Shown piece after piece: positions 1-64,000 of a stretch of 64,000 nt of DNA. How positions within the stretch are numbered: position 1 is the stretch's first letter; every line of letters starts with the position of its first letter. A program made the translations under genes and the position numbers. Source of the stretch: Naegleria gruberi (lineage: Eukaryota); the NCBI GenBank assembly GCA_000004985.1, contig GG738853.1. One strand, 5' to 3'. The notes beneath the pieces were generated by a model. That model had not been told where the DNA came from, ran no database searches, and saw only the letters and a list, made by a program, of their open reading frames with translations.

Positions 1-175
1 CAGGATATGATGTTAGTAAATTTATATTTAATACTAATTTAAATGTAAGTATTCATTAATTATTCAAAAATGATTCAAAAATAATTTATATAATAATTGT
101 TATGATAATATTACATGATAATAATTTAATTAATATTATTTAATAATAATTTAATCTAATAATTAATATAAATAG

Positions 176-1243
176 ATAAATTCAGGTAAATGTATATTTA
201 ATATAGGTGATAATGGACAAGTATTATTTGAAGAAATTGTAACATTTCAATATCAATCCAATGATAATTCTAATAATAATAATAATAATATAATAATACC
301 AATATCTAAAGATGAATCACAATGTAATATAATACCAACATCACCAACATCATCTTTATCTAATAGTAATATTAATAGTGTATTTAAATTAAATATAAAA
401 ACTATAATTGAAAATAATAAAATTAAATGTGAATATGATTGTAATAATATAGATTTAGAATTTGATTATAATGAATATATATGTAAACCAATTAATTGTT
501 CATCTAAATATTTAGATAAAATTATATTTAATTATAATTTATTAAAATGTGAAATACCAATACAATGTAATCAATTTACACAAATTTATAATTTACAAAA
601 TAATACATGTATAAATATAGTAAATAATATATATAGTAATGATATATTAAATAGTATTGAAAATATTAATTTTAAAAATATTGAATGTAATAATGGTATT
701 TTAAATAATTATTTTACATGTATTTGTAATGAAAATTATATTTCCTATTGGAATGATTCAATTTTAAATTTACAATTTTGTAAAATTAATTTATTATTAG
801 AAAATAATTTACAAAATTTAAATATTAATACAATTTTAGATTATATTTTACAATTAGATTCATATATTCAAATTATTTTAATTATTATTTTATTTTTATT
901 AATTTTAATTATTTTATTTTTATTTACTTTTACTTGTACTTGTTCATGTTATAAAAAATTAAATAGAAATTATTTTAATAAAATTAAATATGGTAAATTA
1001 GAAAAGAAATCTATTTTTAAATTATTATTTACTATTATATTTCAATGTGATTTTACAACAAGTGAATTTAATTTATCAGAAAAACATTTTAAAAAAATTA
1101 AAAAATTAAAATTAAAATATTTAAATAATAATAATATTGATAATATTGTTGATAACACATTAAATAATGATATTATTAGTAATAATAATAATAGTAATGA
1201 TAATGATATTAAATGTAATAATAATAATAATAATAACAATTGA
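176..1243 (+). pseudogene. Cryptic, frameshifted ORF for a Cys-rich single-pass membrane protein. It has a C-x-C-rich ectodomain, a TM segment around 870-950, and a K/N-rich tail ending NNNNNNNN-stop at 1241.
   Basis: Hand translation: frame 2 is open 176-611, frame 1 is open 601-667, and frame 2 is open 662-1243. That is 194 stop-free codons in roughly 90% AT DNA, which is far beyond chance. Both frame changes fall at A5-6 runs (about 596-601 and 658-663). No ATG or alt start lies in frame, so the ORF track did not list it. Codon usage is extremely AT-biased (tta/aat/aaa/tgt), unlike neighbouring genes. The 5' end may lie upstream of the window. Confidence 0.35.
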
Positions 1244-1878
1244 TAATAATGGTGGTAATCAACAAGTGTCAACAAATAACATCAATAATTGTCATTCTCA
1301 TCGTAATCATATTGTTTATAAACATCATACAATTAATGATGGTGATGATGATAACACTCAATCATTTAAACAATTTGAAAAACAAGCCTTCAATTATAAA
1401 AAGGCTAGGAAATAAAATCTTTTTTAAAATCATTTTGACTGAAGTTTACAATGTTATTATTTTGACAAGATATTATTAATGTTCGTTGTCATTATGCAAA
1501 TTATGAAGTTTAATTGTTGTATTGTACCTTTCAATAATAATGTATGCATTTAATATTCCCTCTATTATTTACAGGAGGTAATGACAATGATTAACTAATG
1601 GATAATGAAGGTGTTATTGTTGTCAAGTCGGACCATTTTGAAAAAGAGAATTGAAAGTATCAACATCCATCTTGTCTCTTCGTCACACCACAACAAACAA
1701 CAAAAACTAATTGAAGGCTTTGGTTTACGTTGTGTGGTGTGTGAATTTTGCTGTGTGATGATGACTTGTTGTGCGTGTGGGCGCAGAAGCCGGAACAAAA
1801 ATAGCGGGAAGTGGTTGTAAATAAAGAGGTTGTAACGAAGGAGAAGGGTTGACTCTCCAAAAAAAAAACCTCGAAAAA

Positions 1879-3815
<1,937 letters not shown>

Positions 3816-4096
3816 GTGTATCAAATGTAAATTTACGAACGTGGGAACCCAATTTTCATCTCAGGAAAAATAAAAAGAACTTGAGGTTTTTTCTCTTATA
3901 TATTAATTTCAATTTTAATTATTATTATTTCAAGTTAATATTCAAAGACATTGTCATCATGTGAATCACCTTCAATCTTCAACTAACAATATCTATTAAT
4001 TCTATCATACAATTTTCAAGTTAAATCCATAAATAAACTTCATACAACACCATGCCAACTACAACAATTAGGCTTTGAAAAAACAAATACAAAAAA

Positions 4097-5208
4097 ATGG
4101 ACAAACCAAGAATCATTGAACATATTAGCAAACCTCTTAATTGGACCATAAATGATTGCAAATGGGTTCCAAGTAGTGCTAGATTTGTAGCAGCAGGAGG
4201 TGTAGCAAGAGGAACAGGATGTTTACAAGTGTATGCATTATCGGATGATGGTAAAGATGTAAACATGTTGTATGAGATTGAGAATAAACATCCGATCAAG
4301 TGTTGTACATTTGAGGCAACAGGAATTGAAGAAAGACATTTAGCTTGTGGAGATTTTGATGGAAATGTATTATTATATGATATTTCAAAACAAGCAAAAC
4401 AACCAATATTTAAAATTGAACATGCTCATTCACAAATAATTAATTGTATTGATGGATGTGGATTAAGTTATGGACCTCCTGAAATTGCAACTGGATCACG
4501 AGATGGTTGTGTTAAAATTTGGGATTTAAGACAAAAACAAAAACCAATTGTTAGTTTAGAACCTTCAAATGGAAAAGTTGATTGTTGGGCTGTTTGTTTA
4601 GGAAATTCTTTCAATGCAAATGAAAGAGTTTGTGCAAGTGGTTATGAAAATGGTGATTTAAAGATTTTTGATTTGAGAACTAATAGTATTCTGTGGGAAA
4701 CTAATTTAAAGAATGGTATTTGTTCTTTACAATTTGATAGACGTGATATTGAAATGAATAAGTTATTAGCAACTACTCTTGAGGGTAGATTCAATGTTTT
4801 AGATATGAGAACAAGACATCCAGAGAAGGGTTATGCTTCAGTGAGTGAAAAATTGAAAGAAAATACATCAACTATATGGATGGGAAGACATTTACCTCAA
4901 AATAGAGATGTTTTCCTTGTAGCCTCTGGTTCAGGTTTACTTTCACTTTACAAATAGTAAGTAGTTTTTTTTCTCTTTTTATAACACATACTTATTAAAT
5001 GCTTAATAGTAATTATCCTTCTGAGAGAAAGATTGGAAATCCACCTGAAGGTGTGGCTGGTACAGTTTCACTCATTCAAAAACAAACAATTTCTTCACAA
5101 CCTATTTGCTGTTTCGATTGGAATAGAGATAAGGAAGGTTTAGCTGTTGCAGGTGCATTAGATCAATGTTTGAGAGTTATTGTTTGTACAAAATTAAATT
5201 TACTTTAA
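4097..5208 (+). CDS. WDR92: WDR92/Monad (DNAAF10), an axonemal dynein assembly WD40 protein. Exons are 4097..4956 and 5010..5208, with a 53-nt intron (gtaagtag...ttaatag).
   Basis: Strong similarity to human WDR92 at the N-terminus (KPRIIEHISKPLNWTINDCKWVPSSARFV vs [23 protein letters not shown]) and at the C-terminus (LYKYNYPSERK...VAGTVSLIQ...IVCTKLN vs LWKYEYPIQRS...VAGSVSLLQ...LIVTKLN). Splicing joins the two track ORFs in frame. Confidence 0.8.
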
Positions 5209-5302
5209 ATTATTACTTGATAAAAGATTAGATGAATTTATTAAATTTTAAAGAGATTATTTGTTTATTCAAAATAGTTACTAAGGTATTATTGGTAAAG
5301 AA

Positions 5303-6970
5303 TTATCCAAAGTGGAATCTGAAACCACCACCTCCACCACCTGGGAAACCACCACCTTCTTGGAAGAATGAACCGAAAGGATTACCATGTTGGAAACCTC
5401 CGTGATGACCACCTTGATCACCATGTTGGAAATCATTTTCACCAGCATCATATCTTTGCCTCTTTGAATCGTCACTTAAAACTTCATAGGCTTCAGTAAT
5501 TTCCTTATACTTTTTAGCAGCCTTATCTTTATCTGCTTGAGTTTTATGTTTATCAGGGTGATAGATTTTAACTAATTTTCTATAGGCTTTCTTAATATCT
5601 GATAATGTAACTTGATCCTTATTCTTTCTATCAAAACCAAGAGCCTTATAGTGATCTCTTTGAGAATTAATTCTTTCTTGTTGTTGAATTCTACCAAGAA
5701 TTTGTTGTAACTTTTGTTGATGTTTGTTAGCATGTTCAGATTCTCTAACTTGATTAGCATCTGCTTTAGCTTTATCAAAATCATCTAAAGTGACATGTAA
5801 TTGAGCTCTACTAATTAAACATGCCATTTTATATTCAGAATTATCTGAATTACCTAATGAATCAATAACTGATGTACACAATTTAATACCCTCATCTGCA
5901 TTTGTATGATCTTGTGCTTCACCATATGATTGACATGTTTTAACTTTAACATCAATCATATCAACACCAGGTAAAATTGATTTAGCATCATTTTCCATTA
6001 ATTCAATATATTCTTTAAAATGTTTAATTGCAGAATTATGATTTCCAGAATTGAAATCATTATTTGCTTGTTCATTTAATCTTTCTGCTTGTTTAAATAA
6101 TTTAAATAATTCTTTACAATTTCTATTTTCTGGATCTACTCTTAAACATTTAGTTTTAATAGTATTTTTAGCAGTTTCAATATCTCCTAATAAATATAAA
6201 TATTTTGAATAGAGTATTGTTGCTTGTACATTTGTATTATCTTTAGCATAAATAGTTTTAATATCTTGCATTAAGAGTTGTAATAATTTTGATCGAAGTG
6301 AACAATGTGCACGTTCAATTATTAAATCAACGCTTTCTCTTGCTCCAACTTCTTCTGAAAGTAATTTTGTAATTACTTGTACACATCTCTTACTATTTTC
6401 ATTAGAATTTAAATCAAACTTTTCTTGAATATCACTACTTTCTGGATTTTTAACAATTTCAGAATATAATGATTTACCTAATAAGGCTTTTTTCAATTTT
6501 TCCTTAGTATCATCACTTGGTTTCAATTTTAATAAAGAATTAAAAGCTGAAACTGATTGATCAAATAATCCAAGTGATAAGGCTAATTGTCCTTTCATAG
6601 ATAATGCTTGAGTATGATCAGATTGAATATTAATTAAAGAATCAACATCAGATAATGCAAATTTAAACTTTTTCAATAATTGATAAGTTTCTGCTCTTTT
6701 TAAATAGGCTCTCTTATTTTCTCTTTCAACTTCAAGTGCAGAAGTATATTTTGAAATAGCTTGTTGATAATCTCTATTTCTAAAATCTTTATCTCCAAGT
6801 TCAATCCATTCTTCTGCTGTTTTACTTTTTTGTTGTGGTTGAGCAATGGTACATATTGCTGTAATAATAAGAAGAATAAAAATAACTTTAATTGATGGAG
6901 TTGTACAACTCTTCAGAAGACTAGTCTTTCCGAGAGTGTTGTCGTTGATGGTCTTCGGAATCAGCAGCAT
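5303..6970 (-). CDS. DNAJC3/P58IPK-like co-chaperone with an N-terminal hydrophobic signal or anchor, multiple TPR repeats, a C-terminal J domain (HPD motif) and a Gly/Phe-rich tail.
   Basis: TPR consensus repeats across about 300 aa. The J domain reads DYYKALGFDRKNKD...IYHPDKHKT...AYEVLSD. The tail is GGGFPGGGGGGFRFHFG. Confidence 0.8.
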   Translation of the reverse strand: MLLIPKTINDNTLGKTSLLKSCTTPSIKVIFILLIITAICTIAQPQQKSKTAEEWIELGDKDFRNRDYQQAISKYTSALEVERENKRAYLKRAETYQLLKKFKFALSDVDSLINIQSDHTQALSMKGQLALSLGLFDQSVSAFNSLLKLKPSDDTKEKLKKALLGKSLYSEIVKNPESSDIQEKFDLNSNENSKRCVQVITKLLSEEVGARESVDLIIERAHCSLRSKLLQLLMQDIKTIYAKDNTNVQATILYSKYLYLLGDIETAKNTIKTKCLRVDPENRNCKELFKLFKQAERLNEQANNDFNSGNHNSAIKHFKEYIELMENDAKSILPGVDMIDVKVKTCQSYGEAQDHTNADEGIKLCTSVIDSLGNSDNSEYKMACLISRAQLHVTLDDFDKAKADANQVRESEHANKHQQKLQQILGRIQQQERINSQRDHYKALGFDRKNKDQVTLSDIKKAYRKLVKIYHPDKHKTQADKDKAAKKYKEITEAYEVLSDDSKRQRYDAGENDFQHGDQGGHHGGFQHGNPFGSFFQEGGGFPGGGGGGFRFHFG

Positions 6971-7381
6971 GGGATTTGAACAAAGCCTTTTTTTTATGTC
7001 GACGTGCTGAATTTTTTTTATTGTTTATTTGAATGGATGTTGGGTCGTGTTGGAGGAACACGTGTTTTTCAAATTCCTTCACCTCCATCATGAAGAATCT
7101 CTAGCTGTTGTTAGATATTACTTCAGTATCGGAATTTTTGGATAGCTTCTAATGGGAAGACTAGAGAGTTATCAAGTATTAAATGAATAGCTGTCAATTA
7201 TCAAAGTCATACAATAATTATTGAGTAAATTTCAACAAGCCTATTAAGCAATGAACAACCATCAATTGTGTCTCATCAAAACTAATAGTGTATTCATTGT
7301 TCTTCTTATTGTTGTATTAGTATGGTGATTGTCAAGTGATGCTAATATTCATCAAATCATCATCAAATAATAAATTAAAAA

Positions 7382-7990
7382 ATGAGTGAATCTGAATTTA
7401 CACAACAACAAGAAGACCAAATTCTTGAACAATTCTCCAAGTTGCAACAAGAATACAACAACTTTGCCTCCACTGTGGCAAGAATTGAATTGGAAGTTAG
7501 AGATCATGGGTATGTTTGATCATCATAGGTGGAAAAATAATTTATTAAATTGTATAATTTAGTTCCGTTATTTCTGCTCTCAAGGAATTGGATGGTGATA
7601 GAAAATGTTTTAGAGTTGTCGGAGGTGTTTTAGTTGAACGAACAATCAAAGAAGTTATTCCAGCCGTCGAAGGTAATTTGGAAAATGTAAGTTTATAATA
7701 TCAATGAAAAAGATAATTGAAATATGTCTTCGTCGTCATCATCTTACTATTTGTCATCATCAATCTTTCCTGATAATAATTGAAAATGATAATAATAATA
7801 ATATGGACGCACTTGAAAATTCGGAATTATTTAGCTTGAACTCACTGAAAAGAAATTAAAACAAGATTTAGAAGATAAAGAATTAGAATTACTTGCATTC
7901 AAGGAAAAGTACAAGATTAAATTTAAACATGAAGCTATTGCTGAAACTGAAAGAAAGAGTACTGGTAAATCAAGTGGAGTTTTAGCCTAA
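7382..7990 (+). CDS. PFDN2: Prefoldin subunit 2 (135 aa). Exons are 7382..7509, 7563..7686 and 7835..7990, with introns GTATGT...TTTAG and GTAAGT...TTTAG.
   Basis: Spliced product RKCFRVVGGVLVERTIKEVIPAVEGNLEN...KSSGVLA matches PFDN2 (RKCYRMVGGVLVERTVKEVLPALENNKEQ...SSAGVLVS). The three exons are each under 60 aa, so none appear in the ORF track. Confidence 0.75.
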
Positions 7991-7994
7991 AAAA

Positions 7995-8264
7995 ATGTCT
8001 CAACAAAATAAATCAGAATTTGATCAAGAAATTGAACAACAAGGAGGTTTTATTGTTCCATTCGAGGAAAAGAAAAGAAATAGAACACAATTATGTAATT
8101 TAGAAGAAGATGCTCTTCAAGTTTGTGTTTTAAATAATAGAGGTATTGTCGGATGTGAAAAGGAAATTGAAAAATTTAATAATTGTAGAATGAAGGAATT
8201 TGCAAAACAATCAAGAGAAGAAAATAGAAAATTGGAAAGAGAACATTCTGCAAGAAAAAGATAA
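7995..8264 (+). CDS. Twin CX9C (CHCH-domain) small protein, probably a mitochondrial intermembrane-space protein of the COX17/COX19/CMC class.
   Basis: Two CX9C motifs are present: C-NLEEDALQV-C and C-EKEIEKFNN-C. The start context is aaaaaaATG. The ORF begins 4 nt after the PFDN2 stop. Confidence 0.6.
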   Translation: MSQQNKSEFDQEIEQQGGFIVPFEEKKRNRTQLCNLEEDALQVCVLNNRGIVGCEKEIEKFNNCRMKEFAKQSREENRKLEREHSARKR

Positions 8265-8306
8265 TTTATTTACAATGAATCGATGAAGGGGAATATACAC
8301 ATTAAT

Positions 8307-9734
8307 TTAAACATTTCTTACAACAAAGTCAATAGCATCGGCTACATATTCAACATTCTTTCTATTTAAACCACACATACTAATTCTACCATTATCAGTA
8401 AGATAAATATGGTATTTTTCAATCAAGACAGCAACGTGTTTCTTTTGAAGACCAGTGAATGAAAACATGCCAATTTGTTCAAGAATGTGATTCCAATTAC
8501 CTGGTGTATTTCTCTTCTTGAGGGCATCAAAAAGTAATTGTCTCATTTCCTTAATTCTGTCACTCATCATGATTAATTCCTTCTTCCATTCAGCAAAATA
8601 TTCAGGATTACTTAAAGTCATTGCAACAATTCTAGCACCTTGCAATGGTGGTGATGAATATAAACATCTGACAATAACCTTCATTTGTGATTGAATTTGC
8701 TTGGCAGTTTCAACATTATTTACAACAATGTTCAATGCACCAATTCTTTCACCATATAAACCAAAATTCTTGGCATAACTTTGAGATGCCAACATTTCAA
8801 TACCACGATCAACAAACATTCTAATAGCAGCAGCATCCTTATCCAAATCACCACTTGCAAATCCTTGATAAGCACTATCAAAGAAAGTAAAGTGACCCTT
8901 TTCTTGCATAACATCAGCAATGATTGACCATTGTTCTGGAGTTGGATCAACACCTGTTGGATTGTGAGCACAAGAGTGCAAAAGAACGACTGACTTGTTT
9001 GGAATTGTCTTTAAATCATGAATCATATCATTGAAAGCCAATCCATTTGTCTTATTATCGAAATATCTGTAATATCCAACTGGAACACCAGCAGATTGAC
9101 AAATTTGAATGTGATTAATCCAAGTTGGATTACTAACATATAAGGCAGTACCAGCAGGTAAAAACTTGGCAATAAATTCAATTCCCAATCTCAATGCACC
9201 TGTACCAGAGATTGATTGCACACAAACAATACGACCTTCTTGGAGGGCCTTGCAGTTTTCTCCGAACATTAATTTTGGTGAGACTTTTTTGAATGCTTCC
9301 AAACCATCTTGTGGAATGTATTCCTTGTCCAAGTTTTGTTCGAGGATCTTTTGTTCAACCTTCTTAACAACATTTAAAACCAATGGTTTACCTTCTTCTG
9401 TTCTATAAGCACCAACACCAAGATTAACCTTGCTTGGACTTGTATCTTCTTTGAATGCTTCACTTAAACCCAAGATTGGATCTCTAGGAGCAGTAGGAAT
9501 GGTACCGAAAATGCTTGTCATTTTGTTAGAAGCTGCTGTTGTGTTACTATACAAAAATGATTGTTGCTCGTAGTCAATGCTATCAGAGAGGAGTGATTTT
9601 TTTTGATTAAGAAAATCAAGGCTGGAAGAACTATTAATACTCTCATCATGACTTAAACTTCCTGGTGCGATATGATGAGCGATCATTTCAATTCTCCTGT
9701 TAGAGTTGTTATTGTTATTACTTTGATTGACCAT
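8307..9734 (-). CDS. Aspartate aminotransferase of the cytosolic GOT1 type, with a roughly 75-aa N/S-rich N-terminal extension.
   Basis: The AAT signature SQSYAKNFGLYGERIGALNIV contains the PLP-lysine context. The protein aligns colinearly to GOT1 (SIFGTIPTAPRDPILGL...HNPTGVDPTPEQW...GLNRKNVEYVADAI). Confidence 0.9.
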   Translation of the reverse strand: MVNQSNNNNNSNRRIEMIAHHIAPGSLSHDESINSSSSLDFLNQKKSLLSDSIDYEQQSFLYSNTTAASNKMTSIFGTIPTAPRDPILGLSEAFKEDTSPSKVNLGVGAYRTEEGKPLVLNVVKKVEQKILEQNLDKEYIPQDGLEAFKKVSPKLMFGENCKALQEGRIVCVQSISGTGALRLGIEFIAKFLPAGTALYVSNPTWINHIQICQSAGVPVGYYRYFDNKTNGLAFNDMIHDLKTIPNKSVVLLHSCAHNPTGVDPTPEQWSIIADVMQEKGHFTFFDSAYQGFASGDLDKDAAAIRMFVDRGIEMLASQSYAKNFGLYGERIGALNIVVNNVETAKQIQSQMKVIVRCLYSSPPLQGARIVAMTLSNPEYFAEWKKELIMMSDRIKEMRQLLFDALKKRNTPGNWNHILEQIGMFSFTGLQKKHVAVLIEKYHIYLTDNGRISMCGLNRKNVEYVADAIDFVVRNV

Positions 9735-10329
9735 AATGATAGAATTGATAGAGTTGATAGAGTGAGAATCTATTTTGTATGATGGTTAAATTGCAATAAA
9801 TAATAAATAATAATAATAATATTATTATGTGTGATGAAATTATATTGTGATGAAAATATATGGGTAAAAGCCTTGGTTTGTAAATGTTTCTACATTTGTT
9901 AAAATGGTTTTGTTTGAACGTTCCAAAGAGCATAATGTACATATTTAGAGTGATTGTAAAGTGTGTTTCAGTTCATAAAGAATAGAAAAATATTAATTTC
10001 GGAATGATGATGAAAATACTTACTCCAATAGAAAGTAATATGAAGCAAATGTTTAATTGCTGTTGACAGCCACAATCAATGGAAATATTTTTAATTATTG
10101 TGTTCTTCTTGTGGTTGCTCATATTGTTGTTGGTTGTTAAGAATCCGACGGAAAATTAATGAAATATCCAATTCAACTACAAATTTTGTGCTGTTCATCC
10201 CATACACTCTCTACTTTACAAATCTCTTGTTTACAAATAATTATTAAGATTATGAGCTGTTCATTAATGATTGGCTTTATTCACAAGAAGTGAAATTGCT
10301 TCATATTTTCTGTTCAATGAATTCAAAAG

Positions 10330-11703
10330 TTAATTTCCTAATATTGTTGGTGATGATGATGGTAAATATAATTCAGGATAACAATTATTCATTCTCGCTC
10401 TCAATAATTCAATTGAATAGTTAAGTGAAAATCCATTTTGATAAATTGCTTGTAAAATCATTTCCTCTGAAATTCTATTTGATGGAATGTAACCTACTAC
10501 ATACTTTAATACGAATCCATTTCTCTTAATAGCTTCAAGAATAAACTCTTCATTAGTTCTCAATTTAGATTCAGTGAAGACTAATGCTCTTCCACTTAGA
10601 CTGAGTGCAGTTAGTGCAATTTCTAAATCCAATTTAAATTCAGTATTTGCAACACAACTTATCATTAAACCATCTCCTTGAACAGCTTTCAAAGCTAATT
10701 CTCTATCAGTCTTACGTAATTGAGATGAAACCCATTCATAAGCATATGGAGTTTTAGTGACAGCTGTCATTGCTATTTCTCTATCATTTTGTAATTCTGT
10801 TGATGCCTCAGAAAGAGCTGACCCTGTTTGTTGAATTGCTGCCATTACAACTTGTTTATCATTTTTCAATCTTTTAGAAGCAAATCTTAAAGCAAAAGGT
10901 TCTCCTCTGTTGATTGCCATTAATATCAAATCCTTATCATCCATTAATTTCAATGCAAATGGTGAAATAATTTCAAGAGTTTTATATGCATTCTTATTGA
11001 TTGCTTCCATTATAACATCTCTATCCTTCTTAAATTGATTACTTAAATAGGAAAGTGTTTTTACATTTCTGGAAACAACTTTTAAAACCATTGATTTTTC
11101 CTTTTTAAATTTTTTAGGTGCTTTTTGGATAACAACTGCATTTGATTCAATTGCTTTCAATATCATTTCATCATCATTACATTTCTTATAATTAATTTCC
11201 GGTTGAGTTTTGTCGATTTTTGAATTTTTAATTTCTAAATATCTTTCTAATAGAATTGGATCTTTAAATATAGAATAATTATATGATAAATAATTAACTT
11301 CAATTGCTTTGAATATGAATTCTCTATCATTTCTCAATGAATAACTTGCTTGTTCAAGTAAATAAGGACACTCTCTAATAAATTGTAACATTAAATTCGA
11401 ATCTCCATTAACATTCTCTAATGAATCGGCGATTGAATATTTTTTATGAATTATTACTTTAATCCAATAAAATTCCTTATCACCCATAAATTCAATCGGA
11501 GTAAATTCATCATTTTTAGAAAATTCCCATCGATTGGTTAAATATTTCATTTTGTAAAATTGTTGATTCCTAAATTTACATTTCAACAATTCAAGTAATT
11601 GCTCCAAAGATGATGAAACAATGGTATGATTATTCGAATCATCATGATCACTACTATATTGAATATTAACGTCAGAGAAATTTGGTTTCATTTTTTTTAA
11701 CAT
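10330..11703 (-). CDS. DUF4116-repeat protein of 457 aa, with about 9 repeats in the C-terminal half and a unique N-terminal region.
   Basis: Repeated units of about 33 aa of the form L+NDREIxLxAIxxNGxxLxYxSxEL, for example NDKQVVMAAIQQTGSALSEASTELQNDREIAMTAV. Confidence 0.75.
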   Translation of the reverse strand: MLKKMKPNFSDVNIQYSSDHDDSNNHTIVSSSLEQLLELLKCKFRNQQFYKMKYLTNRWEFSKNDEFTPIEFMGDKEFYWIKVIIHKKYSIADSLENVNGDSNLMLQFIRECPYLLEQASYSLRNDREFIFKAIEVNYLSYNYSIFKDPILLERYLEIKNSKIDKTQPEINYKKCNDDEMILKAIESNAVVIQKAPKKFKKEKSMVLKVVSRNVKTLSYLSNQFKKDRDVIMEAINKNAYKTLEIISPFALKLMDDKDLILMAINRGEPFALRFASKRLKNDKQVVMAAIQQTGSALSEASTELQNDREIAMTAVTKTPYAYEWVSSQLRKTDRELALKAVQGDGLMISCVANTEFKLDLEIALTALSLSGRALVFTESKLRTNEEFILEAIKRNGFVLKYVVGYIPSNRISEEMILQAIYQNGFSLNYSIELLRARMNNCYPELYLPSSSPTILGN

Positions 11704-12241
11704 CCAGATTTCTAATTCCTTCTTACTATTATTATGCTAACAAAATCACGAGATGAAAAACAATGAAAATTAGTTTTCCATTTCCTACATTGGAAGGTTA
11801 GCTGGTCAATCAAGATAAATGCAGAGAATGATTAGTCAAAGAATGAGTTGCCAAACCATGGTTTGTTTATTGAATGTTATTTTGTAATATGTGAAATAGG
11901 TTAAATTGTAAAATCATGCAGTAATGTGTTCATTTGGAGCATGTTAAACAACTATTTACCTCTTCTGAATTGTTTCAGGAGTATATTCCAGTGCAATGGA
12001 ATTCATGGGATTTCAAATTCAATTTTTGGCAATCAATTAAATGACTAGATTTGGAGGTATGGAATAATACATCCTTTGAGTGCGTACATTCATACACCAC
12101 TCAATACATGCTATTTATCCTCATCCCTATTAAATAACATGTAACGGTAACATTTTCATAAAGAAGAAGAAATTTTGGAGGGAAATAAAATCACTATAAA
12201 ATTGAACGACTATGTGAATTATATGAAAAAAACAATTGAAA

Positions 12242-13258
12242 ATGAATCATTTAGAACCTAAACTCTTTGAACAATACAAACAATTAGAAAAAGAAGAGGA
12301 AATCCTCAAAGAAAATCCTCATCGTTTTGTTCTCTTTCCACTTCATTATCCTAAAATGTGGGAAATGTACAAAAAGACAATGGCTTCATTCTGGACAGTG
12401 GAGGAGGTTGATCTTCACACTGATATAACTGAATGGGAAAAACTCAATTCTAATGAACAACATTTCATCAAGACAGTGCTGGCCTTCTTTGCAGCCAGTG
12501 ATGGAATTGTCAATGAAAATCTATGTCAACAATTCATGGCACAAGTTCAAGTACCAGAAGCAAGATGTTTCTATGGATTTCAAATTGCCATTGAAAATAT
12601 TCATGCTGAAATGTATAGTACTCTCATTGAAACTCTGATTAAAGACCAAAGAGAAAGAAATCGTCTATTTCATGCCATTGATACAGTACCATCAGTTCAA
12701 AAGAAAGCTAACTGGGCATTGAAATGGATTAATTCTGAGAATTTGTTTGCTGAAAGATTGTTGGCATTTGCATGTGTGGAGGGAATTTTCTTCTCTGGAA
12801 GTTTTTGTTCAATTTTCTGGTTAAAGAAACGTGGTCTGATGCCTGGTTTATCATTCTCTAATGAATTGATATCTCGTGATGAAGGGTTACATACAGATTT
12901 CGCATGTTTACTCTATTCCACATTGAAATACACTAAATTACCTCAACAAGTAGTTCATTCACTTGTTTATGAAGCTGTTGAGATTGAGAAGGAATTTATC
13001 AGTGAAAGTTTACCAGTTGATTTGATTGGAATGAATAGTAGATTAATGCAACAATATATTGAAATGGTTGCTGATAGATTGTTGGTTTCTATTGGATATG
13101 AAAAGATTTATAACTCATCAAATCCATTCGATTGGATGAATATCATATCTGTCAGTGGAAAGACAAACTTTTTTGAGAAGAAAGTTGGAGAATATGCCAA
13201 GGCAAATATAATGTCCAATAAGAAAGATAAGGTTTTCAGATTGGATGATGATTTTTAA
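12242..13258 (+). CDS. RNR2: Ribonucleoside-diphosphate reductase small subunit (R2).
   Basis: Near-identity to eukaryotic R2 ([52 protein letters not shown]). Iron ligands and the radical Tyr are conserved. The track start at 12236 is a TTG. The ATG at 12242 has the A-rich context. Confidence 0.9.
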
Positions 13259-14134
13259 ATAATTTGTATAAATTGTATTATTACTAATTAGCTACTACTA
13301 TTTTCCATCATCCTCAATTGTTTCAATTACTTTAAATTCAAGTACTATCTTTCTTGTGTTGACAAATAATCATGTAAGAATGCCTTCTGTGAATACAGGA
13401 GGATTTGTGTATGGCTGGTAATAGTCTCATGATTTATAAGGTAAAGTAAGTAATTTTCTCAACAATATTGATATAGGTTCTTATTTAAGAGCCATGAACA
13501 TTAATAAATCCGTCTTAATAGATGAAGTAATAGATGAATTAACAATTGAAAATTTCTCATTTGACTCTTGAATTGTTTACTCAACATCTAATATCGGATA
13601 GTCAATAGAACACTTTTCAAAAAATACAAGGCTTGCTGTTATTTCTTCAAAAGTTGCCAGCTTGGTTGTTCCTTTTTATATGAATTTTCATGATGAATAT
13701 TACTGTTGTGTTTATATTGCTGAAGGCAATCATTGAATTTAAACTCTAATACATTCTCGTTAGGTTTTGTTATTCTTTCTTTCTTCATACAAAAATCATC
13801 ATCACTAATATTTAATTCTTCCGAACAACAAGTAAGCAATGAAGAAGTGTAATAGTAACAGAATGATTAATTGATGAAGTATTAAACAGGAAAGTTAGAT
13901 GTTGTTGTTACTGGCATTTAAAACAAGGCTGTTGTGTGATTGTGAAGCAAGTAGTGTTGAAATTGCAACTTGTGAAATTTTTCTAAATATTTTTTCGCTT
14001 GAATCATTTTCATTGTAAAAATACTGTCAACCCCATTTTAAAAGTTTGTTGAAAAAAAAATCCTCAAATTGTTAGTGTCATTTTATTCTCACATTTTTTA
14101 ATTAACCACACCTTCTTTATCTTTAGATTATCCA

Positions 14135-14779
14135 ATGGTCTCCCATAACAACGCAGTCCCACAAAGCAAGTGGAAGAAGCAATGGACTAACAGAGTCAAA
14201 TTGTTCTTCGATGGTCCAGCTAAGGCTAAGAAGAGACAAGAATTGAGAATCAAGAAGGCTAAGAATGTCTTCCCAAGACCAACCGAATTGTTGAGACCTG
14301 TTGTCAGACTCTCCGGAAGAAGATATAACAGAAGAGTTGCTTTGGGTAGAGGTTTCTCTGTTGAAGAATTGAAGCAAGCTGGTATTCCACTCCAATTCGC
14401 AAAGACTGTTGGTATTGCTATTGACACCAGAAGAAAGGATTTGAGCGAAGAAAGACTCCAAGCTAACGTCCAAAGACTCCAAGAATACAAGCAAAGAGTT
14501 GTTTTGTTCCCAAGAAAGAAGGGTACCGTTAAGAAGGGTCCAATTGCTGATGCTCAAGTTGCTAAGGCTGAATCTCAAGTCAGAGGTACCGTCCTCCCAG
14601 TCAAGAGAGAAGTCGCTGTTGTTGAAACCAGAGATATTTCTGCTCAAGAAAAGGAATCATCAGCTGTTAAGTCTATTGTCAAGGCCAGAAAGTCCATCAA
14701 GCAATTCTCTTATCTCCAAAAGAAGAAGAATAAGGCTGTTGTTGCTACCCCAGCTGGTGCCGTTGTTGCTGACGAATAA
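14135..14779 (+). CDS. RPL13: 60S ribosomal protein L13 (eL13).
   Basis: Colinear with yeast and human eL13 (KWKKQWTNRVKLFFDGPAKAKKR...RPVVR...RGFSVEELKQAGI...ANVQRLQEYK...VLFPRK). High-expression codons. Confidence 0.85.
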   Translation: MVSHNNAVPQSKWKKQWTNRVKLFFDGPAKAKKRQELRIKKAKNVFPRPTELLRPVVRLSGRRYNRRVALGRGFSVEELKQAGIPLQFAKTVGIAIDTRRKDLSEERLQANVQRLQEYKQRVVLFPRKKGTVKKGPIADAQVAKAESQVRGTVLPVKREVAVVETRDISAQEKESSAVKSIVKARKSIKQFSYLQKKKNKAVVATPAGAVVADE

Positions 14780-14860
14780 ATTTATAAATAAAACACAAAC
14801 AAAAATTTCAAAAATCAAAATGTTCATTATTATTATGAAATATTTAACACTAAATAAATT

Positions 14861-15052
14861 TTATTGATTGTCATTTTCTTGTTTGACTCTTTTCTTGATC
14901 TCACTCTTCAAATTAGCTGTATTGCTTGTTCTTTTGGTTGATGTTTCTGTCAATTGTGCAGTTCCTTCCCTTATCTTTGCCTGATAGGATTGAAAGAGTT
15001 TTTCACATTCATCTTCTACTAGCTTAATAAATTGAGCATCAAATGAATCCAT
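14861..15052 (-). CDS. Small hypothetical ORF of 63 aa lying between the RPL13 and MCM7 3' ends.
   Basis: ATG start. No recognisable domain. Confidence 0.2.
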   Translation of the reverse strand: MDSFDAQFIKLVEDECEKLFQSYQAKIREGTAQLTETSTKRTSNTANLKSEIKKRVKQENDNQ

Positions 15053-15121
15053 ATTATTGTTTGGTTGGTTGTTTTTTTATAAAAGGAAACTGTCTTTTAA
15101 GGAATGGTCAATCGGTATTTA

Positions 15122-17547
15122 TTAAGAGAAGCGATAAATTGTTGGGACTCCATTCGTATCATCGCAAATAACGCAAAAACCTTGTTCATTGAATTGATTC
15201 AATACCAATGTTAAAACATCTTTTTCTACTACTTTTGGTTGTTGATTCAAAATGAATGATTTAAAGCTTTCCAATTCAATAGAGCCGCTCTGTGTCTTTC
15301 TTATTAAGTGATGCTTAATATAAGAGACATAGTCAAAATTGGCTGGTACTGTTGTTTCTTTCTTTGTTTTCTTTACAGTTTCTATTGTTGTAATTATTTG
15401 TTTAGCTCCACAATTTAAATAATTTAAACTTCCATCAAAAATTTTAAATACCATTTCAACATCCTCTTCCAAAATTTCATTTCTCATATGAAGTTTAGCC
15501 ATAGCTGATGATAATCTAATTAATGCTTCAAGTGTTCTTGGTGTAATTGGAAAATGAGCTCTTTGAGAATCCACTTTCATGAATTCACTTCTCAAATCCA
15601 CATATTTCTGTGAAATCATTTCTCTTGCTTTATCTGTTAAAGCTGGAGAATATTTCGTCTTGGCAAATTGTATATACTTTTTCAATATATTTAGAGGTAC
15701 ATGTAGAGAATCTAATTGTCCTCGTTCTGCTTTTTTAATAATCTCTTCTGTATCAGAGTATGAAATTTCATCTTTTAAATCATTCTTATTAGAGAAGAGA
15801 GTACTATTCAATTCTTCTTTAAGAATATGTGATGTTGATGAATCATTTGTAAATTTGTGAACTCCTAATACATGTCTCGCAATATCTCTATCTAATGTTG
15901 AATCATTTTCATCTGTTAAAACGAAAACCAGATCAAATCTAGATAATAAAGTATCAGGTATCATTATATTTCTATGAATTGGTAAATTTTTATCATATTT
16001 ACCATAAACAGGATTACATGCTCCCAGCACTGAACATCTTGCATTAAGTCTTACAGCAATACCTGCTTTGTAAACTGAAAAAGATTGTTGTTCCATAACT
16101 TCATGCATGTGAACTCTTTCCACATCCGTCATTTTATCCAATTCATCTATACATACAATTCCACCATCTGCTAGAACCATTGCTCCAGCTTGAAGTATTC
16201 TTTCATTATTTTCTGTAACTACAGCTGCTGTTAAACCAACACCACTCGAAGATCTGGCATTGGCTGAAATTGCTAAAGGTGCACAATTAAGTACAAATCT
16301 TAAAAATTGAGATTTAGCTGTTGATGGATCTCCTATTAATAATACATTAATATTTCCTCTTATTTTTGTATTAGTTTCAGTAAATTCCTTATCAACACCT
16401 CCTAGTAAGAAAAGCAATAATGCTTTTTTTATAATGTCATGTCCATATATAGATGGTGCTATTGAATTTGAAAGTATATGAAATATATTTGGACATTTAC
16501 AAAGTTGACTAATTAAAACACTTTCCTTAATAGATATATCATTTAAAGGTGTCACAATTCCACTAGTTTTGATTATATTATTTACAATAAGTGATACTCT
16601 TGCAAGTGATTTTTTCTTTTTTAAAATTCCAGGTATTGAAATCACTTTATAAGTTCCAAATATTTTAACTCGGTCTCCTGCTTTAACTTGATCACATAAA
16701 TCACATTCTAAAATACATTCTATTGATCTAGGTAATTGTCCAACAGGTGATTTTTCAGGTAAATCTTGTAAAACTATTCTTTGAGTATCCACAAAATCTG
16801 AAAGTCCAAATTCAAAATCTAAACTATTTCCTTCAACATCTTCTAATGGAATTGGATTTATAAAATTATTATCATTTAACAAGTTACTTTCATAGTCAAC
16901 TTTGGAAAATATTTTAGTTTTTTCACAATAATGTATTGATGATATTAATCTTTGTGAAATATTTCCACCTTTTTCAATGATATTCATAATATAATATATA
17001 TACAAATTGATAGAATATATAATGGACACATATTTCAAGTAATAAAAAGATATACACAGTATTAATATATAATTGAATAAAAATGGAAATTCATTAACAA
17101 CTTACAACAAGTAACAATTCCTTCTAAACAAATTAATTTTCCTATATGTATTGATTGTAAATATCTGGGCGATAAATCATAAATTGCATTTCCAGAAATC
17201 CCAATAGAAATTTTTGTATCTTGTTCAAAATATTTACAATCAATTTTCTGAATTTCTTCATGTAAAGCAATTTCCAATGAAGGAAATAAATATGAAGGAT
17301 TCATTTGTAATTTATGACAAAGTGTTGTATCATAACTTCGTAAATCATTTAAATCCACAACAAGCCTACAATAATCACTCTGTATAGAAAGTAATCTTTT
17401 TAATTTTGATGAATATACAATTTCTCCCTATACATTATTAATAAAGATGATACATGATGAAAAACCTACATTAACTTGATAGGTTGAGAGAAAATGTCGG
17501 AAGTGTTGAATTTGATGACGAAGTTCGCCTTCATCATTTAAATTCAT
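15122..17547 (-). CDS. MCM7: MCM7 replicative helicase subunit. Exons are approximately 17547..17470, 17427..17105 and 16968..15122.
   Basis: MCM7-specific motifs: SIAPSIYGHDIIKKALLLFLLGG, KIRGNINVLLIGDPSTAKSQ, HEVMEQQSFSVYKAGIAVRLNARCSVLGACNP and the arginine finger SRFDL. The N-terminal exons read MNLNDEGELRHQIQHF..., DLNDLRSY... and ...IVTC. Introns are a 42-nt GTAGGT...TATAG and a roughly 136-nt GTAAGT...AAAAAG. Confidence 0.8.
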
Positions 17548-17561
17548 TTTTTTCTTTGAGG

Positions 17562-17583
17562 TTTTTTTTTAAAAAAAAAAAAG
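17562..17583. promoter_or_regulatory. T9-A12 poly(dT)-poly(dA) tract immediately upstream of the MCM7 start codon.
   Basis: Read as ...gaggttttttttt aaaaaaaaaaaa gcatgaaattg... with the minus-strand MCM7 ATG at 17547. Confidence 0.3.
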
Positions 17584-18889
17584 CATGAAATTGTGCGACC
17601 TCTCAATGGAAGCAAATATAACATTAAACTTAACATTAAACTTGATGAAGATGGTGTTGCTGCGATGGCAATGATAAAAGATTGAGAGTTTAATATAAAT
17701 CACATGTTTTATATTCCATGATTGAGAAGATTGGGAAGTAGATTAGATTTATGGAATTTTATAATTAAATGAACAAGTAAATGCTAATAACCATTAATGT
17801 TGTTATGAATGAAATGGTGGTGAAGGAATTAATGATGGAAATTGATGATGAGAATGGGATGAACATGATTTGATGGAATTGGATGGATTTAGAATTGGAA
17901 AATCAAAACATATTGAGTGTCAGAAGGTGGATATTGACTGTTTGTGAACACATGTTGAAATAATCATTTCATTCTTCAAATGTGAAATAACAGTTGAACC
18001 TTTTTTACATCCATCAAATGGTGGTTTACAAATATTGATAGAAAATGGATTTCCTTTTATGTAAATGTATGGGAAGGATTTGAAGATTTTTGATTTTCTG
18101 TTAGTTACTTTCCTTAATTTCACTCTTTACAAATGTTGAATTTAATCCATTTATATTCCAACCTCTTTACATATTTTTTTAGGATTGGATATTATTTTAC
18201 TATATTTGTTATTGATCCATGCAAATTTAACATTTTACATGTGGAAGAATATATTATTTACCTAATTTATAAATTAATAGCTAAAATAGAAGGAGCGGCT
18301 GAAGCTTTCCTACAACAAGATACAGAAGCCATTGAAAAATTCAATTTCCATTTTGTAAAATATTGGAATGATATGAGAATTGCAAGTTTATGTGGTTGTA
18401 AACTTAGAATGGTTGGTGTTTTAACACTTGATATTGATACACCTCTCTATAAGACTTGGTATTGTTGACTAATTATTGTAACAATTTTCAAAAATAATCA
18501 AACATTCATTTGAAAAATAGACAACTCTTCCACCAGCAATATTTAAATTAATTATTCAGAGAGAATAAAGTCTGGAAGAGGATCTATTCTGAAACTGAAG
18601 AAAGAATTCATGTTAGTTTAAGTGATAATTCACTTTCTAACACTATTACACCTCGAGATTCTATTGAGAAATCTGTATTAAAGACGAAACTGTTATTCAA
18701 ACTGCCATTAGAATTTGTATTGAAACGAATTCATGCAAATTGAAGAAAGTTAATGCAATTAATCCTCAACAATATATTTACAAATTTACATGCAAACTGT
18801 TTCACAATCACCTTATTCTGAAGAAGATTATTAGAAACAATTCTAAAATTGAATAAGTTTACAATTATTTCGAATAACAATAAAAAAAA

Positions 18890-21800
18890 ATGCCCAAACA
18901 TTCCTTCACTGATTTGTTAATTGTTGCAATAAGTGATGATCATCATACTTCCGATGATGATAATGATGATGAACATGATTGTGATAAATTAATATTTAAA
19001 CATTTTCAACAAATTTCCTCTGCCAGAATTGAAAAAAACAAATCAATTTATAAGCATCTATTATTATTAGAAAACCGATTAGAAACCATTTCCACATTCA
19101 TTGAAAAATATCCATTTCCTGATAATGATTGTAAATTGGCAATTTTTAAAGCAGTGAGTAAAAATGGATTATTTCTGGAAGCAGCTTCTGCAAATTTGAG
19201 AAATGATGAGGAAATTGTAATGAGAGCTGTTAAAAAAAATGTAAATGCTATAGAGTTTGTGAGTGAAGAATTGAGAAGTGATAGAGAATTTGTGAAGAGG
19301 ATGATTGTTTCTGCAAGGGAAAGACTTGGTGGTACTTGTAGCTTTTTCAAACATCTCGACAAATTTCATGACGATGAGGAAATTGTAAAAATGATGGTGA
19401 AGAAATTTGCCAATTCTCTAGAATTTGTATCTACACGATTGAAGAATGAGAGGGAAATTATTTTGGAGGCTGTTAAAAGGAGAGGTTCATCTATTAGATT
19501 TGTACCAGAACATTTGATCGATAGAGAGGTGGTGTTAATATCTGTGAAAAGTTTTTTTCTGGCACTGAAATATGTACCTTCAGAGTTTTTAAATGATAGA
19601 GAAATTCTCTCTGCTGCTATTGACTTTTCAGGAATTTCAATGCAATATGCATCTGATGAGATTAAGAGTGATAGAGAGTTTGTTCTAGAAATGGTAAAAT
19701 TGAAGGGTGATTGTTATTGTTATATAGCAGGCCATCTCAAACTTGATAGGGAAATAGCCATAGAAGCTATAAAGACAAGTTCACAAAGTTTAAGATATGC
19801 ACCTGATCATTTCAAAGATGATGATGAAATTGTTTCAATAGCAGTTAGAAAAGATTTGTCCATTGTTTCTGCTGCTTCACAGAGATTTAGAGATAATGCT
19901 GATTTTATCTATGATATGGCTTCATCAGCATCTCGAGTGCTTGATTATATTACAAATTGTAATTATCCTTTGGCTAACGATAGAGAATTTAATCTAAGAT
20001 TGGTAGAAAAATTTGCCAATTACAGTGAGGATATTAAATATGCACTAAATCACGGAATAGAAAAGGAACTTATTTTGAAATTAATAGAGATAGATCCTGA
20101 TTGCTTTGTAAAGGTACAGAGTGAGGATATTAAGAATGATAGAAAATTATTATTCGATTTATTACCACATGGGGAGGAAATTCTTGACCTAATTCCTGAG
20201 AGTTTGAGTAATGACAGAGAACTCATTCTAAGAGCTGTGAAAATTTATCCTATCGCTTTAAAGATGGCTTCCGAGGAGCTGCGTGCTGATAGAGATATTG
20301 CTGTTCAGGCATTAATGTGTAGTGTTGATAACTTTGAGTTTTTATCAGAGGAATTAAGAAGTGATGGAAAGATAATAGAGGACATTCTTATTAGGGATGC
20401 CTATGTGTTGCAATTTGCGCCAGAATCATTTGGAAATGATAGAGAAATAATAACAACAGCTATCAGAAACTCATTCTCTAATACTTATTCTTTTATAGGG
20501 TATGAACTAAAGGAGGATAGGGAGCTTATTTTAGACTATGTAAAGAGATGTGGATCTATTGAAAATATTCTTCAAGATTTTCGAAACGATAGGGAAATTG
20601 TACTAACAGCTATTCAACAAAATGGAAGTGAATTTCAGTACGCCTCCAAATCTCTACGTAGTGATAGAGAGCTAGCATTAATTGCCGTCAGAAACTCATG
20701 TTCTTTAGAGCATGTACTTGTGGAAAAATTCGATAGAGAGCTTGTTTATGAAGCTTGCAAAATTGAATCAGAAAATCTTGAATATGCTTCAGAGTTTAGA
20801 GATGATGAAGATATTGTTATGGTGGCAGCTTGTTCTGATACTGGTTCAAAGTTTTTCCAGTACGCAAGTGATCGATTGAGAAATAATAGAGATTTTGTTT
20901 TGAAGGTTGCAAAGGTAAATGCTGGAATCATTCGATACATTTCAGAAGAGCTTTGTCAAGATAGGGAAATTATCATGACTGCTGTTTCAGCTGATGGAAA
21001 GTTATTAAAACATGCATCAGAAGAATTGAAAGGCGATAGACAAGTTGTGGAAAAGGCAATCAATTCATATTCTCGTTCCTTGAAATTTGCTTCTGAATAT
21101 TTAAGAAAAGATCAAGAGTTATTTGAAAAAGCTATATCAAAAGAATTAACCTATTCTCTCGCCACAAATAAGGAAATGATGAACAAAATTGATGTGAAAA
21201 TAATAGAGAAATGTGTGGTTGAACAAGGATATTCACTTAGTTATGTACCTGATTCTGTAAAAAGGAATAGAAGTCTTGTTATTAAGGCTGTAAATGCTGA
21301 CATGGATAATATTTTACATGTGCCACACGAGTTGATTGACAAGGAATTCATTATGGAATTGTCTCCAGCCAAGTTCAATATATTATTACTTCCACTCAAA
21401 TGGAGAAGAGATAGAGATATAGTATTGAAGGCATTGGAAAGTAATGGAAAAACAATAGTTTACCTTTCAGAGGAATTTAAAAATGAATTTAAAAACAACA
21501 GGGAAATATTACTGAAAGCAATGAAAACTGACAGCATTCCTTTCATTTATGCAAGTGAAGAATTACAAAATGATAGAGAATTTGTTTTGGAATCTGTTGC
21601 AACAAATGGAAAGGTATTAAATCACGTACCACTTGAATATCAGCTAGACAGAGAAATTGTCTTGACAGCTGTCAAAAATGATGGAAATTCTATTGAATTT
21701 GGAGCCACTTGCTTCATGAAAGATAGAGAAATTATGTGGAATGTAGTTCAAAACTTTTTATCAGAGAAAAATACATCCAATCCACTTATTTATGGCTCAT

Positions 21801-22087
21801 TTGAAATACGAAGTGATAGAGAACTAGTTCTGGAAGCTGTTCGACATGATTACAACGCCCTAGACTATGCTGCTCAAGAATTGTTATGTGATGAAGAATT
21901 TATGACCCAATGTGTGGAAATTAACATTAACAGTCTAATGTATGCCCATTATCAATTAAGATTCAACATTGATTTCCTTAAACGATTGAACAAGACAGAA
22001 ATTATTAGTGAAACAACTGATTTACATGACTGTATTGATATTGAAGGACTATTAGGATATTATCCAAAGTTAAAAGGTTTAATTTAA
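18890..22087 (+). CDS. Giant DUF4116-repeat protein of 1065 aa with about 33 tandem repeats of roughly 33 aa. It is intronless.
   Basis: The motif L(R/K)(N/S)DREIVLxAVKxNGxxLxYASEEL recurs from residue 100 to the C-terminus. Start context is aaaaaaaaATG. Confidence 0.8.
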   Translation: MPKHSFTDLLIVAISDDHHTSDDDNDDEHDCDKLIFKHFQQISSARIEKNKSIYKHLLLLENRLETISTFIEKYPFPDNDCKLAIFKAVSKNGLFLEAASANLRNDEEIVMRAVKKNVNAIEFVSEELRSDREFVKRMIVSARERLGGTCSFFKHLDKFHDDEEIVKMMVKKFANSLEFVSTRLKNEREIILEAVKRRGSSIRFVPEHLIDREVVLISVKSFFLALKYVPSEFLNDREILSAAIDFSGISMQYASDEIKSDREFVLEMVKLKGDCYCYIAGHLKLDREIAIEAIKTSSQSLRYAPDHFKDDDEIVSIAVRKDLSIVSAASQRFRDNADFIYDMASSASRVLDYITNCNYPLANDREFNLRLVEKFANYSEDIKYALNHGIEKELILKLIEIDPDCFVKVQSEDIKNDRKLLFDLLPHGEEILDLIPESLSNDRELILRAVKIYPIALKMASEELRADRDIAVQALMCSVDNFEFLSEELRSDGKIIEDILIRDAYVLQFAPESFGNDREIITTAIRNSFSNTYSFIGYELKEDRELILDYVKRCGSIENILQDFRNDREIVLTAIQQNGSEFQYASKSLRSDRELALIAVRNSCSLEHVLVEKFDRELVYEACKIESENLEYASEFRDDEDIVMVAACSDTGSKFFQYASDRLRNNRDFVLKVAKVNAGIIRYISEELCQDREIIMTAVSADGKLLKHASEELKGDRQVVEKAINSYSRSLKFASEYLRKDQELFEKAISKELTYSLATNKEMMNKIDVKIIEKCVVEQGYSLSYVPDSVKRNRSLVIKAVNADMDNILHVPHELIDKEFIMELSPAKFNILLLPLKWRRDRDIVLKALESNGKTIVYLSEEFKNEFKNNREILLKAMKTDSIPFIYASEELQNDREFVLESVATNGKVLNHVPLEYQLDREIVLTAVKNDGNSIEFGATCFMKDREIMWNVVQNFLSEKNTSNPLIYGSFEIRSDRELVLEAVRHDYNALDYAAQELLCDEEFMTQCVEININSLMYAHYQLRFNIDFLKRLNKTEIISETTDLHDCIDIEGLLGYYPKLKGLI

Positions 22088-22347
22088 TTGACAGAATCAA
22101 ATACTGCTTACATTGTCATCCTTATTCATCTTTGAGAAAATGCAAATACTTGAAAGTTGAGTTGCTATTTGAATAGTAAATTATTTGAAAATTGAATCAG
22201 TCAAGTTTCTTTAATGAAATCAGTTTTCCATCCAAATATGGAACCTTACATCTAACTTTTTTTGGTTTGTTCCAAATGAAAAACTATCGAAATGGTTTAA
22301 ATTAGCACCATCCTGGTTGAACTATTCCATCCAACAAAAACAAAAAA

Positions 22348-23319
22348 ATGAAAGTGAATCTAATCTTTTCAATTGCAATTCTACTCTTGCTTGCAATCCT
22401 CTCAGTTCAAGCAAGTGACAACTATCAAACTAAACCTCCAGTTGTCGTAGTCGACAAGTATCACAAGCCAAGAGTTTGTAAGAGAAAATGCTTAAAGCAC
22501 AAGTGGATTAAGAAGTGTTTGAAACATAAACTCGTTGGTCAAAAGAAGGTCTGTGATCAATATGCAATTGTTGGCGCTGGCAAATGTCTCAAACATAAGA
22601 AATATTCCAAATGTGACAAGTACAGCAAGCCAACAAAGAAGTGTGTCTTACATGCATACAAGATTGTTGGATGCGCCAAGAAGAAGTACTGGAAAGTTTG
22701 CGATTCTTATGGAACTAAGAAGATTTGTGTTAAGAAGGGTTTCAAGAAATTCTGTGCCAAACACAAGATTATCAACAAGTGTTTCAAGAAGGGATTTAAG
22801 AAGGTCTGTAAGAAATTCAAGAAGGTTCCAATCAAGAAGTGTGAAAAGAAGAAGATTTGTGACAAGTACACTGTTGATTCCTACAATAAGAAGGTTGCCA
22901 AATGTAGATATGTTAAAAAGTGCAAGATTGTTTCATGGGCAAAGAAATGTGCCAAGTATAAGAAGGTTAAATATTGTAAGGAGAGAAAATCTGTTAAGAA
23001 GTGTTGTCTCATTAAGAAGAAATTCTTCTGTGCCAAGCATAAGATCTTCAAGTTCTGTAAGCACAAGAAGACTATTTCCAAATGTGTCAAATATCAAAAG
23101 AAGAAGTATTGTGCCAAGACAATTATTATTCCTCCAAGATGTATCAAGAAGAAGTATTATAAGAAGTGTTTGAAACGTTCAAAGGGAAAGAAGATTTGTA
23201 AGAAATTTAAGTTGGTTGGTGGAAAGAAGAAGTGTTGCAAGTCAATCAAGAAGAAGATTTGTATCAAGAGAAAGACATGTAAGAAGGTATCAAAGCCAAT
23301 CATCAAACCATCCTTGTAA
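22348..23319 (+). CDS. Secreted, extremely basic Lys/Cys-rich protein (323 aa, about 28% Lys and 13% Cys) with a C-x(5-9)-C periodicity. It is intronless.
   Basis: A signal peptide (MKVNLIFSIAILLLLAILSVQA) is followed by KKC/KHK repeats. It uses high-expression codons (aag, tgt, ttc). Start context is aaaaaaATG. Confidence 0.7.
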   Translation: MKVNLIFSIAILLLLAILSVQASDNYQTKPPVVVVDKYHKPRVCKRKCLKHKWIKKCLKHKLVGQKKVCDQYAIVGAGKCLKHKKYSKCDKYSKPTKKCVLHAYKIVGCAKKKYWKVCDSYGTKKICVKKGFKKFCAKHKIINKCFKKGFKKVCKKFKKVPIKKCEKKKICDKYTVDSYNKKVAKCRYVKKCKIVSWAKKCAKYKKVKYCKERKSVKKCCLIKKKFFCAKHKIFKFCKHKKTISKCVKYQKKKYCAKTIIIPPRCIKKKYYKKCLKRSKGKKICKKFKLVGGKKKCCKSIKKKICIKRKTCKKVSKPIIKPSL

Positions 23320-23403
23320 ATTAAAATCATTACTTGATTTCCAAATATGTAAGATAATAAATGTACATTTGTGTAAATAAAAGAATAAATAGTTGTATTT
23401 ACA

Positions 23404-24999
23404 TTATTTTGAATTATTCACAACAGCAATCTCAGTTGAGGTTGACTTCTTTTTAGTGGAAGCTCCACTATTATCTAAACTTGTAATACCAATTACATCA
23501 GGAATTACAGGATTACTTGATGGGAGAGTTGTTTGAGTAATTTGTAATGGTTGCTTAATTTCAGATGATTCAAGAGCAGCAGGTTGTTCAGTAGATGCTG
23601 TTATAGCAGCTTGTTCCTCTGGTTTTTCTTCTGGTTTCTTTTCTTCTGTTGGTTTTTCTCCTTCAGGTGCAGGTTGTTCAGATGTTTGTTCTGGTGCATT
23701 TGGTGGTGGATGATAGAACCATGTTGGAGTTAATGAAACTTTAAGAGCTTCCCAAAGAGCAAATCCAGCATCATGTCGAACTTTTTGATTGGACAAAATT
23801 CCAGTAACAAACACTTCAGCATGTTGTTGAACATTTTGATCATCCATTACATTGTGAACAGTGTGCATTCCCAATTCTGATCCACTTTGTTTTACAACAT
23901 CATATAAAATTACAGAGGCAAATAGGTCTGCAACATGTTGTCTGAAAGCTTCATCTTTAAGTGCATTATTCAATAAAATAACCAAGTGATCTTTTGTTTC
24001 TGGTTTATCAATAATTTTCCAAGCAAATTCTGAAGCTACTTGTATAGTATATTCGTCTCGTAAAAGGTATAACGCTATTCTTTCTTTAGCAAATTGTGAA
24101 ACATATTCTTGAGTGATTGGATCTTGAAGAACTTGTAATAAAAGAGTAACTAGTAATTGTTGAGTTTCCTTTCTAGAAATTAAATCTTTCAAAAAATTGA
24201 CAGCATGTTCAGTAGTCTTTGCATCACTTAATACTTGTTGAACTACTGCCTTACTGAGTACTTCTGCACTCATTTGAACACTTTCTGATCCTAAAGATCT
24301 AGAGGCCACATCAGCACCATGTTGACTGAAGAAATTCTTAATATCTTCACTAAATAAGAAAATGAAAACAGCAAGACCAAGTGATGTTGTAACTAAAACT
24401 CTAAATGTTGAATAACCTCTTCTCTTTAACATCATATCCAATTCATTGGCTAAATTTCTAATTTTTTGTGTGTAAAAGTGATGTTCAGGATTGACCACAG
24501 CAGGAGGAACAGGATCACGAATTTGTGATGTCGGATTAGTAACAATTGGTTGTTGTTGCTGTGTTTCACCAATATTAGATTCTGTTATTGGTGGTGGTGT
24601 TGTTGTTGTTGATGTGGTTGGTGGTGTTGTTGTAGATGATTCATTCGTAGATGATGGTGATGTAATTTGTTCATCAACATTTGTTTTGATCTTTTCTTCT
24701 TCAAGAGGTGTAGAATTCACTTCTAAAGGCTTTTCTGTATTATTGTTAGATTTACTATCATCATTAGATAAATTTGATGAAGTAAAAGCAGGTTGTTTCT
24801 TTCTTGCTGAATTGACAATACAAATATGAAAGCCTTTTCTATTAATCATGTTCGGAACATTGAAATCACATAATGATGATTTCAAAGATCCTCCAAATCG
24901 CCCTCCTCCAACAATTGGACGATGAATTATCAATGATGAAGAAAAACTTGGAGCTGATTTCAATTTTCTTGCTAAGAATCGTGCGGCAAGTTTTTTCAT
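23404..24999 (-). CDS. Hypothetical 531-aa protein with a basic, presequence-like N-terminus, a T/S/P-rich linker, one TM helix and an acidic K/E/P-rich C-terminus.
   Basis: Long ORF with an A-rich start context. No recognised domain. Confidence 0.55.
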   Translation of the reverse strand: MKKLAARFLARKLKSAPSFSSSLIIHRPIVGGGRFGGSLKSSLCDFNVPNMINRKGFHICIVNSARKKQPAFTSSNLSNDDSKSNNNTEKPLEVNSTPLEEEKIKTNVDEQITSPSSTNESSTTTPPTTSTTTTPPPITESNIGETQQQQPIVTNPTSQIRDPVPPAVVNPEHHFYTQKIRNLANELDMMLKRRGYSTFRVLVTTSLGLAVFIFLFSEDIKNFFSQHGADVASRSLGSESVQMSAEVLSKAVVQQVLSDAKTTEHAVNFLKDLISRKETQQLLVTLLLQVLQDPITQEYVSQFAKERIALYLLRDEYTIQVASEFAWKIIDKPETKDHLVILLNNALKDEAFRQHVADLFASVILYDVVKQSGSELGMHTVHNVMDDQNVQQHAEVFVTGILSNQKVRHDAGFALWEALKVSLTPTWFYHPPPNAPEQTSEQPAPEGEKPTEEKKPEEKPEEQAAITASTEQPAALESSEIKQPLQITQTTLPSSNPVIPDVIGITSLDNSGASTKKKSTSTEIAVVNNSK

Positions 25000-25109
25000 T
25001 TTTTTGCTTTTTGGCGAATTTTATTTTTGGAATTTGCAATCAAAATGCAAGTTGAGTGGAGGAGGAATGGAGAATTTCAATCATTCAAGTCATGAATGGT
25101 CAATTAGTG

Positions 25110-26825
25110 TTAATCTTTCAAAGATGTAATGAAGGATGCAAATTCTGTATTGGAATTTTTCAATCTTTCGAATAAATCGGTCATGTCAATCAGACAATGT
25201 TGTTGAATTTTGTGAAATAGATTGGCAGGTGGTTTTTCAGTTAGTTGGGAAGTTATTTCAGAATTACATTGTTCAATTTTTGGAATGTTGAGCTCTAGGG
25301 GACTATTAATTGATAAGTACACTTGTAAAATGTGATTTGCAATCTTTTTTCTGTTTTTGGTTGACCTTTTGTATCTTTGAATATCTTTCCAACATTGTAA
25401 ACTCTCAGTGCAATAACTTCTTCTTGCAAAATCCAACATTATTTTAAACATCTTCTTATTTTTCAAAACTTTTTCAATATTTGATTCATTACTTTCATTG
25501 GAATTCAATTTTGTGTAATCGAAATAAATTGATCGAATTACTGGTATTGTACAACACATAAATAATTCAAAATACATGTAACCCCAAATGAAAAACCCAT
25601 AGGGAACATAATAATCTACCAATTCAGATATTACCTCAATACTTCCACATATAATAAATAATATTGCTGAGAGTAATTGAACTATGGTTACAATAAATGA
25701 TTCCTTCTTAATTCCCCACGTATCCTTATCTGCCTTAACACACAATGCAAGAAATATCAATTCCAAAATGACATAGCCAACTACCTCCAATCCAATAGTT
25801 AGAACAGTATAGAAAGTCATTGAACATCCATGTCTGAATTCAAACATACTCGATTCAACCACAAATATTCGATTGTTAGAATTGGAATTGAGTGCTTCAT
25901 CAATTCCTCCAAGAATGGCCCAAATAATAAATCCAAATATAAATGAACATAAATAAACTGTTCCCATAAATTTTGTACTGACTAGAAAATTGTAAATTTG
26001 TAATTTTCTCATTTCCTTTTTTAGAGAAGCCATATCTTTAACATCAGCAGCTGACCATGTTGTTGAAATAGTGTCATTATCTAAATCATCAGTACTGGCA
26101 CTAGATGTTCTATTAGATGAACCTCCATCAGAATGATATGATGAATTTTCAACTGGTTGTTGATGCTCATTATTTCCTTTGATAGTATTGGAAACTTCTT
26201 GTAAATTGACTCCATGTACTTGAAATGAATCCATTTTTGTAATGACAAGTTCTGCTCCACTATTTGGTGGTAAGCTTTCAATAGATTCCAATGTTAATTG
26301 TTGATCCACTAATTCATGTTTCTTTGATTCTGAATCAATTGTATTCGATTCAAATAGTTTCGTCTTGGTTAAATTAATCTTGTACATGAAGAAAGCTCTC
26401 ATAAATCTAAATATTAATGGCAATGCAATCGCCTGTGGGAATGTAAAGAAGCCAATTGTCATCAAACCACATGGAAATGTCTTGCTCGACACTATTCTCC
26501 TCAATGTCAACACAACAACAAACCAAATCGAAGCTCCCAAAGTAAAAAACAAATAAACTGGATTCCTAGCACTAACATAACTACTATTCCTCTTCCATAT
26601 TACTCCCAACAATGAAAAAACCAGTGTTATCAAATAAACTATTAGAAACGTTAATGTAATTGCGAAGGAAAAATAAGTGTCTGGACAAAGTCCATAATTT
26701 AAAGTTGCATTTGATGATTCCCTGCTCCAGGGCGTATTCATAAGTGAAGGATGACATCTACTAGCGTTTTGATTGTTATTATTGATTAATTGAAGAACAG
26801 AGAAGAGATTGTTAAATGGCGACAT
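25110..26825 (-). CDS. Seven-transmembrane receptor fused to a C-terminal RGS domain, in the style of fungal class VI GPCRs (GprK) or plant AtRGS1.
   Basis: Seven hydrophobic helices are followed by an RGS box: FKIMLDFARRSYCTESLQCWKDIQRYK...ILQVYLSINSPLELNI...FHKIQQHCLIDMTDLFERLKNS. Confidence 0.75.
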   Translation of the reverse strand: MSPFNNLFSVLQLINNNNQNASRCHPSLMNTPWSRESSNATLNYGLCPDTYFSFAITLTFLIVYLITLVFSLLGVIWKRNSSYVSARNPVYLFFTLGASIWFVVVLTLRRIVSSKTFPCGLMTIGFFTFPQAIALPLIFRFMRAFFMYKINLTKTKLFESNTIDSESKKHELVDQQLTLESIESLPPNSGAELVITKMDSFQVHGVNLQEVSNTIKGNNEHQQPVENSSYHSDGGSSNRTSSASTDDLDNDTISTTWSAADVKDMASLKKEMRKLQIYNFLVSTKFMGTVYLCSFIFGFIIWAILGGIDEALNSNSNNRIFVVESSMFEFRHGCSMTFYTVLTIGLEVVGYVILELIFLALCVKADKDTWGIKKESFIVTIVQLLSAILFIICGSIEVISELVDYYVPYGFFIWGYMYFELFMCCTIPVIRSIYFDYTKLNSNESNESNIEKVLKNKKMFKIMLDFARRSYCTESLQCWKDIQRYKRSTKNRKKIANHILQVYLSINSPLELNIPKIEQCNSEITSQLTEKPPANLFHKIQQHCLIDMTDLFERLKNSNTEFASFITSLKD

Positions 26826-26959
26826 TTTTTTCTTGAATGAACTTGTGATGACAATTCCCTAAATGGATGACAGCTAGTCCAAATTAGTATATTTATGTCA
26901 ATTTGCCATTATAAAACATACGACAATGGTTGTAAAGATATTAATAATATATTAATATA

Positions 26960-27258
26960 TTTACAGTTAATTTTATTGAATTGAAATTGCTTCAACTCTT
27001 GCTTTATTTTCCTTCATCTGAAAGAGAAGCTTTAAGTATTTCCAAATCAAGCGAACCCTTTGGAAATCTGAAAGATTTAGAGAATTGGAAATGACCATTT
27101 TCTGTTTTCTTTTCAGCACTAATTGTAATCAAATCACCAAGTGAATTTTCCTTAATCTTTACCTCAATATCTTTCTTTTCAAACACATCTCTTGGAATGT
27201 TATTAATATCAAGTGAGAGCTCATCCATCTTGATTAATAGTTCTAATCACAAATGGAA
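26960..27258 (-). pseudogene. Degenerate duplicate of the sHSP gene at 29044..29337, carrying a roughly 45-nt internal deletion and a premature stop.
   Basis: About 95% nucleotide identity to 29000..29362 across the ATG and the first 60 codons. The copy then reads LDLEILKASLSDEGK-stop instead of LDLDKVKATLSDEGTLSVKIPR.... Homology resumes in the 3' flank. The 5' homology ends at tgtgattag, 25 nt upstream of the ATG. Confidence 0.6.
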
Positions 27259-27615
27259 ACGGACTTTTCGTCAACCTGTATGAAAGAAATGATCAAGACT
27301 TTCAGGGGATATGGTATTAAAGAGTAAGCGATTTACAGATAAAATCTCATTGGCGAAAATCGTAGTTATCATTCGCATTGTAAAAATGGCAAAAGAAGAA
27401 CAATGAACAGTAGAATGGGATTGACCAAATATGTATTCAATACCAAAGTTGTTGTTTACAATGAGATTGTTCTAAATAGTTTCAAATATGTTTAGTATAA
27501 TTAGCAAGGTACGACTAGATTACAACAGTTTGCCTTCCTTTTTAGAGAAACAAAATAATCATCGGTTGACATTTACTTATCAAAAAAACTGAGCAAACTA
27601 TTTACCATCGTTTTT

Positions 27616-28155
27616 GTGGTCGGCATTTCTTTGTGTTGCGCCACTCTACTTGCAGCCTGTTCCTTCTTCATTGCTTCAATAGTTGTCAATTCAACTGCAG
27701 ATAAATTACAGGAAGAATTCTTCGACATTGTCAATGTTAAGATTACAGCCAAAATTGTCAATGTTTTCAATAATTGTAAAACCTATAGAAGAGAGACAGA
27801 ATGTTATCCAATTGTTCGAATGGTTGATTTCTATCCATTCCAAATAGAAAATGTTACAAACCCAAACAGCAATAACACAGTTACGAGAGCAACAACCATG
27901 GCCACATCCAATCTTTCAAAACTAAAAGTGGATGAGATTATTTCTCTCTACATTGAAGTGAATACAACACCATCCACAAGTTCTAAAATTACATGGAAGA
28001 AGGTAATGTATGAAAAACCTGGAAATCCAAAATATGATGAATATCAATACTACAAGGCCGTTTTTAGCCCACTTCTTTATATCATGCTGGCTTTATTTTG
28101 TCTTACTTTTATTTTCTTGTTTCTTCTTTTTGGTCTTATGTTTGCAAGCAGATAA
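27616..28155 (+). CDS. Hypothetical small membrane protein ORF with N- and C-terminal hydrophobic segments. It has no ATG start (GTG only).
   Basis: ORF of 179 aa. The only in-frame ATG is internal. It overlaps an antisense ORF. Confidence 0.15.
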   Translation: MVGISLCCATLLAACSFFIASIVVNSTADKLQEEFFDIVNVKITAKIVNVFNNCKTYRRETECYPIVRMVDFYPFQIENVTNPNSNNTVTRATTMATSNLSKLKVDEIISLYIEVNTTPSTSSKITWKKVMYEKPGNPKYDEYQYYKAVFSPLLYIMLALFCLTFIFLFLLFGLMFASR

Positions 28156-28622
28156 GACCATTAAATTAGAGTGTATTCGGAATCAGGGTTGGTCTTTTTT
28201 GATGAATTAAAGTCTTGATCACAATAAAGGTGATTCATTATGCATAATTACTTATCCTATAATCTAGATAATCCGAGTGTCCTATTTCATTAATTATTCC
28301 TTCTATTTCTTCTGAAATAAATTTGACAATTCCGTTGTTCAATGTTTAGATGAACTTTAACCGCCAACAATTTAACAATATTTTAACTTAAAAAAAGTCA
28401 TTGTTTCATGTTCGATCCAGCTGAAGAGCTACGAAAAATCATCCAACGACTGAACCAAAGGCTAAAAAAAGGAAACTCCATGATGTAATTAATAACCATG
28501 AATTTTTAGAACAAATGAAAGAATAATTGGGATGCACTATTGGTGAGATAATCAACTATTCCAAAAATATTAATTCTACAAGGGAATAATTTAATGACCT
28601 TTTAATAGAACTTATTTTGCAT

Positions 28623-28922
28623 ATGAAAGACCCGTCGATTAAGACTAGATGGTCAGTCGAAGAATGTATTACACGCTTAAAATCCCAATACAAAACAGAG
28701 CTAAAGACAAGGGTTGATCAAAAGGAAAAGTATAGGGATAGGGTGGATAAATTTAAAAAAACAAATCTATTGTTGATAAAGCACTATTTCAATAAACTTG
28801 ACAGAAACAGAACATTCTATGATTTCACCATCATCCAATGGTCCAAAAGTTTACTGTCTTTCCGTATAAAGGGACAATTTGGTTACAGCAGTTGGCAAAT
28901 ATTGTTAAAAGGATATCAATGA
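28623..28922 (+). CDS. Short ORF with a Myb/SANT/MADF-like W-x-EE-x-L motif, possibly a transposon-derived remnant, lying between the two sHSP copies.
   Basis: Sequence MKDPSIKTRWSVEECITRLKSQYKTEL.... GC content here is higher than in the flanks. Confidence 0.2.
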   Translation: MKDPSIKTRWSVEECITRLKSQYKTELKTRVDQKEKYRDRVDKFKKTNLLLIKHYFNKLDRNRTFYDFTIIQWSKSLLSFRIKGQFGYSSWQILLKGYQ

Positions 28923-29043
28923 ACAAGATTGAAAGCAAGTGTTTCTACTAAGGTAGTTTCAGAAATTGTGGAAATTTACGAAACCGTTGAACCAATTGAC
29001 CCAAATACGAAATTGGTTGTACAGACAATAGTTTCAGTTAATG

Positions 29044-29337
29044 TCATTCAATTGAAATTTCTTTAACTCTTTCTTTAATTTCTGGTTCATCAATTCTTGG
29101 AATTTTCACACTCAAAGTTCCTTCATCTGAAAGAGTTGCTTTAACTTTATCCAAATCAAGCGAACCCTTTGGAAATCTGAAAGATTTAGAGAATTGGAAA
29201 TGACCATTTTCTGTTTTCTTTTCAGCACTAACTGTAATCAAATCACCAAGTGAATTTTCCTTAATCTTTACCTCAATATCTTTCTTTTCAAACACATCTC
29301 TTGGAATATTATTAATATCAAGTGAGAGCTCATCCAT
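29044..29337 (-). CDS. Small heat shock protein of the alpha-crystallin domain (HSP20) family.
   Basis: The ACD reads IPRDVFEKKDIEVKIKEN...GHFQFSKSFRFPKGSLDLDKVKATLSDEGTLSVKIPR and contains the G-x-L motif. Confidence 0.75.
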   Translation of the reverse strand: MDELSLDINNIPRDVFEKKDIEVKIKENSLGDLITVSAEKKTENGHFQFSKSFRFPKGSLDLDKVKATLSDEGTLSVKIPRIDEPEIKERVKEISIE

Positions 29338-29950
29338 CTTGATTAATAGTTCTAATCACAGATGAAATTGGACCTCTACGTCTCAATGGCTTATCAGTAG
29401 ATGTTTCTCTCATTGAAGAACTTTCACTTGATGATGAAGATGAAGAGCTGATACTCTTTTGAGCATTATTATTCATAGAATTGAAAGAATTGGTATAATC
29501 TTCCCACCATTGATGATCATCAAAGAGGGAAGGCAACATGTTTGATCTTCTCATCATGTTATTCATTCTTCTTCTCATGGAATTGAAAGATTCATCAAAG
29601 TTAGAAAAAGGTGATGATTGAAACCATTGATTATCAAACCAATCATTCTGATATCCTTGGTTCAATCCTTTCATAACATTTTTCCAAATATTCTTCTTTG
29701 ATTTCTTCCTTGATAACTTTTTAGATTTCTCTTCTGTTTTAATATTTAATTGAGGATTTGATGAGGAAGAGTATTTACCAGATTGATCATGATCTGGTAA
29801 TGGTGTTGTTGATTGTCCCTCCTTCTCAACACGTACCTCTTCCTCTGCTGTTATAAGGGAAATATCCAAACAATAAACAATGAAGAGTACTGCAAGTAGA
29901 CTTGAAATGATTACTGTTGTTTTGAATTGTTGTTGATTAATCTTCATCAT
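29330..29950 (-). CDS. ORF for a signal peptide plus an S-rich, W/F-rich sHSP-type N-terminal region. It ends at 29330, which is +1 out of frame with and overlaps the ACD start codon at 29337. It is probably the 5' part of the same sHSP gene.
   Basis: Sequence MMKINQQQFKTTVIISSLLAVLFIVYC...WFDNQWFQSSPFSNFDESFNSM...HQWWEDY.... It carries the canonical A-rich start context (aaaatcataATGatg), whereas the ACD Met lacks one. Confidence 0.5.
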   Translation of the reverse strand: MMKINQQQFKTTVIISSLLAVLFIVYCLDISLITAEEEVRVEKEGQSTTPLPDHDQSGKYSSSSNPQLNIKTEEKSKKLSRKKSKKNIWKNVMKGLNQGYQNDWFDNQWFQSSPFSNFDESFNSMRRRMNNMMRRSNMLPSLFDDHQWWEDYTNSFNSMNNNAQKSISSSSSSSSESSSMRETSTDKPLRRRGPISSVIRTINQDG

Positions 29951-30008
29951 TATGATTTTCTTTTTGAGAATTGATATTCTATGAAGCAGTTGATGATCAA
30001 TTTATTGT

Positions 30009-30490
30009 ACTTCGGAATAAAACACGTATTATTGTTGTCTATTTTTAATACTTAACATTATGATTGGTAGGAGTAGAAAATCTCGAGTCTGGAACTTTGT
30101 TCGACAACTAAAAATAAACATTTTATTTAATTCATTTAAAAGGAAATTCTAAATTTCCCTTCCCTCCTTCTAAATTTGCTTGTTTTGTTGGATTCATTGT
30201 ATGTAGCAAGTGGTTGAGAAGGAGAGATTTGAGTGGATGAAGTTGTTGGTTTGGTTGAGAGAAGGATTTTGGTTTTCTACCCCTCTTCTTCTTGGTTGCT
30301 GTTAATCAATCCATTTGTTATTTAAATTCCGGTCTGACTTTTCCGGTCTGGTTTTTACTTCTAATTTCGGAATTAAAAATAGTCTATTTTTAATTTTTAA
30401 AATTTTATTTTTGGATGAGAGACCGGAAAATCTGGTCATTGACTCTGGCTTTTCTACTCCTACCTTATGATTATTTCTTATTCCGAAGTG
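30009..30490. mobile_element. MITE/foldback-like element with terminal and subterminal inverted repeats and nested internal inverted repeats.
   Basis: Left-end acttcggaataa (30009-30020) and ggtaggagtagaaaa (30066-30080) pair with ttttctactcctacc (30450-30464) and ttattccgaagt (30478-30489). Internally, ttccggtctg x2 pairs with gagaccggaaaatctgg. Confidence 0.35.
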
Positions 30491-30636
30491 AACAAAATTG
30501 GTCAATTAACAATTAAGGAATTATTAAAGTTCCGTAAGTTTTTAAATTAATTGCAGAGGAAGATACGCGGTGTTAAAATGAGAGGGTGGTAAAAACCTCC
30601 CAGCGATGGCTGTACAAAAAAACTCGGCTGATAATT

Positions 30637-30672
30637 AATACCTGCAGTATTTTAAAAATAAATACTGCAGGC
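30637..30672. repeat. Perfect 12-bp-stem palindrome containing a CTGCAG core (cctgcagtattt / aaatactgcagg).
   Basis: Read directly from the sequence. It lies about 290 bp beyond the 3' end of the minus-strand gene 30962..31851. Confidence 0.5.
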
Positions 30673-30825
30673 ACCTATTATTCCATGCCGGAAGATTATG
30701 TATTATTATGTATCAAATGATTATTATTTAATACAAATTGTTTGCTTCATTATGATTAAACATTAAACTAGGTTTTATTAATAATAAATACTGTTAATTT
30801 ATTCAACAAATAGTAATATATATAA

Positions 30826-30948
30826 ATAAACGTTAATATTTCAATAAACGTAAATAAACTTAAAAAGACGTTACTATTTGTAATTATTTGATATAAATAA
30901 ACGTAAATAAATGTAAATAAACGTAAATAAATGTAAATAAATGTAAAG
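30826..30948. repeat. Minisatellite of a 10-bp unit (taaataaacg / taaataaatg), about 5 clean copies plus degenerate copies.
   Basis: Read as aaataaacgtaaataaatgtaaataaacgtaaataaatgtaaataaatgtaaag, lying next to the gene's 3' end at 30962. Confidence 0.6.
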
Positions 30949-30961
30949 TCATGAAAATAGT

Positions 30962-31851
30962 TTATTTTTCTTCTGCAAAAAGCTTTTTCAATTCTTCTTT
31001 GATAGCAGCGTGTTCTATTTTATCTTGTATTTCTAGTTTCTCTCGTCTTTTAGTGATATAGGAAGATACTTTAATAGATAATGCCTCTATTTCACCGAAT
31101 TGGTTTTCTAACAATTCCATCTTTTTCTTATTTTCTGTAATAATCTTTTGATAAAATTGCATACAATACTCATAAAAACCTTCTTCTAGCTCAACTTTTC
31201 TTTTTAAAGCATCTCTTTCTTCTCTATCTGAAAGAATATCTGTTAATTCTTGTAAAAGTAATGAAGTTTCTGACATAGTATAATCGTTTTGTTCATTATC
31301 TGTCTTGATAGCTTTAACAGCTTTCTTTGATAATTCCTTCACATTAATTGCATCTACTTTTCTTTTGGTTGATGGAGATCTATTTACCAAAGTTTCGTCA
31401 CTGGTTGGAATTATGGTAGTGGTACTTGGTTTGTTAAGAAGAACTGTTGTTGGCGGGCTGCAATCAATAATAAATGACTCATTAACTTTAGAACTTTTCA
31501 TAGGAGTTCTTTCTATAATTGAAACTTGCTTATCATCATCACTTCTCCACAAATAATTACTTAAATTGCACATTCCTGAATCAATAAAGCATTCTACAGC
31601 ATCATTAATATCGCTGGAATACAAATTTCATTTGATGACTCCTTCTTATTCATTGAATCTTTTAATAAAGTTACTAGTGTTTCCGATTTAGAAAAGTGTA
31701 TTTGATTATTGATACAATTAACAATACACTTTCTAATCGATGAAGTTGTTGTTGTTGTTGTTGATGTTGTTGGGGTTGATGTTGTTGTTATTGATGAAGT
31801 TGTGTTTTGATGGTCCTGTTTTTGTTTTTTGCGTTTGGGTTGTTTAAGCAT
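30962..31851 (-). CDS. Hypothetical coiled-coil protein. A 5' ORF (31594..31851, with a T/S-rich N-terminus and an A-rich ATG context) overlaps the main ORF (30962..31624) in another frame. This means a frameshift or unusual junction near 31600-31625.
   Basis: The second ORF has no ATG (TTG only), and a stop lies just upstream in its frame. No canonical intron of plausible size joins the frames. Confidence 0.45.
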
Positions 31852-31861
31852 TTTTTTGACC

Positions 31862-31898
31862 CTGCAATAAATTTTTTATTTTTACTGCAGGGTCAAAA
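31862..31898. repeat. Imperfect palindrome gaccctgca...tgcagggtc with a CTGCAG core, abutting the A-rich Kozak of the gene start at 31851.
   Basis: Read as gaccctgcaataaattttttatttttactgcagggtc followed by aaaaaaaATG on the minus strand. Confidence 0.45.
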
Positions 31899-32008
31899 AA
31901 TACTTTGTTAGGTGAAACAGAAGTTGAAGTTGATTAATGTTATTGTTGAACTTGTTGATGTAAGTGATAATGATGGTATAGAAGTGATAGATTAAATGTT
32001 ATACTTTA

Positions 32009-33121
32009 TTAAAATGTTTCTTTATAGGTTCCATCATACCACAACTTCAAAGAAATCATTCCGAATGAAACTGTAACCAGTTGAGTGATTGAATTATGAG
32101 AAACACTTAATCTATAAACCATGTTTCGAACATGATCCCATCCTTCCATGAATTCCAATTGTCTATTGCAATGTTCATTAAACTCATTCAACTCCTCTCC
32201 TAAAAATGAATAATCATTGTCTTCGATAACTGGAAAACTGAAATCATTTGATGATGTACTACTTGTTGTTGATGTAGAATCGTTGAATATTGTTATTCCT
32301 TCCCCATCTTCAAATTCCGATTCATAATTATTATTATCTAAACTATATTGATTCAAAGTCCATCGTCCATTTCCGAATGTTGGTAAATATGGAAATTCAA
32401 ACACATATCTTGAAACATTTCCTTTTGTAAAACAGCCAATAGAATCGTATCCAAGAACCTTTCTACTTCTAATTGTACAATGTTCTCCATACATATCAAA
32501 GTAACTGGTAAATACATTTCTGGTACACTTTGAAACTGGCATACAGAATACAACTTTCTTGAATCCATTTGCTACTCTACCAATCATACGATCACAAATA
32601 TCCTTTTCCAATCTTTTCATTTCCAAAAAATGTAAGAAATCTTGTAGTTCATATTTGTTAAAGGTGAAAATCTTATCATCATCTGTATAACCGGAATAAA
32701 TTGATTCATGGTTAACATTATGTTGATTATTTTCAAGTGGAGAAGGAAGATATAATATTTTAGGTTCAATAGAAGTGAATGGATTATTGCCCTTTTTGAT
32801 TTGTTGCTTGTATATGAGAGATTTTTTAAAGATTGGAAAGTCATTTTCATCTCTAGGAAATTCTTCTTCTTCCTTCACTATGATGTTGTTGTTGTTGTTA
32901 TTGGTTAGCATTTGTTGTCTAGCCTTTTGTGTTGGCCATCTAACCATAGAAAGCTCCTCTCTATGCTTCTTGAATAAAGAGCGAAGTTTGAAAGAAGATG
33001 TACCAAGTACTTTAGCAGCTTGCTCTTGGCTTAAGTGAAGAACGGACTTCAGTTCATCCAATGTTAATTGCTTCTTCTTTGGTGAAGTTCCATCCAGTGG
33101 ATTGTAGTGAATGAAGGACAT
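32009..33121 (-). CDS. RWP-RK domain transcription factor. The track ORF extends to 33259 from a GTG; the first ATG is at 33121.
   Basis: RWP-RK box: LTLDELKSVLHLSQEQAAKVLGTSSFKLRSLFKKHREELSMVRWPTQKARQ. Confidence 0.6.
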   Translation of the reverse strand: MSFIHYNPLDGTSPKKKQLTLDELKSVLHLSQEQAAKVLGTSSFKLRSLFKKHREELSMVRWPTQKARQQMLTNNNNNNIIVKEEEEFPRDENDFPIFKKSLIYKQQIKKGNNPFTSIEPKILYLPSPLENNQHNVNHESIYSGYTDDDKIFTFNKYELQDFLHFLEMKRLEKDICDRMIGRVANGFKKVVFCMPVSKCTRNVFTSYFDMYGEHCTIRSRKVLGYDSIGCFTKGNVSRYVFEFPYLPTFGNGRWTLNQYSLDNNNYESEFEDGEGITIFNDSTSTTSSTSSNDFSFPVIEDNDYSFLGEELNEFNEHCNRQLEFMEGWDHVRNMVYRLSVSHNSITQLVTVSFGMISLKLWYDGTYKETF

Positions 33122-33504
33122 TGGTGGGAGATGTTGTGTGCTGTTGTTAATAGGTACGGTGTTGTTTTGAACATTTTTTTTACCATGTGTTTTTTGTACG
33201 GATGTATTTATAGAACAATTTTGACAACGCCAGCGAAAGTAAACACAGAGAAGCCACACATTTTTAACACGTTGTTTACCTTGTTATCTTCCTCTGAATT
33301 AATAAACATACCAATTGTAATTAATTCATTATTTATTTTGGTTCCCCAATTACCTCGTACAAGAAAGTATTATGATTGTGATAGATCCATTGGAGTGTAG
33401 ATAAATAAGGACTGTGAAACCCATAAGAGTGTATTAACACTTACATTTTTTTGTCAAATACACAAATTGTAGAGATTAATATAGCATGATAAGAACCCCT
33501 CGAG

Positions 33505-34100
33505 TTGTTGCCTGCCTTTGGCAAATGGGAGGTAATTACTCAGGAAATTGCAACACAAGCTACAGAGAATTTCAAGGATGATCCTGACGTTCTTTTTAAA
33601 GTCATTCGAACCGATATTGCTCAACAAGTTGTCTCAAGAAATGGTCTTTTATTGCAATATTTCTCCCCACAAATCAGAGCAAACGTCGATGTTGTGAAAA
33701 TGGCCATTCAACAGAATCCACCCTCTCTTCAAAAGAGTTTAGTCCAGAACGAGGAAATAGTAACAAAAGCAATTCAATATGATGGATCAGTGCTACAATT
33801 CGCACAAACACAATTTAAATCAAGACAATTAGTATTGGAAGCTGTCAAACAACATAATCTTGCTCTTCAATTCACACAGGATCCTTCTTTGGTGATGGAT
33901 AGAGAAATTATTGTGGAAGCTTTGAATAATGGTCTGCCTTGTAGATCCAACGTGGAGGAGAGACAAGGAAATTGTGTTGATTGCCTTGAGTAATGATGTT
34001 AGAGCATACAGATTAATAGATTCTTCGTTGAGAAGCGATGAAGATATTCTAAAGGTTTACTCCAACTCTACCAGTTGTTGGACTATTACATTCGATGAAA
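33505..34100 (+). pseudogene. DUF4116-repeat gene relic. It has no ATG, about 5 repeats, and then a frame change near 33940. A further perfect repeat (RDKEIVLIALSNDVRAYRLIDSSLRSDEDILKVY) continues in another frame to 34105.
   Basis: Stops lie immediately upstream of the TTG-start ORF. The repeat consensus continues in frame +2 after ...EALNNG. Confidence 0.45.
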
Positions 34101-34231
34101 AGTAAACACGTTGATTATTCAAAGAATAGTTTCTTGACCACATACCATGCATTTTAGGAGACAAATTGATTGTTTTTTTTGAAAATATTAATCATAACTT
34201 GGTTCTGGCATGTTTTCATGACATAGGTCTC

Positions 34232-34975
34232 TTATCTTTCCACATCCCTTTCCCACTGATAAATATTTTCATGATCTTTTGATGACATGCATAACATCCT
34301 TGATACATTATACATTTGACTGTAGTATTCTGCTGCGTCATCAAGCCACTCATATTTATCAAACTTTTCCTTAATTGCTGATTGATATTGATGAACTAAC
34401 TCTATCCACACATTATTATCTTTCAAGAGTTGTGGAATAATGTCCAAAGATGATAAAACAAGCAAAACACCTTGACTGTCAATATTTTCAAGATAAGGGC
34501 GTAAATTTTGAAGCATAATATTACCAATTAAATGCTTTTGGGTATCTTCAAGCTCAAATGAGGAGAGAAGAGCAAACGTAATCCTAAATCTCCATTCATT
34601 ATCCAGTGGTTCGAATTTGAGAATTAAAGTTCCAATTTCCTCAACACTTATGAATTCTGCTTCCAAACCAACCACAATTCTCATAATCTCATTTCTATTG
34701 TCTGTTTGCGTAATTACGATTAATTCTGATTCTGATTCTACAATTTTTTTAATGGTAATATTAAAGCCACCTACAACTAATCTCCATTTGCATAACAGTT
34801 CAAATGATTTGGAGGTACTATTTGGGAGTAAACGAAGAATCTGCTTATCCAGCTCATCAATCAAATTGCTTCTATAAACTGGTGTTGAGATTGAATAAAC
34901 CATCCGCTCCATAATTCCCAAATATTCTGTAAAATTAGGGTATCTCAAGTAATAACCCAATACTTGAACTATCAT
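34232..34975 (-). CDS. Hypothetical 247-aa protein.
   Basis: ATG with an A-rich context (gataaaATG). No recognised domain. Confidence 0.5.
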   Translation of the reverse strand: MIVQVLGYYLRYPNFTEYLGIMERMVYSISTPVYRSNLIDELDKQILRLLPNSTSKSFELLCKWRLVVGGFNITIKKIVESESELIVITQTDNRNEIMRIVVGLEAEFISVEEIGTLILKFEPLDNEWRFRITFALLSSFELEDTQKHLIGNIMLQNLRPYLENIDSQGVLLVLSSLDIIPQLLKDNNVWIELVHQYQSAIKEKFDKYEWLDDAAEYYSQMYNVSRMLCMSSKDHENIYQWERDVER

Positions 34976-35791
34976 TTTATCTAGAACATATTGTTGGTGT
35001 TTCTTAAAAGAAAACCAACAATAAATAAACTAATGGATATAAAGCTCACACTACAACTTCTACCTATTCTTAGGTAGTTTGTAGCCTGGTTACTGCTGTT
35101 TTTAGGCATTAAGCTTTATTCAGCAGGTCCAGAAATTAAATAAACTAATCAATACAATCATACTATGATTTCTTAACAAAAAGCAAAAACTAAACTAAAT
35201 TAAAGCAATCTGACAATAAACCAAGTTGTTTTTTGGAGAAACAACTCCCATATAAAAAAACCTACTCTTGTAGGAAAAAAAAATCGGTAAAAACCAAAAA
35301 GTTAAGAATTAAAAAACCTACTCAACCGTCTTGACACTTACGAATCAAAACGAGAATGAGAAAAGAGGTATGTTCAGTACATATTGCCTTACTAATAGTA
35401 AGGGAAAGGTATCAGATACCTTCTAATCAACATAAAATTGATCTGTCGGTTTTAGATCACCAACAATTGGTTTTAGATCACCAATCATGATAAAAAACAT
35501 CAATAAATGATGTCAAATATCAAATAATAATACAAAGATAAAAAGATGATAACAATCATCTTTCAATAATACAAATAGAGTGAAATCTTTCAATCAATTG
35601 AGAAAATATTTGAGGATTGATTAAAAAATCACATTCTAAAGTATTAAGGACAAAGGTTAGAACCTTTGATTTGAATAAACTAATAATAATAGAGGGTGGG
35701 CAAGGGTGGGACCATAGTATGACAATTTTTTTGAGCATACTTTCTATTATTAGTTTATTCAATTGTTGTTTTCAAGAAACACTACTTTATC

Positions 35792-36313
35792 TCAGTAAAC
35801 TTCGATAAGAACAGAAATATCAAAGAATGTGGAAGAGATAAGGTAGTTTAAACCCTTCTCAGCGTAAGAACTTGTAATACTACTCAATCCGCTTCTATGG
35901 AATAGGTTGAAAAATAGCAAAAGATAAACGCCACCAATATTTGTCAACTTGGTACAATCATCCTTGACGGTATAAAAAGAATCAACAATAGACTGTAAGT
36001 GCCTATGGGTTGGATTGTTTTCAAAATAACCAACCATTTCAAAACATGCTTTCAAAAATAAAAACTCCTCTTTGTATTTGCTTGTCTTGATATATTTCTC
36101 AAACTCTGTTTTAGCTTTGCCCAACCACTTCTCTTCTGGGTTTCTGTTGTGGTACACGCAAACAAACAAATAGGCAATAATGTAGCCAATAGAACTATCA
36201 TCAGAAAATTGTTGTGTGGAGAGATGATCGATGTTGTTCAACACTGTTGGGATCAATTGGTTGGTGAGTGGTTTTTCTGCAGCCGTTTTTATGTTTTGCA
36301 TAACTTGGTGCAT
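35792..36313 (-). CDS. Hypothetical 173-aa protein.
   Basis: ATG start. No recognised domain. Confidence 0.45.
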   Translation of the reverse strand: MHQVMQNIKTAAEKPLTNQLIPTVLNNIDHLSTQQFSDDSSIGYIIAYLFVCVYHNRNPEEKWLGKAKTEFEKYIKTSKYKEEFLFLKACFEMVGYFENNPTHRHLQSIVDSFYTVKDDCTKLTNIGGVYLLLFFNLFHRSGLSSITSSYAEKGLNYLISSTFFDISVLIEVY

Positions 36314-36696
36314 TTGTGAGGGTTAGATACTAAACATTTTTTTGAGGCAAGGTAAATTTTTATTTATTTTTCTTAACTAGGGTTAATTTTCCCAAACTGT
36401 TTACTTTTTATTCAAAACCTTATTGAAAATAAATTATTATTGAAAGTAAGCGATACCAACAACCACCCATTGTTAGAACCTAGTATTAAATTAATATGCT
36501 CTGAGTCTTTTCAACTGCGCCAAGACCCCGACACATTATCAACCTTAATTCTCAATTCTTAACTCAATAAACGCCTCTCCAAACAAAAAAACATAAATAA
36601 CAGTTGTTTGAAATCTTATTCTAAACCAAACTAATCCTTTATTAATACCACTAACAATCATTACAATTCGCCAACCAGCAAAAACAAAAAGGATAG

Positions 36697-36780
36697 CATA
36701 ATAAGAACTCCTCCAGTTGTTGCCTGAAAATATATCAATAAAATTAAATAAACTCCCAAAGAAATTGTAATCCTAGTGTT
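36697..36780 (+). repeat. Degenerate copy of the 5' end (upstream region plus first codons) of the DUF4116 relic at 33487..33560.
   Basis: The two sequences agcatgataagaacccctcgagttgttgcctgcc and agcataataagaactcctccagttgttgcctgaa match at about 30 of 34 positions. Weaker similarity continues for about 40 nt. Confidence 0.35.
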
Positions 36781-36926
36781 CAAGCCAAATTACACTCAAT
36801 ATGTAATGGTAAATAAGTCGGGTCCAAATTTCAGATTTAAAGGTTTTCAAGCTTGGAGATTGTTTTTGAGAAAATTTTAATAATCGTGAAAAAACTGGAA
36901 GTTTGGATTTTGGAACGTTAAAAAAA

Positions 36927-37829
36927 ATGAATGCAAATATCAAGAGCCATTTAAACAATTTGAAAATTAATGTGTTGGATGATTGGGTGGATCAGTGTGT
37001 TCAATTTATCGGGATTGAAGAACCTCATCTACGATCCAATATCAATGGTATGAAAGAAGCAGTTTATCAACAATTTTTATGTTCCGATTATGATCAGTGT
37101 GCTATGAAACCTTCCCCAAACTTTAAATTATTTTCCAATATTGAAGAACAACATGGTCAGATATTGAATGGTCCTTTTGTTTTACAAATTAATGATATTT
37201 GGGATATTGGTATACCAACAACTGAACAAATTGATATGAAGGAATTAGTACCACAAAATAATGAAGATGTTGAAGAAGGAGAAGCCCTGTTTACTGATGC
37301 TCTTCAAACAGAAATTGTTGGATCTAAAGGAAAACGAGATTATACCAATTCATCATATAGTAGAAGAATGTTGAAATTTACTTTGAGTGATGGACATGTA
37401 AATAATATTCAAGCTGTAGAATATAAACCACTTGATAGCCTTTCTCTGAAAACTCCACTTGGATGTAAGATTAAATTAACAAAGGTTTTAGTGAGGAGAG
37501 GTATTTTACTTTTAATTCCAGAATGCATCTCAATTCTTGGTGGAAGTGTAGAAGAAATGATTGAGGCAAAGAAAGTATTCAAGACTAATTTAGCAGCTAA
37601 AAGAAGTGGAAAGTTGGATTTAAAGGAGAAAATAGAAGAGAATATTGCACGCCATCAAAATCAGCAAAATGTGGCAAGAAATAACACAAGTGTCATAAAT
37701 CAAGCACCTGTCTCTAATGTTAAACAAGAAGAGGAAGAATTAATGATGTTTGATGATGATGAAAATATCATTGAGGAATATGATGAAGAAGAAAGTTACA
37801 ATTCAGACACTAAAAGAACAAAGAGATAA
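36927..37829 (+). CDS. RMI1: RMI1 (RecQ-mediated genome instability 1), with a DUF1767 N-terminus and an OB fold.
   Basis: NGPFVLQINDIWDIG and SRRMLKFTLSDGHVNNIQAVEYKPL...GCKIKLTKVLVRRGILLLIPECISILGGSVEEM align to human RMI1. The track start at 36903 is a TTG. The ATG at 36927 has an A-rich context. Confidence 0.75.
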   Translation: MNANIKSHLNNLKINVLDDWVDQCVQFIGIEEPHLRSNINGMKEAVYQQFLCSDYDQCAMKPSPNFKLFSNIEEQHGQILNGPFVLQINDIWDIGIPTTEQIDMKELVPQNNEDVEEGEALFTDALQTEIVGSKGKRDYTNSSYSRRMLKFTLSDGHVNNIQAVEYKPLDSLSLKTPLGCKIKLTKVLVRRGILLLIPECISILGGSVEEMIEAKKVFKTNLAAKRSGKLDLKEKIEENIARHQNQQNVARNNTSVINQAPVSNVKQEEEELMMFDDDENIIEEYDEEESYNSDTKRTKR

Positions 37830-37830
37830 T

Positions 37831-39074
37831 TTACTTTTTATTCTTTTGTTTTTTGCTTTGCTTTTCCTCGCTGTCATTCTTATTTGAGGATTGATCAATC
37901 TTACGGATTAAACTAGAGTAAATATTGTCCAAAACTAAATCTTCCTTGTTGAATGAAACTTGAACAGATGAAGTAGTTGTTTCATATTTCAATTCTTCAC
38001 CAGAAAGGGAAACATTCACAACATGAACATTTGGAGATGAAGAAGTAAATAAATTAATCTTAGTCTTGCCTTCTTGTGTAAAAACTTGGAAGTTCAAAAT
38101 CTCACTACCCAATTGAATATTGCACTTAGGTGTTAATGTAGCTGTTTCAGTATTTAAATGCAAAACTTGAATATAATCAGCTTGTTCATAGAGAACCAAA
38201 ATAAGTGTAACTCCATTAATAGTAATTGATTGTAATACATTTGGATAGTTGTTTTCGCCACAATCATAACTGAACTTGAGAGCTTCATCAGCATCAATCA
38301 AGTGCTTCCAAACTTTGATAGTTCTATCAGTACTGGCAGAAACCAACACTAAAAGTTCAATAAATATTTAAATTTAAAAACTTACAATCTTCTGTTGCCA
38401 AACAAATACAAGAAACCATTTCAGTATGTCCCAAACAGAAATTATGAACCAAATAATATTCAGGATAATTTGTAACTCTAATCTTTTCATCTCTGTCACT
38501 AGTAATGATATACTTGTCTCCAATAATTAAACCTGTCAACATGGCAAGATGACCCATTTTAGGTGGTGGTTTCTTAATGATATTTGGAGTAGTAGCATTG
38601 AGATCAAAAACTTTCAATAAATCAATAATATAAACATCTCCGAACTTGTCGCCAATCCACAATTCCTTGTTGGTTGGTTGAATAGCAATACAATTTGGCT
38701 TCTTGATAAGTTCAATTTTACCAATCAACTTTAAAGAAGTATTGTTATTTTCCAAAGCAAAAACATGAACAACTTTGTCTTCAGTTCCAGCAACAATGAA
38801 ATATTTTCCTTCAAAAAGCATTGCTTTTACACTTGACTTTTCCAATTTATGATGGATTAATTGTGTTGAAAGGCTTTTCATCATTAAAATACAATCAATA
38901 CACATTCTTCAAGCTTGAAAAAACCTACCTTTCATCCAAAATATAGATATTTTCACCAACAGCCAAAGCAACTAATTTTTCCTCCTTTGATACAGCAAAT
39001 GATGGTAAACTAGAGACCGATGGTGCTTTAACTTCAACAGCAGCAGCGTTGTTAATTTCTTCTGAAGACGACAT
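37831..39074 (-). CDS. WDR4: WDR4/Trm82, the non-catalytic subunit of tRNA m7G46 methyltransferase. Exons are 39074..38929, 38873..38386 and 38348..37831, with introns of 55 and 37 nt.
   Basis: KFGDVYIIDL, ITSDRDEKIRVTNYPEYYLVHNFCLGHTEMVS and LLVSASTDRTIKVW match WDR4. Splice phases were checked against the track frames. Confidence 0.8.
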
Positions 39075-39406
39075 TTTTTTCAAATTTTCAATGTTTTATT
39101 GTTGTTGGTTTAATTTGTGTTGTTGTTGGTGATGGTGTGCAAATGTTCATGAACAAAATTGCACTCCAATGTAAAAACTCATACAACTACAACTTTATTC
39201 ATTGTTGGTTTCATAGACAATAACATGAAGATGGATTAAATTATCGGATAGTGTTGAAATGATTTTGAAAAATATTAAAATAATAATTACATAATTATTA
39301 AATATTGATACAACATCAGTGTAGTAGCATATAACTATGATAATTGATGAACAAACATATTAGTTTTACTTTATAATTATTAATAATAGGATTCCCTCCA
39401 AAAAAA

Positions 39407-40954
39407 ATGCTTCAACCAACACCACAACAATCATCGGGTGTTGCGAATTTATCATCATCAACATCTGGAAGAACAAATCATTCCTCGAATCAATCCGTTC
39501 CGATGGGTATTAATAATGCAAATAATTCATCTTTAATTCAATCGGATCCACCAACAAGATATAGTACTTCTCCGAATCAATTTGATCAATATATGAAAAA
39601 GAAGAAAAGAGTTTTCAATCATGAAAAGTATTTTATTGTAGAAAATTTAACTGGGAAAGATCCAAAAACAACAACAATGCCTAATTGTACAAAAATTTAC
39701 TTTGTGAATGATTTTGCTAGTAATTTTGCTAAAATTCAACATCTTCTTCCTGATGAAATAGTCGTACAGATTTTAAGCTTTATTTCTTTTCCTCTTGGTA
39801 CTTATATGAAACGTATTTTCCATCAAAATAATAGACAATTTGTGTATGATTACAATCAACTAGTTAATGAAAGTAAGAATGATACAAAGAACTTGATTCC
39901 TGATTTTATGAAGGAAAATATTACTTTAATTCAAACATGGAGAGTAGGTATCTTTCTGAATCATAATATTTAACAAACAAAGGATATCACAAAATTACTT
40001 TACGGAAAACGTGTTATTGCTGGTAGCTCAAGTAGTGACATTATGGATTGTAGTGATGATGAAATTAAACATGGAAGACCTTTCCGTATTTGGTCTAATC
40101 TTGATTGTGCAATTCAATCCTGTTATGAATATGACCAAGAGTTACCTCTTAACACAAAACAAATAAGAACAGTTTTATTCTGTTTCTCGCAAATATTAGG
40201 ATTTGACTTTAGTGGAAATACTTCATTTAATAATAGATGCTTGAAATATTTAATTCAAAGAAATCCAAAATTAGAAACCTTGAATTTGAAAGTAACTAGG
40301 GTTGACTATGATGGACTAGTTCATTTACTCAACAAGCAATCTGATAATAATACTTTGAGGGAATTGAAGTTAACAAGAACCCTCTTGAGATCATCAATTC
40401 CTATGGATTTTTATGGAAAGCTAAAAGCTCTTCGTTCTTTGGATATTGTAAATCATCAACTCAAAGATACTGATGTTGTAAAAATTATTCAATCAAGACC
40501 TTTCATTCACCTCAACCTAAGTGGCTCATCAATTCCTATTGAAATTGTAACTGTAAAGACTCTCACCTCCTTAATTCTGGAGGATTGTGCTTTGAGTGCT
40601 GAAATTGCCAAAACAATAATTGAAAAATTGGATCGTCTCAAGCAATTGGATCTAAGCAAAAATAATGGCCTTACACCAGAGGTATTTGACAATATTGCTA
40701 AAAACGAAAATTTACTGCAATTGAGGTTGGCAGGTACAGATGTCAATGATGATGTGATAAAGAATATCGCTAAGAGTGGATCCATGACTTTACTCGACTT
40801 GGATAGCACCAAAATAACAACTAAGGGTATTAAGACAGCAGTAGAGGGTAATATAGTCAAATCTCTCACTTGTCTAAGTGTCAGAAATTGTGGAATTACA
40901 CCACAAATTGCCAAAACAGAATTTCCAAACAATACCAAAATACTCAAACTTTAA
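39407..40954 (+). CDS. F-box/LRR protein. Exons are 39407..39943 and 39983..40954, with a 39-nt GTAGGT...CAAAG intron.
   Basis: F-box LPDEIVVQILSFIS. The downstream LRR ORF joins in frame after splicing. The N-terminus is Q/S/N-rich. Confidence 0.7.
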
Positions 40955-40977
40955 ATTATTAAATTATTACTTAAGAT

Positions 40978-43293
40978 TTATTCATCATCTTCCCATTCTT
41001 CATCCTCTTCTTCTCCATCTTCTCCTTCACTTGGTTGCAAAACGCTCAATAATAAATGGTGAAGTAAACTGAGAGCTTGATATTCAACTCTTTCTGCAAA
41101 TTCTCCACTCACCAGAGCAACAGATTGGTCAATCAAATTCTCGGTTGTTTTATCTGAAAGTTTTCTAGAAACTTTGAGTTGCTCAATAATTCTTGGAATT
41201 GTAATTGCTTCAATGAAAGTAAATTCATCAATTTCATCTTGCTTCTTAGACTTCTTCATTACAGTGGCAATGAGTTCTTCCATTTCCTTATAACACAAGT
41301 TTTCTGAATCAATTCCTTCAAGAGGATTCCTTCCATTAATGTTAACATCTTCCAATGCTGGACAATAACATAAAATTGTAGTCAATAATTTAAGAGAAAT
41401 TAAATGATGTCCAATACTGAAATCAAGAGCTTGTAACTTTTTGAAAACATTGGCAATCTTGAAATTTTGGTGTTTCAACTCGCTAAGTTCAGCATCACAA
41501 ATACATGGTGGCTGATCATTATAGAACAAATCATTGAGAAGAATTTCAGAAATCTTTGAGACACATTTAGCTTCAGAAATAACTTCCATTACTTGTCCAG
41601 ATAAATTTTTAGATGACATTGAAAGTACAAGCAAGTTTGGTGTATAGTTGAGTATTTTAGCCAATTCATCATTACTACAGCCAATAAATAAATCAAAAGA
41701 AACTAAATTATCCAAAACTTTCTTACAGTCTGAGGAAACTAATTCCTTTCCTCTAATTTCTGGGCATAAATACATTAAATTGATCAAATTAGGTGTGTTT
41801 TCAGCAAGAATTGTGAATAAACGATTAATCTTTGAATCACTAATCCACAAATTTTCCAAATTTGGACAAAGTTTCACAATATGTTCAAGAGTTTCATGAT
41901 TGATTTTAGCATCTTCCAAATAAAAATAATTAAGATCTTCAGTACCAAAAGCAAGTGATGTAAGATTAGGCAAAGGTTTTGAGAAAATCTTTCTGAGGGT
42001 ATTATCAGAAACTGGTGTTCTCTTGAAAGACAAATTTCTCAATGATTGTGGAATGATAAGATTTTCAATAGCAGAATCAAGATAACCCTTTTCTTCCTCT
42101 GGAGAAATACTACCCAACTTGAGAGTCTTGAGTTTCTTTGATGAAGTAACAGTAGATTTCAAGAGAGATTCCAACCATTTACCAGCTTTAACATCCTTAA
42201 CAGTAAGATTTTCCAGGTTTGGAAGAGCATTTTCACATGAAACAATTGAATTGGTTGCTTTCTTCAATTCAGTACCACCAATAATCAAAGTCTTTAAATT
42301 TTGCAATTTGTTATTCTTTGATAAATCCATAATAGTATTAGTGAGTGCAATAATATCAATTCTTTCATCATTAAATAATTGAATATATTCCAAGTGATCA
42401 GCATTATTAACAATTACTTCCTTAACAGCTTCATTCATTTCCTTTGTTGATTCATTTCTTTCAACAAGTTTAATATCGAAATGTTTCAAATTGGAATAAC
42501 TAATCTTTTGTAAATAATTCAATGCGTCAATACCATTAATAGATCTAATAGTCAATGATTCAACAGTTTCAGAACACAAATTCAAAGTATGTGCAATAAA
42601 TTGAGAAACAAAATTCTTTCTTTCTTCTTCTAATGGACCACCAATACTAACTTGAACTTTTGTGAAATTGAAAGTTCCTTCCTTTGCCTTATTTTCTAAA
42701 TCTTTTAACATGGTATTTGATTTCAAATTTGGAATGAGATCACCAACAATCTTTAAATTAAATTCTCTAATAGTTGGATTATTAGAAATCAAATCAATTA
42801 AATTAGTCAAAATTGTTTCATTTTCATTTTCCTCAACTTGATCCTCAAATTCCCATTCAACTGTCAATGATTTCAAAGATGAAAAACTTGGCAATGGTTG
42901 ATTATTCTTTCTTTGAAAAGCTTCAGATAATAAAGCTTCATTAGATAATGTTAAATTTGTCCATTTAGTACCAAAACATTTCATATAAAGATTGGCATAG
43001 AACATTTTAGGTGGATCTTCAATTTGTGCCCAAATGTTATATTCAGACCAAAACTTTTCACTTTTACTTGTTTGATAAAATCTCTTGGAAATTAATGAAT
43101 AATCATTTAATACTTCGGAAATTGTAAAACATGATAAAATTGAGCTTGTAATATTATCGGAACTTTGTAAACGTTCTCCTTGAATTGAAGATTTTTTCAC
43201 CTTCTTTGGTGGATTAGCTGCCACTGATTTGTTTGATGATGAAGTTGATGAACGTGATGGTGGAGCCATTTTTCTTTTCATTTTCTTCTTCAA
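40978..43293 (-). CDS. Large F-box-like/LRR (RNI-like) protein of 771 aa with an acidic C-terminal tail.
   Basis: An F-box-like segment (ITSSILSCFTISEVLNDYSLISKRFY...W) precedes about 20 LRRs. The tail reads EGEDGEEEDEEWEDDE. Confidence 0.7.
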   Translation of the reverse strand: MKKKMKRKMAPPSRSSTSSSNKSVAANPPKKVKKSSIQGERLQSSDNITSSILSCFTISEVLNDYSLISKRFYQTSKSEKFWSEYNIWAQIEDPPKMFYANLYMKCFGTKWTNLTLSNEALLSEAFQRKNNQPLPSFSSLKSLTVEWEFEDQVEENENETILTNLIDLISNNPTIREFNLKIVGDLIPNLKSNTMLKDLENKAKEGTFNFTKVQVSIGGPLEEERKNFVSQFIAHTLNLCSETVESLTIRSINGIDALNYLQKISYSNLKHFDIKLVERNESTKEMNEAVKEVIVNNADHLEYIQLFNDERIDIIALTNTIMDLSKNNKLQNLKTLIIGGTELKKATNSIVSCENALPNLENLTVKDVKAGKWLESLLKSTVTSSKKLKTLKLGSISPEEEKGYLDSAIENLIIPQSLRNLSFKRTPVSDNTLRKIFSKPLPNLTSLAFGTEDLNYFYLEDAKINHETLEHIVKLCPNLENLWISDSKINRLFTILAENTPNLINLMYLCPEIRGKELVSSDCKKVLDNLVSFDLFIGCSNDELAKILNYTPNLLVLSMSSKNLSGQVMEVISEAKCVSKISEILLNDLFYNDQPPCICDAELSELKHQNFKIANVFKKLQALDFSIGHHLISLKLLTTILCYCPALEDVNINGRNPLEGIDSENLCYKEMEELIATVMKKSKKQDEIDEFTFIEAITIPRIIEQLKVSRKLSDKTTENLIDQSVALVSGEFAERVEYQALSLLHHLLLSVLQPSEGEDGEEEDEEWEDDE

Positions 43294-43811
43294 CTTTTTT
43301 GAAGTTTTTCAACTCTTAAAATTTAATATTCAACCAACAAACAGTTGAGTTGTTATTATTTGCTGGACAATAAGAGAATGTTTTCATTAGTATTTAATTA
43401 GGAATGAAGCAATAATAGGAACATGTTCCAATTAGATCAATTCCTCCTCATCATTATGTTTAGACTTTATTACATAAATAAATTGAAGAAACCATAACAG
43501 TGTTGATGATTGAAGTGTTAAAAAATTCACAACAGCTATCATTGTGGATGGGAGATTACCATTCATAGCTCGGCAAGGGATGCTACTATCATTGAACGAT
43601 AGATCTGGCTATTCTCATACTTGCTTATAGTTTGGAATTTGTACTTCATTCTTGCAATCATTGAAGTGGATGATTGTGTGGAGGAATCTCTGACATTTAC
43701 TTTTAGAAATTAATTTAGATTTATAAAGATTGAGAATTTTGAATTTTCTTTTATTTTATTGAGATACTGTTTTAAACATTCCATAATTGTTAATAATTTA
43801 ATATTGAAATT

Positions 43812-44570
43812 TTATAATTTTTGATAATAATATGAATTGGTTTGCTGTTGTTGAGGTTGAACAGTACCATATTGAGAATATCCATTATTAGCTTGTTGAT
43901 ACAAATCTGCACCATAGTAGGATCCATTATTTCCATTCATAGTAATAATTAATTGTACGTATCTATTAGCAACAGTATGTCTAACAGGTCTAGTTCTATA
44001 ACCACCATGTCCTCGATTATTATGTACTCTTCTATAATTAGTAACTACGGTATAATCAGTATCAAAATTTAACATAATATTTAAACCCAATTGATTATAT
44101 TTTAAATTTTCATCTTCAATTAATCTTTTTAAGGTAGGTACAGTTATATCTGTGTAATGGTTAGCATTACTTTGACCATATTTAAATTGTAAAATGATTA
44201 ATATAGGCATCATTATAAATAAAATTAAACCCAAAGTTGGTAAAAATAATAAAAATGTTACTAGCCATAAAATTCTAAGAGTCTTGGCATCTTTGTTAAT
44301 TTCCTTGTAATAATTATTTAATGTATCATTCAATTCTATTATTAAATTATTTAATTCTTGAATGTTAATACCATTCGATTGTAATTGATGTGAATTAGAT
44401 CGGTCAATGCCGAATACTTCATATTTTTTAGGATTATATGTTGATGAAAATATAATGTTATTTAAATTATATTGTTGTGACATGTCTTGAAGAATATTGC
44501 TAGTAGTATTGAAATGATTTTGCAATTTTTTTTTGTATTCAAATGAAAATCTATTGCTGTTGACCTTCAA
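43812..44570 (-). CDS. Hypothetical membrane protein with a TM hairpin and a Q/N/Y-rich C-terminus. The true start is uncertain.
   Basis: ORF of 252 aa with AT-rich codons. The first ATG is internal (MSQQYNL). Confidence 0.45.
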   Translation of the reverse strand: MKVNSNRFSFEYKKKLQNHFNTTSNILQDMSQQYNLNNIIFSSTYNPKKYEVFGIDRSNSHQLQSNGINIQELNNLIIELNDTLNNYYKEINKDAKTLRILWLVTFLLFLPTLGLILFIMMPILIILQFKYGQSNANHYTDITVPTLKRLIEDENLKYNQLGLNIMLNFDTDYTVVTNYRRVHNNRGHGGYRTRPVRHTVANRYVQLIITMNGNNGSYYGADLYQQANNGYSQYGTVQPQQQQTNSYYYQKL

Positions 44571-44667
44571 AATAAAATTTGTATTGGATTCTAAATAGTT
44601 TCCACTACGGTAAATTAAATGGTAACATTTAAAATATTATCATTTTCAAACTGGAGCTTTCAATAAT

Positions 44668-46333
44668 TTAGAGTTTTACTTTCTTATCTTCAGGCTCATT
44701 TTCAGTGGTTGCATCCTCCACCTTTCTTTTAAGATTTGATTCTGATGGTTGTCTTAATCTGAATGAGATACACATCATTTCTTTCTTTGGTGCAACATTT
44801 CTAACTGGATAAATGTCAATATACTCTCCAATGTGATCTGCTCCAACAACTTGTTCAACTTGTTGCTTGGATAATACATTCAAATCATCACCATCCTTAA
44901 TGGAACCTTTAACAAATGTATAACAATGAATAATTGGTTCAAAATCAATCTTGGTTTGATCAATTCTGAAAACATCAAGAAATTCCACTGCAGAAGCTGG
45001 CAAATTCATAATGACATGATGGAACTGAACCTTTCTATCATTAACCATATATTTGATAAATTCTCTACCATCCATGTTGAAACATTCCATATTTCCCTCT
45101 ACTTTGTTAACAGAGGCATTAATTTTCATGTATTCATAACTCTTAGGGTTTAAATCGTTTGCATATACTTTGCATTCAACCTTCTTAGCAGCTGGAACAG
45201 CAAAAGGACCAACACCAGCCATCATATCACAAACACTTTGTGATTTATCAAAGTATTTCAATAATCTGGTATGTTCAGTTCCAAGTCTTGAATTCCAGTA
45301 AACCTCTCTATAATTAAATTTAAATGTTATTCCATTTTCCTTTAATGTAACATTAAAATCATCCTCTCCACATAAAAGCTCCATTTTAAATTCTCTAAAA
45401 ACAGAGTCAATCATACCCATCTTATTTACAACAGTTTTAATCTTTGGATTCTTATCTAAAATCACTTGACCAATCAAATATCTATATTGTGCAACTTCAT
45501 CTGGAATATTCAAGTGAGCAATATGACCAACTTGTTCAAATGATGATGTAATTTCAAGACCATTTGGAATAATCTTTGATAAAACCTCTGTAGAAGATAA
45601 ATGATCATATGTCAAGTCAATTGTTTTTCCAAAAGGTTCACTAGCTTCATTATCTTTCAAAATTTTCATAACATTTTCTGGAATTGATTCAATTGTTGAA
45701 TATTTTTCATGTAATAATAAATTCTTATAATCGGAACAATCTTCAATATCCTCTACAGCCTTGATTTTCTTTCTATCAATTAAATGTCTATATAGTAATT
45801 AAATAAAACAATTATAAATTCATGATACTAAAAGACTCCACATACCCTTTTAATTTCTTATTCAATGTTGAAATATTTCTTGTTGGTACTTTAATAGCAA
45901 GAATATCAATCTTACTATTGTACAAACTCTTATCCAATTTCAAAATAGTTTCTTCCTCTTGTTGAGACATTTTTTGGTTCTTGTTATTCAATAAAAACTT
46001 CAATTCCTCTTGTGCACCACCATCCAGATTAGATGATGAATTAGCAGTCCCAATGTCAATGTATGGTTCAGTGTGATGTATAGAATTACAGAATTGAACA
46101 AGGTGATGATGATAATTTAATTCTTGTTTGGCTCGAAAGAATTCAAGTGATGACGATGATTTCTTTTTACATAACGGTATCATGCTGTGGTGATTATTGA
46201 AATTATTCCAAGTAAATAAATACTTTGAGAATGTTCTTTCATTGAATGTATTCCGATATTTAAGGAATGCAGAAGAAGAGGAAATGTTTCTCCTAGTAGT
46301 AGTCGTTAAAATCGTCCTCATATTGTTCAACAT
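44668..46333 (-). CDS. TRM5: tRNA (guanine37-N1)-methyltransferase TRM5 with an N-terminal mitochondrial-type presequence. Exons are 46333..45846 and 45787..44668, with a 58-nt GTATGT...TATATAG intron.
   Basis: VGHIAHLNIPDE, DMMAGVGPFAVPAAKK and VYANDLNP match TRM5. The presequence reads MLNNMRTILTTTTRRNISSSSAFLKYRNTF. The splice joins the two track ORFs. Confidence 0.85.
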
Positions 46334-46494
46334 TTTTGATTGAACATTTTTTGTTTTAAAGAATGAATAAAGCTTTCTTTGATTCCAACAAACAAATCTA
46401 TTGAATAATAATAACTTTTATAGAATGGAATACATTGTTGTTGAGTGATAGCAAGCAATAAAGAAGACAAGGAAAAGTAATTAAATTTAAAAAA

Positions 46495-47996
46495 ATGAAA
46501 TTTAGAAAAGCCTTCAAAACCTATGAAGGAATTTATGCATTGGACTTTTCGTTGAGTAAACATGCAGTAACTCTTGCACAGGATCAAAAGAGAGGAATTA
46601 CAAGGAGAGAGGAATTAGAATACAAAACACGATTTAATATGAATCCATGTTGTTTGGGTATTGAAGAAATTGATGTTACAAATGGAGGATCAAAATCTAG
46701 TGATGATGATCAAAAACAACAATCAGGAAAAACAATTGTTGTCACATGTAGTTTAGGTAAAAGTGTTTATGCATGGAATTTAAATCAATCTCTCCGATAT
46801 CAAAAGGAAGAAAAACCTTTTCTTGATTTAAATTCCAAAGGAGGATCAACAACATCCTCTGCTCTTCATTATGTAGAATCTGTATCTTCCACACCAATTT
46901 CTCAAAAGAGAAAAGACACAACAGCAAATTCAGAACTGAATGATAACATTTCATTTGAATTTCTCATTGGATTTAATACTGGTGATATTGTATTATATAA
47001 CTTTAAAACAAAAAAACAAACTTTGTATAATAGAGATGTAAGTGCACATTTGGATAATATTAACATTTTCAAAAGAGAAAAGTTAGTGCAGATGCTGTCT
47101 CAAAATTATTGTGGATTGATTCGGAAACATTTTGTGCTGCAACAAAAGATGGAAATGTATATTTTTACAATAAGAATTATAGAGAGGAGGAGTTATTCCA
47201 GATGAATCCTTTAAATACGAGTGACGACAATTCAGTAATGGCCAATCCAAAATACAAAGTACATTTTGGATCAAATTCTCAAGAATGTTGCAATCCAACA
47301 AAGAGACTTTATTTCAATAATGCAAATATTACTGACATTGCAATTTCTCCAAATGGACAACTTTTATCAATAGTAACTTCAAGTGGATGGTGTGAAGTTT
47401 TAGATACAAAAACATTGAAATCAGTGGCCACATTTGTCTCTCACAAATTGGGATCTACATCTTTTGGAGGTTTTACTTCATGCTGTTGGAGTCCCGATAA
47501 TAGAGTTTTAGTTCTTTCTGGAGAGGATGATTGTTTGAGTATATTTGATATTAAGAAGAAATCAATAATTCTAAAAGGTGTTGGACATACAGGATTTGTT
47601 TCAAAAGTAATATTTGACAATTATCAGTGCGATAGTTACAAGTATAGATTAATATCTGTTGGTGACGATACAAAATTACTTTTATGGGACTTGGAAAAGA
47701 ATAACTTTGAGGAACATGAATCTAATAGTGGTGGAATTGATATTCACTCCAATAATAGTAGTAATAATCGTCTAGATTATTTGGAAAATAATTTGACGGA
47801 TGAACATACAGATGTGCCAACAATAGAACCAATTTCAATTCACAAAGCCCATAACGATCCAGTGAGGGATGTGAAAGCATTTTCTTCTGGTATTGCCACT
47901 GTTTGTAATCAGGGTATTATCAATTTTTGGGCTAGACCAATACTGGAAGATGATTCAGATTATGAGAGTCAAACCTCACAAGAAGTTCAACAATAA
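46495..47996 (+). CDS. WD40 repeat protein of 487 aa. Exons are 46495..47037 and 47076..47996, with a 38-nt GTAAGT...CAAAAG intron.
   Basis: The two overlapping track ORFs join in frame. WD repeats include SGEDDCLSIFDIKK and SVGDDTKLLLWDLEK. The protein may be WDR20-like, but this was not confirmed. Confidence 0.65.
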
Positions 47997-48115
47997 ACTT
48001 TATTTTTCATAAGAGTTTTCAACCTCAATATTTACCGTTAAATGTTTTCAAAGCAAGAGATGAACATCAAGAGAGAACCGTAGATCCTTTAACCGCCTAA
48101 AATCAATTTAAAAAA

Positions 48116-49198
48116 ATGCCTCCAACAAATACATCTTTCATTGAGCAAGAAGAACCATTGGAGAGAAAGGAGGAAACTGGTGAAGATGACTCTGAAAAGG
48201 AAGAAGATAATATCAACAGCTTTTCTGCCTCAACCAAATTATTGGAGAAGAGAAAGGAAATGATGGAGGTTCAATCCTTATTACAACAGAAAAGAACTGA
48301 ATATCTGGCAAGAATGGATGCAATTAAGAAAAAGGAAAAAGGACTTTTAGGAAAGAAACAAGAACTAACTGAAAATGTTAAGGAACTAGATAAATTTATT
48401 GGTGATAATATTATTAAAAAGAAGAGAGCTGATCAGAAAAAAGATATCGAGCAAGGAGAAAGGATCAAAAGTGAAGGAAAAATAACTGATGCAAAGAATG
48501 ATATTGATAAATTAGAAAAAGAGAAACAATTTAAAGAATCATTATTAATCAATCATTATATCAAGTACCAACAATTCTTGCAAAAAGTAGTTCAGTTCAG
48601 AGGAGATGACATTAATCCAGAAGATGTAGAAAAGGTTATAGATAGATATGAAACCTTATCTGAAAAAAATAGAGAGCTACAAGCCAAGAAAGCCAAATAT
48701 TCCATGAAGTTTACCAGGGAAAAGATTAGAATTAATGAAGAAAAAGAAATGATGAAAGATAAGAAAGTCAAACTAAATCACATGATTTCAAAACTGGGTA
48801 AAAAATTGGAATTAATGAGTGATGAAAGAGGTAAAATAACATCAAAATATGATGTAATGTCAACATCGCAGACAAAGGATAGAAGACAATTAGGACAAAT
48901 TGAAATGGCCATCAACAATGTATATAATAGAGTGACAACAAATGGTGGATCAAGAATACCAAGAAGATGTAAGATTTCAATGTCTAATAATGATTTTTCT
49001 GGTAGCTCTTCAAAAATTTCTACTGGTTCAACTCATGAAGTTACTGTTGAAAGCTACAAACGATTCAACAATATGGAAATTTTGATGAAGATGTTGAAGG
49101 TTATTGGTGATTGTCTATCTGATTATATGGCATTTGCTGAAATGATTAAAAAGATGCCAGAAAAAGACAAGGAAATCAACAGAAAACAAAAAACCTAA
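48116..49198 (+). CDS. CCDC42/CFAP73/MIA1-family coiled-coil protein (DUF4200), cilium-associated.
   Basis: LLEKRKEMMEVQSLLQQKRTEYLARMDAIKKKEKGLLGKKQELTENVKELDKFIGDNIIKKKRADQKK fits the DUF4200 consensus (L..KR.E..EV...L..K..EF...M..L..RE..L..K..EL...V.KFDKFLKEND.KR.RA.KK). Confidence 0.6.
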   Translation: MPPTNTSFIEQEEPLERKEETGEDDSEKEEDNINSFSASTKLLEKRKEMMEVQSLLQQKRTEYLARMDAIKKKEKGLLGKKQELTENVKELDKFIGDNIIKKKRADQKKDIEQGERIKSEGKITDAKNDIDKLEKEKQFKESLLINHYIKYQQFLQKVVQFRGDDINPEDVEKVIDRYETLSEKNRELQAKKAKYSMKFTREKIRINEEKEMMKDKKVKLNHMISKLGKKLELMSDERGKITSKYDVMSTSQTKDRRQLGQIEMAINNVYNRVTTNGGSRIPRRCKISMSNNDFSGSSSKISTGSTHEVTVESYKRFNNMEILMKMLKVIGDCLSDYMAFAEMIKKMPEKDKEINRKQKT

Positions 49199-49691
49199 TT
49201 GATATTAATTTTAGAATTGTAACAAAGTTCTAAAAGATGTGCTTTTTTGGAGAATTAATAAGGACACTGATGAATGTGCATCATATTCATCATGAAAGAG
49301 CATGTACCATCATCCACGTATTAAATTTGAATTAATCAATTCGAAAATTACAATCAAATTTTGAAGTGTAAATCCCATCAATAAAAATCAATTCCACAAG
49401 CCAACTACAGCGTAGATTTTTCACCCAATCAAGGATAATCATAGTCTTTGGTGACGGAAACGATGATGTAATAATGATGAATGAATTCAATGTTCATTGT
49501 TTTTATGGTTGAAGGAAATAATAGAAACAATAAAAGAAGAAATTAAATATCAATTTTCTTTGTTGTGAGGGTTATTAATTGGTAATCCTACCATTCTTAT
49601 CATCCAATAAGAACAGATACGTCATTGTAATGATTGACGCCCATTTTTAACGGAAGACTTGTTTGCCCTCTCCACATCAACCTAGAAAAAA

Positions 49692-52600
49692 ATGAGTAAC
49701 CAGATCCCAATACAATTTACCGAACTTTTTAACCTTCAAAACTTGGGGGTAAACTCACAATCCATTTCTTTCACCACGGTTACACTCGAATCTGACAAAT
49801 TCGTCTGTGTTAGGGATCAGGTCTCACCCAATAAATCTATTCAAATAGTCGAAGTTGATAGTCAAAATGTTACCTCGAATAAAGTCAATGCTGACTCTGC
49901 CATTATGCACCCAACAGCTAAGGTGCTCGCTCTTAGAGGTATGTATTGTATAAGATTATATACAATATTAATCATGGTTAATAATAATAATAATATTATT
50001 TATAATTTTTTAATACAACAACAACAACAATATAGCTGGTAACACTATACAAATCTTCAACTTGGAAATGAAGGCAAAGATGAAGGAACACACAATGACT
50101 GAACAAGTCGTTTTTTGGAGATGGATCAACACTAACACTATTGCTATCATTACCGCTACCGCTGTTTATCACTGGTCTATGGATGGTCAAAGTGCACCAA
50201 AGAAGATGTTTGATCGTCATGCCAATCTTGCCAATTCCACAATCATCAATTATAGAACAGATTCTAATCTCCAATGGTTGCTTTTGATTGGTTTGACCAG
50301 AGCTGTAAGTATTAATAATAGAATGTGTGAAATGTTCTAACAAATTTAACAGGAAGACAACTCTACAAAGGGTGTTATGCAATTATATTCAGTAGAAAAG
50401 AAAGTTACCCAACCAATTGAAGGTCACGCTGCTTGCTTCGTTGATTACAAGCTTTCCAACAATTTTGTTACCACTGTTGTTTGTATTGCTTCAAGCACTC
50501 CACAAGGTGGTAAGCTTTTCGTTATGGAAGTCCCATCAAACAAGCCACAAGATGCTCCTGCTTTTGAAAGAAAGGCTGTTCCAATCCAATTCCCTGCTCA
50601 AGGTGATTTCCCTGTTGCTATGCAAGCTAGTGATAGACATGGTGTTTTCTTTATGATCACCAAATCAGGATTTTTGTATATGTATGATGTTGAATCAGCT
50701 ACACTGATCTTCAAGAATCGTATTAGTGATGATGCTTTGTTTATTACAGCACAAAGAGCTGGTGGTTTTATTGGTGTTAATAAGAGAGGTCAAGTTTTGT
50801 CTGTCACTGTTGATGATAATACCATTATTCCATATATTGCTAATCAATTGGGTGACCAAGGATTATCTTTGAAGATTTCTTCAAGAGCCAACATTGGTGG
50901 TAACATGGTTGGTGATTTGTATTTGCAACAATTCAATGCTCAATTGAACCAAATGAACGTTCAAGCTGCTATTGCTCTTGCTGCTGATTCTCCACAAGGT
51001 ATTTTGAGAACTCCAGATACTATTGCTAGACTCCAACGTTTGCCAGTTATGCAAGGTCAAAAGCCAGCTATTTCCCAATACTTCCAATACATTATTGAAA
51101 AGGGAAAGCTTAACACTTATGAATCACTTGAATTGGCTAAGATTGTTTTGCAAAAGCAAGGTGGTGTTGATTATTTGAAGAAGTTGTTGACTGATGACAA
51201 GATTGAAGGAAGCCAAGATTTGGGTGACTTTATTTCTGGTTATAGTCAAGAATTGGCTATGCAAATCTACTTGAAGGGTAAGGCTCACGACAAGATTATT
51301 GATTCTTTGTTGAGAATGGGTGATTACGAAAGAGTTTTGGCTTACTGTCAAAAGGTTGAATATACCCCTGACTATTATGATATCTTCAGAAAGTTATGCA
51401 TGGTTAACCCAGATAGTGCTGTCAAGTTTGCTTCAAAGATTCATGAAAATCCAGAAACAAGAATTGATCCTAATACTGTTATTGATCTTTTGGTTCAAGG
51501 TAATCTCATCAAGCAAGTTACTGCTTACCTTTTGGACATTCTTAAGAATGATAGACCAGAAGAAGGTGCTCTCCAAACTAGATTGTTGGAAATTAACTTG
51601 ACTTACAGTCCAATTCAAGTTGTTGATTCAATTCTCGGACAAAAGCTTGTTAATCATTATGATCGTATTAAGATTGCCAGATTGTGTGAAAAGGCTCAAC
51701 TCTTCCAAAGAGCTCTTGAAAATTACACTGACCCAGCTGATAGAAAGAGAGTTATCGTCAATACTCATGCTATTAATGTTGAATGGTTGATTAAGTGGTT
51801 CGAAGATGTTTCCAAGCAAGAAGTTTTCATGTATTTGAGAGAATTGATTAAGAATAAGAATAATCTCCAAGTCGTTGTTAAGGTTGCTACTGCCAACAGC
51901 AGTGTTTTGGAACCAGAAAATCTTATTCCAATCTTTGAAGAAGTTAAGAGTAACGAAGGTCTCTATTATTATTTGGGTTCTATTGTTAACTTCAGCCAAG
52001 ATCCTCAAGTTCACAACAAGTACATCATGGCTGCTACTAGAGTTAACCAACTTTCTGAAGTTGAAAGAGTTACTCGTGAAAGTGACTACTATGAAGCTGA
52101 TGTCATCAAAGAATTCTTGAAGGAAGCTAGATTGACTAACCAAATGCCACTCATTAACGTTTGTGACAAGCATGGTTACATTGATGAAATGGTTAGATAT
52201 CTCTACAGCAACAGTCAACTCAAGTTCATTGATATGTATGCCAAGAGTGTTAACCCAATCAGAACTCCAGAAGTTGTTGGTGCCCTCCTCGATGTTGATG
52301 CCAGTGAAGATTTTGTTAGAAATCTCATTATGGGTGTTGGTAATATGTGTCCAACTGAACCTTTGGTTGAAGAAGTTGAAAAGAGAAACAAGCTCAAGTT
52401 GTTGTTGCCATGGTTGGAAGCTCGTGTTAACGAAGGAAGTCAAGAACCAGGATGTCACAATGCTTTGGCTAAGATCTATATTGATCTCAGTCAAAATGCT
52501 GAAAACTTCTTGATTAACAATCAATTCTATGATTCCAGAGTTGTTGGTCAATACTGTGAAAAGAGAGACCCACACTTGGCCTTTGTTGCTTACAAGAGAG

Positions 52601-54915
52601 GTCAATGTGACTTGGAATTGGTTGCTGTTACTAACAAGAATGGTATGTTCAAACAACAAGCCAGATACCTTGTTGAAAGACAATCCCCTGAATTGTGGGC
52701 TCACGTTTTGGATAACGAAAATACTTACAGACGTCAACTTATTGATCAAGTTGTCCAAACTGCTCTCCCAGAAAGCAAGTCAAGTGATGAAGTTTCTACC
52801 ACTGTTAAGGCTTTCATGACTGCCAACCTTCCAAACGAATTGATTGAATTGTTGGAAAAGATTGTTTTGCACGGATCCTCAGAATTCAAGACTAACAGAA
52901 ACTTGCAAAACTTGCTCATCCTCACTGCTATCAGTGCTGAAAGAACTCGTGTCATGGATTACATTAACAGATTGGACAAGTATGATGCTGCTGATATTGC
53001 TAGAGTTGCTATCACCAAGGAATTGTACGAAGAAGCTTTCGTCATGTACAGCAAGAACAAGTTGAATACTGATGCTATCAGAGTTTTGATTGATCATATT
53101 CAATCCATCACTAGAGCTGCTGAATTTGCCAAGATTGTTAACGAAGCTGAATGTTGGAGCATTTTGGCTAGAGCTCAATTGAATGCTCTCGTTGTTGCTG
53201 ATGCTATTGAATCCTTCATGAAGGCTGATGATCCAACTGATTACCACAATGTTATTCAATATGCTGAACAACAAGATGAATACAAGGCTTTGATTAAGTT
53301 CTTGGAAATGGCCAGAAAGAAGATTCAAGACTCTGTTATTGATACTGAATTGGTTTACTCTTATGCTAAGTACTCCAAGCTTAAGAATAAGCCAGAAGTT
53401 TTGGCTGATATGGAAGATTTCATTTCTGGACCAAACTTGGCTCAAATCCAAGTTGTCGGTGACAGACTTTTCGATGAACAAATTTACAATGCTGCTAGAA
53501 CTCTCTTCCAATCTATTTCTAACTATGCTCGTTTGACATCCACTTTGATCAAGTTAGGTTTGTTGAGAGAAGCTGTTTCATCTGCCCAAAAGGCTAACTC
53601 TATCAAGTCATGGAAGGAAGTTATGATGGCTTGTATTGATGCTAGCGAATTCAGATATGCTCAATCATGTGCTTTGAACATTATTGTTCATGCTGATGAA
53701 TTGGAAGATCTCCTCCATTACTATGAACAAAGAGGATACTTTGAACAAGTTATCGAATTGATGGAAAAGGGCTTGGGTCTTGAACGTGCTCATATGGGTA
53801 TTTTCACTGAATTGGGTGTTTTGTATGCCAAGTATAGACCAGAAAAGCTTATGGAACACATTACTCGTTATTGGGGTAAGTGCAACATTCCAAAGTTGCT
53901 CAATGCTGCCGAACAAAACCACTTGTGGGCTGAAATGAGATTCTTGTACTGTCATCATGATGAACCTGATGCAGCAGTCAAGGTCATGATGGAACACTCA
54001 ACTGAAGCTTGGGACCACTCTGTCTTCACTGAAACCATCATCAAAGTTGTAAATATGGAACTTTACTATAGAGCTATCCAATTCTATATTCTCGAAAATC
54101 CAAAGTATCTTGAAGATTTATTGGTTGTTTTGACTCCAAAGTTGGATCATGAAAGAGTTGCTCGTGATATCAGATACCAAAATAATGGTTTGGATCTCCC
54201 ACTTATTAAGAAGTATTTGGAAACTGTTCAAGATCATGATTTGCCTCAAGTCAATGAAGCTCTTAACAGCTTGTACATTGAAGAAGAAGATTACCTTGCT
54301 TTGAAGCGTTCTCTTGAACAATACAGAAATCTTGACCAATTATCTCTTGCTGCTCAATTGGAAGGTCACGATCTCCTTGAATTCAGAAGAATTGCTTCTT
54401 GGTTATATAAGATCAACAAGCAATGGGAAAATTCCATCAAGTTGAGCAAGAAGGATAACTTGTATAAGGACGCCATGGAAACTGCTGCTGAATCTCAAAA
54501 GCAAGATATTGCTGAAGATCTCCTTAAGTTCTTCGTTTCTAAGGGTTTGAAGGATTGTTTCGCTGCTGCTTTGTACAATTGTTATAACTTTGTTCGTCCA
54601 GATATTGCTCTTGAATTGGCTTGGAGAAATAACATTATTGACATGGTTATGCCATATATGGTTCAAGTTCTTCGTGAATACACCACTAAGGTCGATGATC
54701 TCGTTCAAGAAAGTCGTCAAAAGAAGAAGGAAGCTGAATTGAAGTCTCAACAACCAACCCCAGAAGTTGGTGGTTATGTTGATCCAAATGCTGCTTATGG
54801 ACAAACTGCTGATGCTTATGGTGCTAACTATGGCCAACAATACGGAAATGTTGGTTATGATCAATATGGTGCTAACTATGGTCAACAATACGGAAATGGT
54901 GGTTACGGATTTTAA
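49692..54915 (+). CDS. CHC1: Clathrin heavy chain of 1692 aa. Exons are 49692..49938, 50036..50304 and 50353..54915.
   Basis: Colinear with human CLTC from MxQILPIxF to the trimerisation region. Introns are a 97-nt GTATGT...TATAG and a 48-nt GTAAGT...TTAACAG. The C-terminal tail is Y/G/Q-rich. Confidence 0.95.
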
Positions 54916-55464
54916 ATTATTTAACTTCTAGGAGTCGAGACTTATAAAATAAAAAATATATTGTAAATTTAATAATTAATTTAGTTTAAGTTCTTAATAA
55001 TTTCTCAACTAAACCTGAGGAGTGTGGAAAAATTCTACTGATGAGTCTTGAATTTTCTAAATCTCCAATGATATTAGTACTAAAGCAGGAAAATATTTGA
55101 GTGAATTGAAAGATAAAGGACTTGAAAATATTGGTCAATTGACCACTCTAAATATTAATCAAAATCGTATTGGTGAATTGAAACAATTGACCTATCTTAA
55201 AATTGTTAGACGAATGAAAATGGAGTCCAAGATGCAACAACAGAAAACTTCAGAACCGCTGTTTAACCACCTCACATCCATAAGAAATGAATAGATTGAA
55301 ATATTTAGTAATGTCACTTGTGTGGAAATTCAATTTAGACCAACATTGATTTATTTGTAATCACTTGAATGGAAGAATTAACTGGGATTCCTTAATTTCT
55401 ATTTCTTCAATTTTAAATTAGTGTTGTTCTAGATATTTTAAAAATTGGTTTTCATTATCTTAAC

Positions 55465-56217
55465 TCAAAAATTGATTTTTAGAATTGAGAATGTGGTTGG
55501 TATTATAATATTACTAGTTAAGAATGAGGAAATAGAGAATGTAATAGCTCCTATAAACACTCCAGTCATTATATCAATAAAGAAATGTCTACCCAGGCAT
55601 AATCTGGACATACAAATACAACATGCCCACAAAAATGCAAGAATTACAGTAATTATTCCAATTTCTGAGCTCAATGATGTGTGGTATAAAAACAAAAGAA
55701 AAATATATGATGATCTAGAAGCGTGGCCACTAGGGAATGAAAATTCATCAGGGCCTTGTTCCACCTCCCAAAATGATAAATTTCTCTCAATACTGTCCAT
55801 AGGTTTGATAAATTTCTCAAACTTTTTGATAAATAGAACATCATTTCTAGGTCTTTTCCTTTTATAAACTAATTTCAAACATCCAACAATAAAAACATCT
55901 ACAAAAAAGCAAGAAAAGTAATAAATAACATAATTCAACGGAATCATTTCAAATAAAATTAAGGGAATATTATTTAAAGGGGTATCGTTTTGATAAATTT
56001 TCCAAACATCATAAGCAGCTATTAAAAACAAAATACAAGGTATCCACCCATCATTTGTAAAACTAATTGTCCTCCAAAATTTAGTAATAAATTGTTGAAA
56101 TTTTGTTGGATTTTTACTTGTACTATTACTCAAATTATGAAAGAAAAAGAATGTTATCCGATAATCAAAATCAACGATGGGACTCAACTCATCATTAGGA
56201 ATTTTAACTTTTTGCAT
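55465..56217 (-). CDS. PAP2-family lipid phosphate phosphatase, similar to PLPP6/PPAPDC or dolichyl-diphosphatase.
   Basis: Motifs KRKRPR, FPSGHASRS and SRLCLGRHFFIDIMTG (KxxxxxxRP / PSGH / SRxxxxxHxxxD), with multiple TM helices. Confidence 0.75.
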   Translation of the reverse strand: MQKVKIPNDELSPIVDFDYRITFFFFHNLSNSTSKNPTKFQQFITKFWRTISFTNDGWIPCILFLIAAYDVWKIYQNDTPLNNIPLILFEMIPLNYVIYYFSCFFVDVFIVGCLKLVYKRKRPRNDVLFIKKFEKFIKPMDSIERNLSFWEVEQGPDEFSFPSGHASRSSYIFLLFLYHTSLSSEIGIITVILAFLWACCICMSRLCLGRHFFIDIMTGVFIGAITFSISSFLTSNIIIPTTFSILKINF

Positions 56218-56440
56218 TTTTTTTAAATTAATTTTTTAAATCCAAAATATTTTGGGCAAGCAATTACTTGAATTATCGCTAGTTTTATCAATTCTTATTT
56301 GGATAATAATATTTAATGGATAGTAAGTAAAAAAGAAGGAAATAGTTGTTGGTGGTTGAAGTCTTGTAGACATGCTATTTTGAGAATGAAAAATTTGGCG
56401 CCAAAACAGCATACAACAAACTACATTAAACGCAAAAAAA

Positions 56441-59400
56441 ATGAAAACAAGTGTTCCCAACAGTGTTCGTTCAATTTCATCTGGGCTCGGTAGTAGTGTA
56501 GTTTCAAATGGCATTAACCAAGCTGCAGTGTATAGTAATGGATCTGTTGCTTCATCAATATCAAATAACCATAATCAGGAAGGAATAGCAATTGGTGGAT
56601 GTGGAGGATTCCAAGCTTTTCCTAATCAAATAATATTTAAAGATTTTGAAGCTCCAGGAAATTATAAAGAAACGATTAGTTTTAGAAATAATGACAATGT
56701 AAGTAGGAAGAAAAAATGGAATAAGGATGAATAATTGAATACTCAGGTTTCCAGAAGAATTAGCATTTTCGCTCCAAAGTCTAGGTTTTTCAAAGTGGAA
56801 CCAGTTAAAAAAAATACTTCGAACACTTTAGTGGCACCAGGTTTAGATGTCACTTTCAATGTTTTCTTTTCTCCCGATGAAAAAATAGACTATTCATGTG
56901 ATCTTATTGTTAGGACAGAACAAGATGAATTTACAGTACCAATTATTGCTATAGGATTGAGAGGTAAGCTTTTAAAAGTTAATTATTATTAACTCTTGTA
57001 GCCCTTTTGGATCTTCCCGAGTCTGTTACTTTTGATGATGCTCCAGTAAAGCACACTTCTTCAAAAGTTATTTACGTAAGAAACATTGGTAAAAGTAGAT
57101 CGAAAGGATTCAGTTTGGAAGCAGACTTACCTTTTGATGTTTCTCCAAGAGAAGTACCAGAATTAAATGTTGGTGAAGGAGTTCAAATTAGTATTAGTTT
57201 TAATCCAGAAAAGACCCAGCAATATACAGGCAAATTAAAGCTAGGATTTGATACAATTAATTATAAGACAGTTTTACTGCAAGGTGTCGGAAAAAGTGCA
57301 AATGTAAAATTGGATACAAACGTAATGGCTCTTCCTAATACATATATAACATGTAAAACTCAAAGAACTATGAGAATTATTAACAACAGCAATATTCGTG
57401 TAAATTTTAATTGGAAACTTTTTGCTTTAGTGGAGGATGAATTTAGTTATAAGACAAAATCTATTGCTCAACTAGGAACACAATACGATGAAACAACTCG
57501 AGAATATAGATTAAAAAAGAGAGAAATTGAAAATGATGATATGAGCTTTAGAGATGAAGCATTTTCAATTTATCCAATCAAGGGAGAAATATGGCCAAAT
57601 CAAGAACTTGAAATTTCAGTAGACTTTCACCCAACTAAGGAGATAGATTTCGAAAAAATAGCATTTTGTGAGGTAACAGGTAGAGAAACTCGATTACCTC
57701 TTAAATTACAAGGCAGAGGACGAGGACCTAATGTCTCATTCTCTTATACAGAAATTAATATTGGTGAAATATTTATTAACTCTGTTCATGAATATGAAGT
57801 GAGACTTGATAATAAGGGACAAATAGGAGCTAGTTTTGATCTCATAAAACCAAGCTCTTTATTTGGTCCAAAGTTCCAATTTGTTCCTCAAAGTGGATAT
57901 GTTGCAGCAACAGAATCACAAATTATCAAAATATTTTTCAATTCAGATATCATTGGTAGTTTTGAAGAAGATATTTATTTTAGAATTGAAGGAAGACACG
58001 AGGATTTAAGATTACACTTTAGTGGCCAGATTATTGGACCTACTTTTAATTTTGATTGTAATGAAATTAACTTTGGAACTGTACCTTATGGATTCTTGAA
58101 TACAAAGTATATACAGATTATTAATACTTGCGAAATTCCAATGAAGTATACATTAAGAATACCAGAAGATGGAACAATGTTAAAAAGACAGTTTGATATT
58201 ATTCCAAGTGATGGTCACATTCTTCCTCACACAAAGAAGCAGATTAAGATTGAATATCTATCATCTAAATTGAAAGATTATAAGGCTAATCTCGTTGTAG
58301 ATGTTGAAGGTGTAGGTGATAATTTAATTTATCTTCCTATTTTAGCAACTACTGTTTCACCAATGATAACATTACCTAAACCACATATTGATTTTGGAGA
58401 ATGTTTTATTGGATATGAATATAAGAATTTTTTGGATTTGGTAAATAATACAGCTTTATCATCCAAGTATGAGATTATTCTTCCTTCAGAGGAAATACAA
58501 AAGCAATATGAATGTAGTACAGAATCATGCTTTGGTATTGTAAATAATAAGAGTACAAGTCAAGTAGAATTTTTATTCAAGTCTAAAGTGATTGGTGAAA
58601 TTTCATTCCCATTATATGTTAAAGTTGTTGGTAGTGAACAACCACCATTTGAAGTTATTGTTTCAGCTAAGTCTATCGGACCTGTGGTTCAATTGAGTGA
58701 GTCAGTTATTGATTTCGGAAAAGTTAATGTATTGGAGACAATCACAAAAACTATTCAACTTATTAACAAGTCACCAATAGTTGCTACCTACTCAGGAGTA
58801 TTCAAGGGAAAAATAGCTGGTATTTTCTCAGCCAAAACATTGTCTGGTAAAATAGAACCTAATGCATCAATTGATTTTGAGATAGAGGCCAACTTGGATG
58901 ATGTTACAAAGTTTTCAGATGAACTTGTATTTTCTATTGAATATGCTGATAAGCTTCCAGTTAAACTATCTGCATCTGGTAAAGGTAATACTATTATTGC
59001 AACAGAGTCTATGGATGTTATTGATTTTGGAGATCAATTCACAGCTACAGTTTTCAAAAAGATTATTACTTTGGAAAATAAGAGTAGAAAAGTTCAAAAG
59101 CTCTCATGGATGGCTGAAAGAAAAAAAGGAGATACAACTCCTCAAGTTTTCAAGATAACTCCTGAAAAAGTAATGATTCAAGCAAAAACAGCTCAGGTAT
59201 TCACTGTTGAAGGTTTTTGCGAGAGTGAAGGTGAGGTTTCAGAACCTTGGCAATGTAAAATTGCTGGTGGAAAGAAGGATGTGATAATTTTCAGCCCTGT
59301 GCTTAAATCTATGGTATCTGTTCCTTTACTCAAATTTTCTGATACATCCCTTAGCTTCATTTATAGTTATGTTAAAGGTGTTCCTCCATTGGTTCAGTCT

Positions 59401-62400
59401 AAGAGTTTGGAGGTTACCAATATTTCTCCATTACCAGTATCTTTTTCTGCAAAGCTTCAACCTCCATTCATGCTTGCTGTTTCTGATCATACTATTGGAC
59501 CTAATCAATCAAAAACATTGGATGTCCAATTCAATCCTGTATATAAGAGTGACAAACAAACAGCTGATATCAAGTCCAAGATGATTTTGACCTATACTGA
59601 TCATCCAAACAAGAGTTCTGTAGACCTCATTGGTTCTGTTCTCTTCCCTAATTTAGTCTTGAGTTCATCACTTATCGATTTTGGTACTGTTGTTGCTGAT
59701 GCTGAAAAAACTCACACAATAACAATGGAAAATAAGGGAAAGGTTACAGCAGTATTTTCATTTATTTTTGAAATTGCTGAAAATGGAGACCTCTCCACCT
59801 CCCAACTCTTTGACATTCTTCCAATGAATGGAATTATTGAGCCTGGTGAGAGTGTTGATGTGAAATTTATTTACAATGCCGCAAAATTTGGAGCTCACAC
59901 AGCAACTGCCATTTGCGAAGTAGAGGGTGGACCTGAATATATAGTGAATTTGAAGGGAGAATCTTCATCTGTAAAATTCAATGTGGATAATTCTGACCTT
60001 GATTTTGGAGTTGTTCCATTCCACTCACAACAAGAAAAAGAAATTGTAATTTCGAATACTGGAAAAATTGCTATTGACTTTGATTTTGATTTCTCTATAA
60101 TGAAGAGAAAAGAAATCGTTCAAGTTTTACCATCTAATGGAAGAATTAAACCTGGTGATAAACAGAAGGTTACCATTAAGCTTAATCCAAAAATTCCAGA
60201 GGTAATCAATGAGCAATTCACACTTATGGTGGCAATGTATGAACCAATAATAATTTCTGTCAAAGCATTGTCTGTTCATCCAATGCTTACAATATCAATG
60301 AAAACCAAAACAGAGGAAGAACCTGGTTCACCAATTTATACTAATCAACAAGATTTTGAAAAACATCTCGGTGCTGCTAAAAAACATGCTTCTAGAGGAA
60401 CCACATTAATGCAAGAAGCCATGAGAAGGTTGGGTTCAGAAGGAAAAAGCACCAGCTTTAAGAATTTGTCATTGGTACAATCAGTACAAAAAGAAGCCGA
60501 GAGATTGATGTTGTGCGATTATTTAATGGTAAATCCAATGAAGAGTGTCAAGGTTAAAAACTCGTTGGCTAGAGTTTCTAGAAGTACAAACCAAGTTAAA
60601 CAATTTGAACAACCAGATATTGTGTTACAACGTATGATTGTAGACTTTGGTGCAACCATAAAAGGTTTAACAAAGAAGAAGTCTTTCAAGCTTTCAAATG
60701 TTGGTATCTTACCAATATCAATCCAGGTAAACAAAAAGGACCTTGCTAAATATGGTATAACAATGGAGCCATCTGAAATTAGTAACCTTCCTGGATTCCC
60801 TGATAATCAATCTGTAAATGTTGAAATGTCATTCCAATCTAAAAGTGAAAAAGTCGAAATTGGCGAATATAATGCTGTTATACCTGTTAGAGTTACAAAT
60901 GGATATTTAATAGAAATTGAGGCTCGTGCAAGTGTTATTTTACCTGAAATTACAGTTTCAGAAAGTACTCTCAATTTTGGTGATGTAAATGTTGGCTATG
61001 CAAAAGTATACACTATCCAAATATTCAATGAAAAGGATGTTAATTCTGAGTGGTCTATTGAAGCAACAAAGAAGAAAGATAATCCTTTCACATTTGATAT
61101 TATGGGAGGTATATTAAGCCCTAGAGAAAAGAAGAACATTCAAGTCACTTTTATTCCAACTGGAGATAAGAAAAATTCACAAATTTTCTTATTGAAATGT
61201 AATTACAATCCTCAGCCAACCAAAATTACATGTAATGGTAATGGAAAAGATTTAAATATTAAGGTTGATTATGTTGAACAAGAAATGGGGCCTATTTTGC
61301 CATACGAATCAACAATTATACCTTTTACAATCAGTAACTCTAGTGAATGTGCTGTAGACCTTTATTCTGTTGAATTTGATGAGCAACTAAGAAGAGAATC
61401 AGAAATAATTCTAACATGTGATAGTTTTGAAAAGGGATACATACTGGCTAAACCTAGAGAATTTGGTGGTCCTCTGAATGAAGATATTTTAGAGAAATAT
61501 AATGAAATAACAAAACCTCCAAATCCAGAAGGTGATGACAAGCAAGAAAATCAAGATGTTGGCATAGGTCAGATAGATGAAACTCCTAAAAAGAGACATA
61601 TTTTTGTTTTTCATACTCCTCCTATGCCTTTAAGAACTGACTTGGCATCTTTTATTTCTACTTCGTTGAATATTCCAATCATTACTATAGATGAAACTCT
61701 CAAAGATTACAAATCAGCCCACTTGGATGAATCTTTATCAACAGTATCAATTTCTGATCTTATTGGACTTGCTATTTCCGAAAGAACTGGTCAAATTGAT
61801 TGCAAGAGAGGATTTATTATTGACGGTTTATATAATGCTATTTGTAATGATTTGGAGATGATTTCAAAAATTATTGTCGATAAGCTTCAAACTGAGTCTA
61901 TTAACTTTGTAAATATTGATGGAGTTGAAGCTGAAATTAGACTAAGTGGTATCACTGATCTCGTGGAAAAGGCAAGATCAGCTATGGATGAATCTAGATA
62001 TCCTAAACTCAGCGAGGAAGACTATGAATCGTTAGCTGAGGAAGCAAAGAGAATGTTTGAATTACAAATTAAAACATTCAGAGAAAACAAGATCCAATAC
62101 GATAAGCTTTACTCAGAGTTAACAAAAGTTGAAAGAGAACTTGAGGGAAGCTCCACCAAATTAATATCAGAAATTATTCAAGAGAGAAAGAAAGAAGATG
62201 AAGAATATCAAAAGAAGTTGGAAGAAGAGGCTAAAAAGGCTGGCAAGACAAAGAAAACAACTACTGGTAAAATTCCTTCAAAGTCTAGACCAACTACTCC
62301 CTCCTCTTCTGAAGTTATTCCTCCATATATTTCATTTATCGAGGAGCTTGCTATTCATGAAAATGAATCACAGTACGACATATTTATGAAACTTTACAAG

Positions 62401-64000
62401 AGATATTTCTTTGAAATAATATCCGTATTCAAAAAACTTCATTTAGAAGAAAGTCCAGTTGTAACAAACGATAAGAATAAGAACAAGGTTGTACAACCAA
62501 CAAAGAAAAAGGATGATATGGAAAATGTTATCATCACACAGAAATACATACCAGAAAAGAAGTCAGAAAACATGGATATGATTATGAAAAAAATTCCTGG
62601 TATCGAAGAATATTTCACACAAGAGACTGTTATTCAGACCCCAACAGAGCTATCAATTCCTGAACCATTCATCTTGCAAGTTATTAAGAAACCAACACCT
62701 CTTCAGTCTATTGATTTATCGACTCCATTTACTATTCTTTCAGGAAAGGACAGTGATGCAACCAGATGGACAGTGCAACCTGGTGGAAAACAAGAATTAT
62801 TCATCAAGTTCTCTTCTAAACAAATTGGAAAATTCGAAACTAATTTGTCTTTTGGAATATTTGGAAGAAATTCGCAATTTACCATTAAAACAAGTGGTAT
62901 GTGTCAGTATCCAGAAATCAGTACTTTCCACAAAAATGTTTTCAGTAGAAGAGTAAAAACAAGACCAGACAAAGGCCTTGCTAAGAAGTACATTATTAAT
63001 GAAAATGCATATGAATACGGACCTCTTCTTATTAGACCCTCATATGATATATCAGATGAATCCAATCTAAAAGAATATTTAGATGTTTTTAGATTTACTA
63101 ACAACGGTAAATTTACCAGTGAGGTAAATATTACTCTGGAAAAAGAAGACAAAACATTCAATATTGTACCACACCAATTGTCAATTCCACCCGATCAAAC
63201 TTCAGAGGTAAAGATTTGGGCCCTCCCTAAAACAGTGGGTAAAATCAAAAACTCTGTTATTTGCACTATCAAGAATAATCCAATTCCATACAAATTTGAT
63301 ATTTCTTGCACTGGATCAAAACCAAAGATTGAATTAGACAAGACTAAAATTGACTTTGGTAAGGTGCTGTTATCAAGTACAGGATATAACGAAACCATTA
63401 ACATCAAAAATATGGCCTACATTCCTGTTGTATGGAAGATTAAGAATAAGGCACATATCAAACAAGAGTTCACAATAGAACCTTCAGAGGGTAAATTAAT
63501 GCCTGGAGAAAATTCAGCTATTACTGTCAAGTTCAATTCTGCAGTGGCATGTGAATTAGAAGAAAAGATGATATTAACTGTATCAGATGCTCAAGAGATA
63601 TTAACACCAGAAGAAAATATTATTGTTCTTAAAGCAGATGCTTTTGGTCTTGATGTAAATATGGATTGTGTTTTAGATTTTGGTACTGTTAAAGTATACG
63701 AATCTAGCCCAAAGTCTATATCTATGACAAACAATGGTAAATATGATGCAGCTTTCAAGTTTGTTATACCTGATAAGTTAAAGTCATTCTTTACCATTAC
63801 ACCTATGGAAGGTGTACTTCAAACAAAGGCAAAGCAAAAAACAACTGTTGAAGTAGTTTTCAAAACCAATACTGAAGTTTTCTATAATAAGAACAAATCT
63901 ATTCAGTGCCAACTTGTTGATAATACAACAAAAATGGCTCTTGGAACTACTAATTTAGAGGTTTCTGTAAAGTCTATGTTCAGCAAATTCACCATTACTC
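56441..64000 (+). CDS. HYDIN: HYDIN (axonemal central-pair protein), 5' partial gene. Exons are 56441..56698 and 56747..56963, and 57002 onward is open to the window end, giving more than 2400 codons.
   Basis: The N-terminus aligns to human HYDIN: FQAFPNQIIFKDFEAPGNY vs FQPFPSEIIFQNYSPCEVY, TRLPLKLQGRGRGPNVSF vs IRLPLRIKGEGMGPKIHF, and HFSGQIIGPTFNFD vs TIRGCVIGPTFHFN. ASH/MSP-like modules repeat (IDFGxV...IxNxSxxP). The frame-1 ORF has no stop, so the track does not list it. Start context is aaaaaaaATG. Confidence 0.85.

What the first reader, a model, noticed from the sequence alone, without database searches (positions are those of the whole stretch)
22348..23319. Secreted 323-aa protein made almost entirely of Lys and Cys, with highly expressed codon usage
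A signal peptide is followed by about 300 aa with roughly 90 Lys and 40 Cys in a regular C-x(5-9)-C spacing (the KKC, KHK and FCAKHKI motifs recur). The gene is intronless and uses aag/tgt/ttc codons typical of abundant proteins here. It does not resemble known defensins, protamines or metallothioneins.
Basis: seen in the sequence. Interest (0 to 1): 0.55.

Follow-up and report, generated by a model that had tools for sequence, protein, structure and literature searches.

The report
Naegleria lysine-rich cystine-ladder secreted protein
This is a real gene of a Naegleria amoeba for a secreted, extremely lysine-rich protein from an undescribed amoeba-specific family, predicted to fold as one very long two-stranded ribbon stapled by about 15 disulfide bridges; no solved structure resembles it, and its role (most likely a cross-linked wall or matrix component) is untested.

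Summary
The ORF at 22348-23319 (+) is real: 323 aa with a classic signal-peptide N-terminus. It has 107 Lys (33%) and 32 Cys (10%), not the ~90 and ~40 reported. Net charge is about +104. The Cys repeat is mostly C-x8-C. The window is Naegleria DNA. The protein belongs to an uncharacterised family found only in Heterolobosea (N. gruberi, at least 5 paralogues; N. fowleri; N. lovaniensis; Willaertia). No family member matched Pfam, PDB sequences or PDB folds.

New finding: the Cys spacings of the N-terminal half mirror those of the C-terminal half (0/300 shuffles). This mirror symmetry holds in 10/10 homologues. Matching bulges occur in both arms, and partner cysteines are lost together. Two AlphaFold models (pLDDT 80 and 77) give one giant antiparallel β-hairpin with its tip at residues 172-185. 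This implies about 15 cross-strand disulfide rungs plus two spare Cys.

All 7 Asp residues sit in D-x-Y motifs. Codon bias is above all 18 ordinary ORFs in the window and below three housekeeping genes.

Function is inferred only. The most likely role is a rod-like polycationic, covalently cross-linked extracellular (cyst-wall or matrix) protein. Antimicrobial/agglutinin and adhesive roles remain open. No expression data were found.

The parts
22333..22347 (+). A-rich leader immediately upstream of the start codon (caaaaacaaaaaaa)
   Evidence: Read directly. In-frame stops upstream were seen.
22348..23319 (+). Complete intron-less CDS of 323 aa plus stop. The product has 107 Lys and 32 Cys. 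The mature chain is about 35.4 kDa, with pI 10.2 and net charge about +104.
   Evidence: Homologues are collinear over the full length.
22348..22416 (+). Predicted signal peptide, aa 1-23 (MKVNLIFSIAILLLLAILSVQA|S). The cleavage site is placed by the -3/-1 rule and was not run through SignalP.
   Evidence: Hydropathy profile. The same M-K/R plus hydrophobic N-terminus is seen in P0001, P0003, P0005, P0006, P0008, P0022 and P0026.
22417..22476 (+). N-terminal tail, aa 24-43, with two D-x-Y motifs (DNY, DKY). It has low confidence in the model.
   Evidence: pLDDT below 50 for residues 23-44.
22477..22860 (+). Ascending arm of the predicted hairpin, aa 44-171. It carries 15 Cys at positions 44, 48, 57, 69, 80, 89, 99, 109, 118, 127, 136, 145, 154, 165 and 171.
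   Evidence: AF2 strands E48-63, E66-75, E80-92 and E96-171.
22861..22902 (+). Hairpin tip loop, aa 172-185 (DKYTVDSYNKKVAK), containing two D-x-Y motifs.
   Evidence: This is the only long non-strand, low-pLDDT segment in the middle of the model. It is also the centre of the Cys mirror symmetry.
22903..23280 (+). Descending arm of the hairpin, aa 186-311, with 17 Cys. The predicted rungs are 171-186, 165-192, 154-201, 145-210, 136-219/220, 127-228, 118-237, 109-246, 99-255, 89-265, 80-274, 69-284, 57-296/297, 48-305 and 44-311.
   Evidence: AF2 strands E186-261, E265-277, E281-290 and E293-308, with breaks that mirror those of the ascending arm. Segment lengths are equal in the two arms. Partner cysteines are lost together.
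23002..23007 (+). CC doublet, aa 219-220. One Cys is surplus to the ladder and is a candidate for an intermolecular disulfide.
   Evidence: Unpaired Cys in the ladder matching. One or two spare Cys remain in every full-length homologue.
23233..23238 (+). CC doublet, aa 296-297. This is the second surplus Cys.
23281..23319 (+). Short basic C-terminal tail (KKVSKPIIKPSL) and stop codon. It has no hydrophobic GPI or transmembrane signal.
   Evidence: pLDDT is below 50 for residues 312-323.
23356..23389 (+). Three AATAAA hexamers in the 3' flank, which are candidate polyadenylation signals.

Best explanation
The ORF is a genuine, intron-less Naegleria gene. Its product enters the secretory pathway through a cleaved signal peptide.

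The mature ~300-aa chain belongs to an uncharacterised family restricted to Heterolobosea. I infer that the whole chain folds back on itself into one very long two-stranded antiparallel β-ribbon. Each arm has about 128 residues, giving a rod of up to ~40 nm. The ribbon is pinned by about 15 cross-strand disulfide 'rungs' (a cystine ladder), with the tip at residues 172-185.

On this scaffold the window protein carries an extreme polycationic coat (33% Lys, about +104). It also carries two cysteines surplus to the ladder. Every one of its Asp residues lies in a D-x-Y motif, and these motifs are concentrated in the tails, the tip and just after rung cysteines.

Most likely mechanism (inferred, not shown): a protease-resistant, rod-shaped extracellular structural protein, most plausibly of the cyst wall or another secreted matrix. 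It would bind anionic polymers electrostatically. It would become covalently locked into a network through the spare cysteines and through Tyr and/or Lys cross-links.

Shown: the gene, the family, the mirror-symmetric Cys pattern, the AF2 hairpin, the D-x-Y enrichment and the codon bias. Inferred: the actual disulfide connectivity, secretion, location and function.
For: Gene and family:
- The ORF and its composition are established.
- Homologues were found in N. gruberi NEG-M (NAEGRDRAFT_76199, 67458, 64980, 66117, 57793), N. fowleri FDP41_004030, N. lovaniensis C9374_009239 and Willaertia magna ABK040_005866, plus metagenome fragments. The profile search of 1.84 billion representatives listed 18 hits. 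The four looked up beyond the query members were Naegleria, Willaertia or unnamed metagenome sequences; the rest are short unnamed fragments with the same Cys pattern.
- Cys columns are conserved along the whole length.

Secretion:
- The signal-peptide-like N-terminus is conserved in the paralogues.

Hairpin ladder:
1. The AF2 model built on a 22-sequence alignment has mean pLDDT 79.8, with blocks at 83-95 over residues 60-170 and 190-300. It shows uninterrupted strands E96-171 and E186-261. The strand breaks mirror each other: 93-95/262-264, 76-79/278-280 and 64-65/291-292.
2. The N-half Cys spacings equal the reversed C-half spacings. The mirror cost is 12 against a shuffle mean of 28.8 (0/300 shuffles). 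The same result holds for P0003, P0005, P0008 and P0025. The mirror cost is lower than the direct-repeat cost in 10/10 homologues.
3. The irregular segments match in the two arms. A 13/13 segment has L-V-G in both arms and an 11/11 segment has Pro in both. P0005 shows 17 against 18, and P0008 shows 15 against 21 with D-x-Y loops in both arms.
4. P0003 lacks both C44 and C311. The rung 171-186 is either present on both arms or absent on both.
5. The divergent, weakly basic P0012 gives the same global hairpin, with six mirrored strand breaks.

Cross-linking and matrix idea:
- One or two Cys surplus to the ladder remain in every full-length member.
- In the window protein 7 of 7 Asp lie in D-x-Y, against 0.37 expected (0/20000 shuffles). 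The motif is similarly enriched in six paralogues. The N. fowleri member ends in (I-D-S-Y-K-P)x4.
- All family members are basic, with pI 9.2-10.8.
- By analogy, lineage-specific secreted Cys-rich proteins, some with Thr/Lys/His-rich or Thr/Lys/Cys-rich parts, together with a laccase, are the abundant cyst-wall proteins of Acanthamoeba (PMC6541295).

Expression proxy:
- The codon score lies above all 18 ordinary ORFs of the window.
Against: - There is no expression, localisation or biochemical evidence of any kind. Literature and supplement searches for the gene identifiers returned nothing.
- The disulfide connectivity is inferred from spacing and from AF2. I could not inspect coordinates or the PAE, and pTM is low (0.32), as expected for a rod.
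- A rung period of 9 is odd. In a perfectly regular antiparallel ribbon, successive rungs would therefore alternate between non-H-bonded and H-bonded pair sites. By established knowledge, cross-strand disulfides strongly prefer the non-H-bonded sites. The real geometry must therefore include bulges or strained/diagonal disulfides.
- Cross-strand residue pairs show no avoidance of Lys-Lys: 15 observed against 17.5 expected, P=0.19. The isolated ribbon would therefore be strongly self-repelling unless it is bound to a polyanion.
- The D-x-Y motif is absent from the long P0012/P0026 subfamily.
- Strong codon bias fits a constitutively abundant trophozoite product at least as well as a cyst-specific one.
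- The cyst-wall assignment rests on analogy only.
Confidence: 0.4

Rival explanations
1. Antimicrobial or prey-capturing polycation. The ladder hairpin would be a giant relative-in-principle of cationic β-hairpin peptides. It would be secreted, or delivered to phagosomes, to bind LPS, teichoic acids or anionic lipids. There it would agglutinate or permeabilise the bacteria that Naegleria eats.
For: - The protein has extreme positive charge and a predicted disulfide-stapled β-hairpin.
- β-hairpin AMPs are defined as cationic single hairpins cyclised by disulfides (PMC13001179).
- Codon bias is consistent with an abundant trophozoite product.
- The organism is a bacterivore (established knowledge).
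Against: - β-AMPs are 11-25 aa long and Arg-enriched. This protein is 300 aa and Lys-rich (107 K against 7 R).
- No amphipathic face is evident, because the odd period flips faces at every repeat.
- Spare cysteines and conserved D-x-Y clusters are not features an AMP needs.
- The family includes weakly basic 700-aa members.
- The Cys scaffold is conserved across genera, rather than evolving fast as many AMPs do.
Confidence: 0.25
2. Substrate adhesive or 'footprint' glue. Lys together with Tyr (possibly oxidised to DOPA) in D-S-Y-K-P-like motifs would displace surface cations and stick trophozoites or cysts to negatively charged mineral or glass surfaces.
For: - The protein combines high Lys with conserved Tyr motifs, including tandem I-D-S-Y-K-P in the N. 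fowleri paralogue.
- Recalled from memory, not tested: mussel foot proteins combine Lys, DOPA and Pro in short repeats.
Against: - There is no evidence for Tyr hydroxylation in Naegleria.
- D-x-Y motifs are few (7) relative to true adhesive proteins.
- A rigid disulfide ladder is not a feature of known wet adhesives.
- Nothing in the data points specifically to adhesion.
Confidence: 0.1
3. Polyprotein precursor. The chain would be cut at its many KK/KR sites into small disulfide-linked, two-chain cationic peptides. Naegleria is known to release several pore-forming peptides from a single precursor (established knowledge; not checked here).
For: Dibasic sites are abundant, and the organisation is repetitive with period 9.
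Against: - The repeats are not near-identical units separated by spacers.
- The mirror symmetry spans the entire chain, which argues for a single folded unit.
- Lys is spread everywhere rather than clustered at unit boundaries.
Confidence: 0.06
4. Thiolate metal-binding (metallothionein-like) or intracellular polyanion-packaging (protamine-like) protein. The cysteines would be reduced and the hydrophobic N-terminus would not act as a signal peptide.
For: The protein has high Cys and high basic content.
Against: - The N-terminus looks like a signal peptide and is conserved in the paralogues.
- There are no CxC or CxxC clusters: the only short spacings are one C-x3-C and two CC doublets, and the dominant gap is x8.
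- There are 31 aromatic residues, which is atypical for metallothioneins.
- The protein is Lys-rich rather than Arg-rich.
- There is no Pfam match to either family.
Confidence: 0.03
5. Not a gene: a chance ORF in low-complexity, AAG-rich DNA.
For: The composition is strongly biased. Overlapping alternative-frame ORFs exist at 22535-23173 (+) and 22881-23090 (-).
Against: - The ORF runs for 323 codons in 31% GC DNA.
- Full-length homologues at 25-76% identity in at least four species conserve all the ladder cysteines.
- No DNA-level tandem repeat is present.
- Codon bias is in frame.
Confidence: 0.01

Closest known systems
Cationic β-hairpin antimicrobial peptides with cross-strand disulfides (protegrin, tachyplesin, gomesin, arenicin, θ-defensin 'cystine ladder')
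   Same: Both are predicted to be a single antiparallel β-hairpin held by nested cross-strand disulfides. Both are strongly cationic and both are secreted.
   Different: The known peptides have 1-4 disulfides and 11-25 residues and are Arg-enriched (PMC13001179). This protein has about 15 rungs and about 300 residues, is Lys-rich, has a rung period of 9 rather than 2, and shows no sequence or Pfam relationship. It is a resemblance of principle, not family membership.
Lineage-specific Cys-rich cyst-wall proteins of other amoebae (Acanthamoeba Leo 8-Cys lectins with Thr/Lys/His-rich spacers, Jonah with a Thr/Lys/Cys-rich domain; Entamoeba Jacob 6-Cys lectins)
   Same: All have a signal peptide and are built from Cys-rich modules. 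All are restricted to one protist lineage and form multigene families. Some members are basic and Lys-rich (PMC6541295).
   Different: Those proteins have compact 6- or 8-Cys domains separated by spacers, and their glycan binding and cyst-specific expression are demonstrated. Here a continuous ladder spans the whole chain. There is no sequence similarity. Glycan binding and stage of expression are untested.
Cysteine-periodic wall or tube structural proteins of other protists (Cryptosporidium/Toxoplasma oocyst wall proteins; microsporidian polar tube protein PTP2). Recalled from memory, not tested.
   Same: These are secreted proteins with cysteines at roughly regular ~10-residue intervals (oocyst wall proteins), or basic Lys-rich proteins with conserved Cys (PTP2). 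They build disulfide-cross-linked resistant extracellular structures.
   Different: They belong to different domain families and have far lower Lys content. No whole-chain mirror symmetry has been reported for them. No Pfam match of this family to them was found.
Tyr/Lys-rich quinone-tanned or dityrosine-cross-linked precursors (trematode eggshell proteins with G-Y-D-K-Y-type repeats, mussel foot proteins, Eimeria oocyst-wall Tyr-rich proteins). Recalled from memory, not tested.
   Same: Both have short Asp/Lys/Tyr/Pro motifs (here D-x-Y and I-D-S-Y-K-P) in a secreted Lys-rich protein. This chemistry would suit Tyr-Lys or Tyr-Tyr cross-linking.
   Different: Those proteins are largely disordered, Cys-poor and far richer in Tyr or Gly. 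No oxidase partner and no modified Tyr are known for this family.

Membership tests
Unnamed heterolobosean Cys-ladder family (NAEGRDRAFT_67458 / 64980 / 66117 / 76199, FDP41_004030, C9374_009239) | Significant full-length sequence similarity with conserved Cys columns | tested here: met
   E-values were 3.8e-83 to 7.7e-14 with the single sequence and 1e-131 to 2e-7 with the profile. Eleven ladder Cys of the window protein (C57 to C154) plus C186, C201 and C210 are invariant across 8 members.
Unnamed heterolobosean Cys-ladder family | Signal peptide, then N- and C-halves with mirror-symmetric Cys spacing (end signature 4,10,12,11,9,10 ... 10,9,10,12,9,7) | tested here: met
   The window protein shows 4,9,12,11,9,10 ... 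10,9,10,12,(1)8,6.
β-hairpin antimicrobial peptides | Length 11-25 residues | tested here: not met
   The mature chain is about 300 aa. The criterion is taken from PMC13001179.
β-hairpin antimicrobial peptides | Single antiparallel hairpin cyclised by two or more Cys pairs; cationic | tested here: inconclusive
   This is predicted by AF2 and by the Cys mirror symmetry, and the charge is +104. The disulfide connectivity is not determined experimentally.
β-hairpin antimicrobial peptides | Arg enriched over Lys | tested here: not met
   There are 107 Lys against 7 Arg.
β-hairpin antimicrobial peptides | Antimicrobial, membrane-disrupting activity | not testable with these tools
   This requires recombinant protein and MIC or leakage assays.
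Defensins and other curated Cys-rich families (Pfam) | Match to a family profile | tested here: not met
   There were 0 Pfam families at E<=1 for the window protein and for 6 of 8 homologues. The other two had only chance-level hits at E 0.04-0.6, well below the gathering cut-offs.
Metallothioneins | Cytosolic, with clustered CxC/CxxC/CC motifs and few or no aromatic residues | tested here: not met
   The N-terminus is signal-peptide-like. The dominant Cys gap is x8, with only two CC doublets. The protein has 17 Tyr, 11 Phe and 3 Trp.
Protamines / nuclear basic proteins | Arg-rich, nuclear, without a signal peptide | tested here: not met
   The protein is Lys-rich (107 K, 7 R) and has a hydrophobic cleavable-type N-terminus.
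Amoeba cyst-wall lectins (Leo, Jacob, Luke, Jonah) | Their characteristic domains (8-Cys, 6-Cys chitin-binding, CBM49, choice-of-anchor A) | tested here: not met
   No Pfam domain was found. The Cys pattern is a continuous period-9 ladder, not 6- or 8-Cys modules.
Amoeba cyst-wall proteins (functional class) | Encystation-specific expression and presence in purified cyst walls | not testable with these tools
   No Naegleria data set that I could read lists the family's identifiers. By inference, trypsin-based proteomics would miss a protein with Lys about every third residue.

The most novel reading that the evidence does not exclude
The family would represent a previously unrecognised type of fibrous protein: a single chain folded into a ~30-40 nm two-stranded β-ribbon stapled by 14-19 consecutive disulfide rungs (a 'cystine-ladder rod'). 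With its polylysine coat, spare cysteines and D-x-Y tyrosines, it would be the covalently cross-linked, protease-resistant scaffold of the Naegleria cyst wall. That includes the wall of the pathogen N. fowleri, where FDP41_004030 would be a wall-specific marker or target.
Probability: 0.25. Interest if true: 0.75.

Novelty: new variant of a known kind. Interest (0 to 1): 0.6.

Why it matters

Biologically, the molecular composition of the Naegleria cyst wall and secreted matrix is essentially uncharted. This family is conserved in N. fowleri. It would be nearly invisible to tryptic proteomics, so it may have been systematically overlooked. A wall-specific, lineage-restricted protein would be useful as a diagnostic or disinfection-relevant target.

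If the protein is instead an antimicrobial or agglutinin, it would be a new kind of prey-handling effector in a bacterivorous protist.

All of this rests on prediction. Without expression or biochemical data, the finding is a well-defined lead rather than a discovery.

Tried and rejected
- Pfam scans of the window protein and eight homologues found nothing meaningful.
- A PDB sequence search with the family profile at E<=10 gave 0 hits.
- Foldseek against the PDB with both models gave no hit at E<0.1. The weak hits were long pore-toxin hairpins, which only confirms the shape of the model.
- The AFDB50 library was unavailable.
- Exact-sequence contig look-ups for the window protein, P0001, P0002 and P0003 found nothing on record. 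P0004 gave only a 3.9-kb metagenome contig.
- A search with the N-terminal 4-Cys-repeat region of the long paralogue NAEGRDRAFT_57793, intended to find a fusion-partner clue, returned nothing, not even the query itself. This is a limitation of the word index.
- Literature searches by gene identifier, for 'Naegleria + lysine-rich/cysteine-rich', and for Naegleria cyst-wall composition and cyst transcriptomes gave nothing on this family.
- Supplements of the N. gruberi/N. fowleri copper proteomics paper and of the N. fowleri cyst RNA-seq paper do not list the identifiers.
- The 1967 chemical analysis of the N. gruberi cyst wall, which I recall from memory, is not held.
- A DNA-level tandem-repeat origin is rejected.
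- A direct-repeat (parallel) relation of the two halves is rejected in favour of the mirror relation.
- The cross-strand residue-pair preference test (Lys-Lys avoidance, hydrophobic pairing) gave no signal either way.
- There are no paralogues elsewhere in the window and no tRNAs.
Full report
**Observation**

Window 22348..23319 (+) is an uninterrupted ORF of 323 codons running from ATG to TAA. An in-frame stop lies upstream. The leader is A-rich, and three AATAAA hexamers lie 37-65 nt downstream of the stop.

The translation has 107 Lys (33%), 32 Cys (10%), 26 Ile, 25 Val and 17 Tyr, with only 9 acidic residues.

The gaps between cysteines are mostly 8 residues (period 9). The range is 3 to 14, and there are two CC doublets. 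KKC occurs 8 times, KHK 6 times and FCAKHKI twice.

The N-terminus is M-K, followed by a 16-residue hydrophobic core and then V-Q-A|S. It is the only hydrophobic segment of the protein. The C-terminus has no hydrophobic tail. The mature chain is about 35.4 kDa, with pI 10.2 and net charge about +104.

At the DNA level there is no real tandem repeat, so the periodicity is old and maintained at the protein level. The two ORFs that overlap in other frames are by-products of the composition.

**Source organism and family**

The closest database proteins are 'predicted proteins' of Naegleria gruberi NEG-M. NAEGRDRAFT_76199 matches over the C-terminal 152 aa at 88% identity. That model is a chimera: a SAM/PB1 N-terminus is fused to the second half of this protein, which is evidently a gene-model or assembly error. 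NAEGRDRAFT_67458 (301 aa) aligns end to end at 47%.

A profile search of 1.84 billion representative proteins listed only 18 hits. Look-ups identify these as NAEGRDRAFT_64980 and 66117, N. fowleri FDP41_004030, N. lovaniensis C9374_009239, Willaertia magna ABK040_005866 and unnamed soil or water metagenome fragments. A second profile search added NAEGRDRAFT_57793. This belongs to a 700-aa subfamily with an extra N-terminal region of 4-Cys repeats of about 40 aa.

The window is therefore from a Naegleria close to, but not identical with, NEG-M (31% GC). The protein belongs to a multigene family seen so far only in Heterolobosea. None of nine members matches any Pfam family at a meaningful level. 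The family profile hits no PDB sequence at E<=10. All members are basic (pI 9.2-10.8), and the window protein is the most Lys-rich.

**Architecture**

A confident-looking model of a repetitive sequence could be an artefact, so I looked for independent evidence in the sequences themselves.

1. Mirror spacing. Reading outward from the 172-185 loop, the Cys spacings of the two halves are the same. They give 15 nested pairs (171-186, 165-192... 48-305, 44-311) and leave two surplus Cys, one from each CC doublet. The mismatch cost of this mirror matching is 12, against 28.8 ± 3.0 for shuffled spacings (0 of 300 shuffles as good). The same result holds for P0003, P0005, P0008 and P0025. In 10 of 10 homologues the mirror matching beats a direct-repeat matching.
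2. Matched irregularities. The non-canonical segments coincide in the two arms. A 13-residue segment carries L-V-G in both arms, and an 11-residue segment carries Pro in both. In P0005 a 17-residue gap faces an 18-residue gap. In P0008 a 15-residue gap faces a 21-residue gap, and both contain inserted D-x-Y loops.
3. Co-loss of partners. P0003 lacks both C44 and C311. The tip rung 171-186 is present on both arms or absent on both arms in every sequence.
4. Independent model. A second AF2 model of the most divergent and only weakly basic member, P0012 (25-28% identity), again gives a whole-chain hairpin, with six mirrored strand breaks around residue ~162. It also has no PDB counterpart.

I regard the nested ladder topology as likely (about 0.7) but not proven.

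Three caveats apply. First, I could not inspect coordinates. Second, the rung period is odd, so a perfectly regular ribbon would place alternate rungs at H-bonded pair sites, which cross-strand disulfides normally avoid (established knowledge). Bulges or strained/diagonal bridges must therefore exist. Third, opposite residues show no avoidance of Lys-Lys pairs (15 observed against 17.5 expected), so the free ribbon would be electrostatically stressed unless it is neutralised by a polyanion.

**Other features**

Every one of the 7 Asp residues is followed two positions later by Tyr (D-x-Y). Chance would give 0.37 such motifs (0 of 20000 shuffles). The same enrichment is seen in six paralogues, but not in the long P0012/P0026 subfamily. 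The motifs lie in the N-terminal tail, in the hairpin tip and directly after rung cysteines (C-D-x-Y). In other members they fill inserted loops and C-terminal tails. For example, the N. fowleri protein ends in I-D-T-Y-K-P-A followed by three I-D-S-Y-K-P repeats. Each full-length member has one or two Cys in excess of the ladder.

**Codon usage**

AAG (78%), TTC (73%) and other C-ending codons are preferred. The same preference is shown by the three obviously abundant housekeeping genes in the window: an ATP-synthase/V-ATPase α/β-family subunit, ribosomal protein L13e and clathrin heavy chain. On a log-likelihood scale trained on those three genes versus 18 other ORFs, the gene scores +0.10, or -0.01 without Lys. 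That is above all 18 ordinary ORFs (-0.11 to -1.16) and below the housekeeping genes (+0.46 to +0.69). This is an indirect hint of substantial expression and nothing more.

**Function**

No data set I could reach mentions any member of the family. A protein with Lys about every third residue would be cut by trypsin into peptides too short to identify, so it is likely to be missed by standard proteomics (inference).

What must be explained is the following:
- a secreted, extremely stable rod;
- an enormous positive charge;
- spare cysteines;
- conserved Asp-x-Tyr clusters in the flexible parts;
- a multigene family in cyst-forming heteroloboseans;
- biased codons.

The reading that accounts for most of these is a structural, covalently cross-linked extracellular component, most plausibly of the cyst wall. 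It would be held to anionic wall polymers by charge and locked in place by intermolecular disulfides and Tyr/Lys chemistry. The analogy is with other amoebae, whose abundant cyst-wall proteins are lineage-specific secreted Cys-rich proteins, some with Lys-rich parts, accompanied by a laccase (PMC6541295). From memory, further analogies are the Cys-periodic oocyst-wall proteins, Lys/Cys-rich polar-tube proteins and Tyr/Lys-tanned eggshell proteins.

I give this functional reading about 0.35-0.4.

The main rival (0.25) is an antimicrobial or bacteria-agglutinating polycation. The predicted fold is in principle a giant version of cationic β-hairpin peptides. However, that class is defined by 11-25 residues and Arg enrichment (PMC13001179), so this protein is not a member. 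Its spare Cys and D-x-Y motifs are also unexplained on that view.

An adhesive role (0.1), a polyprotein precursor (0.06), a metal- or nucleic-acid-binding intracellular protein (0.03) and a non-gene (0.01) are less likely, for the reasons listed under rival explanations.

**Verdict**

The interpretation (a secreted, unclassified Lys/Cys-rich protein) is broadly right but untested for expression.

The added value is twofold. First, the protein belongs to a heterolobosean-specific family. Second, there is sequence-based evidence, independent of AlphaFold and agreeing with it, for a whole-chain cystine-ladder hairpin without a solved counterpart.

Homologues are already in public databases as 'predicted proteins', and I found no description of the family. 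I rate it a new variant of a known kind (disulfide-laddered hairpins and Cys-rich protist wall proteins). There is roughly a one-in-four chance that it is a genuinely new type of fibrous wall protein. Interest is 0.6.

Noticed in passing
P0002 (NAEGRDRAFT_76199) versus window 22861-23316: The N. gruberi NEG-M reference model for the orthologue is chimeric. A SAM/PB1-domain N-terminus (about 290 aa) is fused to the C-terminal 152 aa of this Lys/Cys-rich protein. In the window the upstream neighbour is a DUF4116 protein, not a SAM/PB1 gene. This is probably a gene-model or assembly error in the reference.
   Followed up: partly
window 18890-22087 (+): The upstream neighbour is a 1065-aa protein made of 24 DUF4116 repeats (Pfam E=9e-193). 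Its function is unknown.
   Followed up: partly
window 2124-3815 (+), 14135-14779 (+), 50377-54915 (+): Three housekeeping genes (an ATP-synthase/V-ATPase α/β-family subunit, ribosomal protein L13e and clathrin heavy chain) show the strongest codon bias in the window (AAG 87-97%). I used them as the internal reference for 'highly expressed' codon usage.
   Followed up: yes
window 22348-23319 and paralogues P0001, P0003, P0005, P0006, P0008, P0022: Asp occurs almost only as D-x-Y, usually as [V/I/C]-D-x-Y. In paralogue tails the motif forms tandem I-D-S-Y-K-P repeats. It is absent from the long subfamily (P0012, P0026). Its chemical role is unexplained; candidates are Tyr cross-linking, Tyr modification or glycan binding.
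   Followed up: partly
P0026 (NAEGRDRAFT_57793), P0025, P0019/P0021, residues ~100-380: A 700-aa subfamily carries the ladder domain at its C-terminus. Ahead of it lie about seven repeats of a ~40-aa 4-Cys module (Cys spacing 18-5-5-8/12, often starting 'CP') and a helical-looking N-terminal segment. There was no Pfam match, and the word-index search found nothing.
   Followed up: partly
window 1-2000: This is a very AT-rich stretch (GC 19.8%, against 31% for the window) full of AAT microsatellites and short AT-rich tandem repeats. No long ORF is present.
   Followed up: partly
window 32009-33121 (-): A 370-aa ORF has an N-terminal RWP-RK-like domain. It scores 28.7 bits, just under the Pfam gathering cut-off of 29.3. 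It is a possible transcription factor.
   Followed up: no
window 25110-26825 (-) and 23404-24999 (-): The downstream neighbours on the opposite strand are two ORFs. One is a 571-aa protein with a C-terminal RGS domain (E=1e-10) and several hydrophobic stretches that look like membrane spans (not scored here). The other is a 531-aa Thr/Pro/Ser-rich protein with no family match.
   Followed up: no
L001 (ENA metagenome contig, 3936 bp) 29-970: P0004 clusters at 90% or more identity with NAEGRDRAFT_64980 but has a different N-terminus (MHFFVIFDCVIGNIS...). It starts 29 nt from the contig end. The called start may lie in an intron or be a truncation artefact. This hints that some paralogues, unlike the window gene, contain an intron.
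   Followed up: no

What the first reader, a model, noticed from the sequence alone, without database searches (positions are those of the whole stretch)
26960..29950. Tandem sHSP duplication with one degenerate copy and a possible signal-peptide-bearing sHSP in two frames
Copy B (29044..29337) is an intact alpha-crystallin ORF. Copy A (26960..27258) shares about 95% identity over the ATG and 60 codons, then has a roughly 45-nt deletion and a stop, with homology resuming 3'. Immediately 5' of copy B, an ORF with the canonical A-rich start encodes a signal peptide plus a W/F-rich sHSP-like N-terminal region. That ORF ends at 29330, +1 frame relative to and overlapping the ACD Met at 29337. The ACD alignment suggests beta-strands belong upstream of that Met, so one ER-targeted or secreted sHSP gene is plausible. 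It would need a frameshift, an assembly indel, or an unusual splice. The duplication boundary (tgtgattag, 25 nt 5' of the ATG) excludes the N-terminal ORF from copy A.
Basis: partly seen in the sequence, partly recalled or inferred. Interest (0 to 1): 0.5.

Follow-up and report, generated by a model that had tools for sequence, protein, structure and literature searches.

The report
Frameshifted secretory sHSP gene plus fragment
This stretch of the Naegleria gruberi genome holds a small heat-shock protein gene that carries a secretion signal but is split in two by a 5-base deletion, next to an older broken partial copy carrying the same deletion; an intact twin gene lies elsewhere in the same assembly, so the locus is most likely a recently inactivated gene or allele and not an unusual coding mechanism.

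Summary
The window is N. gruberi NEG-M: its RGS gene is 100% identical to a reference protein over 441 aa.

Copy B consists of ORF1 (29950..29330, minus strand; signal peptide plus W/F-rich region) and an alpha-crystallin ORF (29337..29044). Together they are one ancestral single-exon gene.
- The N. lovaniensis gene at the syntenic position is an uninterrupted 310-aa protein.
- A 302-aa N. gruberi protein, XP_002668391, sits on a separate 8.1-kb scaffold. It matches ORF1 and the ACD ORF at 98% in two frames.
- It reads ...QDGKNELSLD where the window reads ...QDG*/MDELSLD. The window therefore lacks 5 nt. This is not an intron.

Copy A (about 27264..26912) is a partial copy with no N-terminal region and a 38-nt deletion. 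The A/B alignment is a mosaic. A central 211 nt is 99.1% identical and contains the deleted junction, while the flanks are only 67-84% identical (p = 9e-10). That pattern indicates an old fragment plus a recent gene-conversion tract.

Best reading: a recently frameshifted pseudogene or null allele of a secretory sHSP family found in Naegleria, Willaertia and unnamed environmental sequences. The deletion may have been copied in from the neighbouring fragment. An assembly error or +1 recoding is unlikely but not excluded. Interest is modest.

The parts
29330..29950 (-). Copy B, 5' part (ORF1, 206 aa). It encodes the signal-like N-terminus (MMKINQQQFK + TTVIISSLLAVLFIVYCL + DISLITA|EEE), the conserved acidic EEEVRVEKEG motif, the W/F-rich N-terminal region and the first ACD strand (SSVIRTINQ). 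It ends at a TGA created by the frameshift.
   Evidence: ORF listing. tblastn of XP_002668391 residues 1-205 gives 202/206 identity in frame -1, 29950..29333. Family HMM E = 1.7e-72. Hydropathy and alignment of N-termini. AlphaFold strand 195-203.
29330..29337 (-). Frameshift junction. The window reads caa gat gga t gag where the intact twin encodes Q D G K N E. Five nt (inferred aaRaa) are missing, leaving a single t at 29332 between the G205 and E208 codons. The ORF1 stop (29332..29330) overlaps the ACD ATG (29337..29335).
   Evidence: Sequence. Two-frame tblastn match of P0001. P0001, P0002, P0003 and P0005 align without length difference across this point; P0004 has one extra residue.
29044..29337 (-). 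Copy B, 3' part (97-aa ORF). It holds the alpha-crystallin domain from strand beta3 onwards plus the C-terminal I-S-I-E tail. The frame is one base further on than ORF1.
   Evidence: Pfam HSP20 E = 7.9e-10, profile positions 18-101 of 102. 94/96 identity to P0001 residues 207-302. Family HMM E = 1.4e-55.
26912..27264 (-). Copy A, a partial degenerate duplicate. It has no N-terminal region, the same 5-nt-deleted junction, a 38-nt frameshifting deletion after codon 72, a stop at 27004..27006, and a 16-nt insertion 3' of the former stop.
   Evidence: blastn. MAFFT alignment A2. Column-by-column counts. HMM E = 3e-41 for the ACD part only.
29150..29360 (-). Putative gene-conversion tract in copy B. 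The partner in copy A is 27041..27251. Identity is 209/211, it is flanked by 67-84% identity, and it contains the frameshift junction.
   Evidence: Segment identities and Fisher exact test, p = 9.2e-10, central tract against 3' flank.
27041..27251 (-). Putative gene-conversion tract in copy A (partner of 29150..29360).

Best explanation
Copy B sits at the position syntenic with a secretory-pathway small heat-shock protein gene that is intact in N. lovaniensis. It belongs to a family found in Naegleria, Willaertia and unnamed environmental sequences.

The intact protein has four parts:
- an N-terminal signal peptide, with a predicted cleavage site after ...ITA / ...VKA;
- a W/F-rich N-terminal region;
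- an alpha-crystallin beta-sandwich;
- a C-terminal I-x-I tail.

By analogy with other sHSPs it would assemble into oligomers and hold unfolding proteins without ATP. It would do this inside the secretory pathway or outside the cell, and it has no H/KDEL retention signal.

In this window the gene has lost 5 nt between the first and second ACD strands. Translation from the normal start therefore stops at G205. The product would be a signal peptide plus N-terminal region with no functional ACD. The remaining 97 codons are stranded in another frame. This copy is therefore a recent pseudogene or a null allele.

The working copy in strain NEG-M is the 98%-identical XP_002668391 on a separate 8.1-kb scaffold. 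That scaffold is either the other haplotype of this locus or a very young paralog.

Copy A is an older partial duplicate. A recent gene-conversion event homogenised 211 nt between A and B, and that tract includes the deletion. The lesion may therefore have arisen in the dead fragment and been copied into the live gene, or the reverse.

Shown here: the gene structure, the deletion, the mosaic identity, the synteny and the family. Inferred: the signal-peptide function, the chaperone role, the lack of expression, the direction of conversion, and whether the twin is an allele or a paralog.
For: The window is NEG-M:
- RGS ORF residues 131-571 are 100% identical to a reference protein on a 695,587-bp scaffold.

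Synteny:
- Genes on both sides of copy B match the neighbours of the intact 933-nt single-exon N. lovaniensis gene.

The twin and the deletion:
- XP_002668391 matches the window in two frames, at 202/206 and 94/96 identity.
- One nt in the window replaces the two codons K206-N207.
- P0001, P0002, P0003 and P0005 have the same length across the junction (P0004 has one extra residue) and all are uninterrupted there, so the contiguous state is ancestral.

The lesion is real:
- Copy A carries the identical junction.
- Unique ORF1 sequence begins about 36 nt from the junction. Reads that span B's junction therefore cannot be confused with A.

Gene conversion:
- Identity is 99.1% over 211 nt against 67-84% in the flanks, p = 9e-10.

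ACD identity and fold:
- Pfam HSP20 match.
- The AlphaFold model of the twin (mean pLDDT 58; about 70 over the ACD) matches solved ACDs: C. elegans Hsp17 and Sip1, human HSPB1 and HSPB5, Foldseek E about 1e-4.

Signal-like N-termini in all members:
- Mean Kyte-Doolittle hydropathy is 2.8-3.5 over the best 15-residue window.
- The five Naegleria and environmental sequences have small residues at -3/-1 before a conserved EEE(I/V)xVEKEG motif.

Annotation:
- No protein identical to ORF1, the ACD ORF or the copy A ORF is in the 15-billion-sequence collection. The search with the fused protein returned no model from this locus.
Against: - Both ORFs of copy B are still completely open. They differ from the twin at only 4 substitutions and one codon indel besides the junction, so there is no decay beyond the frameshift itself. 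That fits a very recent lesion, but it also fits a gene that is still used.
- The deletion creates an in-frame ATG for the ACD ORF. A +1 slip at GGA-UGA-G would also restore the full protein minus two residues.
- I could not read the DNA of the 8.1-kb scaffold or any sequencing reads or transcripts. The allele-or-paralog question, the direction of conversion and the expression status are all untested.
- A search meant to detect flanking genes on the small scaffold returned nothing and is uninformative.
Confidence: 0.68

Rival explanations
1. Assembly or consensus error. The genome really has the 5 nt at copy B, the gene is intact in vivo, and the 8.1-kb scaffold with XP_002668391 is the same locus (or its allele) assembled correctly.
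For: - An almost identical intact version exists as a small unplaced scaffold in the same assembly. That is typical of regions the assembler could not merge.
- A near-identical repeat (copy A) with the deleted junction lies 2.1 kb away and could in principle contaminate a consensus.
Against: - A 5-nt loss in non-homopolymer sequence (ggaAAGAAtgag) is not a typical read error.
- Unique ORF1 sequence starts about 36 nt from the junction, so reads are placed unambiguously.
- The twin also differs from copy B at five other places, including a codon indel. It is therefore a distinct sequence and not the same reads.
- The identical junction in copy A shows that the deleted form exists in real DNA.
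Confidence: 0.12
2. The locus still makes useful products as a split gene. One product would be a secreted N-terminal fragment (ORF1). The other would be a cytosolic ACD-only 97-aa protein started at the ATG created by the deletion.
For: - Both ORFs are intact.
- The deletion places an ATG in frame with the ACD.
Against: - The 97-aa ORF lacks the first ACD strand and the whole N-terminal region.
- It sits behind a 206-codon ORF containing many ATGs, so a scanning ribosome would not reach it.
- No promoter evidence and no canonical heat-shock element was found within 750 nt upstream of the ORF1 start (the window-wide scan was at chance level).
- Copy A has the same ATG and is clearly dead.
- Openness of the ORFs is expected anyway at about 1-2% divergence from the twin.
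Confidence: 0.07
3. Programmed +1 ribosomal frameshifting at the ORF1 stop (GGA-UGA-G, skipping the U). This would produce a full-length secretory sHSP that lacks only K206-N207.
For: - Skipping one base at the stop gives ...TINQDG-ELSLDINN..., exactly the family frame.
- It resembles the UCC-UGA-U shift site of antizyme (own knowledge).
- Both halves are otherwise undamaged.
Against: - No stable RNA structure lies downstream (z = +0.44 against shuffles).
- The site is not conserved. All complete relatives are contiguous at this point.
- The same junction sits in the dead fragment A.
- The junction lies inside a conversion tract, which explains its presence without any function.
Confidence: 0.03

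Closest known systems
N. gruberi predicted protein XP_002668391 / NAEGRDRAFT_76695 (UniProt D2W5K4), 302 aa, uncharacterised
   Same: 98% identical to ORF1 and to the ACD ORF. It has the same signal-like N-terminus, the same W/F-rich region, the same ACD and the same ISIE tail.
   Different: - It is contiguous and has K206-N207 where the window has a 5-nt gap.
- It lacks one Glu (E74).
- It has K-L for N-V, S for R180 and I for V241.
- It lies on a separate 8,148-bp scaffold.
N. lovaniensis C9374_004885 (310 aa), the gene at the syntenic position; also N. fowleri FDP41_006955
   Same: - Same neighbourhood on both sides in N. lovaniensis (RMI1-like, WD40 and a 592-aa gene).
- Same architecture, with 43% identity over 96% of the fused window protein.
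   Different: - It is a single uninterrupted exon.
- An AMP deaminase gene follows it in both N. lovaniensis and N. fowleri. That gene is absent from the window, where an RGS gene and fragment A sit instead.
- There is no partial duplicate nearby.
Plant endoplasmic-reticulum sHSPs (for example wheat TaHSP23.9 and rice OsHSP23.2)
   Same: An N-terminal signal peptide is followed by an N-terminal region and an alpha-crystallin domain, and ER localisation was shown with a GFP fusion (PMC7069362). This is the best-known case of an sHSP routed into the secretory pathway.
   Different: - No specific sequence relationship beyond the ACD was found here, so the signal peptide may well have been acquired independently (inference).
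- The Naegleria/Willaertia proteins are longer (about 270-325 aa in Naegleria).
- They have a conserved acidic EEE(I/V)xVEKEG motif after the predicted cleavage site.
- They end in I-x-I-E with no K/HDEL-type retention signal. Their localisation has not been tested.
Gene inactivation by conversion from a neighbouring pseudogene (human CYP21A2/CYP21A1P, GBA1/GBAP1; own knowledge)
   Same: A dead tandem partial copy and the parent gene share a short near-identical tract that carries the disabling lesion.
   Different: The direction of transfer is not established here. The event is seen in a single genome and not as recurrent alleles.

Membership tests
Small heat-shock proteins (Pfam HSP20 / alpha-crystallin domain) | Significant match to the ACD profile above the curated cut-off | tested here: met
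   - Copy B ACD ORF: 39.2 bits against a cut-off of 20.8, E = 7.9e-10.
- The twin P0001: 35.1 bits.
- Copy A: only 16.5 bits, below the cut-off.
Small heat-shock proteins (Pfam HSP20 / alpha-crystallin domain) | Beta-sandwich ACD fold | tested here: met
   - AlphaFold model of the intact twin: strands at 195-286, pLDDT about 70 in this part and 58 overall.
- Foldseek top hits are solved ACDs (7pe3, 4ydz, 6gjh, 2wj7), E about 1e-4, probability 1.00.
- The model was built from the twin and not from the broken window copy.
Small heat-shock proteins (Pfam HSP20 / alpha-crystallin domain) | C-terminal I-x-I/V motif used for oligomer contacts | tested here: met
   The tails ISIE, IAIE, INVE, ISVE and VKIE sit at the extreme C-terminus of the window ORF and of the complete relatives.
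Small heat-shock proteins (Pfam HSP20 / alpha-crystallin domain) | One polypeptide containing the N-terminal region plus a complete ACD (strands beta2-beta9) | tested here: not met
   In the window the first strand (SSVIRTINQ) is in ORF1 and the rest is in another frame after a 5-nt deletion. The locus is therefore filed as a disrupted member.
Small heat-shock proteins (Pfam HSP20 / alpha-crystallin domain) | ATP-independent holdase activity; stress induction | not testable with these tools
   No canonical heat-shock element was found within 750 nt upstream. The window-wide count was at chance level. No expression data were available.
Secretory-pathway (signal-peptide-bearing) sHSPs | Cleavable N-terminal signal peptide: basic n-region, hydrophobic core, small residues at -3/-1 | tested here: inconclusive
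   - ORF1 and all relatives have a 15-residue window with mean hydropathy 2.8-3.5, preceded by K/R.
- The five Naegleria and environmental sequences follow it with VKA, LAA or ITA before the conserved EEE motif.
- No dedicated signal-peptide predictor was available, so a signal anchor cannot be excluded.
Secretory-pathway (signal-peptide-bearing) sHSPs | ER retention signal (K/HDEL-like), as in plant ER sHSPs | tested here: not met
   All members end in ...I-x-I-E or similar and none ends in a K/HDEL-type tetrapeptide. Onward transport or secretion is inferred from this.
Processed or unprocessed pseudogene, or null allele | A disabling lesion relative to an intact close homolog and to orthologs | tested here: met
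   - Copy B has a 5-nt deletion relative to P0001 and to all orthologs.
- Copy A has in addition a 38-nt deletion and lacks the 5' two-thirds of the gene.
Processed or unprocessed pseudogene, or null allele | Absence of a functional product or of expression | not testable with these tools
   There is no access to reads, ESTs or proteomes. No gene model for this locus appears in the protein collection.
Programmed +1 ribosomal frameshift sites (antizyme-like) | Conserved shift site with stimulatory elements, where the shifted product is the conserved protein | tested here: not met
   - The shift site is not conserved, because the complete relatives are contiguous here.
- No stable downstream structure was found.
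- Only the geometry fits (GGA-UGA-G).

The most novel reading that the evidence does not exclude
The frameshifted copy is not dead. Ribosomes would shift +1 at GGA-UGA-G, as at the antizyme stop codon, and make a full-length secretory sHSP lacking two residues. That would be the first recoding event described in a heterolobosean.

A milder novel reading is that a dead gene fragment inactivated its neighbour by gene conversion in a free-living amoeba whose sexual and recombination biology is still debated.
Probability: 0.03. Interest if true: 0.75.

Novelty: new member of a known kind. Interest (0 to 1): 0.3.

Why it matters
For genome annotation, copy B should be annotated as a frameshifted pseudogene or null allele of NAEGRDRAFT_76695-like sHSP. 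Copy A should be annotated as a gene fragment. The current reference model of the neighbouring RGS gene appears to splice across that fragment.

Two biological points are of modest interest.
- Naegleria, Willaertia and several unnamed environmental organisms share an uncharacterised family of sHSPs. These have a signal peptide, a conserved acidic motif after the predicted cleavage site and no ER-retention signal. They are candidates for ATP-independent chaperones in the secretory pathway, in the medium or perhaps in the cyst wall. Signal-peptide sHSPs are otherwise best documented in the plant ER.
- The sharp 211-nt block of 99% identity inside an otherwise 67-84% identical pair is a clean local signature of gene conversion in N. 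gruberi, and it carries the disabling lesion.

Tried and rejected
Intron hypotheses:
- The only GT..AG pairs that could bridge the frames are an 8-nt one (GTGATTAG, wrong phase) and a 28-nt one. The 28-nt one would delete the invariant R-G-P-x-S-S motif.
- The N. lovaniensis gene is a single exon, and the twin is collinear with the window across the junction apart from the 5 missing nt. Both candidates are rejected.

A decayed N-terminal region upstream of copy A:
- The minus-strand ORF 27770..27573 starts with a signal-like MKTLTILAVILTL. However, the family HMM finds nothing there. Rejected.

Heat-shock elements:
- No nGAAnnTTCnnGAAn match with at most 1 mismatch lies within 750 nt upstream of the ORF1 start.
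- The window-wide count of 35 is at or below the chance expectation of 42.

A stimulatory RNA structure after the UGA:
- None was found.

Haplotig test:
- A chimeric protein query made from the flanking ORFs (30962..33993) returned no hits at all, not even from the main scaffold. It is uninformative.
- Exact look-ups of XP_002668391 and the paralog XP_002670334 in the contig index found no DNA. The 8.1-kb scaffold could not be read.

Remnants of the AMP deaminase or Dpy-30-like genes that flank the orthologs:
- None is present in the window.

Literature:
- Nothing was found on these accessions or on secretory sHSPs in Naegleria.
- The Hsp20 reported in N. fowleri proteomics is a different 19.8-kDa protein.
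Full report
**What is there**

The window is AT-rich (31.5% GC) and comes from Naegleria gruberi NEG-M. The 571-aa RGS ORF at 25110..26825 is 100% identical over residues 131-571 to a reference protein on a 695,587-bp scaffold.

Three pieces lie on the minus strand.
- ORF1, 29950..29330, 206 aa.
- An ORF at 29337..29044, 97 aa. It hits Pfam HSP20 at E = 7.9e-10, covering profile positions 18-101.
- An ORF at 27228..27004, 74 aa, which is a truncated version of the 97-aa ORF.

The ORF1 stop (TGA, 29332..29330) overlaps the ATG of the ACD ORF (29337..29335). The ACD frame lies one base further on.

**Check of the duplication**

- blastn aligns A 27009..27264 with B 29118..29373 at 245/256 identity (E = 9e-119). 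It also aligns A 26957..27006 with B 29028..29077 at 84%.
- The offset between the two blocks shows that 38 nt are missing from A, not about 45. This shifts the frame and gives a stop after ...SDEGK.
- Homology continues beyond the former stop codon to about A 26912 / B 29000, with a 16-nt insertion in A.
- On the 5' side, similarity fades about 36 nt upstream of the ATG.
- A family HMM run against all six frames of the window finds only ORF1, ACD-B and ACD-A. Copy A therefore has no N-terminal region.
- N. lovaniensis has no such fragment next to its gene.

**One gene, not two**

I searched with ORF1 fused to the ACD ORF. The search returned these proteins:
- an N. gruberi protein of 302 aa, XP_002668391 / NAEGRDRAFT_76695, at 97% identity and 100% coverage;
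- an N. gruberi paralog of 325 aa;
- N. lovaniensis C9374_004885, 310 aa;
- N. fowleri FDP41_006955, 272 aa;
- a 300-aa protein from a metagenome.

All are single polypeptides that start with a signal-like N-terminus; four continue through a complete ACD to an IxI-type tail, while the N. fowleri model loses the frame partway through the ACD (see "Noticed in passing").

The N. lovaniensis gene is one uninterrupted 933-nt exon. Its neighbours on both sides (an RMI1-like gene, a WD40 gene and a 592-aa gene) have their counterparts around copy B in the window. Copy B therefore sits at the position syntenic with this intact gene.

**Nature of the break**

tblastn of XP_002668391 against the window gives two matches:
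- residues 1-205 in frame -1 (29950..29333, 202/206 identical);
- residues 207-302 in frame -2 (29334..29047, 94/96 identical).

Between the G205 codon (gga) and the E208 codon (gag), the window has a single t (29332). The twin has two codons there, K and N. Five nucleotides, inferred to be aaRaa, are missing.

In the protein alignment P0001, P0002, P0003 and P0005 have the same length here, P0004 has one extra residue, and all are uninterrupted. The contiguous form is therefore ancestral and the window form is derived.

An intron is excluded. The candidate GT..AG pairs are 8 nt (wrong phase) or 28 nt (it would remove the invariant R-G-P-x-S-S segment), and the relatives have no gap.

The AlphaFold model of the twin has a mean pLDDT of 58, and about 70 over the ACD. 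It places a strand at residues 195-203 (SSVIRTINQ), upstream of the window's Met. In a Willaertia homolog the Pfam ACD match begins at the equivalent stretch.

The modelled ACD matches solved sHSP domains: C. elegans Hsp17 and Sip1, and human HSPB1 and HSPB5.

**Is the deletion real?**

Several points argue that it is.
- It is a 5-nt loss in non-repetitive sequence.
- Copy A carries exactly the same junction.
- Sequence unique to B begins about 36 nt from the junction. Reads crossing it cannot be misplaced from A.
- The twin differs from B at five further positions, including a codon indel. It is a distinct sequence.

I could not inspect reads, so an assembly error stays at about 0.12.

**A mosaic that points to gene conversion**

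Column-by-column counts of the A/B alignment give these values.
- The central tract, B 29360..29150 against A 27251..27041, is 209/211 identical (99.1%). Every synonymous position but one is identical.
- The 15 nt on the 5' side are 10/15 identical.
- The 3' side is 24/29, 46/55 and 20/29 identical, and it also carries the two indels.
- Fisher's exact test for the central tract against the 3' flank gives p = 9e-10.

Selection cannot explain this pattern in a fragment that is obviously dead. The simplest account is that A is an old partial duplicate and that a recent conversion event homogenised about 211 nt between A and B.

The 5-nt deletion lies inside this tract. The lesion was therefore transferred between the copies in one direction or the other. 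If it arose in the dead fragment and was copied into B, this is a natural case of a pseudogene inactivating its neighbour. The direction can only be settled with the DNA of the twin, which I could not obtain.

**What the intact gene probably does**

This section is inference. All family members have a basic start and a strongly hydrophobic core (mean Kyte-Doolittle hydropathy 2.8-3.5 over 15 residues). In the five Naegleria and environmental sequences, small residues at -3/-1 (VKA, LAA, ITA) come directly before a conserved acidic motif, EEE(I/V)xVEKEG. This is a classical signal-peptide layout, but no dedicated predictor was available.

After the signal come a W/F-rich region with the conserved blocks MRRRMNNM and LPSLFDDHQWWED, then the ACD, then an I-x-I-E C-terminus. 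None of the proteins ends in K/HDEL.

A profile search of 1.84 billion representative proteins found 25 hits at E ≤ 0.001. Those inspected with this architecture include two proteins of Willaertia magna and several unnamed environmental sequences, some of which carry the EEEITVEKE motif.

The most likely function is an ATP-independent holdase that works in the lumen of the secretory pathway or after secretion. The best-documented analogues are the plant ER sHSPs, which also have a signal peptide and were localised experimentally (PMC7069362).

I found no literature on the Naegleria family. The Hsp20 reported in N. fowleri proteomics is a different 19.8-kDa protein.

**What the window copy does**

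Translation from the normal start would end at G205. The product would be a signal peptide plus N-terminal region with only the first ACD strand, which is very probably useless.

The 97-aa ORF has an ATG only because of the deletion. It lacks the first strand and the N-terminal region, and it lies behind a long ORF.

No heat-shock element was found upstream. No protein identical to these ORFs is in the protein collection, and the fused-protein search returned no model from this locus.

A +1 slip at GGA-UGA-G would restore the protein minus two residues. However, there is no downstream structure (z = +0.44) and no conservation of the site, and the same junction occurs in the dead fragment.

I therefore rate the readings as follows: pseudogene or null allele 0.68, assembly error 0.12, split-gene function 0.07, recoding 0.03.

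**Verdict**

The case is ordinary in kind. It is a recent pseudogene or null allele plus a gene fragment in a lineage-specific, uncharacterised branch of a well-known family. Two modestly interesting side results are the conversion tract that carries the lesion and the family of signal-peptide sHSPs shared by Naegleria and Willaertia.

**Noticed in passing**

- The reference model of the RGS gene starts with an exon at 27728..27606. It splices with GT..AG across about 1.17 kb, including copy A, into the RGS ORF. Yet the 571-aa ORF is open throughout and its full length is matched by paralogs, so that model is probably wrong.
- The N. fowleri ortholog is itself frameshifted at GAAAAAGAAAAAC, with the rest of the ACD open in another frame.
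- The AMP deaminase gene that follows the sHSP in N. lovaniensis and N. fowleri is absent from the window.

Noticed in passing
window 25110..27728 (minus strand): The reference gene model of the RGS-domain protein (481 aa, on the 695,587-bp scaffold) begins with an exon at 27728..27606 (MSKNSS...TKTM|GTAAAT). It splices over about 1.17 kb, which encloses sHSP fragment A, into ...CCACAG|GCGATT near 26433. The uninterrupted 571-aa ORF 25110..26825 is open throughout, and paralogs cover its full length. The annotated first exon and intron therefore look like a prediction artefact.
   Followed up: partly
L003 3001..3960 (N. fowleri GCA_008403515.1, VFQX01000054.1): The N. fowleri ortholog FDP41_006955 (272 aa) loses the ACD frame at GGAGAAAAAGAAAAACTGAC. 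The rest of the domain (TDNGHYEFSKSYRFPKGSIDMDKVKAIF...RSIAIE*) is open in another frame. This is either a homopolymer error of that assembly or a parallel inactivation.
   Followed up: partly
window 25000..29050, compared with L001 6934..10900 and L003 3820..6819: In N. lovaniensis and N. fowleri an AMP deaminase gene lies directly downstream of the sHSP gene. In the N. gruberi window it is absent with no remnant. An RGS gene, fragment A and about 1.8 kb of sequence containing ORFs without homologs (27616..28155 plus strand, 28617..28922 plus strand) lie there instead. A rearrangement breakpoint therefore coincides with the duplicated fragment.
   Followed up: partly
window 29845..29816 (minus strand), and homologs P0002-P0005, P0017, P0021, P0029, P0035: A strongly conserved acidic motif, EEE(I/V)xVEKEG, follows the predicted signal-peptide cleavage site in Naegleria and in several unnamed environmental relatives. 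It is absent from the two Willaertia proteins. Its role is unknown; it could be a propeptide or a sorting signal.
   Followed up: no
window 18890..22087 (plus strand) and 33505..33993 (plus strand): A 1065-aa ORF is made almost entirely of DUF4116 repeats (22 matched stretches, E = 9e-193). A second ORF of 162 aa has 3 repeats of the same kind, about 11 kb away.
   Followed up: partly
window 22348..23319 (plus strand): A 323-aa ORF has a signal-like N-terminus and an extremely Lys/Cys-rich repetitive body (KKC..K..K..C motifs). It has no Pfam match.
   Followed up: no
window 30330..30440: About 420 nt upstream of the ORF1 start there is an AT-rich 25-nt palindrome (aattaaaaatagtctatttttaatt, 30371..30395). 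It is flanked by inverted copies of ttttccggtct. It has no obvious function.
   Followed up: no
window 32009..33259 (minus strand): A 416-aa ORF has a sub-threshold RWP-RK domain match (28.4 bits against a cut-off of 29.3) and is a possible transcription factor. A chimeric search that included it returned no database proteins at all, although the window is from an annotated genome.
   Followed up: no
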